Source: an uncultured Verrucomicrobiota bacterium (lineage in GTDB: Bacteria; Verrucomicrobiota; Kiritimatiellia; CAIKKV01; CAITUY01). From it: DNA of 58,817 bases. The stretch is taken from the NCBI GenBank assembly GCA_964458765.1, contig CAYWKN010000001.1, positions 1 through 58,817 of the forward strand, in the 5' to 3' direction. How positions within the stretch are numbered: the stretch's first letter is position 1; every line of letters starts with the position of its first letter. The notes beneath the pieces were generated by a model that saw only the letters and a program-made list of their open reading frames with translations, did not search any database and was not told the origin of the DNA. The position numbers and the translations under genes are program-made. Positions 1 to 58,817 of the stretch are shown one piece after another.

Positions 1-620
1 GTCCGGAGCGCGGCGCGGGCCATATCCAGGTGTTCCGCATCGGACGAAAGGCTGATGTAACGTTCCAATAGCCGGGCGGCCTCTTCCGGTTGATTCAAAG
101 ACTCCATCTGGAGTATGGCCAGGTTGAAGATCGCGGGGGAGTAGTTTGGTGCAATGGTGAGCACTTGGGCAAGGCGTGCCGCCGCCGTCTGCGGACCGGA
201 TGTCCTGCCCTCGGCAATCGCCAGAGCTGTCAGGATGCGCGGGGACCGGGAATCCCGCCGGGCGGCTTCGTACAGGAGTTCCTGGCTCATTCGCCATCGC
301 GATTCCCCGGCGGCCATGGCGGCCATGAATTCGAGGGGTCTGGGATCGTCGGGTGACAAGTCGGCGGCCCGCCGGAATCCGGAAAGGGCTGCATCCACCT
401 GGCCCAGTTTCATGCGGGCCAGCGCCAGATTGGCGTGCAGGGTGGGGTTGTCGGGATCCGAATCCGCGGCGCCCGCCAGAAGCGACTCCGCCAGGGCCGG
501 GTTCCCGCCCGCCAGCGCGCCGAGGCCGCGTTCCACGGGATCGCGGCGGCAGCCAATGCCGGTAAGGGCCGACATCCCCGCAACGACTACCATCATCCAA
601 ATCTCAAGTGATTGCTTCAT
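1..620 (-). CDS. TPR-repeat lipoprotein, partial (C-terminus runs off the left edge)
   Basis: Absent from the ORF track because it is open to base 1. Hand translation from ATG at 620-618 gives MKQSLEIWMMVVVAGMSALTGIGCRRDPVERGLGALAGGNPALAESLLAGAADSDPDNPTLHANLALARMKLGQVDAALSGFRRAAD... This is a signal peptide plus lipobox (LTGIGC) followed by TPR-like repeats. The + strand ORFs 90..356, 154..714 and 353..565 are antisense shadows. Confidence 0.6.
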   Translation of the reverse strand, partial: MKQSLEIWMMVVVAGMSALTGIGCRRDPVERGLGALAGGNPALAESLLAGAADSDPDNPTLHANLALARMKLGQVDAALSGFRRAADLSPDDPRPLEFMAAMAAGESRWRMSQELLYEAARRDSRSPRILTALAIAEGRTSGPQTAAARLAQVLTIAPNYSPAIFNLAILQMESLNQPEEAARLLERYISLSSDAEHLDMARAALR

Positions 621-688
621 GAAAGACATCCGGAATGATGCGCGCATTATAGCATCACGCATCCGGATGGCAATGCGCCTGATAGGGC

Positions 689-717
689 TTGAAAGTGCCT
701 CGTCGTTTCCATAGTAT
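689..717 (+). promoter_or_regulatory. sigma70-like promoter candidate for nfnAB (TTGAAA-17 nt-TAGTAT)
   Basis: TTGAAA at 689-694, a 17-nt spacer, and TAGTAT at 712-717, about 30 nt upstream of the 748 start. Sequence pattern only. Confidence 0.4.
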
Positions 718-747
718 CAGCGCATTTGTATTTCGGCGGGGAGTTTC

Positions 748-1608
748 ATGAACAGGATTCTTTCAAAGAAAAAGCTATCGGAGGATGTCTACCAGATGCG
801 GGTCGAGGCTCCTCTGATTGCCAGTGAACGCCGCCCGGGGCAGTTTGTCATTGTTCAACTCGACAACGACTATGGGGAGCGGATCCCGTTGACGATTGCC
901 GATGCCGATATCCGGGAAGGAACGATCACCCTCATCTTCCAGGCGGTGGGCAGGACGACGCACAAGCTGGCCGAGCGGGAGGTCGGCGATCCGATCGCCA
1001 GCGTGCTGGGGCCCTTGGGAAAGCCGACCCATATTGAAAGATTCGGGACGGTGGTTTGCGTCGGGGGCGGAATCGGGGTGGCCCCCCTGTATCCCATTGT
1101 CAAGGGAATGAAGGAGGCTGGGAACCGCCTGGTTGTGATCATTGGCGCGCGCACGCGGCCGCTGGTAATCCTCGAGGAAGAAATGCGGGCTGTGGCGGAC
1201 GAGCTCATTGTCTGCACGGACGATGGCTCCTACGGGCGAAAGGCTCTTGTGACCGGACCTCTCCAGGAAGTGTGCGGGCGCATGCCGAAGCCCGACTTGG
1301 CGGTGGCGATCGGACCGCCGATCATGATGAAGTTCTGCGCCGAGACCACGCGTCCGTTCGGAGTTCCGACGGTGGTATCGCTGAACACCATTATGATTGA
1401 CGGGACGGGGATGTGCGGCGGCTGCCGGGTCACGGTCGGCGGGAAGACCCGTTTTGTATGTGTGGACGGCCCCGAGTTTGACGGGCATCAGGTGGACTTC
1501 GACAACATGATGAAGCGGTTGCGGGCCTACAAGTCGGCGGAGGATGAAGCGCACCACCGTTGTCATCTGGAGATGGAGATGCACAAGAGGGAGCGGCAGG
1601 GCGCATGA
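748..1608 (+). CDS. nfnA: NfnA / sulfide dehydrogenase SudB-like FAD-[2Fe-2S] subunit (ferredoxin:NADP oxidoreductase small subunit)
   Basis: 286 aa. It resembles the PyrK/SudB family: RPGQFVIV FAD-binding motif, VCVGGGIGVAPL nucleotide-binding motif, and a C-terminal Cys cluster (CGGCRV...C). The stop overlaps the next start (ATGA at 1605-1608). Confidence 0.8.
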   Translation: MNRILSKKKLSEDVYQMRVEAPLIASERRPGQFVIVQLDNDYGERIPLTIADADIREGTITLIFQAVGRTTHKLAEREVGDPIASVLGPLGKPTHIERFGTVVCVGGGIGVAPLYPIVKGMKEAGNRLVVIIGARTRPLVILEEEMRAVADELIVCTDDGSYGRKALVTGPLQEVCGRMPKPDLAVAIGPPIMMKFCAETTRPFGVPTVVSLNTIMIDGTGMCGGCRVTVGGKTRFVCVDGPEFDGHQVDFDNMMKRLRAYKSAEDEAHHRCHLEMEMHKRERQGA

Positions 1609-3107
1609 GCTACGTTACTTCCGAGGCGCTGGCCAGCGAGAGCCGCCGGATTCTGGAAACGGTCTTGTCCGGGGGCAGGACATTGGCTCCGAAGGAGCGG
1701 TTGGCGATACCGCCCCAGATGATGCCGTCACAGGATCCCGTGGTGCGCCGGAAGACGATGACGGAGGTGGCGCTGGGATACACGGCTGAGCAGGCGCGCC
1801 TGGAGTCCATGCGGTGCCTGCAATGCCGCAATGCGCCTTGCGTGGAGGGATGTCCGGTGCGTATTGACATTCCGGGGTTTCTCAAGGCCGCTGGCGACGG
1901 GGATTTCCAGAAGGCGATCCAGATCATCAAGGCAACGAGCCTTCTGCCGGCGGTTTGCGGCAGGGTTTGCCCGCAGGAGGCGCAGTGCCAGGCGAACTGC
2001 ACCGTGGGCAAGGCGTTGAAGGATCTTGGCAAGGCCGTTTCCGTTGGACGCGTTGAGCGGTACGTGGCCGATCTGGAGCGTGAAACCGGCACGGCGGTTC
2101 CGCCGGTGGTGAAGCCGGAGACCGGCAAGAAGGTGGCGGTGATCGGCAGCGGTCCGGCCAGCATCACAGTGGCGGCTGACGTGCGGCGCGAGGGGCATAA
2201 GGTCGTGATGTACGAGGCCTTCCACAAACCGGGCGGCGTCATGGTGTACGGAATTCCGGAATTCCGGCTGCCGAAGAGCATTGTGCAGACAGAGATCGAT
2301 ACCCTCAAGGCCATGGGGGTGGAACTGCATACGAATTTCGTTGTGGGACGGACGCGCAAGCTGAAGGACCTGCTGGAGAAGGACGGCTTTGATGCCGTCT
2401 TTGTCGGGACGGGGGCAGGGCTGCCCAAGTTCATGGGCATGGAGGGTGAAAACCTTGTCGGGGTATTCTCGGCCAACGAGTACCTCACACGCTCGAACCT
2501 GATGCGGGCCTATGATACGGGGCGGGCGGACACGCCGATCTACGCTTCCCGGAAGGTGGCCGTGCTTGGCGGCGGGAATGTGGCGATGGACGCGGCGCGG
2601 ACGGCCGTCCGGCTGGGGGCGGAGGAAGTGCGGGTCGTGTACCGGAGAACCGAGGTTGAAATGCCGGCACGCGTGGAGGAAGTCGAGCACGCCAAGGAGG
2701 AGGGGGTCATCTTCCATCTTCTGCAGAATGCCAAGCGTGTCCTGGGCGACGAGGCGGGGCGTGTGACGGGATTGGAGTGCCTGCGATATGAGCTGGGCGA
2801 GCCTGATGCCTCCGGGCGGCGCCGACCGGTCGAGATCAAGGGCAGCGAATTTGTGCTGGATGTGGACACGGTGATCGTCGCCATCGGCAACGATTCCAAT
2901 CCCCTGATTCCCTCCACGACGGACGGGCTGAAGGTGACGAAGTGGGGGAACATCGTCGTGGACGATACCGGAAAGACTTCGCTGGACCGGGTATACGCCG
3001 GTGGCGACATTGTTCTTGGAGCGGCGACGGTGATCCTGGCCATGGGCGAGGGGCGGCGCGCGGCGGCGTCCATCAACACGTTGCTGGGAGGGCAGGGGAC
3101 GGAAGGG

Positions 3108-3119
<12 letters not shown>
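1605..3119 (+). CDS. nfnB: NfnB / GltD-like NADPH-dependent oxidoreductase (glutamate synthase small-chain family)
   Basis: The track ORF is 1560..3119. I take the ATG at 1605 (MSYVTSE...) because it overlaps the nfnA stop. N-terminal 2x[4Fe-4S] Cys motifs (CLQCRNAPCVEGCP, CGRVCPQEAQCQANC) and two Rossmann motifs (VAVIGSGPAS, VAVLGGGNVAMD). Confidence 0.85.
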
Positions 3120-5611
<2,492 letters not shown>

Positions 5612-5634
5612 ACATCCGCCGGGATGGAAAGACG

Positions 5635-5671
5635 ACGGGCCGCCTTCGGGCGGCCCGTTTTCTTTGGTTTT
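5635..5671 (+). terminator. Rho-independent terminator of gdhA
   Basis: Perfect 10-bp stem ACGGGCCGCC-TTCG-GGCGGCCCGT followed by TTTTCTTTGGTTTT. Confidence 0.85.
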
Positions 5672-5752
5672 CGATGTCCGGCGGAAAGAAAGGCATGGCA
5701 GGGGTATTATGCTTTTGCTATAGAACGGCGTATTTCCGAAGGCAGGCACATC

Positions 5753-6772
5753 ATGAACGCACAAGACATTGTCAGGCTGAAGGATCAGGCTCTGACGGAA
5801 GCGGGGCAGGCGGGGAACCTGAACGATCTTGAGGGCGTCCGCATCAAGTATCTGGGGCGCAAGGGGCTGCTTCCGGCCATCATGGAGGGTTTGAAGGATG
5901 TCGATCCCGCCGGAAGACCGGAGATCGGCAAGCGCGCCAATGAACTCAAGCAGGCGTTGACGGCGCAACTGGATGCGGCGAAGAGCCGACTGCAGCAGGC
6001 CGCCCGGTCCGATTCACGGCCGTCCATCGATGTAACGATGCCTGGCGCATGGCGTTCGCGAGGTGTCCGGCATCCGGTCTCCCAGGTGATTGAGGAGGCG
6101 GTCGGTATTTTTGCGATGATGGGGTTCACGGTTGCCGATGGGCCCGATGTGGAGACGGAGTGGCACAACTTCGATGCGTTGAACACTCCGGCCGATCACC
6201 CCTCGCGCGATACGCAGGACACGTTCTGGCTGAGCCCGGGAAAGTTGCTGCGGACCCAGACATCCCCCGTCCAGATCCGTGTGATGGAGGGGCGTAAACC
6301 GCCTGTCAGGATCATCGCGCCAGGGCGCTGCTACCGCCGGGACACCACGGATGCTACGCATAGCGCGAACTTCCACCAGATCGAGGGTTTGTACGTGGAT
6401 CGTCAGGTGTCGATGGCCGACCTCAAGGGCGACATCACCTTTTTCGCGCACCGCATGATGGGATCGGACGTCAAGGTGCGGTTCCGCCCGCATTTCTTCC
6501 CGTTCACGGAGCCCAGTGTGGAATACGATTTCTCGTGTCACGTATGCGGCGGGCAGGGGTGCCGGGTGTGCAAGAACAGCGGGTGGATCGAGATTTCTGG
6601 CGCCGGCATGGTCAATCCCAAGGTTTTCCGGAAAGTGGGATACGATCCCGCCACGTGCACGGGCTACGCGTTTGGCATGGGCGTGGAGCGGATTGCCATG
6701 ATCAAGTACGGGATCGAGGATATCCGGATGCTGTACGACAACGACATCCGGTTCCTGTCGCAGTTTGGATGA
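5753..6772 (+). CDS. pheS: Phenylalanine--tRNA ligase alpha subunit
   Basis: The track ORF is 5624..6772. The start is taken at MNAQDIVRLKDQAL... (typical PheS N-terminus). Class II aaRS motifs are present (FRPHFFPFTEPS, GAGMVNP...GMGVERI). Confidence 0.92.
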   Translation: MNAQDIVRLKDQALTEAGQAGNLNDLEGVRIKYLGRKGLLPAIMEGLKDVDPAGRPEIGKRANELKQALTAQLDAAKSRLQQAARSDSRPSIDVTMPGAWRSRGVRHPVSQVIEEAVGIFAMMGFTVADGPDVETEWHNFDALNTPADHPSRDTQDTFWLSPGKLLRTQTSPVQIRVMEGRKPPVRIIAPGRCYRRDTTDATHSANFHQIEGLYVDRQVSMADLKGDITFFAHRMMGSDVKVRFRPHFFPFTEPSVEYDFSCHVCGGQGCRVCKNSGWIEISGAGMVNPKVFRKVGYDPATCTGYAFGMGVERIAMIKYGIEDIRMLYDNDIRFLSQFG

Positions 6773-6839
6773 GTCCGGTGGAAGAAGGGGTTGGACGGAT
6801 ATCCGGGAAGCGTGTTGCCCGGTTCAAACGAGGTGAATT

Positions 6840-9275
6840 GTGAATGTGCCGTTGAGTTGGCTTCGCGAGTATGTGGATGTCGATGTCTCGCCGCGGGAAT
6901 TGGCCTCTCTGCTGACTTTCTCAGGGACCGAGGTGGCGGCGGTCCGCACCGTGGGCGGTGACTACACCGGCATCGTTGTGGGCGAGATTGTGGCCATCGA
7001 GCCGCATCCGAATGCGGACAGACTCACCGTTTGCCGTGTCAACAACGGCTCCGCGACCCTCCAGGTGGTTTGCGGGGCAACGAATTTCCGGGTGGGCGAC
7101 AAGGCGCCGCTGGCCCAGGCCGGCTGCGTTCTGCCCAACGGCATGAAAATCAAGAAGGCGAAGGTCCGGGGTGTGGAGTCACTGGGCATGCTGTGCGCGG
7201 AGGATGAGATGGGGCTTTCCGACCGGCACGAAGGCTTGCTGTTGCTGCCTCGCGACACGCCGGCAGGGATACCCTTCGGCGAAATCGCGGGGCCGCCGGA
7301 CACTGTGCTCGAGTTGGAGGTCACGCCCAATCGTCCGGATTGCCTCAGCATGATCGGGATTGCGCGGGAGGTGGCGGCTCTGCTCGGCAAGCCTCTGCGC
7401 CTGCCGTCCGTGAATCTTCAAGAGGGCGTCCGGGCCGTTGAGAGCATTGCCTCGGTGGCCGTACAGGATGCGGATGGATGTCCCCGATACACGGCCCGGG
7501 TGATTGGCGGTGTGGCGGCGAAGGAGAGTCCCGGGTGGATGCAGCGACGGCTGACGGCCGCCGGCGTGCGCCCGATCAACGTCCTGGTGGACATCACGAA
7601 TTATGTGATGCTGGAATGTGGCCAGCCTTTGCACGCCTTTGATTATGACCTTTTGACGGAAGGGCGGATCGTGGTTCGCCGGGCACGGGCGGGGGAGACC
7701 CTGAACACGCTGGATGGGAATGCGCGGGAACTCCGGGCCGAGATGCTGGTGATCGCCGATGCCGTCCGGCCGGTGGCCGTCGCAGGGGTAATGGGCGGCG
7801 CCGGAAGCGAGATCAGGGACGTGACCCGGACGGTGCTTCTCGAAAGCGCGTGTTTCAAGCCCTCCGATATCCGGCAGACGTCCAAGCGTCTCGGTCTTTC
7901 GACGGAATCATCCTACCGGTTCGAACGGGGCGTGGATGAGGAGAATGTGGAGTGGGCCAGCCGGCGGGCCGCGGCGCTGATGGCGGAACTGGCGGGCGGG
8001 GAAGTGGCGCGCGGCGTGATTGACTGTTATCCTGCCGCGACGGCTCGCCGGACGGTGGAACTGCTCCTGCGCAATGCCAGGCAGTTGCTGGGTATCGAGA
8101 TTCCCGCGGATCGGGTTGCAGGCATTTTCCGCGCGCTGGGCTTCTCCATAGCCGGGCAAACCGGCGAGGGCATGATCGTGGAGATCCCCGCCTTCCGCGT
8201 GGATATTGATCAGGAGGCGGACCTGATCGAGGAGATCGCCCGTATTCATGGGCTGGACAAGATACCCACTCCGCCTCCCGCCGCGCGTCTGGTTCCGGAC
8301 GCGGATGATCGGGAGACGCGGGCGGCCTTGGTCTGCCGGAACACCCTGGTTGGACTCGGATTGACCGAAACGCTCAACTACAGTTTCCTTTCGGAGCGAT
8401 TGTTGAATTTGGTCGGACTGACCGATGCGGCGCAACGTCTGGTGCTGCCCAATCCAATCAGCGCGGAGCACACTGTGATGAGGGACAGCCTGATCCCGCA
8501 AATGATCGAAACGTTGGGAAAGAATCTGGCGCGGCAGGCGCGACAGGCGTGCCTGTTTGAGATGGGTCGGGTATTCCGGCGCCTGGGGGAGGGCGAGTTT
8601 GCGGAGGAGGAACGCCTGTGCGTTGGTTTGCTCGGTCCCGCAGGCCGCGAGGGGATGCGGCAGAATGCCGATGTCACGGAGACGGAAATGTTCCAGTGGA
8701 TCAAGGGTGTTCTGGAAGCCGTGTGCCAGGCCTGCCACACGCCCCGAATGGCAGCGGGGGGGATGAGTTTCCTCGACATTGCGTTGGAACCCCTGGAGAA
8801 CCCGTGTCTGGCGGAGGGGCGCGGAGTGTCGGTCCGGATCGGCGGGGAATCGTGGGGCGTTATGGGTTTGCTCAGCGACCGGTTGCGTGACGAATGGCGG
8901 ATGACGGGGCCTGTGGCGGTGCTTGAGGTGGCGATGCGGCCTTTGGTCCGGCATGTGCTCGATGTGCCGGCGGGAAAACCGTTGTGCAGCTATCCCGTGG
9001 TGGACCGCGACGTCGCGATGATGGTTCCGGATGCGGTCACCCACGAAGCGGTTCTCCACGCCATTCGCGCCCACGCACCGCCGGAATTGTGCGATGTGCG
9101 CCTCTTCGATGTCTACCGCGGGGAGAGTCTCGGCAAAGGGCGGAAGAGCATGGCCTATTCCCTGACGTATCGCTCGATGGAACGGACCCTTCGGGACGAA
9201 GAGGTCAACGGCATGCACGACGCGGTGAAGGCGATGCTGCGCCGTGATCTCGGGGCGGAAATCCGCGAGAACTGA
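6840..9275 (+). CDS. pheT: Phenylalanine--tRNA ligase beta subunit
   Basis: 811 aa with a GTG start. The canonical N-terminus MNVPLSWLREYVD, the tRNA-binding OB domain, B3/4 and B5 regions, and a C-terminal FDX-ACB-like domain are recognisable. Confidence 0.93.
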   Translation: MNVPLSWLREYVDVDVSPRELASLLTFSGTEVAAVRTVGGDYTGIVVGEIVAIEPHPNADRLTVCRVNNGSATLQVVCGATNFRVGDKAPLAQAGCVLPNGMKIKKAKVRGVESLGMLCAEDEMGLSDRHEGLLLLPRDTPAGIPFGEIAGPPDTVLELEVTPNRPDCLSMIGIAREVAALLGKPLRLPSVNLQEGVRAVESIASVAVQDADGCPRYTARVIGGVAAKESPGWMQRRLTAAGVRPINVLVDITNYVMLECGQPLHAFDYDLLTEGRIVVRRARAGETLNTLDGNARELRAEMLVIADAVRPVAVAGVMGGAGSEIRDVTRTVLLESACFKPSDIRQTSKRLGLSTESSYRFERGVDEENVEWASRRAAALMAELAGGEVARGVIDCYPAATARRTVELLLRNARQLLGIEIPADRVAGIFRALGFSIAGQTGEGMIVEIPAFRVDIDQEADLIEEIARIHGLDKIPTPPPAARLVPDADDRETRAALVCRNTLVGLGLTETLNYSFLSERLLNLVGLTDAAQRLVLPNPISAEHTVMRDSLIPQMIETLGKNLARQARQACLFEMGRVFRRLGEGEFAEEERLCVGLLGPAGREGMRQNADVTETEMFQWIKGVLEAVCQACHTPRMAAGGMSFLDIALEPLENPCLAEGRGVSVRIGGESWGVMGLLSDRLRDEWRMTGPVAVLEVAMRPLVRHVLDVPAGKPLCSYPVVDRDVAMMVPDAVTHEAVLHAIRAHAPPELCDVRLFDVYRGESLGKGRKSMAYSLTYRSMERTLRDEEVNGMHDAVKAMLRRDLGAEIREN

Positions 9276-9357
9276 CGGTGGTGCGATCCCCGGCCGGACG
9301 TGTGGTGTTCCGGACGGCGTCGCACGGGCAACAGGGACACGGAAAGGAGAGGACAGT

Positions 9358-9894
9358 ATGGCGACATTGAAGGGATCGAAGACGGAGAAGAATCTGCTTG
9401 AGGCATTTGCGGGTGAGTCGCAGGCGCGCAACAAGTACACGTATTTCGCGGGTGTGGCCAGGAAGGAGGGCTACGAACAGATTGCGGCGATCTTCCTGGA
9501 GACGGCGGAACAGGAAAAGACGCATGCCAAGCTGCATTTCCAGGCACTCAGCGGCATCGGGGACACGGTGGCCAACCTGAAGGCGGCGGCGGCAGGGGAG
9601 GGACACGAGTGGACCGACATGTATCCGCGCATGGCCAAGGAAGCCCGCGAGGAGGGATTCGAGGATATCGCCCGGACGTTCGAAAACATCGGCAAGATCG
9701 AGAAGGCCCACCAGGAGCGGTATCTGGCGCTGCTCAGGAATGTGGAGTCCGGAAAGGTTTTCGAGAAGCCCGAAAAGAAACTGTGGCGCTGCCGGGAATG
9801 CGGCTTTACGTATGAAGGCGCCAAGGCGCTGGAGAAATGTCCGGTGTGCCAGCATCCCAAAGCATTCTTTGAGCTGGTGCCCGCCAACTACTGA
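9358..9894 (+). CDS. rbr: Rubrerythrin
   Basis: The track ORF is 9244..9894. The start is taken at MATLKGSKTEKNLLEAFAGESQARNKY..., after a GGAGAGG RBS. A diiron four-helix-bundle region is followed by a C-terminal rubredoxin-like CxxC...CxxC (CRECG...CPVC). Confidence 0.92.
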   Translation: MATLKGSKTEKNLLEAFAGESQARNKYTYFAGVARKEGYEQIAAIFLETAEQEKTHAKLHFQALSGIGDTVANLKAAAAGEGHEWTDMYPRMAKEAREEGFEDIARTFENIGKIEKAHQERYLALLRNVESGKVFEKPEKKLWRCRECGFTYEGAKALEKCPVCQHPKAFFELVPANY

Positions 9895-10061
9895 TATTGC
9901 GATCCGCGCGGAACCCCCTGACTTCCTGACGGCTCTTCCTGTGGAAGACCGCGTGGCGTCCGGCTAGGACTGATCGAAAGCAGGAAGAGGGGGTTTCTCT
10001 TTGTGCGCCGCAGCGCGATGTCGCCTTGGACAAAAAATGTTACAATCGAATCGTTAAAGAA

Positions 10062-10090
10062 TTGACAGACAGAGGGCTGCTGAATATTGT
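10062..10090 (+). promoter_or_regulatory. sigma70-like promoter candidate for hppA (TTGACA-17 nt-TATTGT)
   Basis: TTGACA at 10062-10067 and TATTGT at 10085-10090 in an AT-rich patch. An extended -10-like TGTTACAAT also lies about 40 nt upstream. Confidence 0.5.
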
Positions 10091-10150
10091 GCACCCTTGG
10101 CAATTTTTTTTTAGTTCGGAAAGCGGCAAACCACAAGAAAGGGACTACGG

Positions 10151-12553
10151 ATGAAGGCGGCACTGGCGGGTCTTGGGACGTTCTTGGCGATGGCGGCGGG
10201 GAATGGAATGGCACAGGAGGTGGCGACGGCCGGCGCGTCCGTGGCGACAACGCCCTGGTACTGGTATGTGGCGCCGACGGCATCGGTGCTGGCTCTGGTG
10301 TTCGCCTTTATCATCTATCGTATGATGATGTCGGCCAACGCCGGCAGTGACCGGATGCAGGAGATTGCCGGCTATGTCCGGGAGGGCGCGATGGCGTACC
10401 TCTTCCGGCAGTACAAGGTAGTGGGGATCGTTTTCGCCGTGCTTGTGGTGATCCTGGCCGTTCTGGCTGCCGTTGGAATCCAGAACCCCTTTGTCCCGGT
10501 GGCGTTCCTTACCGGCGGTTTCTTTTCCGGGTTGTGCGGTTACCTGGGGATGCGTACCGCAACGAATGCCTCCTCGCGGACCGCGCAAGGCGCCAGCGAG
10601 AGCCTGAACCGCGGGCTTCAGGTGGCATTCCGCTCCGGCGCGGTCATGGGGCTGGTGGTCGTTGGCTTCGGGATGCTGGATATTTGTCTCTGGTACCTGA
10701 TCCTCGACAAGCTGGTGTTCACGGCAGAGCACATGAGGACCGGCCTTTCGCTGATGGGGTTGACGTTTGTTCCGCAAGGATGCACCGACCTGGAGAAGAT
10801 GGTGCAGATCACGACCACCATGCTGACCTTCGGGATGGGCGCTTCCACACAGGCGTTGTTCGCGCGTGTTGGCGGCGGCATCTACACGAAGGCGGCTGAT
10901 GTGGGCGCCGACCTGGTGGGCAAGGTGGAAGCAGGCATTCCGGAGGATGATCCCCGGAATCCGGCCACGATCGCGGACAATGTGGGAGACAATGTGGGCG
11001 ATGTCGCCGGTATGGGCGCCGACCTGTACGAATCCTATTGCGGTTCGATTCTGGCCACGGCGGCGTTGGGCGCTTCGATCGGCGTCGCGGAAAGCAATCT
11101 CAAGGAAGCCGTCAACTACGTTATCGCCCCCATGGTGGTGGCGGGGATTGGAACGCTTCTGTCCATTCTTGGTATTTTCATGGTGCGCTGCAAGGAGAAC
11201 GCGGACCAGAAGAATCTTCTGCGGGCGCTTTTGACCGGGACGCTGGGCAGTTCGGTGCTGATCGTGGTGGCCCTGGCCGCCATGGCGTGGATTGGCATGA
11301 TCTCGTGGGGGATTTTCGGCGCGGTGCTGGCGGGGCTGCTGGCGGGAGTGCTGATCGGTCAGGCGACGGAATACTACACTTCGGACGCCTATGAACCTAC
11401 GAAGGGCATTGCAGGCCAGGCAAAGATGGGGCCGGCCACTGTCATCATTGACGGCTTGTCCACGGGCATGCTGTCCTCCTGGGTTCCCGGTGTGATCATT
11501 GTGATCGGGATCCTGTTTGCCTTTGGTCTTGCCGGGGGGTTTGTAAACTTCGCCCACGGGTTGTATGGCGTTGGGTTTGCCGCCGTGGGCATGCTGGCGA
11601 CTCTGGGTGTGACGCTGGCCACGGATGCCTATGGGCCTATCGCGGACAATGCCGGCGGCAATGCCGAGATGTCCCACATGCCTGCACAAGTGCGCGAGCG
11701 CACGGATGCCCTGGACGCGCTGGGAAATACGACGGCGGCAACGGGAAAGGGTTTTGCCATCGGATCGGCGGCGCTGACGGCGCTGGCTTTGTTGGCCGCC
11801 AATATCGAAGAGGTCAAGCTGTGGGTTGCCAAGCTGGCCTCGCAGTCGGCGGATGGCACGTTCCTTGTGGGCAAGAAGGCGTTCACGGCCGCGAGCGCTC
11901 AGACGGCGTCGGTGCTGGATTTCGTGGAGGCGCTTGAGATTCACGTGTTGAATCCGCTCGTGTTGTGCGGAATGTTCCTGGGCGCCATGCTGGCCTTTGT
12001 GTTTGTCGCCATGTCGATGAAGGCCGTCGGCCGCGCGGCCGGCGCCATGGTGAACGAGGTGCGGCGGCAGTTTGCGGAGAAGCCCGGAATCATGCAGGGC
12101 ACGGACAAGCCCGACTATGCGATGTGCGTTGCCATTTCGACGGCCGGCGCGCAGCGGGAGATGATTGTTCCCTCGATCATGGCCATCGTGGCGCCCGTGG
12201 CGGCGGGGTTGGTGCTTGGGATCGGGGGCGTGATGGGGCTGCTGGCGGGCGCCCTGACGACGGGGTTTGTCCTGGCTACGATGCTGAATAACGCGGGTGG
12301 CGCGTGGGACAATGCCAAGAAGTTCATCGAGAAAGGCAACCTCGGCGGCAAGCGCCTGCCCGACGGCAGCAAGAACCCCGTCCATGGAGCGGCGGTGATC
12401 GGCGACACGGTCGGTGATCCCTGCAAGGATACCAGCGGGCCGTCGCTGAACATCCTGATCAAGCTGATGAGCATGGTATGCATCGTGTTCACCCCGGTCA
12501 TCGTCAAGTACTCGCCGGTGGTGCAGAAGTGGCTTGGTCTAACGATGCGGTAA
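10151..12553 (+). CDS. hppA: Membrane-bound proton/sodium-translocating pyrophosphatase
   Basis: 800 aa, polytopic. Hallmark motifs [29 protein letters not shown] and [17 protein letters not shown] are present. Confidence 0.95.
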
Positions 12554-12593
12554 CGCGCGGCGGCCGGCTTCGGCGAGGATGAGGAAGCCAGAC

Positions 12594-12630
12594 GGGGCAG
12601 TCCCGGCGGGGATTGCCCCGTTCTTGCTTT
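12594..12630 (+). terminator. Terminator-like hairpin after hppA
   Basis: GGGGCA (12594-12599) pairs with TGCCCC (12614-12619) and is followed by GTTCTTGCTTT. The loop is long, so this is only moderate. Confidence 0.4.
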
Positions 12631-12693
12631 CGGGGATGCGGGCAGCGATAATGACGGGCAAGGCTGGTTCGGTCTAGCGCGGAGGACGGCAAG

Positions 12694-13467
12694 GTGAAGA
12701 TTACGTTTCTGGGAACGGGGACATCCGTCGGCATTCCGGTTATCGGGTGCGACTGCAGGATCTGCCGTTCCCAGGACCCGCGCAACAAGCGGCGGCGGTC
12801 CAGCCTGTATGTCCAGACGCCTGAAGCCAGCGTCGTGATTGACACCTCGCCGGACTTCCGCGAACAAGCGCTGGTGTATGGTGTTCCGCGGGTTGATGCC
12901 GTGCTGATCACGCATTCGCATGCGGATCATATTTTCGGGCTGGATGACATCCGTCGCTACAATACGTTGCAGGGGACGGTGATTCCCGTGTACGGGTCTT
13001 CCGAGACCATTGCCGACCTGGTGTGCATCTTCAACTACATCAACGCGCGGGAACCCGAACCGGGCGTGTTCCGCCCCCGGCTGGACTTCATCGAAGCGCA
13101 CCTGCCTTTCACAGCCGGCGCGATCACGGTGGAACCGCTGCCCGTCGTGCATGGCAAGTCGGTCACGTACGGGTACCGGCTGGACTGGCGGGGCCGGTCG
13201 CTGGGTTACGTGCCGGACTGCAAGGAGATGCCCGGGCCGACGCTCCGGCGCTTTCGGGGGGTGGATGTAATGATCCTGGACGGCCTGCGGCACCGGGCGC
13301 ACCCGACGCACCTGACGGTGGCGCAGGCCCTCCGGCTGTTGCAGGAGATCGGCGCGGGGCATTCCTACCTGACCCATATCTGCCACGACATTGACCATGA
13401 GGAAACGCAGGAGACATTGCCGTCCGGTGTGTTTCTGGCGTGTGACGGAATAGTGTTGAACCTGTGA
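12694..13467 (+). CDS. MBL-fold metallo-hydrolase (PhnP/GPMBL-like)
   Basis: 257 aa with a GTG start. HxHxDH motif ([10 protein letters not shown]) and an N-terminal Cys cluster (GCDCRIC) typical of the PhnP-like subfamily. Confidence 0.8.
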
Positions 13468-13565
13468 GAACATTCGCGCGGGAAGAGTCTTGCACGCGCC
13501 GGAGTTCTCCGGTATCTAGTCGGGAGCAACGGCATGGCTGATGCCGCGGGGAGTGGAGAAGTTTC

Positions 13566-13871
13566 ATGAGCGACAACGCCAAGAGGCAGGACGAAGGCAT
13601 GGATGTGCGCTATGTCGCGAACCTGGCGCGGCTGGAACTTACCGACGAGGAAGCCGGCGAGTTCCAAGGCCAGTTGAGGCGGGTGGTGGAATACTTCCGG
13701 GAACTCAAGGACTTGGAGCTTGGCGGTGTCGAACCCATGGCCCACGCCACATTGATTCAAAACGTCTTCCGGGACGATGAGGTTCGAAAGGGGTTGGACC
13801 GTGAGGCTGTCCTGGCCAATGCCCCCCAACGCACGACGGAGCTTTTTGTCGTGCCTAAGATTGTGGAATAG
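13566..13871 (+). CDS. gatC: Asp/Glu-tRNA(Asn/Gln) amidotransferase subunit C
   Basis: 101 aa. VANLARLELTDEEA...F..L is typical of GatC, and the gene lies directly upstream of gatA. Confidence 0.9.
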   Translation: MSDNAKRQDEGMDVRYVANLARLELTDEEAGEFQGQLRRVVEYFRELKDLELGGVEPMAHATLIQNVFRDDEVRKGLDREAVLANAPQRTTELFVVPKIVE

Positions 13872-13874
13872 AAC

Positions 13875-15344
13875 ATGGCGAAGTCTGGATGGAATACTCT
13901 TGCCGCGCACGAACTCCGTGATTGTCTGGATCGGGGGGAGTGTTCTTCCGAGGAGGCGGTGCGATCGGTAGTGGACGCGATTTCCGCCACCGACCCGGTC
14001 CTGCATGGCTACGTCTCCGTGGATGTGGATGGGGCGCTGGCGCAGGCGCGTGAGGCGGATGCGGCGCGGAGGCGCGGGGAGCGCGGTCGTTTGCTGGGAG
14101 TGCCGGTGGCCGTCAAGGATGTGCTGAATGTGAGGGGGCAATCCTGCACCTGTGCCTCCCGGATCCTGAAGGGATATGTGTCGCCCTATGACGCCACCGC
14201 CATTGCGCGCCTCCGGGCGGAAGGGGCTGTGTTCCTCGGGCGGACCAACATGGATGAATTCGCGATGGGATCCACCACCGAGAATTCCGCGTTTGGCGTT
14301 ACGCGGAACCCGTGGGCGACGGATCGGGTGCCGGGCGGATCCAGCGGCGGATCGGCGGCTGTTGTTGCGGCGGATGAGGCCATCGTCGCACTGGGGACCG
14401 ACACCGGCGGTTCCATACGACAACCGGCATCCTTCTGCGGCTGCGTGGGATTCAAGCCGAGTTACGGCCGCATATCGCGCTACGGATTGACGGCGTATGC
14501 CTCATCCCTGGACCAGATCGGTCCGATCAGCAAGGATGTGGAGGATGCGGCGCTGCTGTTTGAAATCATGGGCGGGCATGACCCGATGGATTCCAGTTCG
14601 CTTGAGGTTCCCATGCCGGCGGTGAGCTGGCGTAACGGCCAGGGGTTGGCGGGAATGAAACTTGGCCTGCCGCGCGAGTATTTCGTGGGCGGCATGCACG
14701 GAGACGTGGATCGGTGTGTGCGGGCGGCGGTGGAGGAATGCAGGGCGCTTGGGGCTGAAATTGTGGACGTGACACTCCCGCATACCCGTGCTGCGATCGC
14801 CGCCTACTACATTATCGCCACGGCGGAAGCTTCGGCCAACCTGGCCCGTTTCGACGGTGTGCGCTACGGGCACAGGGCGGCCGGCGTATCCGACCCGATT
14901 GATCTCTACCGGCAGACGCGCGCGCAGGGGTTCGGCGCGGAAGTGAAACGGCGGATTATCCTGGGTACCTACGTATTGAGCAGCGGCTATCATGATGCGT
15001 ATTACGTGACAGCCCAGAAGGTCCGTTCGCTGATCCGTCGGGACTTTGAAATGGCGTTCACGCATTGTGATGCGATCCTGGCGCCCGTGGCTCCGACCGC
15101 GGCCTACCGCATCGGCGAGAACCGCGACGATCCGTTGCAGATGTATCTGGGGGACATTTATACCGTCCCGGTTAATCTGGCGGGCATTTGCGGGCTGTCT
15201 GTCCCTTGCGGTTTCACCGGCGACGGACTTCCGGTGGGATTGCAGGTCATCGGGCCTGCCTTGGGAGAGGCGTGCGTTCTCCGGGTGGGGTATGCCTATG
15301 AGTCAGTGTCGAAGGTGCGCGGACGGAGACCGGGCGCCGGGTAG
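13875..15344 (+). CDS. gatA: Asp/Glu-tRNA(Asn/Gln) amidotransferase subunit A
   Basis: 489 aa with the amidase signature (GGSSGGSAAVVAA...GTDTGGSIRQPA). Confidence 0.95.
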   Translation: MAKSGWNTLAAHELRDCLDRGECSSEEAVRSVVDAISATDPVLHGYVSVDVDGALAQAREADAARRRGERGRLLGVPVAVKDVLNVRGQSCTCASRILKGYVSPYDATAIARLRAEGAVFLGRTNMDEFAMGSTTENSAFGVTRNPWATDRVPGGSSGGSAAVVAADEAIVALGTDTGGSIRQPASFCGCVGFKPSYGRISRYGLTAYASSLDQIGPISKDVEDAALLFEIMGGHDPMDSSSLEVPMPAVSWRNGQGLAGMKLGLPREYFVGGMHGDVDRCVRAAVEECRALGAEIVDVTLPHTRAAIAAYYIIATAEASANLARFDGVRYGHRAAGVSDPIDLYRQTRAQGFGAEVKRRIILGTYVLSSGYHDAYYVTAQKVRSLIRRDFEMAFTHCDAILAPVAPTAAYRIGENRDDPLQMYLGDIYTVPVNLAGICGLSVPCGFTGDGLPVGLQVIGPALGEACVLRVGYAYESVSKVRGRRPGAG

Positions 15345-15359
15345 GCGCCAAGAGCCATC

Positions 15360-16793
15360 ATGAAGGAGTTCCTTACAACCATCGGGCTGGAGGTGCACGT
15401 GCAGCTCCGGACGCATTCGAAGATGTTCTGCGGCTGCGGAACCAGCTTCGGTGCGCCTCCGAACACGCAGGTGTGCCCGGTTTGCCTGGGGTACCCCGGA
15501 AGCCTTCCTGTCATGAACCGGGAGGCCATCCGGCTCACCGTTCTTGCGGGGCTCATGCTCGGGTGCCGGATCAATCCCTTCAGCAAGTTTGACCGGAAGA
15601 ACTACTTTTACCCGGACATGCCCAAGAACTATCAGATTTCGCAATATGACAAGCCGTTGTGCCTGGGCGGAGCGGTGGAGATGGAGGTGGCAGGGCATTG
15701 CCGCCGGATCGGCCTCACACGCATCCATTTGGAGGAGGATGTGGCCAAGAATCTCCATATGGAGACATGGAGCGGGATTGATTTCAACCGTGCCGGCGTT
15801 CCCCTGATGGAAATCGTGTCCGATCCGGAGCTTGAATCGGCGGATGAAGCCATGGCGTATCTCCAGACGCTTCGCCAGATCCTGGTCTATGCCGGGGTGA
15901 GCGAGTGTAACATGGAGGAGGGGAACATGCGGTGCGATGTCAACGTCAGCCTGCGGCCCGCAGGCCAGGCGGCCCTTGGCACCAAGGCCGAGATCAAGAA
16001 TCTCAATACGTTCAAGGGTGTGCATGCCGCGCTGACCTTCGAAATAGCGCGTCAGCGGGACGTGCTTGCGGCGGGAGGACGGATCATTCAGGAGACCCGG
16101 CGTTGGGATGCGGACACCGGGCAGACGTATTCGATGCGGAGCAAGGAAGAGGCCCACGACTACCGCTATTTTCCGGAACCGGACCTGATGCCTGTAGCGC
16201 TGCCGGATGAGTTGCTGCAACAGTGGGCGGCGGGGTTGCCGGAACTGCCGGCGCGACGCCGTGCCCGGTTTGTCAGCGAGTATGGCATTCCGGACTACGA
16301 TGCCGGAGTCCTGTCCGCTGAACGCGCCATTGGTGACTATTTCGAGTCGGCCGCGCGTGGCTCACGGTTCCCGAAGGCTGTCTCCAACTGGATCATGACC
16401 GATGTGCTTCGGACCCTTTCCGAACGGTCTATCCCCGTGGAACGCTTTCCGATTCCGGCGGATGCCCTGGCGGAACTGGTGGAGCTGGCCGAAAACCGCA
16501 AGATCAATTCCAACACGGCGAGGACGGTGTTTGCGATCATGCTGGCGGAAGGCGGGCGGGCGGGTGACATTGTGCGCGACCGCGGGCTCGCGCAGGTGAG
16601 TGACTCGGGCGCAATGGATGCGATGGTGCGGAAGACCGTGGAGGAAAACCCGAAGTCGGCGCAGGACTATCGTGGTGGCAAGGATGCTGCGTTGAAGTTC
16701 CTCGTGGGCCAGGTGATGAGGGCCAGCAAGGGGAAGGCCGACCCGCAAATGGCCGCGGACATGCTTGTGAAACTGCTGGGGCGGCCGGATTGA
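15360..16793 (+). CDS. gatB: Asp/Glu-tRNA(Asn/Gln) amidotransferase subunit B
   Basis: 477 aa. GatB N-terminus (IGLEVHVQL...KMFCGC) and a C-terminal YqeY-like tail. Confidence 0.95.
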   Translation: MKEFLTTIGLEVHVQLRTHSKMFCGCGTSFGAPPNTQVCPVCLGYPGSLPVMNREAIRLTVLAGLMLGCRINPFSKFDRKNYFYPDMPKNYQISQYDKPLCLGGAVEMEVAGHCRRIGLTRIHLEEDVAKNLHMETWSGIDFNRAGVPLMEIVSDPELESADEAMAYLQTLRQILVYAGVSECNMEEGNMRCDVNVSLRPAGQAALGTKAEIKNLNTFKGVHAALTFEIARQRDVLAAGGRIIQETRRWDADTGQTYSMRSKEEAHDYRYFPEPDLMPVALPDELLQQWAAGLPELPARRRARFVSEYGIPDYDAGVLSAERAIGDYFESAARGSRFPKAVSNWIMTDVLRTLSERSIPVERFPIPADALAELVELAENRKINSNTARTVFAIMLAEGGRAGDIVRDRGLAQVSDSGAMDAMVRKTVEENPKSAQDYRGGKDAALKFLVGQVMRASKGKADPQMAADMLVKLLGRPD

Positions 16794-16861
16794 CCCGCCG
16801 TGGCGGGAGATGGTATATACAGCGCCATGGCAAAGCCGAAGACATCCAACGGGAGCGGGTA

Positions 16862-18568
16862 TTGACCTCCAATGACGAATATGTCCTTGAAGTCCTGAAG
16901 GAAGAGGGCCTGGTTTCTTCCGGGCAGATCGACTACGTCCGGCAGAATTTCCCCGGGCAGGGGACTACGGTGGACGCGCTTGTCAGCGCGAAAGTTGTGG
17001 AAGCCGACGATATTCTCCGTGTCCTGGCAAGCCGGTTCGGCATGGAAATGATCAGTCTGGCGAATCTTCCGATTCCGCCACCGGTGTTGTCGGCGGTACC
17101 CGCGGATGTGGCGCGGAAGTACAAGATTATCCCTGTCTCCAAGCATGATTCGGTTCTGATGGTAGCCCTTGGGGATCCCCTGGAGATGGATACTCTCGAC
17201 AGCCTGCGCTACGTTCTGAAGTCGGACGTGGAGGGGGTCGTCGCTGCGCCCACCGAGATCGCTGTTGCGCTTGACCGGTACTATCCACGCGAGGCGTCGG
17301 TCGAGACGATGATTGACCAGCTTGCCGAGGGCACTGTGGCGATGGTAGCGGCGGGTCGGGCCGATCTGCGCGACGAGTCGGACGTCACCGAGTCGGATGT
17401 CCCGATCATCAAGCTGGTGCACCTCATCATTTACGAAGCCTACCGCAACCGCGCGTCGGACATCCACCTGGAGCCCCTTGAAAAGCGGTTCCGCGTGCGG
17501 TATCGAATTGACGGCGTGCTGCACGAGGTGGACAGCCCTCCGAAACGCCTCCAGGCGGCCATCATCAGCCGCGTCAAGATCATGGCGACCAACATGAAGA
17601 TCGCCGAGAAACGGGTTCCCCAGGATGGCCGGATCCAGGTCAACGTCAAGGGGCGCGAACTCGACTTGCGGGTTTCCACGATTCCAACCGGCCACGGGGA
17701 AAGCGTGGTGATGCGTATTCTCGACAAACAGAACCTGGCGCTCGGGCTCCCGAAGCTCGGCTTCCTGGCGGATGACCAGGAGACGTTCATGCGCCTCATC
17801 GCCCTGCCGGAAGGGATTCTGCTGGTCACCGGCCCGACGGGATCGGGCAAGACGACAACCCTTTATGCGTGCCTGAATCACGTGAACCGGCCTGACCGGA
17901 AGATCATTACAGTCGAGGATCCGGTGGAATACCAGATGTCGGGCATCAACCAGGTGCAGGTCCGTGAGGATATCGGGCTGACATTCGGCGCGGCGCTGCG
18001 CTCGATCCTGCGTCAGGCCCCCAATATCGTGATGATCGGTGAAATCCGCGATTTGGAGACCGCCCGCATTGCAACAGAAGCCTCCCTGACAGGACATCTG
18101 GTGTTCAGCACGCTGCACACGAATGATGCCCCCAGCGCAATCACGCGACTCCAGGATCTGGGCGTGAAGCCGTTCCTTGTGGCTTCCTCGGTGCGCGCGA
18201 TCATGGCCCAGCGGCTGGTCCGCTGCATCTGCGAACATTGCCGCGAGGAACACCGGCCGACGGCAACGGAAATGCGATTGCTGGGTTCGGCAGCCGAACA
18301 GTTCGCCAACATACAGCTTTTCCGGGGCCGCGGGTGCAACAAGTGTGCACTGACCGGATACGCCGGGCGGTCAGGCATCTTCGAGATCCTGGTGATCAAC
18401 GATGAAATCCAGCGAATGATCTTCGACAAGGTAAGCGCGCTGGAAATCCGGCAGCGCTCTCGCGAACTCGGCATGCGCACGCTACGGGAAGACGGTTTGC
18501 GGAAGGTCGTGATTGGGACCACTACACTGGATGAAGTCCTGCGGGCAACCATGGGAGATGTCAGCTGA
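16862..18568 (+). CDS. GspE/PilB-family type II/IV secretion (pilus extension) ATPase, copy 1
   Basis: The track ORF is 16790..18568, with a TTG start overlapping the gatB stop. I prefer the TTG at 16862 because it has an SD (GGGAG, 6-nt spacing), yields 568 aa like copy 2, and places the T2SSE_N domain at the N-terminus. Walker [13 protein letters not shown], Asp/His boxes and a tetracysteine motif (CEHC...CNKC) are present. The start is uncertain. Confidence 0.85.
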
Positions 18569-19659
18569 TGATCAATAGCAGTCAAATTGAGATGAGCGAC
18601 CTCCTTCAACTGGTGGTGGATGAAGGGGCTTCGGATCTGCACCTGACGGTGGGAGTGCCCCCGGTGTTGCGCATCCATGGCAACATGCAGCCGATTGACG
18701 CGACCGCCCTGGCGCCAGAGGATACCGAGCGGTTCATGAAGAGCATCACCTCGGAGGATCACCAGCAGCGCATTCGCGAGGGTGGAGGCACGGATTTCGG
18801 ATTCGGATTTGGCAAGGCCGCCCGGTTCCGCGTGAGCGTTCTCAAGGCCAAGGGGAGCATCGGCATGGTCTTACGGCAGATCCCATCCAAATTGATGTCG
18901 CTGGAGACCATCGGTTTGCCGCCACAGGTCAAGGAACTGCTGTTCCGCCCGCGCGGGCTTATCCTGGTCACGGGGCCGACAGGCTCCGGAAAGACGACCA
19001 CGCTGGCCTCCATGATCAATCTGATCAACGAGGAACGCGACGCCCACATTATCACCATTGAAGACCCGGTGGAGTACTACCACGAGCACAAGAAGTCGGT
19101 GGTCACCCAGCGGGAGATCGGAGTGGACGTCCCCTCGTTCAGCGAGGCGTTGCGGCGGGCGTTGCGACAGGACCCGAACGTTATCCTGGTGGGCGAAATG
19201 CGCGATCTGGAGACCATGACCGCCGCGATCACGGCGGCAGAGACCGGCCACCTTGTGTTTGCCACCCTTCACACCACCGGCGCGGCGCGAACCGTGGACC
19301 GGATTGTGGATGCATTCCCGATGGGCCAGCAGTCGCAGGTGCGCACCCAGCTTGCTTCCGGCATCGTGGCCGTAATTTCACAGTTGCTCCTGGTCAAGGC
19401 GGATGGCCCCGGTCGTGTCGCGGCCTTCGAGATCATGATTTCCACGCCGGCTATCCAGGCGCTGATTCGCGAGAGCAAGACGTACCGCATCACCTCGGAA
19501 ATCCAGACGGGGGCGAAATGGGGCATGATCACTCTGGACGCGCATCTCATGGCCCTGTACGAAGCCGGGAAGATCCGTTACGAGGATCTGATCACCAAGG
19601 CGCAGGATCCGGAATCCATTGTGCTGAAGTTGGAAGAGGCTCATCGGAAGAAAAGGTAA
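18568..19659 (+). CDS. pilT: PilT-family twitching-motility (retraction) ATPase
   Basis: 363 aa. The PilT N-terminus ([18 protein letters not shown]), Walker [13 protein letters not shown] and the AIQALIRE motif are present. The start overlaps the preceding stop (TGATG). Confidence 0.9.
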
Positions 19660-19663
19660 TCCC

Positions 19664-21376
19664 ATGCAGGACGTTCAATCACAGGATGCTGTTCTGCAAC
19701 TGCTGAGCGCGCAGGGGCTTATCAGCGCCGAGCAGGAGCAGGAAGTCCTGGAAGAGCATCAGCGAAGCGGACGACCGATCCGTAATATTGTCGTTGAAAT
19801 GGAAATCCTTCCGGAGGACGCCCTTCTGGAATTGATGGCGGACAATCTGGGGGTCAAGGTCATCCATCTTCCGGCAACGGATATTCCGCCGGATGTGGTG
19901 CACTCCATTCCAACCAGCGTGGCGCGGATGTACATGGTGGTCCCGGTGGATAAGAGTGCCAACTCGGTGACCTTGGCCACGTATGAATTGATGAGCCCTG
20001 AAAAGCTCGACGAATTGATGTTTGTCCTGTCCCGCGATGTCTCGATAGTACTTGCCCGCGAGGAGGACATCCGGGCGCATGTCAACCAGTTGTATGGCGA
20101 CGACAGTGCATCGGTCACCGAAATGCTCTCGGCGCTGGAATCGGAGATTGAAACGACGGAACAACTGGTGGAACTGGGCGCGTCTGCCGACGAGAAGGGG
20201 ATTGAGGAGGCCGCCGGTTCGGCGCCGGTAATCCGGTTTGTAAACCTTGTGCTGTATCAAGCGGTGCAGGATCGCGCCTCGGACATCCATTTTGAACCTT
20301 TTGAAAGCGAGTTCAAGATCCGCCTGCGCGTGGATGGGGCTCTGTACGATCTGGCTCCTCCGCCCAAGAAGCTGGCCCTGCCTGTCATTTCACGCCTCAA
20401 GGTCATGGCCAATTTGAACATCGCTGAGCGCCGTTTGCCGCAGGACGGCCGTATCCAGCTTGCCATCGCGGGGCGGCAGATTGATTTCCGTGTCTCATGC
20501 CTGCCGACCCAGTTTGGCGAAAGCGTGGTGCTGCGTGTGTTGGATCGCAGCGTCGTGTCGCTGGATGTGGACAACCTGGGCATGCCCGACGATGTGCTGA
20601 GCCAGTTCCTCCTGGACCTCGACAAGCCCAACGGAATCATCGTTGTTACGGGCCCCACGGGATCGGGGAAGACCACCACTCTCTATTCGGGACTCCGCCG
20701 CCTCAATACTGTGGAATCCAAGCTGCTTACGGCCGAGGACCCGGTGGAATATGAAATTGACGGAATCATTCAGGTTCCGATCAACGAGGCCATCGGCAAC
20801 TCGTTTGAACGCGTATTGCGGGCCTTCCTGCGCCAGGATCCGGACATCCTGATGATCGGCGAAATCCGCGATCTGACCACGGCGCATATCGCCATTCATG
20901 CCTCGCTGACGGGGCATCTCGTTTTCAGTACGCTGCACACGAACGATGCGGCGGGCGCCATCACCCGCTTGATTGATATGGAGGTGGAGCCTTTTCTGAT
21001 CTCATCCACGCTGGAAGCGGTTGTCGGGCAGCGCCTTGTGCGGACCATCTGCACCAACTGCAAGACGGCATACAAGCCGGATGACCAGGTTCTGGCAAGC
21101 TTGGGACTGAAGAGGCCCGATGTGGGTGACCGCAGCTTCTATTACGGGGCTGGTTGCGAGCACTGCCATAACACCGGCTACAAGGGACGCAAAGGCATCT
21201 ACGAGTACATGACGATCAGTGACCCCATCCGTGACCTGATCAACCAGCGGCAGCCCACCCTGATCCTGCGGGACAAAGCAGTGGAACTGGGTATGCGGAC
21301 CCTCCGTCAGGACGGAATCCGGAACATCCTGGACGGCTACACGACCGTTGAGGAAGTACGCCGCTATACTTCATAG
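19664..21376 (+). CDS. GspE/PilB-family type II/IV secretion (pilus extension) ATPase, copy 2
   Basis: 570 aa. T2SSE_N domain, Walker [13 protein letters not shown] and a tetracysteine motif (CTNC...CEHC). It starts 4 nt after the pilT stop. Confidence 0.9.
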   Translation: MQDVQSQDAVLQLLSAQGLISAEQEQEVLEEHQRSGRPIRNIVVEMEILPEDALLELMADNLGVKVIHLPATDIPPDVVHSIPTSVARMYMVVPVDKSANSVTLATYELMSPEKLDELMFVLSRDVSIVLAREEDIRAHVNQLYGDDSASVTEMLSALESEIETTEQLVELGASADEKGIEEAAGSAPVIRFVNLVLYQAVQDRASDIHFEPFESEFKIRLRVDGALYDLAPPPKKLALPVISRLKVMANLNIAERRLPQDGRIQLAIAGRQIDFRVSCLPTQFGESVVLRVLDRSVVSLDVDNLGMPDDVLSQFLLDLDKPNGIIVVTGPTGSGKTTTLYSGLRRLNTVESKLLTAEDPVEYEIDGIIQVPINEAIGNSFERVLRAFLRQDPDILMIGEIRDLTTAHIAIHASLTGHLVFSTLHTNDAAGAITRLIDMEVEPFLISSTLEAVVGQRLVRTICTNCKTAYKPDDQVLASLGLKRPDVGDRSFYYGAGCEHCHNTGYKGRKGIYEYMTISDPIRDLINQRQPTLILRDKAVELGMRTLRQDGIRNILDGYTTVEEVRRYTS

Positions 21377-21429
21377 CGACAGGCCGCGCACGTTTTCTCT
21401 TCTCAGACGCTTCAGGAGACGACCACACC

Positions 21430-22359
21430 ATGAACAAGGAACGAGTTGTCATCGCAGGAACCGGTCCCGCCGGACTGACGGCCGCCATCTACACGGCGCG
21501 CGCCAATTTGCAGCCGGTGGTTCTGGAAGGCATGCAGCCAGGCGGGCAGTTGACCACGACAACCGATGTTGAAAATTTCCCGGGGTTCCCCGAGGGGATT
21601 GACGGCACAACGCTGGTCATGAGGATGCGCGAGCAGGCGGAACGCTTTGGGGCGCGCTTCCAGCGCGGGGAAATCGCGGCCCTGGATGTTTCCAGCCGTT
21701 TCCCTGTGATCACGCCGGACGAAGGGGATCCCATGGAGGCGATGGCCCTGATCATCGCAACGGGTGCGAGAGCCAAGTACATCGGCATTGAATCGGAACA
21801 GAAACTTATGGGACGCGGTGTTTCAGGCTGTGCAACCTGTGACGGAGCTCTCTACCGGGAAGTGCCTGTCGCCGTGGTGGGCGGGGGGGATACCGCCATG
21901 GAAGATGCCCTTTTCCTGACACGGTTCGCGTCAAAGGTCATATTGATTCATCGCCGGGATGAGTTCCGGGCTTCGCGCATCATGGGGGAACGCGTCAAGA
22001 CGCATCCCAAGATCGCGATCCACTGGAACTCCGTGGTGGAGGAGGTCCTGGATGTGTCCCGCAACGAGGTGACCGGAGTGCGGCTCCGGAATGTCAAGTC
22101 GGGGGCGATCCAGGATGTTCCGGTCAGCGCCCTGTTTGTGGCCATCGGGCATGAACCGAACACCAAGGCATTCCGCGGGGTTCTGGACATGAACGAGCAG
22201 GGCTATCTGGTGACCGACCGCACCCGTACCAGGATTTCCGGCGTGTTCGCGGCCGGCGATGTGCAGGATCCCACGTACCGCCAGGCTGTCACTGCGGCGG
22301 GTTCGGGCTGCATGGCGGCACTTGAAGCGGAGCGGTATATCGGCGGACTGGAGCACTGA
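21430..22359 (+). CDS. trxB: Thioredoxin-disulfide reductase
   Basis: 309 aa. GTGPAGLTAAIY FAD motif, redox-active CATCDG, and GGGDTAMEDA NADPH motif. Confidence 0.95.
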   Translation: MNKERVVIAGTGPAGLTAAIYTARANLQPVVLEGMQPGGQLTTTTDVENFPGFPEGIDGTTLVMRMREQAERFGARFQRGEIAALDVSSRFPVITPDEGDPMEAMALIIATGARAKYIGIESEQKLMGRGVSGCATCDGALYREVPVAVVGGGDTAMEDALFLTRFASKVILIHRRDEFRASRIMGERVKTHPKIAIHWNSVVEEVLDVSRNEVTGVRLRNVKSGAIQDVPVSALFVAIGHEPNTKAFRGVLDMNEQGYLVTDRTRTRISGVFAAGDVQDPTYRQAVTAAGSGCMAALEAERYIGGLEH

Positions 22360-22951
22360 CAGCCCGGGGCGCCCGGCGGTATGCCGGGAACCAGCGGCGC
22401 CAGGGGCGGCCGAAGTTCCTGTGACGTTCCGCGATTTCCGTCACGTACCTTCGTGTGGCAGGATACGTGATGGCCTGGACAAAGGGGATGGAGCGGGCGG
22501 CGGCATCGCGGTCCCAGCGCTGGGCATTCGAGGCGCCGGCGTTGTACTCGGCCAACGCGTACGGGAGGGGATCATTCCGGGAACGCCAACGCTGCAGGGC
22601 GCGGCCGAGATACCAGGCGCCTGCCAGGACATTCGTTGAGGGGTGGAAGAGATCGGCGGAACAGAACCCCTGCACCTTTTCGGCGGCGGCCCATTCCCGT
22701 GCCGTGGAAGGCAAGATCTGCACAAGTCCTATTTCGCCGGATTTCCCTCGCCGGTAGGGATGGAACCGGCTCTCCTGCCAGATCAGCGAGGCCATCAGCG
22801 AGGGGGGGACTCCGTAGCGGATGGACGCGGGATCAATCGCGTCCCGGAAACGCAAGTAGGCCAGCTCGAACCGGAACATCCACCCCCCCCACACAGCAAG
22901 GATGGTCAACGGCAGCAGGATCAGTATAATAGCCCGCAGTAAGCGTCCCAT
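22289..22951 (-). CDS. Lytic transglycosylase (SLT domain), membrane-anchored
   Basis: 220 aa with an N-terminal TM helix. SLT catalytic region (LIWQESRFHP...GLVQILPSTA...AEYNAG). The 3' end overlaps trxB convergently by 71 nt. Confidence 0.85.
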   Translation of the reverse strand: MGRLLRAIILILLPLTILAVWGGWMFRFELAYLRFRDAIDPASIRYGVPPSLMASLIWQESRFHPYRRGKSGEIGLVQILPSTAREWAAAEKVQGFCSADLFHPSTNVLAGAWYLGRALQRWRSRNDPLPYALAEYNAGASNAQRWDRDAAARSIPFVQAITYPATRRYVTEIAERHRNFGRPWRRWFPAYRRAPRAVSAPVRRYTAPLQVPPCSPNPPQ

Positions 22952-22952
22952 G

Positions 22953-22972
22953 TGTGCTACAAGGCTAGCACA
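22953..22972. promoter_or_regulatory. Inverted repeat TGTGCTA-N6-TAGCACA at the SLT / yjbQ divergent junction
   Basis: Perfect 7-bp arms read directly, beginning 2 nt upstream of the SLT ATG (22951). Function unknown. Confidence 0.3.
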
Positions 22973-23004
22973 GGAGCCGGGAAAGTCGAGAGGGGAGGCG
23001 GATC

Positions 23005-23421
23005 ATGAAAAGCTGGAGGAAGGAATTGTTTTTCGAAACGCGCAGCCGTCGCGAGTTTGTCAACATTACCCGCGACGTCCATGCCGCCCTGCAGGCCAGC
23101 GGGATACAGGAGGGGTTGGCTCTCGTAAATGCCATGCACATCACCGCCAGCGTGTTTATCAACGACGACGAACCGGGGCTTCATTCCGATTTTGAAGTCT
23201 GGCTCGAAGGGCTGGCCCCCGAGAAGCCTCATTCGCGATATGCGCACAACGGGTATGAGGACAACGCGGATGCTCACCTGAAACGGCAAGTTATGGGCCG
23301 GGAAGTGGTTGTGGCGGTGACGGAGGGGAAACTCGACTTGGGCCCCTGGGAGCAGATCTTTTACGGCGAATTCGATGGGAAACGCCGCAAACGGGTTCTG
23401 GTCAAGATCATCGGGGAATAG
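23005..23421 (+). CDS. YjbQ/UPF0047-family protein (secondary thiamine-phosphate synthase family)
   Basis: 138 aa. The conserved pattern [14 protein letters not shown]...NADAHLK...[14 protein letters not shown] is present. Confidence 0.85.
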
Positions 23422-23423
23422 TC

Positions 23424-24536
23424 ATGACGGTGCCACCCCTGGAAACCAACCGAGCCGCACAGGCGTCTTCCCTGACAGGCGACGGGCTGTTGACCGCGTG
23501 CTATGACTATGATCTTCCGCCTGAATTGATCGCGCAGGAGCCGCTCAGCGACCGGACGGCAGCCCGTATGCTGGTGCTGGATCGCTCCCGCCGTACTTGG
23601 GAGCACTCGTGCGTGCGGGAACTTCCCCGATTCCTTCGGCCCGGAGATCTCATGGTGCTGAACGATACCCGCGTGATACCCGCACGGCTGTTTGGCCGCA
23701 AGGCGGAAACAGGCGGGAAAGTCGAGCTATTGCTCCTCGAGGAGTTGGCGTCGGGCGAATGGATGGCCCTGTGCGGGTCGTCGCGCCGGCCCGGCATCGG
23801 CACGAAGCTGATCCTGGCGGACGGACGTATGCGGGCGCTCGTCACAGGCTGGGAGTCCGGCGGTCGCGTTACGATCCGGCCCGAAGCGGAGGAACCCCTT
23901 CTGGAAGTGCTGGAAACGTCCGGCGTTCCTCCGCTGCCGCCGTACATCCGCCGGAAGGGCGCACGCGCGCCCGGAACGGAGCAGCGCGACAGGGAATACT
24001 ATCAGACCGTGTATGCCCGGGTGCCGGGCGCCGTAGCCGCACCCACGGCCGGCCTGCACCTGACGGACGACTTGTTGCTGGCTCTGGCGACCCGCGGCAT
24101 ACCGCATGCCATGCTCACCCTGCATGTGGGCATCGGCACGTTCAAACCTGTGTCCGCCGACCGGATCCCGGATCACGTGATGGAACCGGAACGGTACGAC
24201 ATGCCGACGGATACAGCCGAACGCATCAATGGATGCCGCTCGGCAGGCGGACGGATTGTGGCGGTGGGCAGCACGGTTGTGCGAACCCTGGAAAGCGCTG
24301 CGGACGAACATGGCCGCATCACCGCGTCGACCGGAAGGACGGCTTTGTTCATCCATCCGCCGTACGCATTCCGGGCGGTGGATGTCATGCTGACCAATTT
24401 CCATCTGCCGAGGTCCACACTGTTGATGATGGTTAGCGCGCTGGCCGGCGCCGAACTGATCCGCAACGCCTATGCAGAGGCCATTCGCGAGCGATACAGG
24501 TTCTACAGTTATGGCGATTGTATGTTGATTCTGTAG
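23424..24536 (+). CDS. queA: tRNA preQ1(34) S-adenosylmethionine ribosyltransferase-isomerase
   Basis: 370 aa. YDYDLPPELIAQEP N-terminal motif, PLPPYI and TNFHLPRSTLLMMV motifs. Confidence 0.93.
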   Translation: MTVPPLETNRAAQASSLTGDGLLTACYDYDLPPELIAQEPLSDRTAARMLVLDRSRRTWEHSCVRELPRFLRPGDLMVLNDTRVIPARLFGRKAETGGKVELLLLEELASGEWMALCGSSRRPGIGTKLILADGRMRALVTGWESGGRVTIRPEAEEPLLEVLETSGVPPLPPYIRRKGARAPGTEQRDREYYQTVYARVPGAVAAPTAGLHLTDDLLLALATRGIPHAMLTLHVGIGTFKPVSADRIPDHVMEPERYDMPTDTAERINGCRSAGGRIVAVGSTVVRTLESAADEHGRITASTGRTALFIHPPYAFRAVDVMLTNFHLPRSTLLMMVSALAGAELIRNAYAEAIRERYRFYSYGDCMLIL

Positions 24537-24575
24537 ATCACGATCACGTTCCAACAACCTTTGAACGGAGTTTCC

Positions 24576-25838
24576 ATGAAGACGGTCGTGCTTTCCGCGG
24601 GCGACGAATTGATTCTGGGGCAGACGGTGGACACCAACTCTGCGTGGTTGAGCGCCGAACTGATTCTGCACGGCGGTCTGCCGCTGTATCACAAGACAGT
24701 GGGCGACTCCGTCAGCGCGATTGCCGAAGCCATCCGGGAGGCGGCTGGCGCGGCTGATCTGGTAATTGTGAGCGGAGGCCTCGGCCCGACAGCGGATGAC
24801 GTGACACGGCAGGCGTTATCCATGGTGCTGGGCCGACCGCTGGCGCTCGATCCGGAATCCCTGATGGCCATCCGGCGGTTCTTCGAGGTCCTGGGCCGCA
24901 CGATGCCGGAACCGAACCGGATACAAGCCATGCATCCGGAGGGCACGCGCATGCTGCCGAATCCGTGGGGAACGGCGCCGGGCATTGCGGCGGAGGTGGG
25001 AGACTCCCGGGTCTATCTCTTGCCTGGGGTTCCGCGGGAGATGAAGGGTATGTTCCAGTGCCATGTCGTTCCATGGCTTGACGGTGTGTCCGGGCGGCAC
25101 ATTGCTACGGAATCCCTGACAACCTTTGGGGCCGGGGAATCCGTGGTGGCCCAGGCGCTCGGAGAACTCATGGCGCGCGACAGGAACCCGATGGTGGGGA
25201 CGACGGTATCCGGAGGCGAGGTCACGGTTCGGATTCGGTCGGAATCTGCGGATCGCGAGACCGCCCTGCGCGAGCGTGACGCCACTGTGGAGGAAGTCAG
25301 GAAACGACTTGCGGAATGGGTGGTGTCCTCCGGCGGTACCGGTCTGGTGGAGGTCACCATCCACCTGGCGCGGAAGGCGGGGCGGCAGGTGGTTACCGCC
25401 GAGAGTTGCACTGGAGGATGGATCGCGAAGATGCTCACCGATGTTCCGGGCGCCAGCGATATTTACCGCGGCGGATGGGTTGTCTACGCCAATGCCCTTA
25501 AGGAGAGTCTGCTTGGTGTGCCGCGGGCGATGATCGAACACGACGGCTCCGTGAGCGAAGCGGTTGCGGCCGCCATGGCGGCGGAGGCGCTGCGTCGGAG
25601 CGGTGCCGACTATGCCTTGGCGGTAACTGGCATCGCAGGCCCGGGCGGCGGAAGCGACGCGAAACCCATGGGGACGGTGTGGATTGCCGTGGCCGGGATG
25701 GATGGCGGAACGATGCGGACCACGTGCCGCAAGTGGGTGTTCCCCGGGGACCGGGAAATGGTTCGTCTGCGGGCCGCCAAGACGGCGATCAACATGCTGA
25801 GACTTGCCTTGCTTGGCAAGGGGGAGGCATGTGCGTGA
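24576..25838 (+). CDS. cinA: CinA-family competence/damage-inducible protein (MoCF-binding + nicotinamide-nucleotide amidase domains)
   Basis: The track ORF is 24561..25838 (TTG). The ATG at 24576 gives MKTVVLSAGDELILGQTVDTNSAWL, the typical CinA N-terminus. The C-terminal PncC-like domain is present (TAESCTGGW). Confidence 0.9.
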   Translation: MKTVVLSAGDELILGQTVDTNSAWLSAELILHGGLPLYHKTVGDSVSAIAEAIREAAGAADLVIVSGGLGPTADDVTRQALSMVLGRPLALDPESLMAIRRFFEVLGRTMPEPNRIQAMHPEGTRMLPNPWGTAPGIAAEVGDSRVYLLPGVPREMKGMFQCHVVPWLDGVSGRHIATESLTTFGAGESVVAQALGELMARDRNPMVGTTVSGGEVTVRIRSESADRETALRERDATVEEVRKRLAEWVVSSGGTGLVEVTIHLARKAGRQVVTAESCTGGWIAKMLTDVPGASDIYRGGWVVYANALKESLLGVPRAMIEHDGSVSEAVAAAMAAEALRRSGADYALAVTGIAGPGGGSDAKPMGTVWIAVAGMDGGTMRTTCRKWVFPGDREMVRLRAAKTAINMLRLALLGKGEACA

Positions 25839-26596
25839 AATCAGGAAGCGCCGGGACAAGGCAGCGATATTGCCTCACGCTGGGCTACGACGGAACCCCC
25901 TACGCCGGCTGGCAGGTACAGCCGAACCACACCACGGTCCAGCAGGTGCTGGAAGAAACGCTGCACCGGCTTACGGGAGAGGCTGTCAAGGTTCATGGCA
26001 GCGGACGAACGGATCAAGGAGTGCATGCACGCGGGCAGGTGGCTCATGTGGACCTCTCCACGGTCTGGGTCTGTGACCGGCTGCGCAAGGGGATGAACGC
26101 GCTGCTCCCTCCCGACATACGGGTTTTCGGTATCCGCAGGGTACACGGGGATTTCCATGCCCGCCGCAGCGCTGTGAGGAAGGAGTACCGGTATTTCCTC
26201 TGGAATGATGAAGTCATGAATCCCTGCCAGCGGCTGTACGCTGTTCACATTCGCAAGAAACTCGATCTGGTCGCCATGAGGGCTGCCGCAGACATCTTGG
26301 TAGGACGGCATGATTTTGCCTCTTTCACCGCCAATCCGAACCGTGAAGTGGAAAGCACCGTTCGTGAAGTGCACTACATCGCTATCCGCAAATCCGGACC
26401 CCTTGTGACGATTGCGGCGGCGAGCGAAGGATTCTTGTACAAGATGGTTCGCAGCATTTGCGGAATGCTCATCAGGGTGGGGGAGGGTGACCTCGCGCCC
26501 GCGGACATCCGGGCCATTCTGGCCTCACGGATCCGGACGGCAAGAGTGCCTACCGCTCCTGCCTGCGGGCTGTTCCTGTGGAAGGTTTGGTACTGA
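25829..26596 (+). CDS. truA: tRNA pseudouridine(38-40) synthase
   Basis: The track ORF is 25679..26596. The start is taken at the ATG at 25829, which overlaps the cinA 3' end by 10 nt. YDGTPYAGWQVQP and GSGRTDQGVHA (catalytic Asp) motifs are present. Start uncertain by a few codons. Confidence 0.88.
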   Translation: MCVKSGSAGTRQRYCLTLGYDGTPYAGWQVQPNHTTVQQVLEETLHRLTGEAVKVHGSGRTDQGVHARGQVAHVDLSTVWVCDRLRKGMNALLPPDIRVFGIRRVHGDFHARRSAVRKEYRYFLWNDEVMNPCQRLYAVHIRKKLDLVAMRAAADILVGRHDFASFTANPNREVESTVREVHYIAIRKSGPLVTIAAASEGFLYKMVRSICGMLIRVGEGDLAPADIRAILASRIRTARVPTAPACGLFLWKVWY

Positions 26597-26598
26597 GC

Positions 26599-26631
26599 AG
26601 GGGTCGCTTCCGCCCCTCCGAGGGCTTTTTT
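26599..26631 (+). terminator. Terminator-like GC hairpins plus T6 run after truA
   Basis: GGGGTCGCTTCCGCCCC and GCCCCTCCGAGGGC stems followed by TTTTTT (26626-26631). Confidence 0.5.
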
Positions 26632-26691
26632 GTGGCACGCCGCCTTTGTTCCTGACATAATTCGCGCCCTGATGCAGACGGTCTGGAGGCC

Positions 26692-27399
26692 ATGAACTAT
26701 CGGAATTCCATAGCTCGCGAAGAGATTGCCATTCTGCCCTCGCTGTTGGCTGCCGATTTCGGGTGTTTGGGCTCCGAGGCAAAGAGGGCGGAAGCCGCCG
26801 GGGCTGATGCTCTGCATATTGACATCATGGACGGCCATTTCGTCCCGAACCTGAGCATGGGACCCGACGTGGTTGCCATGGCCAGGCGCCATGTCCGCAT
26901 TCCGCTCAGCGTGCACCTGATGCTTTCCCAGCCCGGGACGTATCTGGAGAAGTTTATCCGGGCCGGGGCGGACATCTTGCTGATTCATGTGGAGGCCGAA
27001 GGGGACTTGGGCGCAATGCTGCGGGAAATCCGTCGCCTTGGAGCCCGACCAGGCCTGACGCTGAATCCGGGGACCGCGGCGGACCTGCTTTGGCCGTACC
27101 TGGAAGATATTGATGAGGTTCTTTGCATGACTGTCAATCCCGGGTATGGCGGTCAACAATTCATGACATCCGTCGTGCCCAAGATACAGGCAATCCGTGA
27201 CCACTTTCGTGCGCATGGCATGGAAAAGGACATCTCGGTGGACGGTGGAATTGATGCGAGGACCGTGAAGGCAGCCGCAGGCGCGGGATGCAACGTGCTG
27301 ATTGCCGGGACATCCTTGTACGGGGCGGACAACATGCCAGACGCGATTTCCCGCATGCGGACCGTTGCACAAGAAGCATTTCGCCAGTCACGGAAGTAG
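26692..27399 (+). CDS. rpe: Ribulose-phosphate 3-epimerase
   Basis: 235 aa. LHIDIMDGHFVPN and MTVNPGYGGQ motifs. Confidence 0.93.
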   Translation: MNYRNSIAREEIAILPSLLAADFGCLGSEAKRAEAAGADALHIDIMDGHFVPNLSMGPDVVAMARRHVRIPLSVHLMLSQPGTYLEKFIRAGADILLIHVEAEGDLGAMLREIRRLGARPGLTLNPGTAADLLWPYLEDIDEVLCMTVNPGYGGQQFMTSVVPKIQAIRDHFRAHGMEKDISVDGGIDARTVKAAAGAGCNVLIAGTSLYGADNMPDAISRMRTVAQEAFRQSRK

Positions 27400-27408
27400 G
27401 CCTGTTAC

Positions 27409-29238
27409 ATGCACTTGGAACCTAATCTGCCAGGCACCCGTACGCTGCCCAATGTGCGCAACTTCTGCATCATAGCGCATATTGATCACGGGAAGTCCAC
27501 CTTGGCCGACCGCCTGCTCCAATTGACCAGGACGATCGATGACCGGGCGATGCGCGATCAGGTCCTTGACAACATGGATCTCGAGCGTGAGCGCGGCATC
27601 ACCATCAAGTGCCATCCGGTGACGATGCGATATGTCGCCAGGGACGGCGTTGAGTACGAGCTTAACTTGATCGACACTCCGGGACACGTGGATTTCACCT
27701 ATGAGGTTTCACGGAGCATGCTGGCGTGCGAGGGCGCGGTTCTGGTGGTGGATGCCGGGCAGGGTGTGGAAGCCCAGACGGTCGCCAACACGTACTTGGC
27801 GATCGAGAACAACCTGGAAATCCTCCCGGTGATCAACAAGGTCGACCTTCCCGGCGCCGATCCCGACGGAGTGTCCCGGCAGATCGAGGAAATCCTGTCC
27901 TTGCCGGCCATGGATGCGCTACGGATCAGCGCCAAGACCGGGGTAGGCATCGAAGGTGTCCTGGAAGCTGTTGTCGCCAAGCTGCCGCCGCCCGCCACCT
28001 GCGACGACGGCTATGTGAGGGCGCTTGTGTTTGACTCCGTGTATGACGCCTTCCGCGGAGTGGTCACGTATGTTCGCGTGGTGGACGGTGAGATCAAACC
28101 CGGCGACCGTATCCGCATGGTAGGCGGCAATCTGGACACGGAAATCAAGGAAGTTGGCCGATTCCGCCCGAAAATGGAGCCGGCGCCGTCCCTCAAGGCA
28201 GGGCAGGTGGGATACCTGATCGGAACCCTCAAGAGTGCCGCCGACATCCTGATCGGCGATACGATCACCATGGCCTCCAGGCCAACGCCCCGGCCGCTGC
28301 CGGGCATGAAGGAAATTCACCCGATGGTATTCAGCGGCTTGTATCCGGTGAATACCTCCGACTACGAGAAGCTGAAACAAAGCATGGACAAACTCCGCCT
28401 GAACGACAGCGCTTTTACCTATCAACCGGAATCCTCCGTGGCGCTGGGATTCGGTTTTCGCTGCGGGTTTCTGGGCCTGTTGCACCTGGAAGTGGTGCAG
28501 GAGCGTCTGCGCCGGGAGTTCGATCTGGATGTCATCAGCACCTATCCATCCGTGGTATACCGCGTTTTCCAGAAGGATGGAACGATGCTGGAGGTTGACA
28601 ACCCCATTCATCTACCGGATCAGATGCGCATTGATCACTTGGAAGAACCCATGATCAAGGCGTTTATCATCTGCCACAATGAGCACATCGGCGACGTTCT
28701 CCGGCTGGTGATGGACCGGCGCGGTGCGGTGGACAAGACAGAGACGCTGGATGTCAAGCGGGTGATGCTGACATGCGTCATGCCCCTTAATGAGATACTG
28801 ATTGATTTCCACGATTTCCTGAAGAGCGTGAGCCGCGGCTATGCGTCCATGGATTACGAAAACACGGGCTATGTCGCCAGCGATCTCGTCAAGATGGATA
28901 TCCTTCTGAATGGCGAGGTGGTGGACGCATTCTCTTGCATCATTCATCGTGACAAGGCTGTGTATCGCGGACGTCAGATGTGTGAAGCCCTGAAGGACGT
29001 GATCCCGCCTCATATGTTCGCGGTGCCTATCCAGGCCGCCATTAACAAGACGATCATCGCCCGTGAGACCATCCGGGCCATGCGCAAGGATGTCACCGCC
29101 AAGTGTTATGGCGGCGACATCACACGAAAACGGAAACTGCTGGAGCGGCAGAAGGAAGGAAAGAGGCGGATGAAGGAGATCGGGTCTGTCAATGTTCCGC
29201 AGGAAGCCTTCATTTCCGTGTTGAAGACCACGGGGTAA
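27409..29238 (+). CDS. lepA: Translation elongation factor 4
   Basis: 609 aa. G1 AHIDHGKST, G3 DTPGH, and the LepA C-terminal domain (KCYGGDITRKRKLLE). Confidence 0.96.
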   Translation: MHLEPNLPGTRTLPNVRNFCIIAHIDHGKSTLADRLLQLTRTIDDRAMRDQVLDNMDLERERGITIKCHPVTMRYVARDGVEYELNLIDTPGHVDFTYEVSRSMLACEGAVLVVDAGQGVEAQTVANTYLAIENNLEILPVINKVDLPGADPDGVSRQIEEILSLPAMDALRISAKTGVGIEGVLEAVVAKLPPPATCDDGYVRALVFDSVYDAFRGVVTYVRVVDGEIKPGDRIRMVGGNLDTEIKEVGRFRPKMEPAPSLKAGQVGYLIGTLKSAADILIGDTITMASRPTPRPLPGMKEIHPMVFSGLYPVNTSDYEKLKQSMDKLRLNDSAFTYQPESSVALGFGFRCGFLGLLHLEVVQERLRREFDLDVISTYPSVVYRVFQKDGTMLEVDNPIHLPDQMRIDHLEEPMIKAFIICHNEHIGDVLRLVMDRRGAVDKTETLDVKRVMLTCVMPLNEILIDFHDFLKSVSRGYASMDYENTGYVASDLVKMDILLNGEVVDAFSCIIHRDKAVYRGRQMCEALKDVIPPHMFAVPIQAAINKTIIARETIRAMRKDVTAKCYGGDITRKRKLLERQKEGKRRMKEIGSVNVPQEAFISVLKTTG

Positions 29239-29253
29239 TGGATTGGCAGGAGA

Positions 29254-30342
29254 ATGGTAATGACCGGTTTTTTCAAACGTCGGCGCCTGGTCAAGATCGC
29301 CCGGGAGTGGCTGCAGCATGCGCGCCTGTGCCGGGATACCCGGAGCGATATCGCGGAGCCGTCGGCAATGGAAGCACTGCTGGCGGCCGAAACACGTCTG
29401 CGGGAAGCCATTGACGACGGGCAGTTTGACCGCCTCGAGAAGGAATGCGAGGCGTTGCGGCAAGCCGCTTCCCGGGTGATGCCGGCGCGCTCCATGGCGG
29501 GACTGCGGGAGAATCTGGAAGTGATTGTTGTGGCGCTTGGCGTGGCCATGGCCTTTCGCTGCTATTTTCTTCAGCCGTTCAAGATCCCAACCGGCTCGAT
29601 GCAGCCTACCTTGTATGGTATCCACTACGAACCGCAGGAGCGGGCTGGAACTTTTGACCAGCATCCGCTACGCGTGGTCAAGTGGGCCTTGTTCGGGGAA
29701 TGGTACGTCGAGAGCAAGGCTCTGACGGCCGGACGTGTGAGAGGCCCGTTGGAGCAGGGTGGGATGCTCATCTATGACATCGGCGGGTTGGTTCATCCGG
29801 TTCCGCGGGGCATGACGGTGCGCGTCAGTGCCGGTGATGAGGTGGTCAGCGGCCAGGTGATTGCTTCCGGGAAGCGGATTACGGGAGACCATCTCTTTGT
29901 GAACCGGGTGAAGTGGAACTTCGTATGCCCCAGGAGGGGTGAAGTCATGGTGTTCCGGACAGACGGGATCCCGGCGTTAGATGACAAAAAGACGCACTAC
30001 ATCAAACGAATGTGCGGTTTACCCGGCGAGCGGATACGGATCGTTCCTCCTCATATTCTGGCTGACGAAAGACCAGTGGATGACGATGTGATGATCCGGG
30101 CCATCTCGAGCCGGGCTCCCGGGTATGCCGGGTATGTGCTGGCTGAGGGGGTGGGGGCCGAATATCTGGTGACCACGAACGATGTCCTGGCGCTCAAGTG
30201 TGGCGAGTATCTGGCATGCGGCGACAACACGCGCAACAGTTTTGATGGACGGTATTGGGGCCCCGTTCGCCAGGAGAATCTTGTGGGGCCCGCTGCCCTG
30301 GTGTACTGGCCGATCTCCCGGCGCATGGGTTTTATCCGCTAG
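29254..30342 (+). CDS. lepB: Signal peptidase I (long N-terminal region)
   Basis: 362 aa. Catalytic Ser box (IPTGSMQPTL), KR box (YIKRMCGLPGERI) and box E (GDNTRNSFDGRYWG). Confidence 0.9.
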   Translation: MVMTGFFKRRRLVKIAREWLQHARLCRDTRSDIAEPSAMEALLAAETRLREAIDDGQFDRLEKECEALRQAASRVMPARSMAGLRENLEVIVVALGVAMAFRCYFLQPFKIPTGSMQPTLYGIHYEPQERAGTFDQHPLRVVKWALFGEWYVESKALTAGRVRGPLEQGGMLIYDIGGLVHPVPRGMTVRVSAGDEVVSGQVIASGKRITGDHLFVNRVKWNFVCPRRGEVMVFRTDGIPALDDKKTHYIKRMCGLPGERIRIVPPHILADERPVDDDVMIRAISSRAPGYAGYVLAEGVGAEYLVTTNDVLALKCGEYLACGDNTRNSFDGRYWGPVRQENLVGPAALVYWPISRRMGFIR

Positions 30343-30457
30343 TGCCTTGCCGTGGTTCTGGCTCTGGTTACGCTAATCTGGTCCGGATGTCACAGCCGAG
30401 GCCGCCCGAACAGGCATATGACGTTGGCTTGTGAGCTTGCATAACGGCCTTTCCGTC

Positions 30458-30480
30458 GAAAGCGCGAAGAGCGCGATTTC
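30458..30480. terminator. Hairpin GAAAGCGCG-AAGAG-CGCGATTTC (8 of 9 bp) about 115 nt after lepB
   Basis: Read directly and followed by CCGAATTTCG. It is a weak terminator candidate usable from either strand. Confidence 0.3.
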
Positions 30481-30517
30481 CCGAATTTCGTGACATTCCC
30501 AACAATTGCGGGATAAG

Positions 30518-30547
30518 TTGCATGTTATAAACAATGTCGCATAATAT
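30518..30547 (+). promoter_or_regulatory. Strong sigma70-like promoter candidate inside an ORF-free convergent gap (TTGCAT-16 nt-CATAAT / TAATAT)
   Basis: TTGCAT at 30518-30523 and an overlapping CATAATAT at 30540-30547, in the most AT-rich patch of the window. No protein gene lies downstream on this strand. Confidence 0.45.
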
Positions 30548-30552
30548 ATCTT

Positions 30553-30870
30553 ATGTCTACTCCCGCGGTGCCCGAACCACAATATATGGGGGTTTCTGAT
30601 TCTCGACCTCAGGGGCCGGCATACCGGACTTCAGCGCGGAGCCTAGCCTTGCTTGGGAAATCCCGCATGAACCATGCCCCTGCAACTTCCGATGAACATC
30701 CCCGCGTTTGCGTTCCACTCTCGGCTCAGGCACACTGCGAGATCAGCGGCATTCCCTGACTTGCGCGCCTCCCAAGGGCAAAGTTCAGGCCAAACTGTTG
30801 CCCGGTGTTTCTGTCGGAGTGGATCCCGCGGGGACTCCTGCAATCGGCAAAGCCTGAACCCCGCCATCCT
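30553..30870 (+). ncRNA. Candidate unassigned structured RNA (boundaries and strand tentative)
   Basis: It lies downstream of the promoter above, in a 550-bp gap between two gene 3' ends. No ORF here has an RBS or GC3 bias. Possible long-range helices are UCCCGCGG (30561-68) with CCGCGGGG (30826-33) and GGGGUUU (30589-95) with GAACCCC (30856-62). Local hairpins include GGGCAA/TTGCCC (30776-30803). I could not match it to tmRNA, 6S, SRP or RNase P. Confidence 0.25.
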
Positions 30871-30894
30871 GCAGGCCGGTCCGCCACGGCCGCA

Positions 30895-31800
30895 TCACTG
30901 GTCCTTCATCTGGTAGACCTGCTTGCGTCGCTGGCCGTCCCGCTCTACCTCCAGCACCACGGCGCTCATCCGGTTCTTCAGGAACTCATCGATAAAGAAC
31001 TCCGCGCGACGCCTGCTTGTCATGTCCACGGAGTTCACCTGACGGACAATATCACGCTCGCTCAACCCGACCGCATCGAAGAATTCCCGCTCACCCTCGA
31101 TGCCCACGATGTAACCAGTGATCCGATTCTTGTCGTCTCTCACAGGTTTCATCGTGTCGAATATTGCGACCATTCGGTCCGGTTCATCCAGCAGCTCCTG
31201 GTAGTAGTCCAGAAGCGGCTGACGGCTGAACTGCCAGCGATCGTCCTTCACCTTCACGCATCCGAAACGATTAGTGGTTCCAGGCGCTGTTGTCGCGAGA
31301 TTCGTTGACGGTGCGTCCACTCCAGCAACTCCCGGGGAGAATTCCAACTTCAGTTCTGTCAAACCCGCTGCCGTTTGAAGTGTCACGCTGTCGCGGGCAA
31401 TCGCAACCACGCAACCCTCCGCCACCTTGTCCCCTTCCCCGACGATCTTCTGCTCAGACGTAACCGTATCGTCCAAAATGGCCCTTGGGCGTCTATTCCC
31501 TTCCTCGGTTTCGACAGAGAAGGTTCCTGCCAGACGATAGCGCGCAGACGCTGAAGGTGCGGCTGGTTCTTCCTGCTTTCTGGAGGAGACCAGCACCGCG
31601 GTGGAAGCGGTTTCGAATCCGGCATAGCTGACTGCCGCCGGAACAAGCGAAACAGGCATGGACTCGCCTGCGTCACCTGCCGTCCGCGGCGTCGATGAGC
31701 GCCATGCCCGGAAATACACGATGCCGCAAGCCACGGTCATGAGCAACAGCAAAGGGGGTAGGATCCGCGATCGGGAAGAATGTCGGAAGGTAGAGGCCAT
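30895..31800 (-). CDS. GspC/PilP-like type II secretion protein C homolog (TM anchor + HR domain + C-terminal PDZ-like region)
   Basis: 301 aa. Basic N-terminus plus TM helix (ILPPLLLLMTVACGIVYF). An HR-domain-like stretch (YRLAGTF...RPRAILDD...KIVGEGDKVAEGCVVAIARDSVTLQTAAGLTELKL) is followed by a PDZ-like tail. The ATG at 31800 falls inside the rnpB 3' end, so the start is uncertain. Confidence 0.6.
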   Translation of the reverse strand: MASTFRHSSRSRILPPLLLLMTVACGIVYFRAWRSSTPRTAGDAGESMPVSLVPAAVSYAGFETASTAVLVSSRKQEEPAAPSASARYRLAGTFSVETEEGNRRPRAILDDTVTSEQKIVGEGDKVAEGCVVAIARDSVTLQTAAGLTELKLEFSPGVAGVDAPSTNLATTAPGTTNRFGCVKVKDDRWQFSRQPLLDYYQELLDEPDRMVAIFDTMKPVRDDKNRITGYIVGIEGEREFFDAVGLSERDIVRQVNSVDMTSRRRAEFFIDEFLKNRMSAVVLEVERDGQRRKQVYQMKDQ

Positions 31801-32170
31801 AAGCCGGATTCTGTTTCCCGTTTCCAGGATCGGTCATTTATCTAAGCAATCAACCCGGAACCGCGATCCGCCGAAACGGATCCCGAGGCGGGCCGCCTCC
31901 GGTTCCCTATTTGATCTTGCTCCGGACGGGGTTTGCCCTGCGGCATCCATTCCTGGATGCCCGGTGGTCTCTTACACCACCTTTTCACCCTTATCGCGCA
32001 GTCTTGCGACCGCTCGACGGTATTTTTTCTGTGGCACTTTCCGTGACTTCCGCTTTACCGGAAGCCCCCGCGCTTCTTCGGCGCCGGCGTCCTGCCCTAT
32101 GGAGTCCGGACTTTCCTCCCCGCGGGCGCTTGCGCGCACCCCGGAGCGACCGAACACCTCCACCTTTCGA
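31785..32170 (-). ncRNA. rnpB: RNase P RNA, bacterial type A
   Basis: Hand reverse-complement shows the universal motifs: GGAGGAAAGTCCGGACTCCATAGGGCAGG (P4 5' strand), AAAGTGCCACAGAAAA, GGGTGAAAAGGTGGTGTAAGAGACCACC, GGAGCAAGATCAAATAGGGA, AGATAAATGAC and ACAGAATCCGGCTTAT (P4 3' strand). An 11-bp P1 pairs AAGGTGGAGGT (32166-32156) with GCCTCTACCTT (31797-31787). Ends are good to about 10 nt. Confidence 0.93.
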
Positions 32171-32176
32171 CAATGA

Positions 32177-32205
32177 ATGATACCCCGGCAGTGCGCGGAA
32201 ATCAA
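32177..32205 (-). promoter_or_regulatory. sigma70-like promoter of rnpB (TTGATT-17 nt-TATCAT)
   Basis: On the minus strand, TTGATT (32205-32200), a 17-nt spacer, and TATCAT (32182-32177). The predicted start, about 7 nt downstream, coincides with the P1 5' end. Confidence 0.6.
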
Positions 32206-32246
32206 TCCCGCCTGTGCCTGATCAACGCAAGCGGGGAAGCCTCCGT

Positions 32247-32945
32247 TCAGTACAACATGCGGCTGCAGAAATTGCAGAAAACAGCCGTTGTCTGTTTGCG
32301 GGCCTCATGGCAGACATACGGGGGAAGCTTCATGTGGCATCCACCGCAGGCCGCGTGCTCAACGGGAACAAGCACTTTGCCGCGCTTGTTGGCGAACAGT
32401 CGTTCATATTGGGCCAGTCTCTCGGGATCGGCTTCCGCCGCAAGCCCTGCACGGGCAGCCCGGACCGTTTCCATTTCCTTCCGGATCGCGTCACCACGCT
32501 CCTCGATCAACCGTGTTTCGCGTTGGACCCCGGCTTCCTCCTGCTTCAAGGCCTGTTCCTTCTCCTTCACCACCGAAACAGCGCCATCCAAGGATTCCAT
32601 CATCTCCAGCATCTGGTCCTCACGGCCACGAATGCTTTTCTCCACCATGGCGACTTCATCCTCCATGGCTTTGAATTCCTTGTTGCTCTTTAACTGCAAT
32701 TGCTGTTCGCGAAACTTACGGATCTTTTCGCGCAATGTCTCCACTTCCAGTTCGGCCTGCTTGATATCCGACTGCCGTGCCTTGACCTGATCCTTGGCCG
32801 CGATCACTGCCTGCCGGTGCTCGTCGAGCAGCGCCTCGATAGAGGCCTTGCGCCGTGGCAGGTCTGACAATTCCTTCTCGAATTTCAGGATGCGCTCGTC
32901 ATGATCCTGGACCAGCAGAAGTTTCTCGATCATTGGTGTCGCCAT
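32247..32945 (-). CDS. Coiled-coil protein with C-terminal C4 zinc ribbon (COG1579/DUF164 family)
   Basis: 232 aa. A long heptad-rich region is followed by CGGC...(22 aa)...CNFC. Confidence 0.8.
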   Translation of the reverse strand: MATPMIEKLLLVQDHDERILKFEKELSDLPRRKASIEALLDEHRQAVIAAKDQVKARQSDIKQAELEVETLREKIRKFREQQLQLKSNKEFKAMEDEVAMVEKSIRGREDQMLEMMESLDGAVSVVKEKEQALKQEEAGVQRETRLIEERGDAIRKEMETVRAARAGLAAEADPERLAQYERLFANKRGKVLVPVEHAACGGCHMKLPPYVCHEARKQTTAVFCNFCSRMLY

Positions 32946-33011
32946 CGTGTATCCCCTTGCCCTGAGCGATTGCGGAAATGGCGTTTAATATCGCACACAC
33001 GGCAATCCAAG

Positions 33012-33902
33012 TCAACGCCTCGGTCCCGGTTCCAGCGCAAAGCCAGCCGTTCCGGTCCCCTGATCCGCGCAGTCTTCCATCTGCGGGTAGCGATGACGCA
33101 GCAGTTCCGGTACCGCTAAGCGTCGCCCCGAAAGCCGACTCTTGATCTGAAGGGCAGCCACCAGTTCCTTACCCTGGTAATGATTGTTGGCCACGACCGT
33201 CAGTGTGGCGGACATCCCCGCCAGTTCCCGGGCGCGTTGGCTGATCTCGTCAATCTCGCCCTCAGTGTACAGATGATTGTATGTTTCATCGCGCCCGGCG
33301 GTCCTGCTGAACCAGGCCGCCGCGTTTCGCCCATGCAGTCGGAAGTAGGCGTTCCTTCCAACAAGGCACTGCCGCATGTGGAAGGAGTGTCGAGCCGTCG
33401 GGCAGTCAAGGTTGACGATACCGGCGCCAAGGTTTTCGACGAATTGCAGCGCTGACTGTGACTGCCACGTGTCATGGCGGAATTCGAAAGTCACCTGGGC
33501 CATGGCGCCGAACGCGCCGCAGATATCCTGCACCCGTTGACGCGACGCAGGGGCGTCCTGGAAGGTCCAGGGAAACTGCGCCAGCAGATGCCGCAATCTG
33601 CCGGCTTCTGCAAGAGGCGCAAGCCCCTCGTGAAAGGCCTGCACCATGCCAGGCTCCAGCAAGCCGCCATGCGTAATATCACGGTGCAGCTTGGCCGTGA
33701 AAAAGAAGTCCGTGCGGTCGCTTGTCCGGTCCCGCCAGGAGGCCGCCAAACGGGGCACCGGCGGGCGGTAGAACGTGCTGTTGATCTCGATCATGTCCAC
33801 GTAACGGGAGACGAAGCGCAGCTTGTCCCCCACCCCGGCGGGATACACGAACCCGTTCCAATCCGGGTAGGACCACCCGGCAACCCCTACGGCCACATTC
33901 AC
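33012..33902 (-). CDS. DUF72 (YecE-like) family protein
   Basis: 296 aa. GWSYPDW...FYP...LRFVSRYVDMIEINSTFY is the typical DUF72 N-terminus. Confidence 0.85.
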   Translation of the reverse strand: MNVAVGVAGWSYPDWNGFVYPAGVGDKLRFVSRYVDMIEINSTFYRPPVPRLAASWRDRTSDRTDFFFTAKLHRDITHGGLLEPGMVQAFHEGLAPLAEAGRLRHLLAQFPWTFQDAPASRQRVQDICGAFGAMAQVTFEFRHDTWQSQSALQFVENLGAGIVNLDCPTARHSFHMRQCLVGRNAYFRLHGRNAAAWFSRTAGRDETYNHLYTEGEIDEISQRARELAGMSATLTVVANNHYQGKELVAALQIKSRLSGRRLAVPELLRHRYPQMEDCADQGTGTAGFALEPGPRR

Positions 33903-33914
33903 GGGGAAAGCCCT

Positions 33915-35651
33915 CTAGATGCGTTCGGGCGTTTCGATGCCGAGCAGGTCCAATCCCTGTCGCAAGACCTTCGCGACACTCCGGCAAAGCCGGATGCGGC
34001 TTTCCCGGACGCCATCGGGCGCCTTCAGGAAAGGCACATTCTGATAGAAAGTACTATAGGTTGACGCCAATCCGTAAAGGTAGTCCGCCAGTATATTCGG
34101 CCGATACCCTTCCGCGCTCTTGATCACCGTTTCCGGGAAGCGCAGCACTGCCACTGCCAGCGTCCGCTCCACGGGTTGCTCCAGCCGGAACGGCATCGTT
34201 TCGAGTTGCACGCCGGGGTACTGTTCCCGGTACTTGTCCTGGACGCTGGCGATGCGGGCGCAGGCATACTGCAGGTAGGGTGCGGAGTTGCCATCCAGCG
34301 CCAACGCCTTGTCCCACGTGAAGGTCACAACGCTCTGCGGGTTCTGGCTCAGGTCCGCATACTTCACGGCGCCAATGCCTACAGCTCTCGCGACCTCCCG
34401 CTGACGTTGCTCGTCCATATCCGGGCTGCCCGCCTTGACCACGGCCAGCGCCCTGGCTTCCGCTTCATCCAGGTACTTCTCCAGTTTGATCACATTTCCC
34501 TGACGGGTGGAAAATGTGCCTTCCGGCAGCCGCATGAGACCGAACCAGACGTGCTGCAGGTCCGTGGCCACTCCCAGGCGGCGGGCAATGGCGAATACCT
34601 GACGGAAGTGAAGTTGCTGCCGCTCATCCGTCACATAGACAATCTTGTCCGGATGGAATTCCGACAGACGGCTTTCAATGGTGGCAAGGTCTGTCGTCGC
34701 ATAGTTGTAGGCGCCGTCGCTCTTCTGGACAATGCAGGGCGGGAGCTTTTCGTCTTCCAGAAAGGCCACGGTCGCGCCCTCGCTGTTCCGGGCAATCCCC
34801 TTCGCGCGCAAGCGCGCAACGACGTCCGGGAGCGCGCTGTTGTAGTAGCTCTCGCCACGCACCAAGTCGAACTTCACGCCCAGACGGTGGTAGATATGTT
34901 CGAATTCCTGAAGACTCAATTCCACGAACCGCTGCCACAGTTGCCGGTTTTCGGGGTCCCCGGCTTGCAGTTTCACGAGTTCCTGCCTCGCCCGTTTCAG
35001 CCATTCCTCGTCCGAGCGGGACCGCTCGTAACTCAGGACGTAGACACGTTCGAGCTCCTCGACAGGCTCCGTCTCCAACGCCTGCGGGTTCACGAAATGC
35101 CTGTATCCCATGATCATGATCCCGAACTGGGTGCCCCAATCGCCGAGGTGATTATCGGCCAGGACATGGAATCCGAGGAACCGATGCATGCGGTCCAGGG
35201 CGTTTCCGATAACTGTTGAGCGGATGTGCCCTATGTGCATCGGTTTGGCCACATTGGGGCTGGAATAATCCAGGAGTACCGTGCGATCCTTGCCGGCCAG
35301 AGGAACGCCGCAACGGGGATCCTCGTCCACGGCGGCCAAGGCCAATTCAAGCCATTCCCGGTTCAGGAAGAGATTGAGGAAGCCCGGTCCGGCAATCTCC
35401 ATCCGCTCCACGGCTGCGTGCGTGCCCGCATGCCGTGCAACCTGTTCCGCCACCTGTCGGGGCGCCATCTTCAGGGCCTTGCCCACCGACATGGCGTGGT
35501 TGCACTGGTAATCCCCGAACTGCTCCGACGTTGCAGGTACCGCCGTGATCCCGTGCAACGGCGCCTCTGGAAATGCGCGCGAGAAAGACTCGCGCATCCA
35601 CGCGGAGAGCGTCTGTTCAATCGTCTGCATCTGGTTCGCCGGTTTCCCCAA
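33915..35651 (-). CDS. argS: Arginine--tRNA ligase
   Basis: 578 aa. Class I HIGH (PNVAKPMHIGHIRS), a KMSK-like region, and the C-terminal DALR anticodon-binding domain. Confidence 0.95.
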   Translation of the reverse strand: MGKPANQMQTIEQTLSAWMRESFSRAFPEAPLHGITAVPATSEQFGDYQCNHAMSVGKALKMAPRQVAEQVARHAGTHAAVERMEIAGPGFLNLFLNREWLELALAAVDEDPRCGVPLAGKDRTVLLDYSSPNVAKPMHIGHIRSTVIGNALDRMHRFLGFHVLADNHLGDWGTQFGIMIMGYRHFVNPQALETEPVEELERVYVLSYERSRSDEEWLKRARQELVKLQAGDPENRQLWQRFVELSLQEFEHIYHRLGVKFDLVRGESYYNSALPDVVARLRAKGIARNSEGATVAFLEDEKLPPCIVQKSDGAYNYATTDLATIESRLSEFHPDKIVYVTDERQQLHFRQVFAIARRLGVATDLQHVWFGLMRLPEGTFSTRQGNVIKLEKYLDEAEARALAVVKAGSPDMDEQRQREVARAVGIGAVKYADLSQNPQSVVTFTWDKALALDGNSAPYLQYACARIASVQDKYREQYPGVQLETMPFRLEQPVERTLAVAVLRFPETVIKSAEGYRPNILADYLYGLASTYSTFYQNVPFLKAPDGVRESRIRLCRSVAKVLRQGLDLLGIETPERI

Positions 35652-35662
35652 TCCGAGCCTAC

Positions 35663-36985
35663 TCAGCCTGCCCGGATCAGTGTGAGAATTTCGTCCCGCT
35701 TATCTTCCATGAGTTTCCGGTTGCGTGCCTCGAGATTCAGTCGCACGAGGGGTTCGGTATTGGAACAACGGACGTTGAACCACCAGTCGGCGTATTCCAC
35801 CGTCACGCCGTCCAGTTCAATGATCCGCCCGTCGGAGTATCGCCGGCGGATGGATTGCAGGACAGCAGCGGCATCATGGACCTCCGAATTGATCTCCCCG
35901 CTGGCGGCATACCGCTGAATCGGCCTGACGAGCGTCGAGAGCGACTGCCCCTTGTGCGTGATGGCATTGGCGACATACAGCACCGCCATGGCGGAACTTT
36001 CCGTAAAATAGTTGTCGCGGAAGTAGTAGTGGCCCGACAACTCGCCGGCGAACAGGGCATTGTTGTCACGCATCTGCTGCTTGATGAACGCGTGGCCCAC
36101 CCGGCTCATTTTCGGGATGCCTTTGTTCTCCTCGATGACTTCCTTGACCGCCCAACTGCTGCGCAGGTCGTAGTAGATGACGCCTTGCTGCCGCTCCAGC
36201 AGGCTGGAGGCGATCAGGGCGGTGATCATATCCATGGGGACCACATCCCCTTTCTCGTCCACGAAACCGGCGCGGTCGGCATCGCCGTCAAACGCCACCC
36301 CGAAATCATAGCCTCCCCGGCGGACGGTCTTCTGCAGCGCCTCTAATGTGTCGAGCTTGAGCGGGTTGGCCTCATGGTTCGGGAAGCGCCCGTCCAGTGT
36401 GTCGTACAGGCGTGTCATTTCCAGAACCCCATCCAGGCACCTGGCTTCCAGAATTCCCATGGCATTGGCGAAATCCACGGCGATCCGTACCGGGCGCTTG
36501 AGATCGGCCACACGACGCACGTGCGCCACATACCCGGGAACAATATCCTTCCTCGATACCGTTCCGGGTTTCGCCGCCTTGGGAGCGAAAGCCTTGCTCG
36601 TGACAATTCGCTCAATCTCCTGAATCCCCGTCGCCCCGCTGATCGGAATGGCTTTTTCCCGGCACAGTTTGAAACCATTCCACTCGCCGGGATTGTGCGA
36701 TGCCGTGATCATGATACTGGCATCCGCCCCCAGGGACCCGTTGGCAAAGTAAGACATCGGAGTGGAGCACATGCCGATATCCACAACATCCGCGCCCTGT
36801 TCCGTGACCCCGCGGCACAGCGCATCAAACAGGCCCTGTGAATGCGGCCGCATGTCGTATCCGATAACCACCTTGCGGCACTTCAGGAACGTCACAAAGG
36901 CCCGGCCGATATCACATGCCATGTCTTCGGCAAGCGTCTCGCCGTAGATCCCGCGAATGTCATATGCCTTGAAAATACCCGCCAT
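35663..36985 (-). CDS. Phosphomannomutase/phosphoglucomutase
   Basis: 440 aa. Active-site TASHNP, metal loop FDGDADR, and sugar-binding GELSGH. Confidence 0.92.
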   Translation of the reverse strand: MAGIFKAYDIRGIYGETLAEDMACDIGRAFVTFLKCRKVVIGYDMRPHSQGLFDALCRGVTEQGADVVDIGMCSTPMSYFANGSLGADASIMITASHNPGEWNGFKLCREKAIPISGATGIQEIERIVTSKAFAPKAAKPGTVSRKDIVPGYVAHVRRVADLKRPVRIAVDFANAMGILEARCLDGVLEMTRLYDTLDGRFPNHEANPLKLDTLEALQKTVRRGGYDFGVAFDGDADRAGFVDEKGDVVPMDMITALIASSLLERQQGVIYYDLRSSWAVKEVIEENKGIPKMSRVGHAFIKQQMRDNNALFAGELSGHYYFRDNYFTESSAMAVLYVANAITHKGQSLSTLVRPIQRYAASGEINSEVHDAAAVLQSIRRRYSDGRIIELDGVTVEYADWWFNVRCSNTEPLVRLNLEARNRKLMEDKRDEILTLIRAG

Positions 36986-37088
36986 GCTCTCCCCCCTGCT
37001 TGTCGTTGAACAACAGTCGAATCCTTATACTATGATCGGGAGCGCGAAGCAAGCCATGCGCAACCAGGCGTGCGCGGAGCAACCCCAT

Positions 37089-37114
37089 AAAAAAGGGTGC
37101 CGCTCGGGGCACCC
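37089..37114 (-). terminator. Rho-independent terminator ending the 37143..41850 gene string
   Basis: Minus strand: GGGTGCC-CCGAGC-GGCACCC followed by TTTTTT, about 30 nt after the stop at 37143. Confidence 0.8.
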
Positions 37115-37142
37115 CTTCTCCTGATCCAGATCGTAGCGCCAA

Positions 37143-37511
37143 CTAGCGTTTCTTGCTCGTCGCCGCTTTTGTGGTGGTCTTGGAAGTCGTCTTCTGGGTC
37201 TGGGCCGCCTTCGCAGCCTCGGCCTTCTTCTTCATTTCCTCCTGGACCCGCATCTGGTGTTGACGCGTCCACTCCAGTGCCGTCCGGCGCAGCTTATCGG
37301 CTTCCATCATAACGCGCTGCGCATCCGTGCGTACCTGATCGAGTTCCACGCGGATCTGGTCGCGTTCCTGCGTTAGCCTCTCGCATTCCTTGCCGCGTTT
37401 CGAAGCCATGACCGATGCCGCAATGGCCCATATCAGCACTACGGCTGTCACCGCCGACAAAAACATAACCGCGGAATTCTTCGGCTCTCTCAACGATTCA
37501 TTTTCCATCAT
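37143..37511 (-). CDS. Small single-pass membrane protein with coiled coil and a Lys/Thr/Ala-rich basic tail
   Basis: The track ORF is 37143..37592. The start is taken at MMENESL..., after an AGGAGA RBS. TM helix (VMFLSAVTAVVLIWAIAASVMA), a heptad region, and the tail KKKAEAAKAAQTQKTTSKTTTKAATSKKR. I recognise no family. Confidence 0.55.
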   Translation of the reverse strand: MMENESLREPKNSAVMFLSAVTAVVLIWAIAASVMASKRGKECERLTQERDQIRVELDQVRTDAQRVMMEADKLRRTALEWTRQHQMRVQEEMKKKAEAAKAAQTQKTTSKTTTKAATSKKR

Positions 37512-37619
37512 GTGATTCTCCTGATCGTTTCCGTCTGTGTTGGCACAAAAAGTGATGCCACTATCATACATCGGAACGGCGATGACAAGCACAATTGTGT
37601 TTTTTTGCCATACAGGTTT

Positions 37620-39167
37620 CTAACGGGGTTCCATTCCTGCCAGTGCCTCAATCCGTTCGCCGCACGCCTCCCGGAAGCGCCAAAACGCCAGACTTTCCGA
37701 ACGCCTTGCTTGCAGGGCGGCGCGCTGCGCCTGCAGTTTCATTTCCGTGACCGCAAGCTGCTCCTCGGGGCCTAGGAGTCCGGCTTCCTCCATCTGTCGC
37801 CCCAGGTGTTCCGCCTGATTCTCCACATCCGCCAGCCCGGCCTGACATTCTTTGGTCCGTTCCCTGGCATTCAGCCAGAGGAAACGGGCATTGCCAAATT
37901 CCGCTCCCGCCCGACGCAAGGTCTCCCGCAGTACCTGGGCGCAGCGCGCCAGTTCCGTCCGTTCCATGCGCGTTGCCCCCCCGTAAAACGAGAAGACGGG
38001 AATCTCCACAGCCGCCTCGATGCTCCATTCCTCGTCCTCGCTGTCATCGACGGCGATCTGGCTGTCGGGCGTCAACCCGGAGGGCGCCCCTGAGAGTGCG
38101 GCGATCGCGTCCTTCTCTTCCCCGGTTGTGCCGCGGCCATACGAACCCTGCACATGCGACAGCCACGGAATGCGGCGCGCCTTTGCCTCCCGCAGTGTCG
38201 CCATGGCGCCCTGGTGCCTCCAATAGGCCGCCACGACCTCCTGGCGTGATTCCATCCACCGGAATTCCAGGCCGGCCAAGGCCGTCAACGGCACTTCCGG
38301 CTCCCCTTCGATCTCCGCCGCCTCCCCTTCCAAAGAGGCGCCCGACAGATCGAAGACGGCCTGCAGCTTCTCCCGCAACAATTCTTCGATGACCGCCACA
38401 TCCTCCGTGGCGCGCAGGTGGCGCTGCCGCGCGTCCAATTGGTCGAGAGCCGAGCCTTGGTTATGCTGCAACCGCGCGATAACAGCCGCTGTATATTCCC
38501 TGCGCACTTCCGCCTGCTGGCAGGCAATCCGCAGTTCCCGCCGCAGTGTCCGGATCTCCGACAACAGTCTCCCTATGGCGCATTCGAGCCGCCACTCCGC
38601 TGCCCGGAGGTCGGCCGTCGCTGCGGCGAAACGGGCACGTGCTCCCGCGCCCTGGGCGCGCAGGAGCCAGGGATTCGGGGGAAACAATCGAAGACCCAGG
38701 CGAACGACATCCGACTCGGACTCACGCTTCCGAACATCTGCGGCTGGCCGCCAGTCCACACCACCCCCGTTCGCCGCGCCGGAAGGCTGATACCAAGTGC
38801 GCCCGGTGTATCGGCTCCCCTCCCCGTATTCCATGCGCAGTTCGGGATTCCGCAATCCCGTTACCGTGATCGCTTCCGCGCGCGCCGCCTCAACCGCACC
38901 CCGGAGTGTCAGGATTTCCGGATTATGCTGGCAGGCCGAATTCACGAGTGCCGCCAAGGTCAACGGTGTATGAGCCGCGGCAGCCGTTTCCATCAGGGCC
39001 AGAGGAGGTTCTGGCACCGCACCACTTGCGGCGGCCCCCTGGGAGACAACGCGTAGTGAGCTGCAGCCAACCAGGGTGCAACCGGCGGCAGTCAGCCACA
39101 TGGCGGAAGCAGCCCTCCAAACATTCCAGTCCCGCCACGCACGTTCCATGGAAGGCGCTTTCTTCAT
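37620..39167 (-). CDS. TolC-family outer-membrane efflux protein (lipoprotein-type signal)
   Basis: The track ORF is 37620..39212. The start is taken at MKKAPSME..., whose ATG overlaps the HlyD stop (ATGA). A signal/lipobox-like LTAAGC or LVGCSS is followed by two long alpha-helical OEP-like repeats. Confidence 0.75.
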   Translation of the reverse strand: MKKAPSMERAWRDWNVWRAASAMWLTAAGCTLVGCSSLRVVSQGAAASGAVPEPPLALMETAAAAHTPLTLAALVNSACQHNPEILTLRGAVEAARAEAITVTGLRNPELRMEYGEGSRYTGRTWYQPSGAANGGGVDWRPAADVRKRESESDVVRLGLRLFPPNPWLLRAQGAGARARFAAATADLRAAEWRLECAIGRLLSEIRTLRRELRIACQQAEVRREYTAAVIARLQHNQGSALDQLDARQRHLRATEDVAVIEELLREKLQAVFDLSGASLEGEAAEIEGEPEVPLTALAGLEFRWMESRQEVVAAYWRHQGAMATLREAKARRIPWLSHVQGSYGRGTTGEEKDAIAALSGAPSGLTPDSQIAVDDSEDEEWSIEAAVEIPVFSFYGGATRMERTELARCAQVLRETLRRAGAEFGNARFLWLNARERTKECQAGLADVENQAEHLGRQMEEAGLLGPEEQLAVTEMKLQAQRAALQARRSESLAFWRFREACGERIEALAGMEPR

Positions 39168-40333
39168 GGCCGATCCACGAGGGCGCCAATGGCTCGCAGC
39201 ACAGGTGCCCACAGGGGAGACCGCAGTCGAATCTGCACGGTCTCGCCGGGCAACAGGTCGGTCGGGCCGGCAAGCTCACAGAAAATGCGTCTTCCCCGCA
39301 TGACACGGCCGGGCACCGGGTTTACCTGGCCCGGCAATCCGCGAATGGCCGGCTCCAGGGACGAAACCGTGGCCGGGTATGATTTTCCCATGCCGTACAT
39401 CCGCTCCACCCACACAGCATGCCCCGGCATGGCTTCACGCGCATTCAGCTCCGGTATGAATCCGACGACTCGGGTGGAAGGCGTTTCAATCACAACCAGG
39501 ACGGGCAGTCCCGCGGCAATCACATCGCCCGGACGGAACATTACCTGCGAAACCGTGCCCTCCGAGGGACTTCGCAAGACATATTCCCGCCGGCGTGCTT
39601 CCAGTCCGGCCACGATCATGGCCTGGGCAACGGCCTGCAGATTGGTGCCGGAGCCGGTCCGTCCAGGCAGCCGAAGCGCAGACTTTGCATCGTCATATTG
39701 CCGCCGCGTCTCCGCCACCCGGCTCCGGAGTCCCTCCAGAGTCTCCGGATACAGTGCGACAGCCCTGCTGAGTGCCGCATGACGCGCCCGGACGGCGCCC
39801 ACGGTCGCGGCATCCACCAGACGCCGTTCCAGCAGGGGCTCCAGCCGCTTCAGTTCACGCGTCACCACTTCCAGTTCGGCCTCATCCTGGGCCTGGCGCA
39901 TGCGTTGTTCGTCGAGGGCAACAGCGGCCGCAGACATCGCGCCGGCAAACTGCCGTTCCCACTGCAGAGTGACCTGTTCCATTCCGGGCACGCTTCCCTG
40001 CAGTTCCGCGTAGGTGGCCTGCGCGGCGCCAACCTCGGTGTCAATCACCGACGCGTCCAGCCGGGCGAGAATCTGTCCGGCCTGGACTCGTGCGCCCACG
40101 GCGACTTCCACGGATTGGAGCCGCCCGAGTTCAAGGGATGCCACGGGATGTTCCACGATTTCCACGTAGCCTGGCACCCCCCCCGTGTGCGCCCCGTACA
40201 CAAAGAAGAGAACCCCCGCCACGGCCGCTGCTATCCATACCGCCACATGACTGTGGGCCTTCCACCGGCTCCACTGGACGCGGGCCGATCTCGCGGGATC
40301 ACCAGAGCCTCTGTTTGTCCGACCGTCCATCAT
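39164..40333 (-). CDS. HlyD-family periplasmic adaptor (membrane fusion protein)
   Basis: 389 aa. N-terminal TM helix, lipoyl-like hairpin motifs (VAVGARVQAGQILARLD ... GDVIAAGLPVLVV), a central coiled coil and a beta-barrel tail. It starts 3 nt after the DUF4956 stop. Confidence 0.85.
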   Translation of the reverse strand: MMDGRTNRGSGDPARSARVQWSRWKAHSHVAVWIAAAVAGVLFFVYGAHTGGVPGYVEIVEHPVASLELGRLQSVEVAVGARVQAGQILARLDASVIDTEVGAAQATYAELQGSVPGMEQVTLQWERQFAGAMSAAAVALDEQRMRQAQDEAELEVVTRELKRLEPLLERRLVDAATVGAVRARHAALSRAVALYPETLEGLRSRVAETRRQYDDAKSALRLPGRTGSGTNLQAVAQAMIVAGLEARRREYVLRSPSEGTVSQVMFRPGDVIAAGLPVLVVIETPSTRVVGFIPELNAREAMPGHAVWVERMYGMGKSYPATVSSLEPAIRGLPGQVNPVPGRVMRGRRIFCELAGPTDLLPGETVQIRLRSPLWAPVLRAIGALVDRP

Positions 40334-40336
40334 GGC

Positions 40337-41017
40337 CTATAGCTCCACCGTAGACCGCTGCATGAGCATACTCACATTCCTGAGTCCAGCCTGTTCCTGA
40401 AATGCCTTCACCAGCGGTCCCTGTCCGGAAGGATCCCGAAGGCGGATGTGGTAGGAATACTCGCGCCCTTCGCCTTGAATGGCATCGCGAACGGCAATCA
40501 GTTCCCAACTGGAACAGTAAGCCTCAAACGTCGCGGATGCCTTGTTTGCCATTCCCTCTTCCATGGCCACAAAACGCAGTAAACCTTCATAATCGCGCCG
40601 GGAGGTGAACGGAGCCAGGTGGAGGAACCATGCCACAAGGCCAAATCCCACAGTCCCCACGATGGCGACCGAAAACACAGCCGCTCCGCAGGAAATCCCG
40701 ACGGCAAGGGTGGCGAAAAGGAACACGATATCCCGCGGGTCGCGGATGTGTGTGCGGAAACGGATAATCGCCAGGGTGCCGAGAATACCCAATCCCCGCG
40801 CCAGATTGTTGCCTATCGCCATGATCATCACCGAGGAGATGAACCCGCTGAGTATGAGCGTTTGGACGAAAGACCGGGAATAGGACAACCCCTCGTAGGT
40901 CTTGCGATATATCCAGGCGATCAGCGAGCAGAGGACAAAACTGGCCAGCAATCCGGAAACGATCTGGCCAACACCCAGCACGCGCGCCGGCCCGAAAATA
41001 GTCAGGAATTCATCCAT
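40337..41017 (-). CDS. DUF4956 family integral membrane protein
   Basis: The track ORF is 40337..41053. The start is taken at MDEFLTIFG (GGAAGG RBS), with M1 at 41053 as an alternative. Four or five TM helices include the family hallmark GLGILGTLAIIRFRT, followed by a soluble C-terminal domain. Confidence 0.8.
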   Translation of the reverse strand: MDEFLTIFGPARVLGVGQIVSGLLASFVLCSLIAWIYRKTYEGLSYSRSFVQTLILSGFISSVMIMAIGNNLARGLGILGTLAIIRFRTHIRDPRDIVFLFATLAVGISCGAAVFSVAIVGTVGFGLVAWFLHLAPFTSRRDYEGLLRFVAMEEGMANKASATFEAYCSSWELIAVRDAIQGEGREYSYHIRLRDPSGQGPLVKAFQEQAGLRNVSMLMQRSTVEL

Positions 41018-41049
41018 TGTGCCGCACCTTCCCTTCGGATCCATTCCCC

Positions 41050-41850
41050 TCAATAGTCCTGCAATACGGCAGCATAGGCTGGTGCCCCCACGGTCCCGCG
41101 GAACAGGGTCTCGCAGGAAACAGCGGTAGAATACTTGCAGTTCCCGTCACGTACAAGATCGAACTCTTTCGTCAGATCGCTCATCCATCGCGGTGCATCA
41201 CCGGTAGTCTTCAACTCGAGAATGACGCCTGACCAGGGCTCCAGCTTGTTCTGGGTCAGCGAGTCATCCATCACGATCCATTTTCGCCCCTCCCCGAGCA
41301 GGTCCCAGTCTTCCGCGGGTTGGTATTCCAAATGGCGGTCGAAACTCACGCGCGCATAGTCTTCCCCGACACCGAAATAGGACTCGCGCACGTAGCGGAT
41401 CCGGACCACCGGTTCCGCCTGGATCTGACGGGCCAACCGGAGGAATGTCAGAAAGGCCACGTATTCCTTGTCCGAGGCAAATGGCAAGCGCACGCGGGTA
41501 TCCCGGAGCAAGTGTTCCCCCCAATCCCGGCGGTTAATGCGTGCACGGCTCTTGACCACTACAGAGCCGAACTTCCGTTTCACCTCCAGGAATACGGGGC
41601 TGTCCTGTCCGTCATAGGTTCGCACCCGCAATTTGAAACGGTTGAGTCGTTCCTCCTTCTTGGCTCGGTGAAGGGGGAAGCCAGGTCCATCCAGTTGAAG
41701 AGTGATAATGGTGTAGGATGGCGGATCAGACTTCCCGTGAGGGTCCGGCCGGCAAAACGGGGCGATATGGCGCCGAATGGGAGCCACAAGTCCGGCAGGA
41801 ATGACATACTTTGCCTCATGCCGGACCAAGACTGGCGTATTTGCGGTCAT
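41050..41850 (-). CDS. VTC-domain protein (polyphosphate polymerase / triphosphate-tunnel family)
   Basis: The track ORF is 41050..41991. The start is taken at MTANTPVLVRHEAKYVI. The tunnel-fold basic pattern HEAKY...FKLRVRTY...FLEVKRK...VKSR...RIRYVRE matches bacterial VTC-domain proteins, which usually pair with DUF4956. Confidence 0.8.
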   Translation of the reverse strand: MTANTPVLVRHEAKYVIPAGLVAPIRRHIAPFCRPDPHGKSDPPSYTIITLQLDGPGFPLHRAKKEERLNRFKLRVRTYDGQDSPVFLEVKRKFGSVVVKSRARINRRDWGEHLLRDTRVRLPFASDKEYVAFLTFLRLARQIQAEPVVRIRYVRESYFGVGEDYARVSFDRHLEYQPAEDWDLLGEGRKWIVMDDSLTQNKLEPWSGVILELKTTGDAPRWMSDLTKEFDLVRDGNCKYSTAVSCETLFRGTVGAPAYAAVLQDY

Positions 41851-41989
41851 TCTGGCGGCATGATACTTAGTCGATCGACCTCCCGCAAGCGCCACTGAAG
41901 GAGGCGGGAATGTCTTTGGTGCCGGAAAACCGGACGTGATACAGTGCCAGAGAGACAGAGGTACAGTGTCTGGGACAACAGGAGCAACC

Positions 41990-42241
41990 ATGAAATCCGC
42001 CCTTTTCGTCGTCGCGATATGCCTTCTTGTTTCTGCGGGGTGTTCTGACGCTCCCGAACCGCAATCCCAAAGGACTGAGTCCTCTCCCGTTGGTCAGCCG
42101 CCCGCCGAAAGAAGCACGTTACAGACTGTGGTTGGGGGACTTACGGGACAAACCGCGGTCGAGAGGGGCAAGGAGGCACGTACGAAAATCCAAGCTGCTG
42201 CCAGCAACAAGAACTCCTCACTCAACGAAGTACTGCGCTAG
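41990..42241 (+). CDS. Small putative lipoprotein
   Basis: The track ORF is 41936..42241. The ATG at 41990 follows an AGGAG RBS and gives MKSALFVVAICLLVSAGCSD (signal peptide plus lipobox). It is 83 aa with no recognisable family. Confidence 0.5.
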   Translation: MKSALFVVAICLLVSAGCSDAPEPQSQRTESSPVGQPPAERSTLQTVVGGLTGQTAVERGKEARTKIQAAASNKNSSLNEVLR

Positions 42242-42386
42242 GCCGATCCGTTGAGTGATACGATGCGAGAGCACGTATATTTCATCCGCGAGGCTGCGGC
42301 CGGCGGCCGAGGCGTCGGGGGCGGCGGCTGCGGATGCAACTGAGCTGTGGCGGTCTGCGCAGCTCCATTGCCAGGGTTGATCAGAC

Positions 42387-43997
42387 TTAGCGAATCAGGC
42401 GTCGAATCAATGCGGTCGCGATGTGCGCAAGCTCTTCCACGCGCAACAGGAAGCACATCCCGGCGTAGACTGCCCCACCCGCGCCGATCGAGGTCATGAC
42501 CCGGGCGGAACTCCACCCTACGGACTCGGCACAAGCCGGCATCCACGAAGCCACTTGATGCGCGGCATATCCGCAGGCCGATGACGCCAGCAGGATGGCG
42601 CCCATGTAACGAATCCACCGCTGCCAGCTCCCGAAAGTGATATCGCGGCGCAAGTAGAGAGCCAGTTGTGCGAAGTTCACCAGCGCCAGGACGCCCGTCG
42701 TTGTGGCCAGCCCCACGTGTCCCCAGTGAAAACACTTCACCAGAATCAGGTTGAGCACAAGGTTGGCCCCGATCCCGGCGAGGCTGACATGCAGGGGAGT
42801 CCGGGGTCGGTCCAGAGCATAGAAGCAGGGCGTCAGCACCTTGATCGCCGCGTATCCGGCAAGGCCTATGGTATAAGCCCGCAAGGCCGCGGCCGTCATC
42901 CGCACCGAAGCGGCGCTGAATTGCCCGTGCTGATAGATGAGAGAAATGATGTCGGGCGCCAGCGCCACCAGACCGGCCGTGGCGGGAATCGTGAGAAAGA
43001 AAGCCAGCCGCAGAGACTCCTCGACGGTTCGTCCCACGGCCGCCAGATCCGAGCGTGCCTGGTCGCGCGCCACGGAAGGCAAGGTAACCGTGGCGATGGC
43101 CACACCAAACACCCCGATCGGAAACTGCATCAACCGGAAGGCGCAATTCAGCCAGGAACGCGCCCCATCCATCTCGGAGGCAAACATGCCGTTGATCAAC
43201 ACGTTAACCTGCACCGCCGCACCGGCGATCATGCTGGGCCATGCCAGCGCCCAGACCTGCCGGAGCCGCGCATCCCCCGGCTCAAAGCGCCAGTGCCAGC
43301 GAAACCCCTGCCTCCATAACGCCGGCATCTGCACGCAGAGTTGCGATAGCCCGCCCAGCAGCACGCCCAGACTGACTCCGTACAAGGCCCGCTCTGTAAA
43401 GTGCGGATGCCTCCAGTCGGACTGTGGATCAAACACCAACGCCAGTCCGACACCTGCCGTCACAGACACCAGATTGAACACTGTGGAAGCCGAGGCCGGA
43501 AGGCCAAACACACGCCGCGCATTGAGAATGCCCATGACGACGGAAGCCAGGGAAACCATCAGGATAAACGGGAACAGGATCCGGGTCAGTCGGACCGTAA
43601 GTTCAAACTTTCCCGGAACATGGTGAAATCCGAAATTGGTGACCTGTACCAGGAGCGGGCTCAGGAGGATGCCGAGAATACAGATCCCCCCCATGAGCAC
43701 AATCATGGCGGAGAACAGGAGGTTGGCCAGTCTCCACGCCGGCGTCTCGCCTTCCTTCTCCAGGGTCTTGGTGAAGGTCGTTGTGAACGCCGTCGAAAGG
43801 GCGCCTTCCGCGAACAGGTCCCGCAGAAGGTTCGGGATTTGAAACGCCGCCAGGAAAGCATCCAGGTGCTTTCCAGCCCCGAACATGGCGGCGAAAACCT
43901 GTTCCCGCACTAACCCCAGGATCCGGGACCCCACCACTGCCAGGCTTACGATGCCAGCCGCCTTGCGCCGTCCCCGTTGTGATGTCTCCGATTCCAT
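42387..43997 (-). CDS. murJ: Lipid II flippase MurJ
   Basis: 536 aa, polytopic. The MurJ N-terminus is recognisable (SRILGLVREQVFAAMFGAG...DAFLAAFQIPNLLRDLFAEGALS). Confidence 0.93.
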   Translation of the reverse strand: MESETSQRGRRKAAGIVSLAVVGSRILGLVREQVFAAMFGAGKHLDAFLAAFQIPNLLRDLFAEGALSTAFTTTFTKTLEKEGETPAWRLANLLFSAMIVLMGGICILGILLSPLLVQVTNFGFHHVPGKFELTVRLTRILFPFILMVSLASVVMGILNARRVFGLPASASTVFNLVSVTAGVGLALVFDPQSDWRHPHFTERALYGVSLGVLLGGLSQLCVQMPALWRQGFRWHWRFEPGDARLRQVWALAWPSMIAGAAVQVNVLINGMFASEMDGARSWLNCAFRLMQFPIGVFGVAIATVTLPSVARDQARSDLAAVGRTVEESLRLAFFLTIPATAGLVALAPDIISLIYQHGQFSAASVRMTAAALRAYTIGLAGYAAIKVLTPCFYALDRPRTPLHVSLAGIGANLVLNLILVKCFHWGHVGLATTTGVLALVNFAQLALYLRRDITFGSWQRWIRYMGAILLASSACGYAAHQVASWMPACAESVGWSSARVMTSIGAGGAVYAGMCFLLRVEELAHIATALIRRLIR

Positions 43998-44050
43998 AGC
44001 GGTCTTACGCTGTCACGACTGCCAAGGGGGAATATCCCCGCCCATCTTCC

Positions 44051-44074
44051 TGGGGTCCTGCCTCCAGGACCCCA
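44051..44074. promoter_or_regulatory. Perfect 10-bp GC-rich hairpin TGGGGTCCTG-CCTC-CAGGACCCCA in the murJ/rnfA divergent region
   Basis: Read directly, 54 nt upstream of the murJ ATG. No U-run follows on either strand, so it is not a classical terminator. Confidence 0.35.
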
Positions 44075-44258
44075 TGAACAGTAGCCATTCAGCCCGAGAC
44101 GTGCCACACAAATTCCTGTCGTCCCGTCAACTCTCCGTTCAGGAATCACCCATCCCGTTCTTCCTTCCTCCCGCCATGCCATCGATCCTCCACTTCCCGG
44201 AAACGTCACGTTTTGTTTTTGACGATTCAACGTTTTGCTTTCCTCGCTATGGCCGCGC

Positions 44259-44272
44259 TGATAGATTTATCA
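44259..44272. promoter_or_regulatory. Inverted repeat TGATA-GATT-TATCA 25 nt upstream of rnfA
   Basis: Read directly. The preceding 44200-44245 holds a direct repeat ACGTTTTG x2 and CGTCA/TGACG arms. It is a candidate operator or -10 region of the rnf operon. Confidence 0.3.
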
Positions 44273-44297
44273 CGCCACTTTTTCGGGAGCAGCCACC

Positions 44298-44876
44298 ATG
44301 GAATACATACTGCTGATCATCAGCGCCGTACTGGTCAACAACTTTGTCCTTACGCAATTCCTGGGCATATGCCCGTTCCTTGGCGTGTCCAAAGACCTCG
44401 CCACGGCAGGCGGCATGGGCGCCGCCGTGATCTTTGTGATGACGCTGGCCTCGGCGGTCACCTGGAGCCTCCAGGCCTTCGTGCTGGCCCCCCTCCAAGC
44501 CGAATACCTGCAAACCATTGCCTTCATCCTGGTCATAGCCACGTTTGTCCAGTTCGTGGAACTCGTCCTCAAGAAGACTTCGCCCGGGCTGCACAAGGCG
44601 TTGGGAATCTACCTTCCGTTGATCACCACCAATTGCGCGGTTCTCGGGGTCGCGGTGTTGAACATCAAAAAGGCCCACACCTGCCTGCAGAGCATGACGT
44701 TCGGCTTTGGCGCTGCGCTGGGATTCGCCTTGGCGCTGATCCTTTTCACGGGCTTGCGGGAGAAGATTGCGCGGTCGAACCCGCCGCGGTGTTTCCGGGG
44801 AACTGCCATTGCCCTTGTGACGGCGGGACTCCTGAGTCTGGCGTTCATGGGGTTTGCGGGACTCGTAAAGATGTAA
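44298..44876 (+). CDS. rnfA: Rnf electron-transport complex subunit A
   Basis: 192 aa. [31 protein letters not shown] is the canonical RnfA/RsxA N-terminus. Confidence 0.95.
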
Positions 44877-44891
44877 AGAACAGGAACAACC

Positions 44892-45701
44892 ATGGACCTA
44901 TTGATACAAACGCTCATTATTGGCGGGACCGGATTGGCCTGCGCGGCCATTCTGGCTGTCGCGGCCCGTTTTCTGGCCGTTCACGAGGATCCGCGAGTCG
45001 AAACCGTCAGCGCCATGTTGCCGGGAATCAACTGCGGAACCTGCGGGTTTGCCGGCTGCGCCGAATACGCCAAGGATGTCGTTCTGCATGGCGCTGCCGC
45101 GGACCTGTGCAAACCCGGCGGAAGCGAGACCGCCGCGCGCATCGCGGCATTCATGGGGGTTGAGGTGTCTGAGAGTGAGCGGCAGGTGGCCATCGTGCTG
45201 TGCAAGGGCGATAACACGGCTGCCAAACGCACCGTCGGCTATAACGGACTCCTGGATTGCGGCGCCGCCCAGCAGGTGGGCGGCAACGGGAAGGCATGCC
45301 GGTACGGATGCCTTGGGTTGGCCTCATGCGCGCGGGCATGTCCGGTTGGCGCCATCGAAATCCGCGACGGGTTGGCCACGATCCACCCCGGATTGTGCAT
45401 AAGCTGCGGAAAGTGCGTGGTGACCTGCCCGCGACGCCTGATCCGCATGGTGCCTGAATCGCGCAGCCTTCATGTGCTCTGTTCCTCGCTGGACAGAGGC
45501 CCGGAGGTGAGGAAGGTCTGCTCCGTCGGTTGCATTGCCTGCACGCTGTGCGCCAAGGCCGTCAATGGCCAGGGAATTGCCATGCGAAACAATCTGGCGG
45601 TTGTTGACTACACGGTCCCTCTAACGGAGGAATCCATAATTGCCAAGTGTCCCCAGCATACGATCGAGAAACGTCCCGGCACCAAGGGAGAAGCCGCATG
45701 A
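44892..45701 (+). CDS. rnfB: Rnf complex subunit B (polyferredoxin)
   Basis: 269 aa. An N-terminal TM helix, the CGTCGFAGC cluster, and several CxxCxxCxxxCP motifs. Confidence 0.93.
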   Translation: MDLLIQTLIIGGTGLACAAILAVAARFLAVHEDPRVETVSAMLPGINCGTCGFAGCAEYAKDVVLHGAAADLCKPGGSETAARIAAFMGVEVSESERQVAIVLCKGDNTAAKRTVGYNGLLDCGAAQQVGGNGKACRYGCLGLASCARACPVGAIEIRDGLATIHPGLCISCGKCVVTCPRRLIRMVPESRSLHVLCSSLDRGPEVRKVCSVGCIACTLCAKAVNGQGIAMRNNLAVVDYTVPLTEESIIAKCPQHTIEKRPGTKGEAA

Positions 45702-47068
45702 AGACGCTGCGAGCACTCTTCAACCCGCGCGGAGGAATTCACCCCGCCTACCACAAGGAGGCAACCGACTCCACCAGGGTGGAGGTAATGCCGGTCCCCA
45801 AGACGCTGTACGTGGCCCTGAACCAGCACCTGGGCGCACCGTCCAGGCCGGTCGTAAAGAAGGGAGACACAGTGCTGCGCGGGCAGCCACTGGCGGAATC
45901 CGCGGGGTACGTGTCGTCATGGGTTCATGCCCCCACTTCCGGCATCATCAAGGCCGTGGAATCACGTCTCACCGCGGGCGGACAACTCGCAACCGTGGTG
46001 GAAATTGAGGCCAATGGGGCCGACCAGGCGATCGAATCCCCTGCCCCCGCTACTGACTGGCGAGTCATGCAAACGCGTGAACTGGTTGACCTGATACTGC
46101 AGGCCGGAGTCATAGGGATGGGAGGGGCCGGCTTCCCTACCCAGGTCAAGCTTCTCCCCCCGCCCGGAAAGACCATCGAGACCCTTGTGATCAACGGTGC
46201 TGAATGCGAGCCATACCTCACGGCCGACCACCGCCTGATGGTCGAGGAATCCGCAAGAATCAGCCAAGGCATCCAGATTGTGCAACGGATTCTCGGCGCG
46301 ACGAAGGTGCGCGTAGCCATCGAGGACAACAAGCCTGAAGCGATTGCCGCCATGGAATCGGCCTTGAAGATGGCGGAGGGGGATATTCAACTGGTGGTCG
46401 TGAAGACCAAGTATCCCCAAGGCGCCGAAAAGCAGCTGATCTATTCCTGCACCCGCCGGGAGGTGCCGAGTGGCGGACTGCCCATGGATGTGGGCGCATT
46501 GGTGGAGAACGTGGGCACCGCGGCGGCCATCAGCGACGCCGTGTTTCTCCGCCGGCCGCTCACCGAGCGGGTACTGACCGTCACCGGCGATGCCGTGGCC
46601 AACCCGAAGAATGTCCTGGCCCGCGTTGGAACCAGTTTCCGCGACTTGATTGGCTTCTGCGGCGGCCTCAGGGGGCCGGTGGGCAAAGTTATCTGCGGCG
46701 GGCCGATGATGGGGGTGGCGCAGAGCTCCCTGGATGTGGGAATGAACAAGACCACCTCCGGGCTTCTACTCCTCTCGCGTTCGCAGGTTCACCAGTACAC
46801 CTCCACACCGTGCATAGGCTGCGGTCGCTGCGTGCAGGCCTGCCCCTCCAGCCTGTTGCCGTGTTTCCTCAGCGAAAACCTGGAAGCGGAGAATTTCGAG
46901 GAAGCGGAGCGACTGAATGTGCTGGATTGCATTGAATGCGGCGCCTGCGCCTTTGAATGTCCCGCCCATCGGCCCCTCGTCCAGCATATGCGGCAGGGCA
47001 AGGCCAAGGTTATCCAACTCCGGCGGCAGCGCGAGACCAAAGCCTCCAGAAAAGAGAAGGCAACATGA
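45698..47068 (+). CDS. rnfC: Rnf complex subunit C
   Basis: The track ORF is 45647..47068. The ATG at 45698 overlaps the rnfB stop (ATGA) and gives MKTLRALFNPRGGIHP. GMGGAGFPT is present, along with two 4Fe-4S motifs (CIGCGRCVQACP, CIECGACAFECP). Confidence 0.93.
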   Translation: MKTLRALFNPRGGIHPAYHKEATDSTRVEVMPVPKTLYVALNQHLGAPSRPVVKKGDTVLRGQPLAESAGYVSSWVHAPTSGIIKAVESRLTAGGQLATVVEIEANGADQAIESPAPATDWRVMQTRELVDLILQAGVIGMGGAGFPTQVKLLPPPGKTIETLVINGAECEPYLTADHRLMVEESARISQGIQIVQRILGATKVRVAIEDNKPEAIAAMESALKMAEGDIQLVVVKTKYPQGAEKQLIYSCTRREVPSGGLPMDVGALVENVGTAAAISDAVFLRRPLTERVLTVTGDAVANPKNVLARVGTSFRDLIGFCGGLRGPVGKVICGGPMMGVAQSSLDVGMNKTTSGLLLLSRSQVHQYTSTPCIGCGRCVQACPSSLLPCFLSENLEAENFEEAERLNVLDCIECGACAFECPAHRPLVQHMRQGKAKVIQLRRQRETKASRKEKAT

Positions 47069-48075
47069 GCGATACAACCTCTGAGTGGATTGTCAGCCCC
47101 TCCCCCCATGCCCATTCGGGAGATACGGTCCCGAAGATCATGGGGACCGTGATTGTGGCATTGCTGCCCGCATTGGTGGCAGGTGTCGTTTTCTTCGGCT
47201 GGAATGCCGTGCGCCTTACGGCCATTTGCGTGGTCTCCTGCGTAGCCTCCGAATACGTGGTGCGGCGGATCATGCGCCGCGACCCCGGCATCAATGACCT
47301 GAGCGCCGTTGTCACCGGGATCCTGCTGGCGCTGAACCTGCCCCCCACCCTGCCGGGTTGGATGGCTGTGGTTGGATCATTGTGCGCCATCGTCATCGCC
47401 AAGCAACTCTACGGCGGCATAGGGTATAATCTCTTCAATCCTGCCTTGGTGGGCCGCTGTGTCTTGCTGGTGTCGTTCCCCGTGGCAATGACCACCTGGG
47501 CCGTTCCGAATTTTGCTCACATCCCCCCCGTGGACGCCACGACCATGGCCACCCCGTTGGGCGCATGGAAGACCGCCTGGTCAGCCGGTCAGGCTCCCTC
47601 CGCCTTTCAGGACACCTTCCCCCTCCGCGCCCTGCTGATAGGGAACCGCCCGGGTTGCCTGGGTGAAACCTCCACCATTGCGCTACTGCTGGGCGGCATT
47701 GTGCTGCTGTGGCGCCGCTGCATTACGTGGCACATCCCGGTGGCCTTCATCGGTTCAGTGGCGGTCTTTGCCGCCATTCTGCAACAAACGGACCCCGCCA
47801 GGAATCTTCCCGTTTCCTATCACGTCTTCAGCGGGGGTATCTTTCTTGGCGCTTTGTTCATGGCCACGGATATGGTCACCACCCCTGTCACCAGCCGCGG
47901 CATGCTTCTTTTCGGCGCGGGCTGCGGCGTGATCACAATGATCATCCGAAAGTGGGGCGGATACCCGGAGGGGGTGAGTTTCTCGATCCTGATCATGAAC
48001 GCCCTGACCCCCCTGATCAACCGTTTTACGCGTCCCCATGTGTTTGGCCACGCCGTCAAGGAGAAGACAGCATGA
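47065..48075 (+). CDS. rnfD: Rnf complex subunit D
   Basis: The track ORF is 46957..48075. The ATG at 47065 overlaps the rnfC stop. Polytopic, with SPSPH near the N-terminus and the FMN-attachment region (FMATDMVTTP). Confidence 0.93.
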   Translation: MSDTTSEWIVSPSPHAHSGDTVPKIMGTVIVALLPALVAGVVFFGWNAVRLTAICVVSCVASEYVVRRIMRRDPGINDLSAVVTGILLALNLPPTLPGWMAVVGSLCAIVIAKQLYGGIGYNLFNPALVGRCVLLVSFPVAMTTWAVPNFAHIPPVDATTMATPLGAWKTAWSAGQAPSAFQDTFPLRALLIGNRPGCLGETSTIALLLGGIVLLWRRCITWHIPVAFIGSVAVFAAILQQTDPARNLPVSYHVFSGGIFLGALFMATDMVTTPVTSRGMLLFGAGCGVITMIIRKWGGYPEGVSFSILIMNALTPLINRFTRPHVFGHAVKEKTA

Positions 48076-48650
48076 AGGAAATCCTGAAATTGCTCGCTGC
48101 CCTCACCATCATCAGTTCCGGCGCGGGCTTGCTTCTCGCGTACACCAACAAGGTTACCGCTGGGCCTATCGCCGCTGCCCGCCAGAAGGAAACCACCGAG
48201 GCATTGAAAGCCGTACTGCCCGACTTTGATAACGATCCGGCGGACTGCACCTGTTCGTTCGAGGAAGGCGGACGGACTTGGGCCTTTCACGTGGCCCGAA
48301 AAGCGGGCCGGTTCAGCGGAGCCGCGTTTCAGACCTCTTCCAGCAAGGGGTATGGCGGCGAGATATCCCTGATGGTCGGGCTGTCGGCCACCGGTACGGT
48401 CAACAGCGTGCGCGTCCTCACACAGCACGAGACACCCGGCCTCGGGACCAAAGTCGCCGAGGAACCCTTCAAGAGTCAGTTCAACGGAAAACCGATTGAG
48501 GGGACCGTCTGGGCTGTGAAGAAAGACAATGGACATTTCGATGCCGTCACAGGCGCGACGATTTCGTCCCGGGCCGTCCTGGAGGCGGTGCGCAACGGCC
48601 TGGATGTCTACCGCAGGCATGCAGCGGAAATCGCTCGCACAGGAGAATAA
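48072..48650 (+). CDS. rnfG: Rnf complex subunit G
   Basis: This is the internal frame of track ORF 47709..48650. The ATG at 48072 overlaps the rnfD stop and gives MKEILKLLAALTII. The FMN-binding motif DAVTGATISS is present. Confidence 0.92.
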   Translation: MKEILKLLAALTIISSGAGLLLAYTNKVTAGPIAAARQKETTEALKAVLPDFDNDPADCTCSFEEGGRTWAFHVARKAGRFSGAAFQTSSSKGYGGEISLMVGLSATGTVNSVRVLTQHETPGLGTKVAEEPFKSQFNGKPIEGTVWAVKKDNGHFDAVTGATISSRAVLEAVRNGLDVYRRHAAEIARTGE

Positions 48651-48652
48651 CC

Positions 48653-49357
48653 ATGGGATTTTCCAAGGAACTCAAGAAGGGACTGTGGGACGAGATCCCC
48701 GTGTTTCGCGTCGTTCTGGGCCTCTGCCCCACGATTGCCGTGACCACCTCGCTGATGAACGGGATTGGCATGGGCGTCGCGGCAACCTTTGTGCTCATTT
48801 GCTCCAATCTCATGGTGGCAGCCCTGCGCAATGTCATTCCCGACAAGGTGCGCATACCCTCGTTCATTGTTATCGCCGCCACCTTCACAACGGTCACGGA
48901 CCTTGTCATGAACGGATTTGCCCACGAGGTGCACAAGAACCTGGGCATCTTCATTCCCCTGATCGTCGTGAACTGCATCATCCTGGGACGAGCCGAGGCA
49001 TTCGCCGCCAGGCATTCCCCTTGGCTGGCGCTGGCCGATGCCATCGGGATGGGGCTTGGATTCACCATCGCCCTGGCGGTCATCGGTTCCATACGCGAGA
49101 TCCTTGGGAATGGAACGTTGACACTCTGGACACCACTGGCTTGGACGGTCAAGGGGTATGAGCCCGTGCTACTGCTGATCCTGGCGCCCGGCGGTTTCAT
49201 TACGCTGGGACTCATCCTGGGGCTCATGAACAAGATTGAGGAACGTCGTGCCGCCAAGGCGGGAAGAGCCTGCTCCCCCCCGGCGGATTTCGACTGCCGT
49301 CATTGCGTCATCTGCAAGTGGGGAGTATCCGCGCCATCGGATTCGCCACCCGCCTGA
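48653..49357 (+). CDS. rnfE: Rnf complex subunit E (with a Cys-rich C-terminal extension)
   Basis: 234 aa. The RnfE core is recognisable (VLGLCPTIAVTTS...). The last ~27 aa carry C-x7-C-x2-C-x2-C. Confidence 0.92.
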   Translation: MGFSKELKKGLWDEIPVFRVVLGLCPTIAVTTSLMNGIGMGVAATFVLICSNLMVAALRNVIPDKVRIPSFIVIAATFTTVTDLVMNGFAHEVHKNLGIFIPLIVVNCIILGRAEAFAARHSPWLALADAIGMGLGFTIALAVIGSIREILGNGTLTLWTPLAWTVKGYEPVLLLILAPGGFITLGLILGLMNKIEERRAAKAGRACSPPADFDCRHCVICKWGVSAPSDSPPA

Positions 49358-49381
49358 TACGCCGCCGGCGGCCCCTTCCAG

Positions 49382-49756
49382 ATGACCATGCCCATGATCT
49401 CCTCCAGTCGACAGGCCGTGCTGCTGCACAATGGCCGTCCCCTTTTGCCGTGCCTCCTTCTTGCGGCACGGTTTCAACATCGCCTTCTGGGTTACATGGG
49501 ACGGTCCGTCCCGCCGGCAGGCCATGGGATCTATTTGCGCCCTTGCGCCGCAATCCACACGTGTTTCATGCGCTTCCCGATAGACGCGATCTTTCTGGAT
49601 CGTCAGCTATGCGTGACGCGTATCGCACGCCGCATCCCGCCATTCCGGATTGTCATGGGCGGTCGGGCCGCCGACGGCGTAATCGAAATCCCCTCCGGCA
49701 ACAAGGAAATCAATGCCGTTGCGGCAGGCGACCGACTGGCAATCCTTCCGGGTTGA
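49382..49756 (+). CDS. DUF192 family protein
   Basis: 124 aa. The pattern ...RLLGYMGR......GIYLRPC.AIHTCFMRFPIDAIFLD....V fits DUF192 (COG1430). It starts 24 nt after rnfE. Confidence 0.7.
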   Translation: MTMPMISSSRQAVLLHNGRPLLPCLLLAARFQHRLLGYMGRSVPPAGHGIYLRPCAAIHTCFMRFPIDAIFLDRQLCVTRIARRIPPFRIVMGGRAADGVIEIPSGNKEINAVAAGDRLAILPG

Positions 49757-49826
49757 GGCCCCCACGCGGATACATTGCGCAGCCTCATCAGGCATTCCCC
49801 CACCAGAGCCATCTAACCGGGCAAGC

Positions 49827-51155
49827 CTAGTTTCCGGCCGCAGGCGCCTTGTCCACGGACTCGACATCCTTGCCCTTGATCGTGCGAAAGATTCCCGGCC
49901 TGGTCTCCACCTCGATATCGCCATCCGGGAATCGTCGTCCCGCAACTCCCGAAACCGTTTCCCCTGACTTCAGCCGTACCACCGTATCCGCGACGAAATT
50001 TCGCTTGAGAATCTCCCGGAGCCGGACGACCTCGCCTTGCACGATCGCTATTCTCTTCTCCAGGGATGTATACCCCTTCTTCCGCAACTCGACTGTATGC
50101 TCACCCACCCCAACCTCGATCCGCAACGGATCGGTGGGCTTGTCCGTTCCCGCCGGGAACGCCCCCCGCTCCACACCGTCCACCAGGACCGACAGACCGG
50201 GCTGCTCGGCGATCACCTCGAGCATTCCCACCTTTCGCACCAGCGTGAACTCCTCCACGCGTGTATCCCTCCGCTTCACCTCCACGACACGCGTCTGGCT
50301 CTCATGGCCCTCCAGTTCGACTTTCAATGTGTAGGTTCCGGGAGGGATCGCATCCAGCGTCAACGGCGATTGCCCCCGCAGCCGCTCATCCACAAAGACC
50401 TTGGCTCCGGCAGGCGTACAGACGACCGACAGCGTGGCGGGGAGCGGCTGGAGCGTGACCTGGACAGTGTGGTCTTCCCCGGCGCGGAGCTTCACCGTAT
50501 CCTGATACGCCAGATACTCTGCCAGGGTCAGGGCGACTCTATTATCCCCGCTCGGAAGGCGCTCGATGATGCACGGAGTCACGCCTTTGGAAAGTCCGTT
50601 CACCGTCACGGCTGCCCCAGGCGGCGTGGACTGCACCGTCAGATTCGCCGAATCCGAAGTTAGCGACAGGAGCACCCGGCGGGGCGCACGGTTTTCCACC
50701 AGAAGGTCCACCTCCTGGCTCAGGTAACCGACGGACGAAGCCCGTACGCGGTATCGGCCAAGGGGCAAATCCGTGATCAAGAGCGGCGTCCTGCCGCGGT
50801 TCGCCCCGTCGATCAAGATCTCGGCCTCGCTGGGCGCGGAGTGGATCAAGACCAAACCCTTCTCCGGTTCCAGCCGCAGTTCCAAAGCTGCCTTTTGCCC
50901 GGGACTGAGTGTGACCGTCCGCCGGGCGGGCAGATGGCCCGCCAGATCCGCCTGGATCAGATGCGGTCCGCCCGACAGGTTGTCCAGCACTACCGGGGTC
51001 TGGTCGCGCAGGATGCCATCGCATGTCACCGCCGCGCCTTCGGGGATCGAGGTAACGCGAAGCTGGGCCGGGGCGTCCAGCGCCAGACAGCGGAACGTCC
51101 CGGCGCCCAACGTTACGATCAGCCCCATGCTCCACGCTTTGGTCAACATTCTCAT
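49827..51155 (-). CDS. Secreted multi-PEGA-domain protein
   Basis: The track ORF is 49827..51251. The start is taken at MRMLTKAWSMGLIV..., whose ATG overlaps the upstream stop (ATGA). A signal peptide is followed by about 5-6 PEGA-like repeats (S.P.GA.V..DG...G.TP........G.H......GY). Confidence 0.75.
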   Translation of the reverse strand: MRMLTKAWSMGLIVTLGAGTFRCLALDAPAQLRVTSIPEGAAVTCDGILRDQTPVVLDNLSGGPHLIQADLAGHLPARRTVTLSPGQKAALELRLEPEKGLVLIHSAPSEAEILIDGANRGRTPLLITDLPLGRYRVRASSVGYLSQEVDLLVENRAPRRVLLSLTSDSANLTVQSTPPGAAVTVNGLSKGVTPCIIERLPSGDNRVALTLAEYLAYQDTVKLRAGEDHTVQVTLQPLPATLSVVCTPAGAKVFVDERLRGQSPLTLDAIPPGTYTLKVELEGHESQTRVVEVKRRDTRVEEFTLVRKVGMLEVIAEQPGLSVLVDGVERGAFPAGTDKPTDPLRIEVGVGEHTVELRKKGYTSLEKRIAIVQGEVVRLREILKRNFVADTVVRLKSGETVSGVAGRRFPDGDIEVETRPGIFRTIKGKDVESVDKAPAAGN

Positions 51156-52459
51156 GGCTTCTTTTCCGTTGCGAGACGCCGTTCCACATCCACCAGTTTC
51201 CTGTAGGCATTGCGGTGCCGCTCGTCCGACCGGTCCTGGATCATTTCGCACACCTGCCGCAGTTGCACTGCGGCTTCCCGCCAGTCGCGCAACTTGACGC
51301 TTCGCTCGGCCATGAACCAGATGTTGTCGTAGCGTCGCTGCAGTTCGCGTTCACTATCCGCCCGGCCCGTCAGGATCTCGGCGTAGAAATCCGGCTTCGG
51401 TTCGATGGTCTCCAGGCACCATTCCGCCTCCGTGAAGGACCGGATGGCGCGTGCGAGATTTCCGGGATCCACCTCCCGCTCCTCATACAGCTTCCGGCCC
51501 AAGAGGAAAGATTCCCGGGCACGGTTCTGAAGTTCCCCCGGCTCTATCGCCAGAGCCGCCAGGCCGAGCTCATTCTTGCTGAATTCCTCAAGCTGGCTGC
51601 GAAACCGTGCCACCCCTTCCGGCTCGACTTGGTTGAGCACACGAACACGATGCGTCCGGCTGCCGATGGTTACACTGACATCAGTGGATTCGTGGATTCC
51701 CGGAGCCACTCCCTCGTACTCGGAGAGCAGGTCAAAGAACCCCGCCTGCTCGCATACCCGACCGAGTTCCTCCAGAAGTTCCGGCGCCACCTTCTTTTCC
51801 CGTCGTACGTGCCTGTCGCTGGCAAGATCATCCACCTGTACCACCAAACGGTTCTGCGTGATGGACATGTAGAACCGGAAGATATTGGAGACGCTGCCCT
51901 GGACCCGTTCAAAAACGACATCGAATTCGGGAAGCTGCCCCGCGATGGCCTGCTTCGGGGATTCCGACGCCGAACGGCGCAGCGCCCCCGTGACCCACTG
52001 GCGCCAAGGAAGCCAGGCCAGGAGGGAAATCAGGACCATGACGGCCAATGCGCCATAGAGCCAGCGGCGCAGTGGCTTCGCGTTCGCCATCCCCCCACCC
52101 TTGCCGAAGCCGAGATTGATTCCGGACTCTCCAGGAGCACCCGGCGGCGCTTCCTCCCGCCGGTCATGGGTCACCCGCATGGTCGTTTCCCCGAGGCTGC
52201 ACCTGTCACCGACGGCTAGCTTTCGCTCCTCAACCTCGGCATCATTCACCACCGTCCCGTTGGCGCTTCCCAGGTCCGAAATCCACAACTGCCCACCATC
52301 GTCGAAATACAGGCGGCAATGGAAACGCGACAGGGCCGGATCTTCCATCGAAATGTCGTTGCGGGAGGATCTGCCGATCCGGATGCCCGCCGCGGGAACA
52401 AGGATTTCGCGCCCCTTTTCCGGACCGCTTTCCACTATCAGATGCACATGCCTGGCCAT
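51152..52459 (-). CDS. FHA-domain protein with a central TM helix and a large C-terminal helical domain
   Basis: The track ORF is 51152..52489. The start is taken at MARHVHLIV. FHA signature (IRIGRSSRNDISMEDPALSRFHCRLYFDDGGQLWISDLGSANGTVVND), a TM helix (WLYGALAVMVLISLLAWLPW), then about 270 aa that are unassigned or TPR-like. Confidence 0.75.
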   Translation of the reverse strand: MARHVHLIVESGPEKGREILVPAAGIRIGRSSRNDISMEDPALSRFHCRLYFDDGGQLWISDLGSANGTVVNDAEVEERKLAVGDRCSLGETTMRVTHDRREEAPPGAPGESGINLGFGKGGGMANAKPLRRWLYGALAVMVLISLLAWLPWRQWVTGALRRSASESPKQAIAGQLPEFDVVFERVQGSVSNIFRFYMSITQNRLVVQVDDLASDRHVRREKKVAPELLEELGRVCEQAGFFDLLSEYEGVAPGIHESTDVSVTIGSRTHRVRVLNQVEPEGVARFRSQLEEFSKNELGLAALAIEPGELQNRARESFLLGRKLYEEREVDPGNLARAIRSFTEAEWCLETIEPKPDFYAEILTGRADSERELQRRYDNIWFMAERSVKLRDWREAAVQLRQVCEMIQDRSDERHRNAYRKLVDVERRLATEKKP

Positions 52460-52542
52460 AGTCACACCGCCGCTGAAGTTGCCCAACAATAAGGCCCGCA
52501 GCTGAAGCTGTCAACAAGCCCGCACGCCCCCGCCCGGTTGCC

Positions 52543-53472
52543 TCAGAACTGCCTCAACACCTGTAGGATGATCGGACCCAACAACACCAGGAATACCGCC
52601 GGGAAAATGAACGCCACCAGGGGGAAAAGCATCTTGACCGGCGCCTCGTTGGCCAGTTTCTCGGCCCGCTCAAACCGCCGCTGACGCATCTGATCCGCCT
52701 GGATCCGCAGGATCGCCGCAATGCCGACGCCCAGCTCATCCGCCTGCACCAAGGCGTTCACAACGGAATGCACATCCCGGTGATCCACCCGCTCGGCCAT
52801 GTCGCGCAGGGCATCCCGGCGCGTCTTGCCAAGCTGGATCTCCCGCAGGACCCTGATGAATTCCTCGCCCAGGGCATCCATGCGACGGCGCTCGACGATG
52901 CGCTGTATGGCATTCATGAAATCCAGCCCGGCCTCTACCGAAAGGGTCAGCAGATCCATCACAAACGGCAGTGCCCGCTGGATTTGCCGCTGACGAGCCT
53001 TGAGAACTCCGTTCAACCACACGACCGGATAGACACAGTACCCGCCAAGGATGGCCACGACAAACAGGGTCTGGTGTTCCCGCAATGCGAGCCCGGCACG
53101 GCCGGGCACCATGGCAAACACAGCCCACACAAGGGTAACGGCCAGGGAACCCAGCAGGACAGGAAGCAGGACCCGCAGCGCCAGGAATTCCTCGGCCGTG
53201 AGAGCGCCCGCAAAACCTGCCGCCACAATCCGGCGGTTTACCCGGTCGCAAGCCGCGCGGAACCGGGGCTTCTCAAAGATCGGCGTCAGGTTCGGCGCCA
53301 GCGGCAGCAGCAGGCGGAACACGAACGGAACCGACCGCTCCTCCCTGCACCCGTCGGCGAGGGTCACATACGTGACCGACCGCAGCACCTGGGCACACTG
53401 CCAGGCGGCCAGTGCGGCAAAGCAGCCCCAGACTGCGCTCAACCCCCAAAGTGCCATTGCATCGCCATTCAT
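52543..53472 (-). CDS. tadC: Tad/Flp pilus platform protein TadC (T2SS F family)
   Basis: 309 aa. The T2SSF domain is recognisable (LPFVMDLLTLSVEAGLDFMNAIQRIV...LGKTRRDALRDMAERV...ELGVGIAAILRIQADQMR). Confidence 0.85.
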   Translation of the reverse strand: MNGDAMALWGLSAVWGCFAALAAWQCAQVLRSVTYVTLADGCREERSVPFVFRLLLPLAPNLTPIFEKPRFRAACDRVNRRIVAAGFAGALTAEEFLALRVLLPVLLGSLAVTLVWAVFAMVPGRAGLALREHQTLFVVAILGGYCVYPVVWLNGVLKARQRQIQRALPFVMDLLTLSVEAGLDFMNAIQRIVERRRMDALGEEFIRVLREIQLGKTRRDALRDMAERVDHRDVHSVVNALVQADELGVGIAAILRIQADQMRQRRFERAEKLANEAPVKMLFPLVAFIFPAVFLVLLGPIILQVLRQF

Positions 53473-53477
53473 GATGC

Positions 53478-54365
53478 CTACACGTCAATACGGATGATTT
53501 TCGCGATCACCAGTCCGCCAAGGACTTCCAGGGCAACTACAACCCCGAGAAGCAAAAGCCCGAAACCCGAATGCAGGAACGCCACCATCATCACGGGATC
53601 GAGCACATACATGGCGAATCCCAGCAACAGCGGCATGAGCCCCACCACGATCCCCTGCAGCCTGCCCTGGGCCGTCAGTGTCCAGATCCGCTGCTCGATC
53701 CGCATCCGCTCCCGGATCGTGTGCGCGATCTTCTCGAAAACCTCCGTCAGATTGCCGCCGGTCTGCCGGGCGGTTTCGATCGCCCCGACCATCAGCGCCA
53801 GATCTTCGCTGCCCACACGTTCCTGCATGCTCTGCAACGCCTCATCCATCCGCATGCCCACCCGCGTCTGGTGCAGGAAAGTCCCGAATTCCTGCGAGAT
53901 GGGGTTCTGGCGCTCGCGGACCACAAGTTCAAACGCCTGCTGTATGCTGAAACCGGCCTTCAGCGCATTACTCATGCCGACCAGGCTGTCCACCAGTTGC
54001 AGATTGAACCGACGCAACCGCCTGTGCCGGAGCACCCGAAGCGCTGTCCGGGGAATGTTCCAGCCGCCGGCCCCCGCAGCCAGTCCCACTAGCATGCCTG
54101 CCGCGAACGAACGCCCCTCGAATCCGCCGGTCAGAAGAAATCCCAGCAGAAAACACACGCACGCCGAAGTCATTGCCAGCTCCAGTACGCGACGCGGCGG
54201 AATGAACAGGAAGAGATCCTCCATCTGTCTGGCCGTGAACTCGGAGTACGATACCGCGTACTCCGCCGCCGCGGCCTGCAGCGACCGCAGGATCGAATAG
54301 GCCAGTCCGCCTATGCTGAGCATGTACAGCAACGGCAGGGTCCACATGGCGGCCGCTTCCGTCAT
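53478..54365 (-). CDS. tadB: Tad/Flp pilus platform protein TadB (T2SS F family)
   Basis: 295 aa. The T2SSF domain is recognisable (LVDSLVGMSNALKAGFSIQQAFELVV...ALQSMQERVGSEDLALMVGAIETARQTGGNL). The start overlaps the cpaF stop (ATGA). Confidence 0.85.
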   Translation of the reverse strand: MTEAAAMWTLPLLYMLSIGGLAYSILRSLQAAAAEYAVSYSEFTARQMEDLFLFIPPRRVLELAMTSACVCFLLGFLLTGGFEGRSFAAGMLVGLAAGAGGWNIPRTALRVLRHRRLRRFNLQLVDSLVGMSNALKAGFSIQQAFELVVRERQNPISQEFGTFLHQTRVGMRMDEALQSMQERVGSEDLALMVGAIETARQTGGNLTEVFEKIAHTIRERMRIEQRIWTLTAQGRLQGIVVGLMPLLLGFAMYVLDPVMMVAFLHSGFGLLLLGVVVALEVLGGLVIAKIIRIDV

Positions 54366-56053
54366 GCACCACCCCGCTTCTGTTCAAACAGGCTGAAATC
54401 CACAGCCATGCCCCGCGCCTTCAACTCCTCCAGGAACGTGGGCACTGCGCCAGTGGCCTGGAACTGTCCCGCTACCCTGCCCTGGCCGTCCACGCCTTTC
54501 TGAACAAACAGGAAAATGTCCTGCATCGTGGTCCGGTCCCCTTCCAGCCCCACCACTTCCGAAACGTGCGTCACCTTGCGCGATCCGTCGCTGAATCGTG
54601 ACTCGTGGATGATAATGTCCACCGCCGCGGCTATCTGTTCACGGATCGCCCGAACCGGAAGGTCCATGCCCGACATCAGCACCAGTGTCTCCAAGCGCGA
54701 CATCACGTCCCGCGGCGAATTGGCATGGACAGTGGTCAGGGACCCGTCATGCCCCGTATTCATCGCCTGGAGCATGTCCAGCGCCTCGCCCCCGCGGCAC
54801 TCCCCCACCACAATCCGATCCGGACGCATGCGCAGCGAGTTGCGCACCAGATCCCGGATCGTCACCGCTCCCTTACCCTCAATATTCGGCGCCCGCGATT
54901 CCAGCGATACCACGTGTGCCTGTTTCAATTGAAGTTCCGCTGCATCCTCGATGGTGATGATCCGTTCGTTTTCGGGCAGGAAACTGCTCAATACGTTCAG
55001 CAGCGTTGTCTTGCCCGAGCCGGTTCCGCCGGACACGATGATGTTCCGCCGCGATACCACGCAGGCCCTCACAAAGTCTCGCATGGCGGCCGACCAGGTG
55101 CCCAGCCGGATCAACTCTTCCTCCGTCAACGGCTGCTTGGCGAACTTCCGGATGGTCAGGCAGGGGCCGCTCAACGACAGGGGGTGCATGATGGCGTTGA
55201 CCCGCGAACCGTCCTTGAGGCGCGCATCCACGTATGGCTGGCTTTCGTCAATACGCCGCCCCAACGGCGACACGATCCTCTCGATCACGGCCATCACCGA
55301 CTTGTCGTCGAGAAAAGTTCGGTCTGTCAACTCGATCTTGCCGTTCCGTTCCACGTAGACCCGCGACGGACCGTTGACCATGACTTCGGTAACGGAGGCA
55401 TCCGCCAGCAGATCCTCCAGCGGGCCAAGCCCGACGGCCTCGTCATACAATTCCTTGACCAGGCTTTGCGGCACGATGTCCGGCGGCAGCTTCGGGGCCA
55501 CTTCCCGGACGATCCCTTCCAAGGTGGAAAGAACGCGCCGATGCAGTTCGGCGTCTTCCACGTGTGAGGCCGTCAGCCTCTTGATGTCCAGCCTCTCGAT
55601 CAGCTCCTGATGAATCTGCCGTTTCACGGTCTGCCGCCGGGTGAGCAGGCGGTCGTCCCGTGCGGTTGGCTCCGGAGCGGTCGCGCCGCCCACTGGTTCC
55701 TGCACATTGGGTGTTGCGACCGCGGGCGGCAAAACGACATCGGGTTCAGACTTCGGCTCCGGCTTACGCCGGTGCACACGAAGCAGGACAGAGCCCATCC
55801 GGATGTCCTGGCCGTCCAGGACTTCCGCCCGGCCCCGGACGGTGTGTCCGCTCACAGTCGTCTTCCCCATGCTCAAGTCCTCGACCCAGCATCCGCCCGG
55901 CCGGAGGCACACGATCGCATGTCGGCGGGCCACGTCGCCGCCCGTCACGACAACCTGGTTCTCGCGGTCGGAGCCCACGGAGTAGATGCCGGTCTCAAGT
56001 TCCCGCCATTGTTCCTGGGCATCCGTCTGCCTGATTTCGAGAAACATGTTCAT
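54362..56053 (-). CDS. cpaF: CpaF/TadA secretion ATPase with an N-terminal FHA domain
   Basis: 563 aa. Residues ~1-95 are FHA-like (YSVGSDRENQVVVTGGDVARRHAIV...WVEDLSMGKTTVSGHTV), followed by a Pro-rich linker and a typical CpaF core (Walker A GGTGSGKTTLLN, ERIITIEDAAEL, GHDGSLTTVHANS). Confidence 0.88.
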   Translation of the reverse strand: MNMFLEIRQTDAQEQWRELETGIYSVGSDRENQVVVTGGDVARRHAIVCLRPGGCWVEDLSMGKTTVSGHTVRGRAEVLDGQDIRMGSVLLRVHRRKPEPKSEPDVVLPPAVATPNVQEPVGGATAPEPTARDDRLLTRRQTVKRQIHQELIERLDIKRLTASHVEDAELHRRVLSTLEGIVREVAPKLPPDIVPQSLVKELYDEAVGLGPLEDLLADASVTEVMVNGPSRVYVERNGKIELTDRTFLDDKSVMAVIERIVSPLGRRIDESQPYVDARLKDGSRVNAIMHPLSLSGPCLTIRKFAKQPLTEEELIRLGTWSAAMRDFVRACVVSRRNIIVSGGTGSGKTTLLNVLSSFLPENERIITIEDAAELQLKQAHVVSLESRAPNIEGKGAVTIRDLVRNSLRMRPDRIVVGECRGGEALDMLQAMNTGHDGSLTTVHANSPRDVMSRLETLVLMSGMDLPVRAIREQIAAAVDIIIHESRFSDGSRKVTHVSEVVGLEGDRTTMQDIFLFVQKGVDGQGRVAGQFQATGAVPTFLEELKARGMAVDFSLFEQKRGGA

Positions 56054-56086
56054 GCCGCCGTTCCCTCGCCGGGAAGCCTAATCCAA

Positions 56087-56905
56087 TCAATTGCCGCCTT
56101 TTCGCCGGATCTTCGCCTGGCGGTGGTCATTCAGGGTCTGGAGTTCCCCTTCCAACTTGTCAAAATTGATTTCGGGAAGCTCGCGCTCGTAACTCACGTC
56201 GCCCGGATTGCGCAGCGCCAGGGTCAGATGACCGCGCATGTTCTCCGCGAAGGCCAGAAGTTCCGCCTCGCGTGGCGTCACTTCCAGCGTCACCGTGCTA
56301 TAGCCGGTGCTGCGCCCCCGCTCCTGGCCATCGCCCTGCCCCGCCAAGGTCTGGCCCGTCGCCAGAACCGTCACGTCCTGCAGCACCGTGAGTGTAACCC
56401 ACTCCATCTGCTGCGGGTTCTTGCGAGACGGGAATGTGAAGGATCCCAACACATCGACACGGTCATTGGGCCGTAGAAGTCCGCTGACGCCCGCCGCTCC
56501 GCCAATGGTGATGGAGAGCGCCCGCATGCTCTGGGCCACCATGGGCCCGAGCCCCGATCCCGGCCGGTACGGAACATCCATGTAAGACCACAGCAATGTC
56601 TCGCCCATGTCCATGCTGTACTTGAGCTTCTTGCCCAGGATTTGCTCGACATCCTCCGGCAACACCGTGTTCTTGCCGACATCCCGCGCCAGCGAAGGCT
56701 TCATTTTCAGGTCCTTTTTCTGCAGGACCGTTCCCGCAGGAAGTTCACGACCCGCGGCTATGACGTCGACGCGGCGTTCTGCCGAGATCAACCGCTCCCG
56801 CTCCCTGGCAAACTCCCGCGCCCGCGCCTGGAAGTACTCGCGCGTCAGCCAGAATGCCAGCAAGCCGACCACAACCGACAGAATCAATATCATGCGCTGT
56901 TTCAT
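56087..56905 (-). CDS. cpaB: Flp pilus assembly protein CpaB (SAF domain)
   Basis: 272 aa. An N-terminal TM helix, a SAF-like region (VDVIAAGRELPAGTVLQKKDL), and an RcpC/CpaB C-terminal beta domain. Confidence 0.85.
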   Translation of the reverse strand: MKQRMILILSVVVGLLAFWLTREYFQARAREFARERERLISAERRVDVIAAGRELPAGTVLQKKDLKMKPSLARDVGKNTVLPEDVEQILGKKLKYSMDMGETLLWSYMDVPYRPGSGLGPMVAQSMRALSITIGGAAGVSGLLRPNDRVDVLGSFTFPSRKNPQQMEWVTLTVLQDVTVLATGQTLAGQGDGQERGRSTGYSTVTLEVTPREAELLAFAENMRGHLTLALRNPGDVSYERELPEINFDKLEGELQTLNDHRQAKIRRKGGN

Positions 56906-56906
56906 A

Positions 56907-57647
56907 TCACCTGTCTCCCGTACTGCTGTTCATCCCGCCCCGCTTATGTAGCAAGGTTATTCTTGTTTCGCCACCGGATTCCGCACGGCGGCAGAGAATC
57001 CAGCACAGGTCGGCCCCCCTGCTGAAGCCCGCCAGTCCTGCCCCGGCTGTCCCGCGCGGCAGTGGTGCTACCGGCCTCCAGCCGTCGCGCGCCAGTGCCG
57101 CCCGATAGAACGCCAGCGCGGCGGCCGGGGAATCCGTCGTCCCCGAGATCTGCATCGTCGTCCGGGTATCCTCATTCCGCATTACCCTTCGGATTGTCGC
57201 CTCCCGATACACAGGCAGCCCTTCGGCGAGACCGCCTTCATCCCTGTCGGGTTTCCCTGCCGTCGCGCGGGTCGAGATGGCCACTGCCACTCCCTCTTTC
57301 CCCGCCGGAAGTTTCAACATGCGCAGAGTGTGGCCACCCTCCCGGAGATCCGCGAAGCCAATGGACGATCCGCTGGCATACCGGAGCGAACGGCCGCCGG
57401 CAAACGCTCGGATCCGCGACCCCCACTCCTCGGGACTTCCCGGGGCATTCAGAACGCTCACGTGCGCCGGCCGTCCATCAACCCGAACTTCGGCCTCGTA
57501 GAGAACCCGGCCCAGCGCCGATACGTCAAACGGCTTATTCCCGGAACCAGAGCCAGCCTGGCGAAACACACGTGCCGCCGACGGCAGCGCCGCAAGGCCG
57601 ACCGCCATCAGAACACATGCCGCCATCCCTGTGCCACGACGGATCAT
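56907..57647 (-). CDS. Secreted hypothetical protein embedded in the Tad locus
   Basis: The track ORF is 56907..57680. The start is taken at MIRRGTGMAACVLMAVGLAALPSAA (signal peptide), 2 nt after the upstream stop. I recognise no family. Confidence 0.5.
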   Translation of the reverse strand: MIRRGTGMAACVLMAVGLAALPSAARVFRQAGSGSGNKPFDVSALGRVLYEAEVRVDGRPAHVSVLNAPGSPEEWGSRIRAFAGGRSLRYASGSSIGFADLREGGHTLRMLKLPAGKEGVAVAISTRATAGKPDRDEGGLAEGLPVYREATIRRVMRNEDTRTTMQISGTTDSPAAALAFYRAALARDGWRPVAPLPRGTAGAGLAGFSRGADLCWILCRRAESGGETRITLLHKRGGMNSSTGDR

Positions 57648-57649
57648 CG

Positions 57650-58174
57650 TCAATAGATCCCCCGCGTCCAGATGAGCCACGTTTCACCCCGCACCTCCAC
57701 TTCGTCCGCTGCATACAGCAGATGGCGCACAATCGGCCACAGCGGCACAGAGTCCTCCTGACGCCCCTCCACCAGGCCGAACATCAGGTGCGGATAGGGC
57801 GATCCTGCCATGGCCGAAACCGGATTGTCCGGACGCTGCCGGCCCAAGTCATCGGGATCTGCATAAGCGGGGATCCCGGCCAGGAACGCATTGACATCGC
57901 CAGGCGTGTATTCATCATCCCGCGAGTACCGGGTGACATCGCCCCCCTCCGTACGGTCCGCCATGAAACGGGGCGAGGACAAGGGGGCGGCATCACCCAT
58001 GGCAAGGCGCGCCGCCTCACGCCGCGACTCGTTGACTACACGAGTGTGCCGGATCCCCAGGGTCCCGACCTGGAGGATGCCCGCGACGAGAACCATCAGG
58101 ACGACCAGCGCAATGACCAGTTCAGCCATAGCCTGTCCTTCCTGCCCGCCCCATCTTGATCGTTCACACTGCAT
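57650..58174 (-). CDS. TadE-like pseudopilin / pilus assembly protein
   Basis: 174 aa. The N-terminus GGQEGQAMAELVIALVVLMVLVAGILQ resembles the TadE/TadF-type prepilin-like hydrophobic segment. Confidence 0.6.
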   Translation of the reverse strand: MQCERSRWGGQEGQAMAELVIALVVLMVLVAGILQVGTLGIRHTRVVNESRREAARLAMGDAAPLSSPRFMADRTEGGDVTRYSRDDEYTPGDVNAFLAGIPAYADPDDLGRQRPDNPVSAMAGSPYPHLMFGLVEGRQEDSVPLWPIVRHLLYAADEVEVRGETWLIWTRGIY

Positions 58175-58182
58175 GCTTCACA

Positions 58183-58817
58183 CTAGTGTCCGCGTCGCGT
58201 CCCGCCTCCCGGACCACCGCCTCCACCACGGGTTTGACACCTGTCCGAGTATTCCCGCAGCCAGTCAATGCCGCGCTGCCGGAACAGCGGATCCTCCCAG
58301 GTCAGCAATTGCGCGCAATACCAGCACTCCGCCGCTCGATCCAGCGTCGGTCCTGTCCGCATGTATCCGGGCAGGTGTCCCTCAATGTGGTCGCGCCATG
58401 CCAGGTTGAAGGCGCCGCCAGCGGGAGCGGATGATGCATCAATGGGGATCAGCCGGATATCCCGGTACGCAGGCAGGACCAGCCCGGCCTCCGTCGGCTT
58501 GCCTTCCTCCCCCAGCCGACCGAAAGGCTTGGCCGCCGCTGACCACGTGATCAGGCTGGAGCGGGACCGCGGTGTCAGACGCCTCGCTTCGGCCTCCACA
58601 CGCGCCGCGGCGTCGGCCCCTGCGTAGTCATACGCCGGTTTTACAGTGCCCGTCACAGGGAACGGCCACTCCCCTGACGGCAAAATCGCAGACCATGGCC
58701 CCCACCATGCCTCCTCGTAGGCGTACCAGACCGAAGTAACGCTGGCGACACTGTTGCTGATCAGCAGCTCGCTCAAGTCGCGCTCCGCACGCAAGGTATT
58801 CATGAGGTCGACAACGT
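58183..58817 (-). CDS. Hypothetical protein of the Tad locus, probably partial (frame open to the right edge)
   Basis: The track ORF starts at M 58803, but the frame stays open to base 58817 (..VVDLMNTLRAERDL). The C-terminus is Gly-rich (TRGGGGGPGGGTRRGH). It could be the C-terminal part of a TadG-like protein; this is unverified. Confidence 0.45.
   Translation of the reverse strand, partial: VVDLMNTLRAERDLSELLISNSVASVTSVWYAYEEAWWGPWSAILPSGEWPFPVTGTVKPAYDYAGADAAARVEAEARRLTPRSRSSLITWSAAAKPFGRLGEEGKPTEAGLVLPAYRDIRLIPIDASSAPAGGAFNLAWRDHIEGHLPGYMRTGPTLDRAAECWYCAQLLTWEDPLFRQRGIDWLREYSDRCQTRGGGGGPGGGTRRGH

Follow-up and report, generated by a model that had tools for sequence, protein, structure and literature searches.

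A real, conserved operon of four genes, which some 70 species belonging to the Verrucomicrobia/Kiritimatiellia/Lentisphaerae group have kept, codes for a VTC-domain protein, a DUF4956 membrane protein, a periplasmic adaptor and an outer-membrane duct. We propose, with a probability that we put at roughly 55%, that their products constitute one envelope-spanning machine, which would synthesize polyphosphate and export the chain from the cell. The original prediction of such a synthesis and export system for a single locus is partly supported by our analysis. All of the computational checks suggested with it that we ran were favorable. We infer that the four proteins are physically coupled, that DUF4956 serves as a conduit and that polyphosphate is the cargo, as well as in which direction and by what driving forces it would be transported. 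In the literature that could be searched we came across no description of a VTC/DUF4956/adaptor/duct system, and the system is apparently undescribed.

Organization and conservation of the operon

The operon is located on the minus strand of the window, a stretch of 58,817 nt from an uncultured Verrucomicrobiota bacterium (GCA_964458765.1, CAYWKN010000001.1:1-58817). All open reading frames (ORFs) are present as described earlier, in the order VTC (41050..41850), DUF4956 (40337..41017), adaptor (39164..40333) and outer-membrane factor or OMF (37620..39167). Their coordinates agree with the close packing claimed in the original prediction, with a 32-nt gap between the VTC and DUF4956 genes, a 3-nt gap between those of DUF4956 and the adaptor, and a 4-nt ATGA overlap between the adaptor and OMF genes, while the assignment to the VTC, DUF4956, HlyD and OEP families is borne out for all four proteins by the profile-HMM searches detailed below.

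The survey of gene neighborhoods comprised 80 species-level PVC genomes with a close relative of the VTC protein, which span Verrucomicrobiota, Kiritimatiellia and Lentisphaerota, and 78 of these loci were informative. The adaptor and/or the duct adjoin the VTC-DUF4956 pair in 73 of the 78, so the adjacency is not a peculiarity of one genome, an outcome that had been considered earlier. The order VTC-DUF4956-adaptor-OMF was found in 48 loci, adaptor-OMF-VTC-DUF4956 in three or four, and in two the OMF gene lies at a distance ahead of VTC-DUF4956-adaptor. The flanking genes differ and are unrelated between the loci, and no fewer than three gene orders occur, which points to selection acting on the linkage and not to common descent of the whole block. 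The median intergenic distances are 13 nt for VTC-DUF4956, 6 nt for DUF4956-adaptor and -4 nt for adaptor-OMF; the junction called tightest is that of DUF4956 with the adaptor, which follows it directly. The wanderer among the four is the OMF gene: one clade lacks an adjacent OEP gene, and in two loci (L066 and L075) it is located upstream on the opposite strand. Canonical tripartite pumps behave likewise, with tolC unlinked from acrAB or emrAB. Four or five genomes possess VTC-DUF4956 with neither adaptor nor duct nearby, which counts against a single four-part machine; the DUF4956 proteins that these rare loci encode branch from within the linked ones.

The VTC/TTM-domain protein

The product of the first gene (266 aa) matches Pfam PF09359 with E=9e-30 and 104 bits (cutoff 23) over profile positions 2-231 of 235, and it consists of the VTC domain alone, with neither an SPX domain nor a DUF202-type transmembrane (TM) domain. 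A phmmer search of the PDB sequences with this protein returned nothing, and a narrow profile of its orthologues found only weak Vtc3/Vtc2 matches there. Individual residues were instead mapped by hhalign against a segment of yeast Vtc4 (198-481), which had first been verified against 3g3q and 8i6v; the alignment of orthologues matched it with a probability of 89% in the local and 94.8% in the global mode. Ten pairs are identical: R75, R77, K91, K100 and R102 correspond to R264, R266, K281, K294 and R296 of Vtc4, and Y153, R155, R167, E212 and K214 to Y359, R361, R373, E426 and K428. Furthermore, K14 pairs with K200 in the global alignment only, and K239 pairs with K455 or K458 in an ambiguous register. 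The aligned tunnel residues, including K14, are invariant or nearly so among 17 VTC orthologues. The suspicion raised earlier, that the tunnel residues may be degenerate, can be dismissed: the equivalents of R264, R266 and E426 are intact, and seven further aligned residues, six of them basic and one a tyrosine, are conserved as well. In Vtc4, the triple mutation R264A/R266A/E426N results in a catalytically impaired VTC complex (PMC9911596). Based on these sequence comparisons, we predict that the VTC/TTM protein is a cytoplasmic polyphosphate polymerase.

The DUF4956 membrane protein

The second protein (226 aa) matches Pfam PF16316 with E=4.5e-12 and 46.5 bits (cutoff 30.6), and it exhibits a weak match to the MgtC profile (E 0.026, 15.3 bits), far under the cutoff of 31.4. 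Its AF2 model (pLDDT 74) comprises helices at positions 16-40, 48-68, 71-84, 94-111 and 115-134, followed by a beta-alpha-beta-beta-alpha-beta domain at 142-222, and a Foldseek search with this model identified ACT domains and the C-domain of MgtC (2lqj). The protein can be thus modeled as about five membrane helices with a C-terminal ACT-like domain, predicted to be cytoplasmic. An Arg-rich loop, whose motif reads GNNLARGLGILGTLAIIRFRTxIRDPRD, hardly varies among 66-82 DUF4956 orthologues.

We propose that DUF4956 may serve as the inner-membrane partner of the adaptor or as the conduit for the polymer. Several observations count against a conduit, namely the moderate confidence of the monomer model, whose pLDDT falls to 55 in the conserved loop, the lack of relationship between DUF4956 and the DUF202-type channel domains of VTC, and the fact that its relative MgtC is a regulator, not a transporter (summarised in 10.1101/2024.04.20.589940). 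The absence of VTC-DUF4956 and DUF4956-adaptor fusions among the 150 best DUF4956 representatives (111-284 aa) or close homologues speaks against the proposed machine as well; the VTC homologues are 240-371 aa long.

It is unlikely, yet worth serious consideration, that DUF4956, the adaptor and the duct export another cargo, such as a small molecule or ion, and that the VTC/TTM protein energises or regulates this transport, either as a hydrolase of ATP or triphosphate or as a producer of polyphosphate kept inside the cell. Such an exporter would fit the conserved linkage equally well, and TTM enzymes include hydrolases; a TTM domain on its own may also act as a triphosphatase or a cyclase, which counts against polyphosphate as the product. 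The ACT-like domain of DUF4956 suggests ligand-regulated behavior, and in the Streptococcus preprint polyphosphate was taken to stay cytoplasmic. On the other hand, the residues conserved in the VTC/TTM protein are those of the polymerase-competent Vtc4, and five helices per protomer are few for a substrate-specific carrier. Besides, we know of no TTM protein that energises a transporter. We prefer the reading in which the polymer itself is the cargo.

The adaptor and the outer-membrane duct

The third protein (389 aa), a periplasmic adaptor or MFP, matches HlyD_3 with E=2e-6, above the cutoff, and the NCBIfam models of EmrA, HlyD and RND adaptors under their cutoffs (TIGR00998 EmrA, E=7e-16). 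Its AF2 model (pLDDT 81) exhibits an N-terminal TM helix, a lipoyl domain, a long alpha-hairpin and a beta-barrel, without a membrane-proximal domain, and the best Foldseek matches are EmrA (4tko, E=1e-17) and EmrAB-TolC (8zal/8zar), followed by MacA. Judging from this model, the adaptor is EmrA-like and membrane-anchored, a type which suits inner-membrane partners without periplasmic domains and which argues for DUF4956 as the partner. Its homologue search was swamped by low-information words and returned 16 proteins, and a reverse survey seeded with the adaptor in a metagenome scan yielded three loci, one of them the source contig.

The fourth protein (515 aa), a TolC/NodT-type duct, matches Pfam OEP with E=2e-10. 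A profile built from 33 of its orthologues matches SilC, VceC, OprJ and CusC with E=1.6e-21 to 1e-14 over positions 171-503; SilC, CusC and OprJ, matched along most of their length, are OMF lipoproteins. The OMF encoded in the window is probably a lipoprotein too, as its translation contains an LVGC lipobox.

Search for a conventional pump

As the original prediction had maintained, no gene of an ABC, RND or MFS inner-membrane transporter is present in the operon of the window, and we found no recurrent ABC, RND or MFS pump within 4 kb of the 80 loci. The only ORF with both Walker-A and LSGGQ motifs in these regions is UvrA, and the polytopic neighbors are unrelated housekeeping proteins (OAD-beta, COX1, Nuo, EamA and a permease of an ABC importer), none of which recurs. 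A cognate inner-membrane transporter of the ABC, MFS, RND or PET type is neither part of the operon nor recurrent in the 4-kb surroundings. MurJ is the polytopic gene closest to the operon in the window. It lies 396 nt upstream with a small divergent ORF in between, and it was rejected as a partner, because it adjoins the operon only in the window and in the closest relative, and because of the intervening ORF.

We consider it improbable that the adaptor and the duct serve a conventional pump encoded elsewhere and are co-transcribed with VTC-DUF4956 for the sake of co-regulation, e.g. under phosphate or cation stress, with DUF4956 acting as an MgtC-like regulator. It is true that an OMF gene frequently lies apart from those of its pump and that sequence conservation in the adaptor family is poor. 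Members of the MgtC family are known to regulate ATP synthase and PhoR (summarised in 10.1101/2024.04.20.589940). Nevertheless, DUF4956 holds the partner position next to the adaptor in 72 loci, with the short median gap given above, and the linkage persists across three rearranged orders with unrelated flanks and no recurrent pump nearby. Adaptor genes almost always adjoin the gene of their inner-membrane partner, and they sit beside transporter genes in emrAB and acrAB. These arguments favor DUF4956 itself as the inner-membrane component.

Association with secreted CotH proteins

In 20 of about 80 loci the cluster is joined by genes for giant secreted LTD+CotH proteins, located directly after the OMF gene in six loci and directly after the adaptor gene in two; this link was absent from the original prediction. 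REC-domain neighbors were not counted as part of the system, as their size and position are heterogeneous. A surface-display or secretion system for the LTD+CotH giants, in which polyphosphate from VTC-DUF4956 would act inside the cell as a chaperone or a source of energy, might explain these positions, but it is very improbable, given that most loci, including the window, have no CotH/LTD gene nearby, that the giants begin with Sec-type signal peptides, and that a type-I ABC component is absent.

The VTC-DUF4956 pair is also known from Gram-positive bacteria, where secreted CotH proteins accompany it and no MFP or OMF genes are listed (bioRxiv 10.1101/768473, 10.1101/2024.04.20.589940). Compared with this pair, the diderm loci add an adaptor and a duct, which is what one would expect of a product that has an outer membrane to cross as well. 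When the Streptococcus homologues were deleted, no clear phenotype resulted (10.1101/2024.04.20.589940), which counts against our proposal.

A proposed model of polyphosphate synthesis and export

In the machine that we propose, the cytoplasmic VTC/TTM enzyme would polymerise the gamma-phosphate of ATP into polyphosphate, like Vtc4, and the nascent polyanion would be passed to an oligomer of the MgtC-like DUF4956, with the Arg-rich loop and the ACT-like domain at the predicted cytoplasmic face. DUF4956 would stand in for the inner-membrane ABC/MFS/RND protein of a tripartite pump, and the EmrA-like adaptor would bridge it to the NodT-type duct, allowing the chain to exit without entering the periplasm. 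The inside-negative membrane potential and the polymerisation would both favor export of the polyanion. A precedent is provided by the eukaryotic VTC complex, which couples synthesis to translocation via a basic channel (PMC9911596). Where they are encoded in the cluster, the LTD+CotH giants would likely be extracellular users or binders of the product. Only tentatively, and with rather less confidence than in the machine as such, do we suggest that it represents a new trans-envelope class and the first dedicated bacterial polyphosphate secretion system, and that the exported polymer serves the CotH giants in many lineages, e.g. as an extracellular phosphoryl donor or an anchor.

We know of no machinery for polyphosphate export in bacteria. 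Some bacteria are reported to secrete polyphosphate (PMC10653871). If our proposal is true, a compact synthase-exporter makes this process directly testable, and a function can be assigned to two widespread families, the bacterial VTC-domain proteins and DUF4956, the latter alone comprising about 6,500 representative clusters. It would also reveal a new class of inner-membrane component for tripartite systems and a prokaryotic counterpart of the eukaryotic VTC polymerase-translocase, and hint at a reason for which genes of secreted CotH kinases accompany that of a polyphosphate polymerase.

Comparison with known systems

The proposed machine resembles the eukaryotic VTC complex (Vtc4/Vtc3/Vtc1) in the catalytic fold, the tunnel residues and the predicted logic, by which the chain is made from ATP in the cytoplasm and passes, in a coupled process, through a membrane protein encoded next to the enzyme (PMC9911596). 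It differs by the lack of SPX, of a fused DUF202-type TM domain and of a Vtc1-like subunit, by the unrelated partner DUF4956 together with an adaptor and a duct, and by the proposed target, which is the exterior rather than the vacuole. With EmrAB-TolC and other tripartite or type I secretion systems it shares an adaptor of EmrA architecture, a duct of the NodT/TolC family and the tight coupling of the adaptor gene to an inner-membrane gene, but here the inner-membrane protein is the DUF4956 protein of about five helices paired with a polymer synthase, not an ABC, MFS, RND or PET protein.

The closest in concept are the synthase-dependent exopolymer systems (alginate Alg8/Alg44/AlgK-E, cellulose Bcs, PNAG Pga and Pel), in which the chain is polymerised at the inner membrane and, in a coupled step, extruded along a dedicated trans-envelope route; Alg44 even carries an MFP-like periplasmic domain. 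In contrast to them, the proposed polymer is inorganic polyphosphate instead of a polysaccharide, a soluble TTM protein would act as its synthase in place of a membrane glycosyltransferase, and the duct is of the TolC type instead of a beta-barrel porin with a TPR scaffold. The Gram-positive CotH-VTC-DUF4956 clusters, found beside pel operons, have in common with our loci the VTC-DUF4956 pair and the secreted CotH kinases, but the papers list no adaptor or duct, whereas here MFP and OMF are joined and CotH is optional. Finally, the MgtC/SapB family shares with DUF4956 about five TM helices, a cytoplasmic ACT-like domain and the weak profile match, yet this match lies far under the cutoff (15 vs 31 bits), and MgtC is a regulator without known adaptor or duct partners.

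Additional elements of the locus

A scan for sigma-70 promoters upstream of the VTC gene gave nothing useful. Downstream of the OMF gene lies, as noted earlier, a small ORF (37143..37592, minus strand; likelier start at ATG 37511), which on reading of its sequence encodes a single-pass membrane protein with one TM helix, a coiled coil and a basic tail. It has no family match in Pfam/NCBIfam profile searches, and among the PVC loci surveyed its homologue was found only in the closest relative (L006), so it is a lineage-specific passenger and not a general part of the system. The strong terminator predicted originally was found as well: missed by an automated scan, the intrinsic terminator at 37089..37115 (minus strand) closes the operon with a hairpin (GGGUGCC, a loop of 6 nt and GGCACCC) followed by U6, and its RNA fold has an energy of -24.4 kcal/mol (z=-2.75).

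Organization of the operon and its genomic context

The four-gene operon is best explained, with a probability of roughly 0.55, as a machine for the synthesis and export of polyphosphate, as proposed in the original prediction. A TTM polymerase of the VTC family would synthesize polyphosphate on the cytoplasmic side, DUF4956, as an oligomer, would substitute for the inner-membrane transporter, and an EmrA-like adaptor together with a NodT-type duct would take the chain over the periplasm and the outer membrane. The four ORFs are indeed located on the minus strand with the spacing reported earlier (gaps of 32 and 3 nt, then a 4-nt overlap), and all four family assignments are borne out by profile searches. 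The VTC protein (41050-41850) matches PF09359 over nearly the whole profile length (E=9e-30), DUF4956 (40337-41017) matches PF16316 over the cutoff (E=4.5e-12) and MgtC weakly, below the threshold, the adaptor (39164-40333) exceeds the cutoff of HlyD_3 and scores under the cutoffs of the NCBIfam EmrA, RND and HlyD adaptor models, and the duct (37620-39167) matches OEP (E=2e-10). A profile of duct orthologues (n=33) matches the OMF lipoproteins SilC, VceC, OprJ and CusC over positions 171-503 (best E=1.6e-21), and an LVGC lipobox can be read from the translation.

The operon ends with a terminator (37089-37115, minus strand) comprising a GC-rich hairpin and U6 (-24.4 kcal/mol, z=-2.75). The small coiled-coil protein that had been noticed before the terminator (37143-37592, minus strand) is present and single-pass, with ATG 37511 as the most likely start; its place in the conserved system was not upheld, since a homologue was found only in the closest relative, which makes it a lineage-specific passenger. 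The operon is surrounded by genes with core housekeeping functions (ArgRS, phosphoglucomutase, MurJ, Rnf, PheT, GatAB and LepA) and hence belongs to the chromosomal backbone of a bacterium of the PVC group, and its nearest relatives are uncultured Verrucomicrobiota and PVC MAGs. Between the MurJ and VTC genes there is a small divergent ORF (41936-42241, plus strand) with a lipoprotein-like signal (…LLVSAGCSD), for which no family match was found; an 82-aa ORF occupies the equivalent place in the closest relative.

Active-site residues of the VTC protein

As a reference we used the TTM sequence of yeast Vtc4, identical to PDB 3g3q_A and to residues 198-481 of 8i6v_E, to which the orthologue profile was aligned with 89% probability locally and 94.8% globally with 83 sequences. 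R264, R266, K281, K294, R296, Y359, R361, R373, E426 and K428 of Vtc4 correspond to R75, R77, K91, K100, R102, Y153, R155, R167, E212 and K214 of the window protein, and K200 to K14 in the global alignment only; the counterpart of K458 is ambiguous in register, as K239 pairs with either K455 or K458. All mapped residues are invariant or near-invariant in the orthologue alignment. Judging from sequence, the tunnel has retained its catalytic residues and is not degenerate, and those retained include the equivalents of R264, R266 and E426, which are substituted in the catalytically impaired R264A/R266A/E426N mutant behind the cryo-EM structure of the VTC complex (PMC9911596). In contrast to eukaryotic Vtc4, the window protein possesses neither an SPX nor a transmembrane domain. 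Polyphosphate as the cargo, and the energetics of its transport, we infer. An alternative, in which DUF4956, the adaptor and the duct export some other cargo and VTC acts as a regulator or energiser, would also agree with the linkage of the four genes, and less readily with an active site so well preserved; we consider it unlikely.

DUF4956 as a candidate inner-membrane conduit

An AF2 model of DUF4956, built from 66 aligned sequences (pLDDT 74), predicts five helices (16-40, 48-68, 71-84, 94-111 and 115-134), followed by a β-α-β-β-α-β domain (142-222). Foldseek matched the latter to ACT domains (RelA/SpoT, IlvN), the C-domain of NikR and the C-domain of MgtC (2lqj), in agreement with a published account in which a Streptococcus homologue is MgtC-like and carries an ACT domain (10.1101/2024.04.20.589940). 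The membrane part matched no solved structure. The motif GNNLARGLGILGTLAIIRFRTxIRDPRD is near-invariant among 66-82 orthologues, and its Arg-rich loop would lie at the cytoplasmic face, given the positive-inside rule and a five-helix topology with the N-terminus out and the C-terminus in. At E<=1e-3 the family numbers 6,530 representative clusters, and no fusions were found among the top 150 of these representatives, all of which are stand-alone proteins of 111-284 aa. The role of DUF4956 as a conduit, like all contacts between the proteins, is presumptive.

Conservation of the linkage

Scanning with the VTC orthologue alignment, at one genome per species, revealed relatives in 346 stretches, and the best 80 loci were taken, nearly all titled as Verrucomicrobiota, Kiritimatiellia, Lentisphaerota/Victivallales or unclassified PVC bacteria. 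The window proteins, and then HMMs made from their matches, served as queries against the six-frame ORFs of every locus. With VTC, DUF4956, adaptor and duct abbreviated as V, D, M and O, the order VDMO is found in 48 loci, VDM in 15, MOVD in three (plus one truncated OVD), VDMMO with a split adaptor in two, VDMOO in two and O...VDM in two, while six loci have VD only (two truncated at D) and one V only. The adjacency to HlyD/TolC-type genes is thus not peculiar to the source genome: an adaptor and/or a duct adjoins VTC-DUF4956 in 73 of the 78 informative loci among these best 80 of 346. The association is kept across three distinct gene orders, with flanking genes that vary among lineages. The median intergenic distances (V-D 13 nt, D-M 6 nt, M-O -4 nt) are operon-like, albeit approximate because the longest-ORF starts were used. 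The VD-only loci look like secondary losses or relocations, since they are dispersed within VDMO clades.

The adaptor is never parted from DUF4956, and the duct gene is the mobile member: in one coherent clade of DUF4956 no duct gene adjoins, and two loci (L066 and L075) have theirs 3-5 kb upstream, on the opposite strand. In classical tripartite pumps the adaptor is tied to the transporter and the duct gene wanders; the same pattern of linkage is seen here, with DUF4956 occupying the transporter's place.

One Kiritimatiellae MAG (JAFGHX01; loci L015 and L019) has two VTC paralogues, one in a full VDMO cluster beside a CotH giant and the other alone, with no detectable DUF4956 adjoining. An 8.9 kb metagenome contig (L085, JGI contig Ga0136653_10003239) encodes an adaptor 100% identical to that of the window and probably comes from the same organism or assembly source.

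Adaptor architecture and the absence of a canonical pump

In the AF2 model of the adaptor (pLDDT 81), a TM helix at the N-terminus is accompanied by a lipoyl domain, a long hairpin of helices and a β-barrel, with no membrane-proximal domain predicted. Structural comparison ranks EmrA first, in 4tko (E=1e-17) and in EmrAB-TolC (8zal/8zar), with MacA next. The inner-membrane partners of EmrA-type adaptors are devoid of periplasmic domains, and by analogy such an adaptor would suit a small partner such as DUF4956.

The absence of an ABC, RND or MFS transporter, remarked upon in the original prediction, extends to the relatives: no canonical pump gene recurs at a distance of up to 4 kb from the core of the 80 loci. 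In this range, Walker A and the ABC signature co-occur in one ORF only, which is UvrA, and no recurrent family was found among the 28 ORFs with at least five hydrophobic segments; adjacent polytopic ORFs on the same strand encode OAD-β, COX1, a Nuo/Mrp subunit, EamA, an ABC-importer permease or proteins with no Pfam match. Co-regulation with a pump encoded elsewhere would be compatible with such a neighbourhood, and less so with an adaptor inseparable from DUF4956; it appears quite improbable. In one locus (L058:14368-19345), just downstream of VDMO, there is a second, divergent pair of duct and adaptor genes and, after it, an ORF of 693 aa with seven hydrophobic segments, together probably a neighbouring conventional efflux system.

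Recurrent neighbours and comparison with known systems

In 20 of about 80 loci, the cluster contains or adjoins genes for giant proteins of 1,100-2,400 aa, which combine a signal peptide with several Lamin-tail domains and a CotH kinase domain (e.g. L050:12853-18219, L055:12721-18489, L057:7138-12993, L072:5748-9299, L079:14322-20753 and L084:9005-15445). They start 8-141 nt after the duct gene in L072, L079, L080, L081, L083 and L084, and come after the adaptor gene in L050 and L055. This adjacency might suggest a secretion system for the giants themselves, which is very improbable, none being encoded in the window; where present, they are plausible extracellular users of the product. REC-domain proteins, present in 19 loci, are heterogeneous. 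Eight loci encode, immediately upstream of VTC and on its strand, a protein of ~470 aa (range about 450-590 aa; e.g. L013:8346-9950, L017:8474-9910, L021:8331-9761, L061:8234-9661, L064:8537-9901 and L077:1204-2970) with no Pfam match, an Arg/Asp-rich low-complexity stretch and a C2H2-like motif, which could be a lineage-specific extra component.

Adjacency of CotH, a polyphosphate polymerase and DUF4956 has been reported beside Gram-positive pel operons, where the deletion mutants showed no clear phenotype and the polyphosphate was assumed by the authors to stay in the cytoplasm (10.1101/768473; 10.1101/2024.04.20.589940). Those papers list VTC-DUF4956 and CotH with no adaptor or duct gene, whereas the diderms studied here add both, which would be exactly the parts needed for a second membrane. 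No description of VTC-DUF4956 linked to an adaptor and a duct was found in open-access papers and bioRxiv; all four parts belong to known families, and their combination appears undescribed. The logic of the operon resembles both that of the eukaryotic VTC complex and that of tripartite or synthase-dependent secretion systems. If the polyphosphate-export reading is true, MFP/OMF systems would gain in DUF4956 a new class of inner-membrane partner, and the operon would be, to our knowledge, the first dedicated bacterial polyphosphate exporter.

Other features of the window

GC skew is positive from 1 to ~30 kb and negative beyond, with a cumulative peak near 30 kb (~29000-31000), where genes converge (plus strand to the left, minus strand to the right); the window probably spans the replication terminus. 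A membrane H+-translocating pyrophosphatase (10151-12553, plus strand; PF03030, E=3e-253) is encoded 28 kb from the operon, with no linkage implied; pyrophosphate is the primer of Vtc4-type polymerases. A Tad/Flp-type pilus cluster (51152-56905, minus strand) includes genes for RcpC/CpaB, an FHA-domain T2SSE ATPase, a pair of T2SSF proteins and an FHA protein. Two T2SS/T4P ATPase genes encoding MshEN domains lie in tandem at a separate site (16790-21376, plus strand).

Follow-up and report, generated by a model that had tools for sequence, protein, structure and literature searches.

A Kil-like variant of the Tad/Flp pilus gene cluster carrying a conserved FHA/PEGA gene pair in a Kiritimatiellia-like bacterium

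Myxococcus xanthus uses a Tad-like apparatus, Kil, for the contact-dependent killing of its prey (PMC8460266, PMC12075869). Its motor ATPase KilF carries an FHA domain fused to its N-terminus (PMC8460266), the KilB-KilG-KilH proteins are followed by an FHA/PrgH-like protein (PMC8460266 supplementary file 1), and a TadE-TadG-TadF trio forms the tip complex (PMC12075869). In Bdellovibrio, the Tad pilus and other pili are reported to have their prepilin peptidase in common (bioRxiv 10.64898/2026.07.08.737194). CpaB/RcpC couples to a secretin in the systems that have been studied (PMC12307814).

The locus described here lies at the end of a 58,817-nucleotide window (the whole stretch of DNA that was analysed) and, judged from its sequence, is a real and intact Tad/Flp-type pilus gene cluster of a Kiritimatiellia-like bacterium from the PVC group. 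It represents a known machine in a new variant, to which the Myxococcus Kil apparatus is the nearest described system. This variant has not been described before; its own outer-membrane pore gene is missing, and a conserved pair consisting of an FHA membrane protein (FHA-TM) and a PEGA-repeat protein is present. The FHA-bearing, Kil-like Tad subclass is widespread and occurs in Kiritimatiellia, Lentisphaeria and other Verrucomicrobiota. Its gene content and gene order make it probable that the cluster is a complete, functional Tad/Flp (type IVc) pilus operon of this subclass, in which the FHA-TM and PEGA proteins would be part of the machine.

Gene content of the operon on both sides of a scaffold gap

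An earlier note had described a minus-strand string of genes at this locus; all nine co-directional ORFs are indeed found on this strand in the window at the coordinates and in the order that it gave, and with the domain content that it had ascribed to them (Table 1). PVC bacteria provided the best matches in every search. Read along the minus strand, the whole operon runs flp, tadE, tadG, tadE/F, the gene for a secreted protein of no assigned family, cpaB, FHA::cpaF, tadB, tadC, FHA-TM and PEGA, and it is bordered upstream by uvrC and downstream by a convergent rnf operon. Relatives with as little as about 40% identity have an identical 12-gene order, and another class of the phylum keeps the core order CpaB-CpaF-TadB-TadC-(DUF192)-FHA-TM-PEGA. 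The genome possesses this Tad set only, as CpaB, TadB and TadC are without paralogues elsewhere.

Table 1. Features of the Tad-type locus, with their positions and the profile matches that assign them.
Feature	Position	Strand	Profile match or remark
Window ORFs: PEGA, FHA-TM, TadC, TadB, FHA::CpaF, CpaB, secreted unknown, TadE-like, truncated ORF	49827-58817	minus	
Secreted five-PEGA-repeat protein (442 aa), last operon gene	49827..51155	minus	PF08308 E 2.4e-62, five stretches
Bitopic FHA-TM protein (435 aa from ATG 52459)	51152..52459 (ORF to 52489)	minus	PF00498 E 1.2e-17, PF16697 E 3.3e-16
tadC/FHA-TM intergenic gap, 83 nt	52460..52542	minus	sigma-70-like TTGACA-17-TATTGT, 52514-52486
TadC-type platform protein (309 aa)	52543..53472	minus	one T2SSF domain, E 1.6e-16
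TadB-type platform protein (295 aa)	53478..54365	minus	one T2SSF domain, E 1.1e-16
CpaF/TadA motor ATPase with extra N-terminal FHA (563 aa)	54362..56053	minus	T2SSE E 3.5e-65, FHA E 2e-7
CpaB/RcpC periplasmic ring protein (272 aa)	56087..56905	minus	TIGR03177 E 6.8e-45
Lineage-specific secreted protein (246 aa)	56907..57647 (ORF to 57680)	minus	no Pfam/NCBIfam match
TadE/TadF-like minor pilin (174 aa)	57650..58174	minus	PF07811 22.1 bits vs cut-off 22.9
TadG-like minor pilin (480 aa), C-terminal 211 codons	58183..58817	minus	no family match for this part
TadG-like minor pilin, N-terminal 288 codons	C1:58973-59780 after removal of the 55-nt duplicate		PF13400
Flp pilin (70-aa ORF outside the window)	L001 4369-4581		PF04964 E 2e-5, 24.7 bits, below the cut-off of 32.2

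The end of the window coincides with a 100-N scaffold gap (C1:58818-58917), which is flanked on both sides by the same 55 nt. This duplication marks the gap as an artefact. The truncated ORF, listed as a partial unknown in the earlier note, therefore represents the C-terminal portion of a TadG-like protein and no gene of its own; once merged, tadG gives one continuous HSP spanning the junction in 28/28 relatives. The suspicion that missing genes lie past base 58817 was thus justified for the Flp pilin and for further minor pilins: a second TadE and the Flp pilin follow beyond tadG, and uvrC comes next. A secretin, a peptidase or TadZ were not found in this part of the locus, nor was a canonical tad set located immediately upstream, where the uvrC-side genes are those for Flp, the second TadE and the TadG part. 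Within the window itself, profile searches for a secretin, Flp, an A24 prepilin peptidase and TadZ/CpaE were negative, as had been claimed.

The assignments of the core proteins rest on matches of different strength. FHA::CpaF stays below the cut-off of the TadA-family model (E 8e-106; 354 bits, cut-off 373) and aligns with the solved Caulobacter CpaF at E 2.8e-120, starting at residue 97/145; its FHA domain spans residues 24-87 and precedes the CpaF core. The start of tadB overlaps the stop of cpaF by 4 nt, and TadC orthologues in syntenic loci are 53-79% identical. CpaB lies above the TIGR03177 cut-off (153 bits versus 71), also matches PF16976 and SAF, and corresponds to the solved RcpC structure 9gzr (E 4e-9). 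Neither 56907..57647 nor 58183..58817, for which the earlier note had proposed HMM searches, matched any Pfam or NCBIfam family. The 246-aa secreted protein encoded by the former has a motif A-RVF past its signal peptide, and its AF2 model (pLDDT 78) shows two alpha/beta lobes and has no significant fold match in the PDB; its syntenic orthologues are 21-43% identical.

As read from the sequence, the prepilin site of the TadE/TadF-like protein is QEG|QAMAE, and that of the Flp pilin is KSG|QGMVEYIIIV, a G/xxxxEY processing motif. A G|Q site is common to all four pilin-like proteins, Flp and the TadE/TadG/TadE trio, and the TadE/TadF-like protein is 29% identical to the second TadE past the scaffold gap, which is matched by PF07811 as well. 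The locus holds no dedicated TadV/CpaA prepilin peptidase, and the genome has just one A24 peptidase gene, of the PilD type, located on contig C15. A ParA-like TadZ/CpaE ATPase was likewise not detected in the operon by profile searches, and a genome-wide search with PF16968 (TadZ) gave no match, as was also the case in control genomes.

FHA-TM has a canonical FHA domain in the cytoplasm and a single TM helix, and its periplasmic side comprises an alpha/beta domain and a helical, TPR-like domain (AF2 pLDDT 81). The second profile that matches its FHA region is Yop-YscD_cpl (PF16697), and its best NCBIfam match, FhaB/FipA, is far under the cut-off. The C-terminal domain belongs to a family with 978 representatives that is without a Pfam model; comparison of the periplasmic domain with ring-building motifs and with the PDB detected no similarity. 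Direct reading confirmed the ATGA overlap (51152-51155) between the stop of FHA-TM and the ATG of the PEGA gene. An outer-membrane part formed by the PEGA protein, where the earlier note had suggested a periplasmic or outer-membrane one, is not supported. In this clade the signal peptide is of the ordinary SPase-I type and the protein has no beta-barrel; a lipobox is found in many distant orthologues.

The predicted machine and its passage through the outer membrane

In a complete and functional pilus operon, the PilD-type peptidase, as the single one of the genome, would process Flp and a TadE-TadG-TadE tip complex, and FHA::CpaF would polymerise the pilins on the TadB/TadC platform, with the CpaB ring above. 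FHA-TM would act as a dedicated machine subunit, the phosphothreonine-reading FHA domain of which may dock in the cytoplasm on a phosphorylated partner (motor, platform or kinase). Its periplasmic alpha/beta and helical domains, together with the PEGA protein, might form or stabilise a periplasmic part beside CpaB, and this part could assume the role that TadZ plays in recruitment and positioning in canonical systems. The trigger would probably be a receptor kinase of the Hanks type that carries a periplasmic LRR domain, and passage through the outer membrane would most likely occur through one of the six secretins that are encoded elsewhere in the genome.

It is this passage for which a different solution has to be weighed. 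No RcpA/CpaC-type secretin is present between uvrC and the rnf operon, none was found within 10 kb of about 79 related loci, bar one unrelated case (L048), and the distant-class versions of the operon likewise have none. Moreover, this secretin-free operon is rigidly conserved across the whole phylum, and the one short, Kil-like orphan secretin of the genome does not co-vary with this Tad system. These observations speak for a secretin-independent machine in which FHA-TM, PEGA and CpaB, possibly with the 246-aa protein, replace both TadZ and RcpA/CpaC, or for a filament that stays periplasmic like a pseudopilus. We nevertheless regard such a machine as quite unlikely. Secretins occur in 295/301 genomes of the phylum, with at least two in every Tad-positive genome, and being nearly universal they could therefore be supplied in trans; CpaB/RcpC, as noted above, is a partner of a secretin in the systems studied; and PEGA repeats are soluble beta-sandwich domains, in a protein that has neither a region of beta-barrel size nor, in this clade, a lipid anchor.

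The FHA-TM/PEGA pair, its tie to Tad and possible phosphothreonine reading

The FHA-TM/PEGA pair is a conserved module associated with Tad, as emerged from the synteny comparison with PVC relatives that the earlier note had called for. In 70/72 loci the PEGA gene immediately follows FHA-TM, and in the other 2 it overlaps it, so that the two are effectively adjacent in 72/72. Among 301 genomes of the phylum, 115 hold FHA-TM and CpaB, 2 FHA-TM only, 12 CpaB only and 172 neither (raw counts in which kinship is ignored); hence, this Tad type is present in 115/117 of the FHA-TM-bearing genomes. Genomes holding just a distant second CpaB type are without FHA-TM, and in four genera (g13, g21, g22, g63) the presence or absence of FHA-TM and of Tad differs concordantly within the genus.

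The pair adjoins TadC in about a third of the loci and is found away from Tad genes in 16/32 relatives with full flanks, where its surroundings are different but again conserved (with MFS upstream and DUF4412 downstream). Because of these unlinked cases, and of the gap with a promoter-like site that precedes the pair here, separate transcription and use are possible; sigma-70-like matches in the region are not more frequent than chance, and the one in the gap is a mere hint of a separate promoter. A pair that moves as its own unit, that may have a promoter of its own and that finds its best NCBIfam match, well under the cut-off, in FhaB/FipA could also be an independent envelope signalling module (with a role, for instance, in division or cell-wall processes, as with mycobacterial FhaB/FipA) that is often parked beside tad genes. 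The strong co-occurrence with Tad makes this very unlikely, given that 14/16 of the genomes with unlinked pairs hold an orthologous CpaB and keep their Tad operon elsewhere, and that losses are concordant within genera. The position after tadC is retained across classes, tadC remains beside FHA-TM/PEGA in one split operon (G213), and the Kil cluster has an FHA protein at the same position. That the locus is a remnant in decay or an assembly chimaera and makes no pilus, as a fragmented MAG (242 contigs, 91% complete) with a scaffold gap inside tadG might suggest, is extremely improbable in view of genes that are all open, tightly spaced and 30-80% identical in unchanged order across many genomes, and of a gap that is an overlap artefact, with the merged tadG colinear with 28/28 orthologues.

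The proposal of a phospho-threonine-gated machine is supported in part. The phosphothreonine-binding residues of FHA-TM (GR / SxxH / NxT) are invariant in 15 orthologues, whereas most Kiritimatiellia orthologues of CpaF no longer have the canonical R/S/N residues in their fused FHA domain. No kinase or phosphatase gene is present in this locus, and the receptor Ser/Thr (Hanks) kinase with its periplasmic LRR domain (C14:12945-16385) is unlinked to the operon here; linkage recurs in relatives, as its orthologue lies divergent to flp in at least 8/15 of them, and five genomes in the sample of the phylum have it at a distance of 5-7 kb from cpaB. A farther-reaching, tentative and on the whole unlikely proposal is that of a signal-gated Tad class in PVC bacteria, in which the LRR kinase would license assembly via FHA-TM, and FHA-TM, the five-PEGA protein and CpaB would form a periplasmic body replacing TadZ and possibly a dedicated secretin. 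If true, the pilus would be triggered by contact or by a cue, in analogy to Kil or to the phospho-regulated firing of type VI systems, but in non-predatory polysaccharide degraders.

Comparison with known systems

With Kil, the locus shares an FHA domain on the N-terminus of the motor ATPase, a TadE-TadG-TadE/F trio, genes of no assigned family just upstream of cpaB, and the lack of TadZ. An FHA protein comes right after the platform genes in both; in Kil, the PrgH/YscD-like MXAN_4649, likened to FHA-TM by annotation and position, follows KilH, and a further FHA/TPR protein comes after it. In contrast to the two Kil clusters, one operon here holds everything but the secretin and the peptidase; Kil encodes a short secretin (KilC) and a peptidase (KilA) of its own, both absent from this locus, and has no PEGA protein, whereas FHA-TM is here always paired with a five-PEGA protein. 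The likeness rests on gene order and domains, and a predatory lifestyle is not known for this lineage.

The canonical diderm Tad systems (Aggregatibacter flp-tad-rcp, Caulobacter pilA-cpaA-F, Pseudomonas flp-rcp-tad) have in common with the locus an Flp pilin with a G/xxxxEY-type site, TadE/F/G minor pilins, CpaB/RcpC, the CpaF/TadA ATPase and a split TadB/TadC platform. The statement that the locus departs from the textbook tad operon is supported: it is without RcpA/CpaC, TadZ/CpaE, TadV/CpaA, RcpB and TadD, and the FHA domain on the ATPase, FHA-TM, PEGA and the 246-aa secreted protein are added.

FHA-TM also resembles type III YscD/PrgH in its layout, with an FHA-like domain in the cytoplasm that a single TM helix joins to a periplasmic domain (PF16697). 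As in type VI secretion (PpkA kinase, Fha1/TagH), a Hanks kinase with a periplasmic sensor is genetically linked to the FHA protein of a trans-envelope nanomachine; the kinase differs in its LRRs, and in this genome it is unlinked. The likeness to the type VI and type III systems is one of layout, with a sequence relation limited to the FHA domain. Bdellovibrio tad loci are likewise without TadV, and peptidase sharing has been proposed for them, but they keep their RcpA secretin genes (bioRxiv 10.64898/2026.07.08.737194). Bdellovibrio bacteriovorus TadZA, finally, bears a regulatory/positioning module on the N-terminus of TadA as does the motor described here, the fused module being a ParA/MinD-like TadZ there and an FHA domain in our locus (bioRxiv 10.64898/2026.07.08.737194).

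Operon organization and the assembly break within tadG

The nine tightly packed minus-strand ORFs between positions 49827 and 58817 had been read in the earlier note as an atypical Tad/Flp-like locus. Our family searches bore out the domain list given there, and the sequence confirms the ATGA overlap that joins the stop codon of the gene for the FHA-domain membrane protein (FHA-TM) to the start codon of the PEGA gene. The ATPase aligns with the solved Caulobacter CpaF at an E-value of 2.8e-120, the alignment starting only at residue 97/145.

Minus-strand ORFs of the Tad operon within the window and their matches in family searches
Feature	Position	Strand	Match
PEGA protein, five repeats	49827-51155	-	PF08308, E 2.4e-62
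FHA / YscD-type cytoplasmic domain protein, one TM helix (FHA-TM)	51152-52489	-	PF00498, PF16697
TadC	52543-53472	-	one T2SSF domain
TadB	53478-54365	-	one T2SSF domain
CpaF with extra N-terminal FHA	54362-56053	-	solved Caulobacter CpaF
CpaB	56087-56905	-	TIGR03177, 153 bits (cut-off 71)
Secreted protein	56907-57680	-	no family match
Weak TadE	57650-58174	-	22.1 bits (cut-off 22.9)
Open-ended ORF	58183-58815	-	no family match

The partial gene noted at the end of the window is a genuine ORF, but it is not a gene of its own. The window represents the first 58817 bases of a scaffold (C1) of 73491 bases and is immediately followed by a spacer of 100 N (C1:58818-58917, corresponding to 2819-2918 of locus L001 in our comparison); the 55 nt in front of this spacer are an exact repeat of the 55 nt behind it. 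These identical 55-mers indicate that scaffolding put a spacer between two contigs whose ends overlap by a single k-mer. The window boundary is an assembly artefact, and the spacer splits tadG artificially. When the contigs are joined, the ORF is seen to encode the last 192 residues of a TadG-like minor pilin of 480 aa, which carries PF13400 at its N-terminus, and a single HSP spans the junction in all 28 relatives that possess tadG. Upstream of tadG are another TadE-like gene (192 aa) and the gene for a 70-aa Flp pilin, beyond which lie uvrC and other housekeeping genes. Hence, the suggestion that some of the missing Tad parts may lie beyond base 58817 holds for the Flp pilin but not for the secretin, TadZ and the prepilin peptidase, for which no gene is present in the operon from flp to the PEGA gene.

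The operon reads flp, tadE, tadG, tadE/F, the gene for the secreted protein, cpaB, FHA::cpaF, tadB, tadC, FHA-TM and PEGA. Its four pilin-like proteins have a G↓Q cleavage site in common (KSG↓QGMVEY, RSG↓QSLIES, RSG↓QTLIFL and QEG↓QAMAEL), and CpaB, TadB and TadC are each encoded only once in the genome (91% complete). This is a real and conserved operon, the core of which shows the features that define a Tad pilus, apart from a locus-encoded secretin, TadZ and TadV. As the 83-nt gap upstream of FHA-TM/PEGA contains a TTGACA-17-TATTGT match, the two genes may have a separate promoter in this genome, with match counts in our promoter and terminator scan that are not above chance.

An rnf-type operon lies downstream of the PEGA gene and converges with the Tad operon; it encodes an RnfB-like Fe-S protein, RnfC, RnfD, RnfG and RnfE (44892-49830, plus strand), and murJ is located at 42387-43997 on the minus strand. 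Three PilB/PilT-like (T2SSE-family) ATPase genes in tandem (about 17696-20971, plus strand), with weak tblastn matches to CpaF, probably belong to another cluster, for either a type IVa pilus or type II secretion. Further along the scaffold, a HepT-like RNase and an MNT nucleotidyltransferase form a type VII toxin-antitoxin module (L001 16264-16891; C1:72263-72890, minus strand).

Association of the FHA-TM/PEGA pair with the Tad genes

Full-length relatives of FHA-TM, ranging from 78% down to about 40% identity, occur only in MAGs labelled Kiritimatiellia, Lentisphaerae, Victivallales or Verrucomicrobiota. In our comparison of 79 related loci, the PEGA gene directly follows FHA-TM in 70 of the 72 loci with enough downstream sequence and overlaps it in the other two. 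TadC is encoded directly upstream of the pair in 23 of 67 loci. When only the 32 loci flanked by over 9 kb on each side are considered, the full operon is present in the same order in 11, it is nearby but rearranged in five, and no Tad gene is found within 10 kb in 16; 14 of these 16 genomes carry an orthologous cpaB elsewhere.

The same tie emerges from 301 genomes evenly drawn across the phylum, in which we used the FHA-TM C-terminal domain and orthologous CpaB as markers. Both were present in 115 genomes, FHA-TM alone in two, CpaB alone in 12 and neither in 172 (Fisher p 3e-66, phylogeny being ignored in this value). Double-positive and double-negative members exist side by side within each of four genera (g13, g21, g22 and g63), and genomes that have only a distant second CpaB type are without FHA-TM. 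Two complete genomes of another class keep the order CpaB-FHA::CpaF-TadB-TadC-(DUF192)-FHA-TM-PEGA between housekeeping genes. In the complete 6.1 Mb genome G213, the operon is split between two sites 196 kb apart (loci L114 and L115 on G213:C1), one with tadC-FHA-TM-PEGA and the other with cpaB-FHA::cpaF-tadB. Collectively, these gene arrangements and co-occurrences lead us to conclude that FHA-TM/PEGA probably serves this Tad subclass as a dedicated accessory module, albeit a mobile one.

In the distant-class version, the DUF192 gene separates tadC from FHA-TM (locus L112, 12448-12882, plus strand); a Kiritimatiellia relative has a DUF192 gene immediately downstream of its operon (locus L012, 13371-13688, minus strand), and the operon studied here has none.

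Accessory proteins and a linked Ser/Thr kinase

The AF2 model of FHA-TM (pLDDT 81) consists of an FHA domain (residues 1-100), a disordered linker, a TM helix (127-148), an alpha/beta domain (178-297) and a five-helix TPR-like domain (306-432). A fold search with it returned FHA domains only, plus weak Mago-like matches for the alpha/beta domain. The C-terminal domain has no Pfam model, and its profile yielded only sub-threshold MacA matches in the PDB (E about 0.005); it retrieved 978 cluster representatives, nearly all of 420-530 aa and with the domain at the C-terminus. In this clade, the PEGA protein is made with an SPase-I type signal peptide; a lipobox is found in many of its distant orthologues. 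It contains no barrel-sized region and gave no match to PDB sequences. For the 246-aa secreted protein encoded upstream of cpaB, a fair AF2 model shows two alpha/beta lobes with no PDB fold match reaching E 1e-3, and a profile comparison found it unrelated to the periplasmic domain of FHA-TM. The mechanism that we infer for FHA-TM and PEGA draws on architecture, co-occurrence and analogy.

The two FHA domains of the operon differ in their phosphothreonine-binding residues. FHA-TM has the canonical Arg, Ser-x-x-His and Asn-x-Thr, without variation among 15 orthologues, and those of the CpaF-fused FHA have been lost in most Kiritimatiellia orthologues; the latter is more likely to act as a phospho-independent interaction domain. 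A second FHA gene (C8:19028-19396), whose product is 34% identical to the FHA domain of FHA-TM, lies on another contig about 4 kb from a Hanks kinase gene (C8:23189-23842).

None of the four Hanks kinases of the genome is encoded in the Tad locus. One of them (C14:12945-16385, plus strand) is a receptor-type Ser/Thr kinase that combines a kinase domain and a TM helix with a long helical region in the periplasm and LRRs at the C-terminus. The gene is unlinked here, but orthologues are divergent from flp at a distance of 0.4-1.6 kb in at least eight of 15 related genomes examined, in one of which the FHA-TM/PEGA pair is unlinked. With detection limited by the poorly conserved periplasmic part, only 22 genomes of the phylum sample had a detectable orthologue (21 of them CpaB-positive), numbers that provide evidence of adjacency rather than a reliable presence/absence table; in five of these genomes, a distance of 5-7 kb separates the kinase gene from cpaB, which is on the other strand. 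The linked kinase in relatives supports the phosphothreonine gating proposed in the earlier note, as does the intact FHA domain of FHA-TM; the unlinked kinase in this genome and the CpaF-fused FHA speak against part of it. FHA-TM is the likely reader of the kinase signal and the CpaF FHA a poor candidate.

Outer membrane passage and relation to described systems

A secretin, TadZ and a dedicated peptidase count among the usual parts of a Tad pilus, and all three are absent from the operon of this lineage. Other contigs of the genome encode six secretins and one PilD-type A24 peptidase; a genome-wide TadZ search with PF16968 left the control genomes without a match as well. Secretins occur in 295 of the 301 genomes, with a minimum of two in each Tad-positive one. 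As no Tad-positive genome of this sample is without a secretin, the pore may be supplied in trans, and a trans-encoded secretin would account most simply for outer membrane passage. An architecture that works independently of a secretin is the less likely alternative: no secretin is linked to the locus in relatives (about 79 related loci, with one unrelated case, L048), and the occurrence of a short orphan secretin does not follow that of the Tad system, but the general presence of secretins in Tad-positive genomes argues against it. This unusually short protein (285 aa; C153:999-1853, plus strand, adjoining an RluB-like gene), short like KilC, was dismissed as the missing secretin since many Tad-negative genomes encode it and many Tad-positive ones do not; it is kept in about 30 genomes of the class, independently of the Tad system.

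The operon represents a phylum-wide Tad lineage with different, uncharacterised partners, a probable phosphothreonine-reading membrane protein and a five-PEGA protein. If the machine uses this pair as a structural or gating component, the questions arise of how a type IV filament machine is positioned without TadZ, how phospho-signalling activates it, and by what route the pilus of PVC bacteria passes the outer membrane. Our literature search turned up no publication about Tad systems of Kiritimatiellia or Lentisphaeria. Peptidase sharing and an N-terminal regulatory fusion on TadA are described for Bdellovibrio (bioRxiv 10.64898/2026.07.08.737194).

Judged by domain content, gene order and published descriptions, the Myxococcus Kil apparatus comes closest among the systems described. 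It combines an FHA-fused ATPase with KilB-KilG-KilH, followed by an FHA/PrgH-like and an FHA/TPR protein, has genes with unknown products upstream of cpaB, and possesses its own short secretin and peptidase but no PEGA protein (PMC8460266); its TadE-TadG-TadF trio forms the pilus tip (PMC12075869). The locus studied here differs from Kil in the secretin, the peptidase and the PEGA protein and resembles it in the genes of unassigned product upstream of cpaB, the FHA-fused motor, the FHA membrane partner and the tip trio, the last three being Kil-type features that would accordingly extend beyond predatory bacteria.
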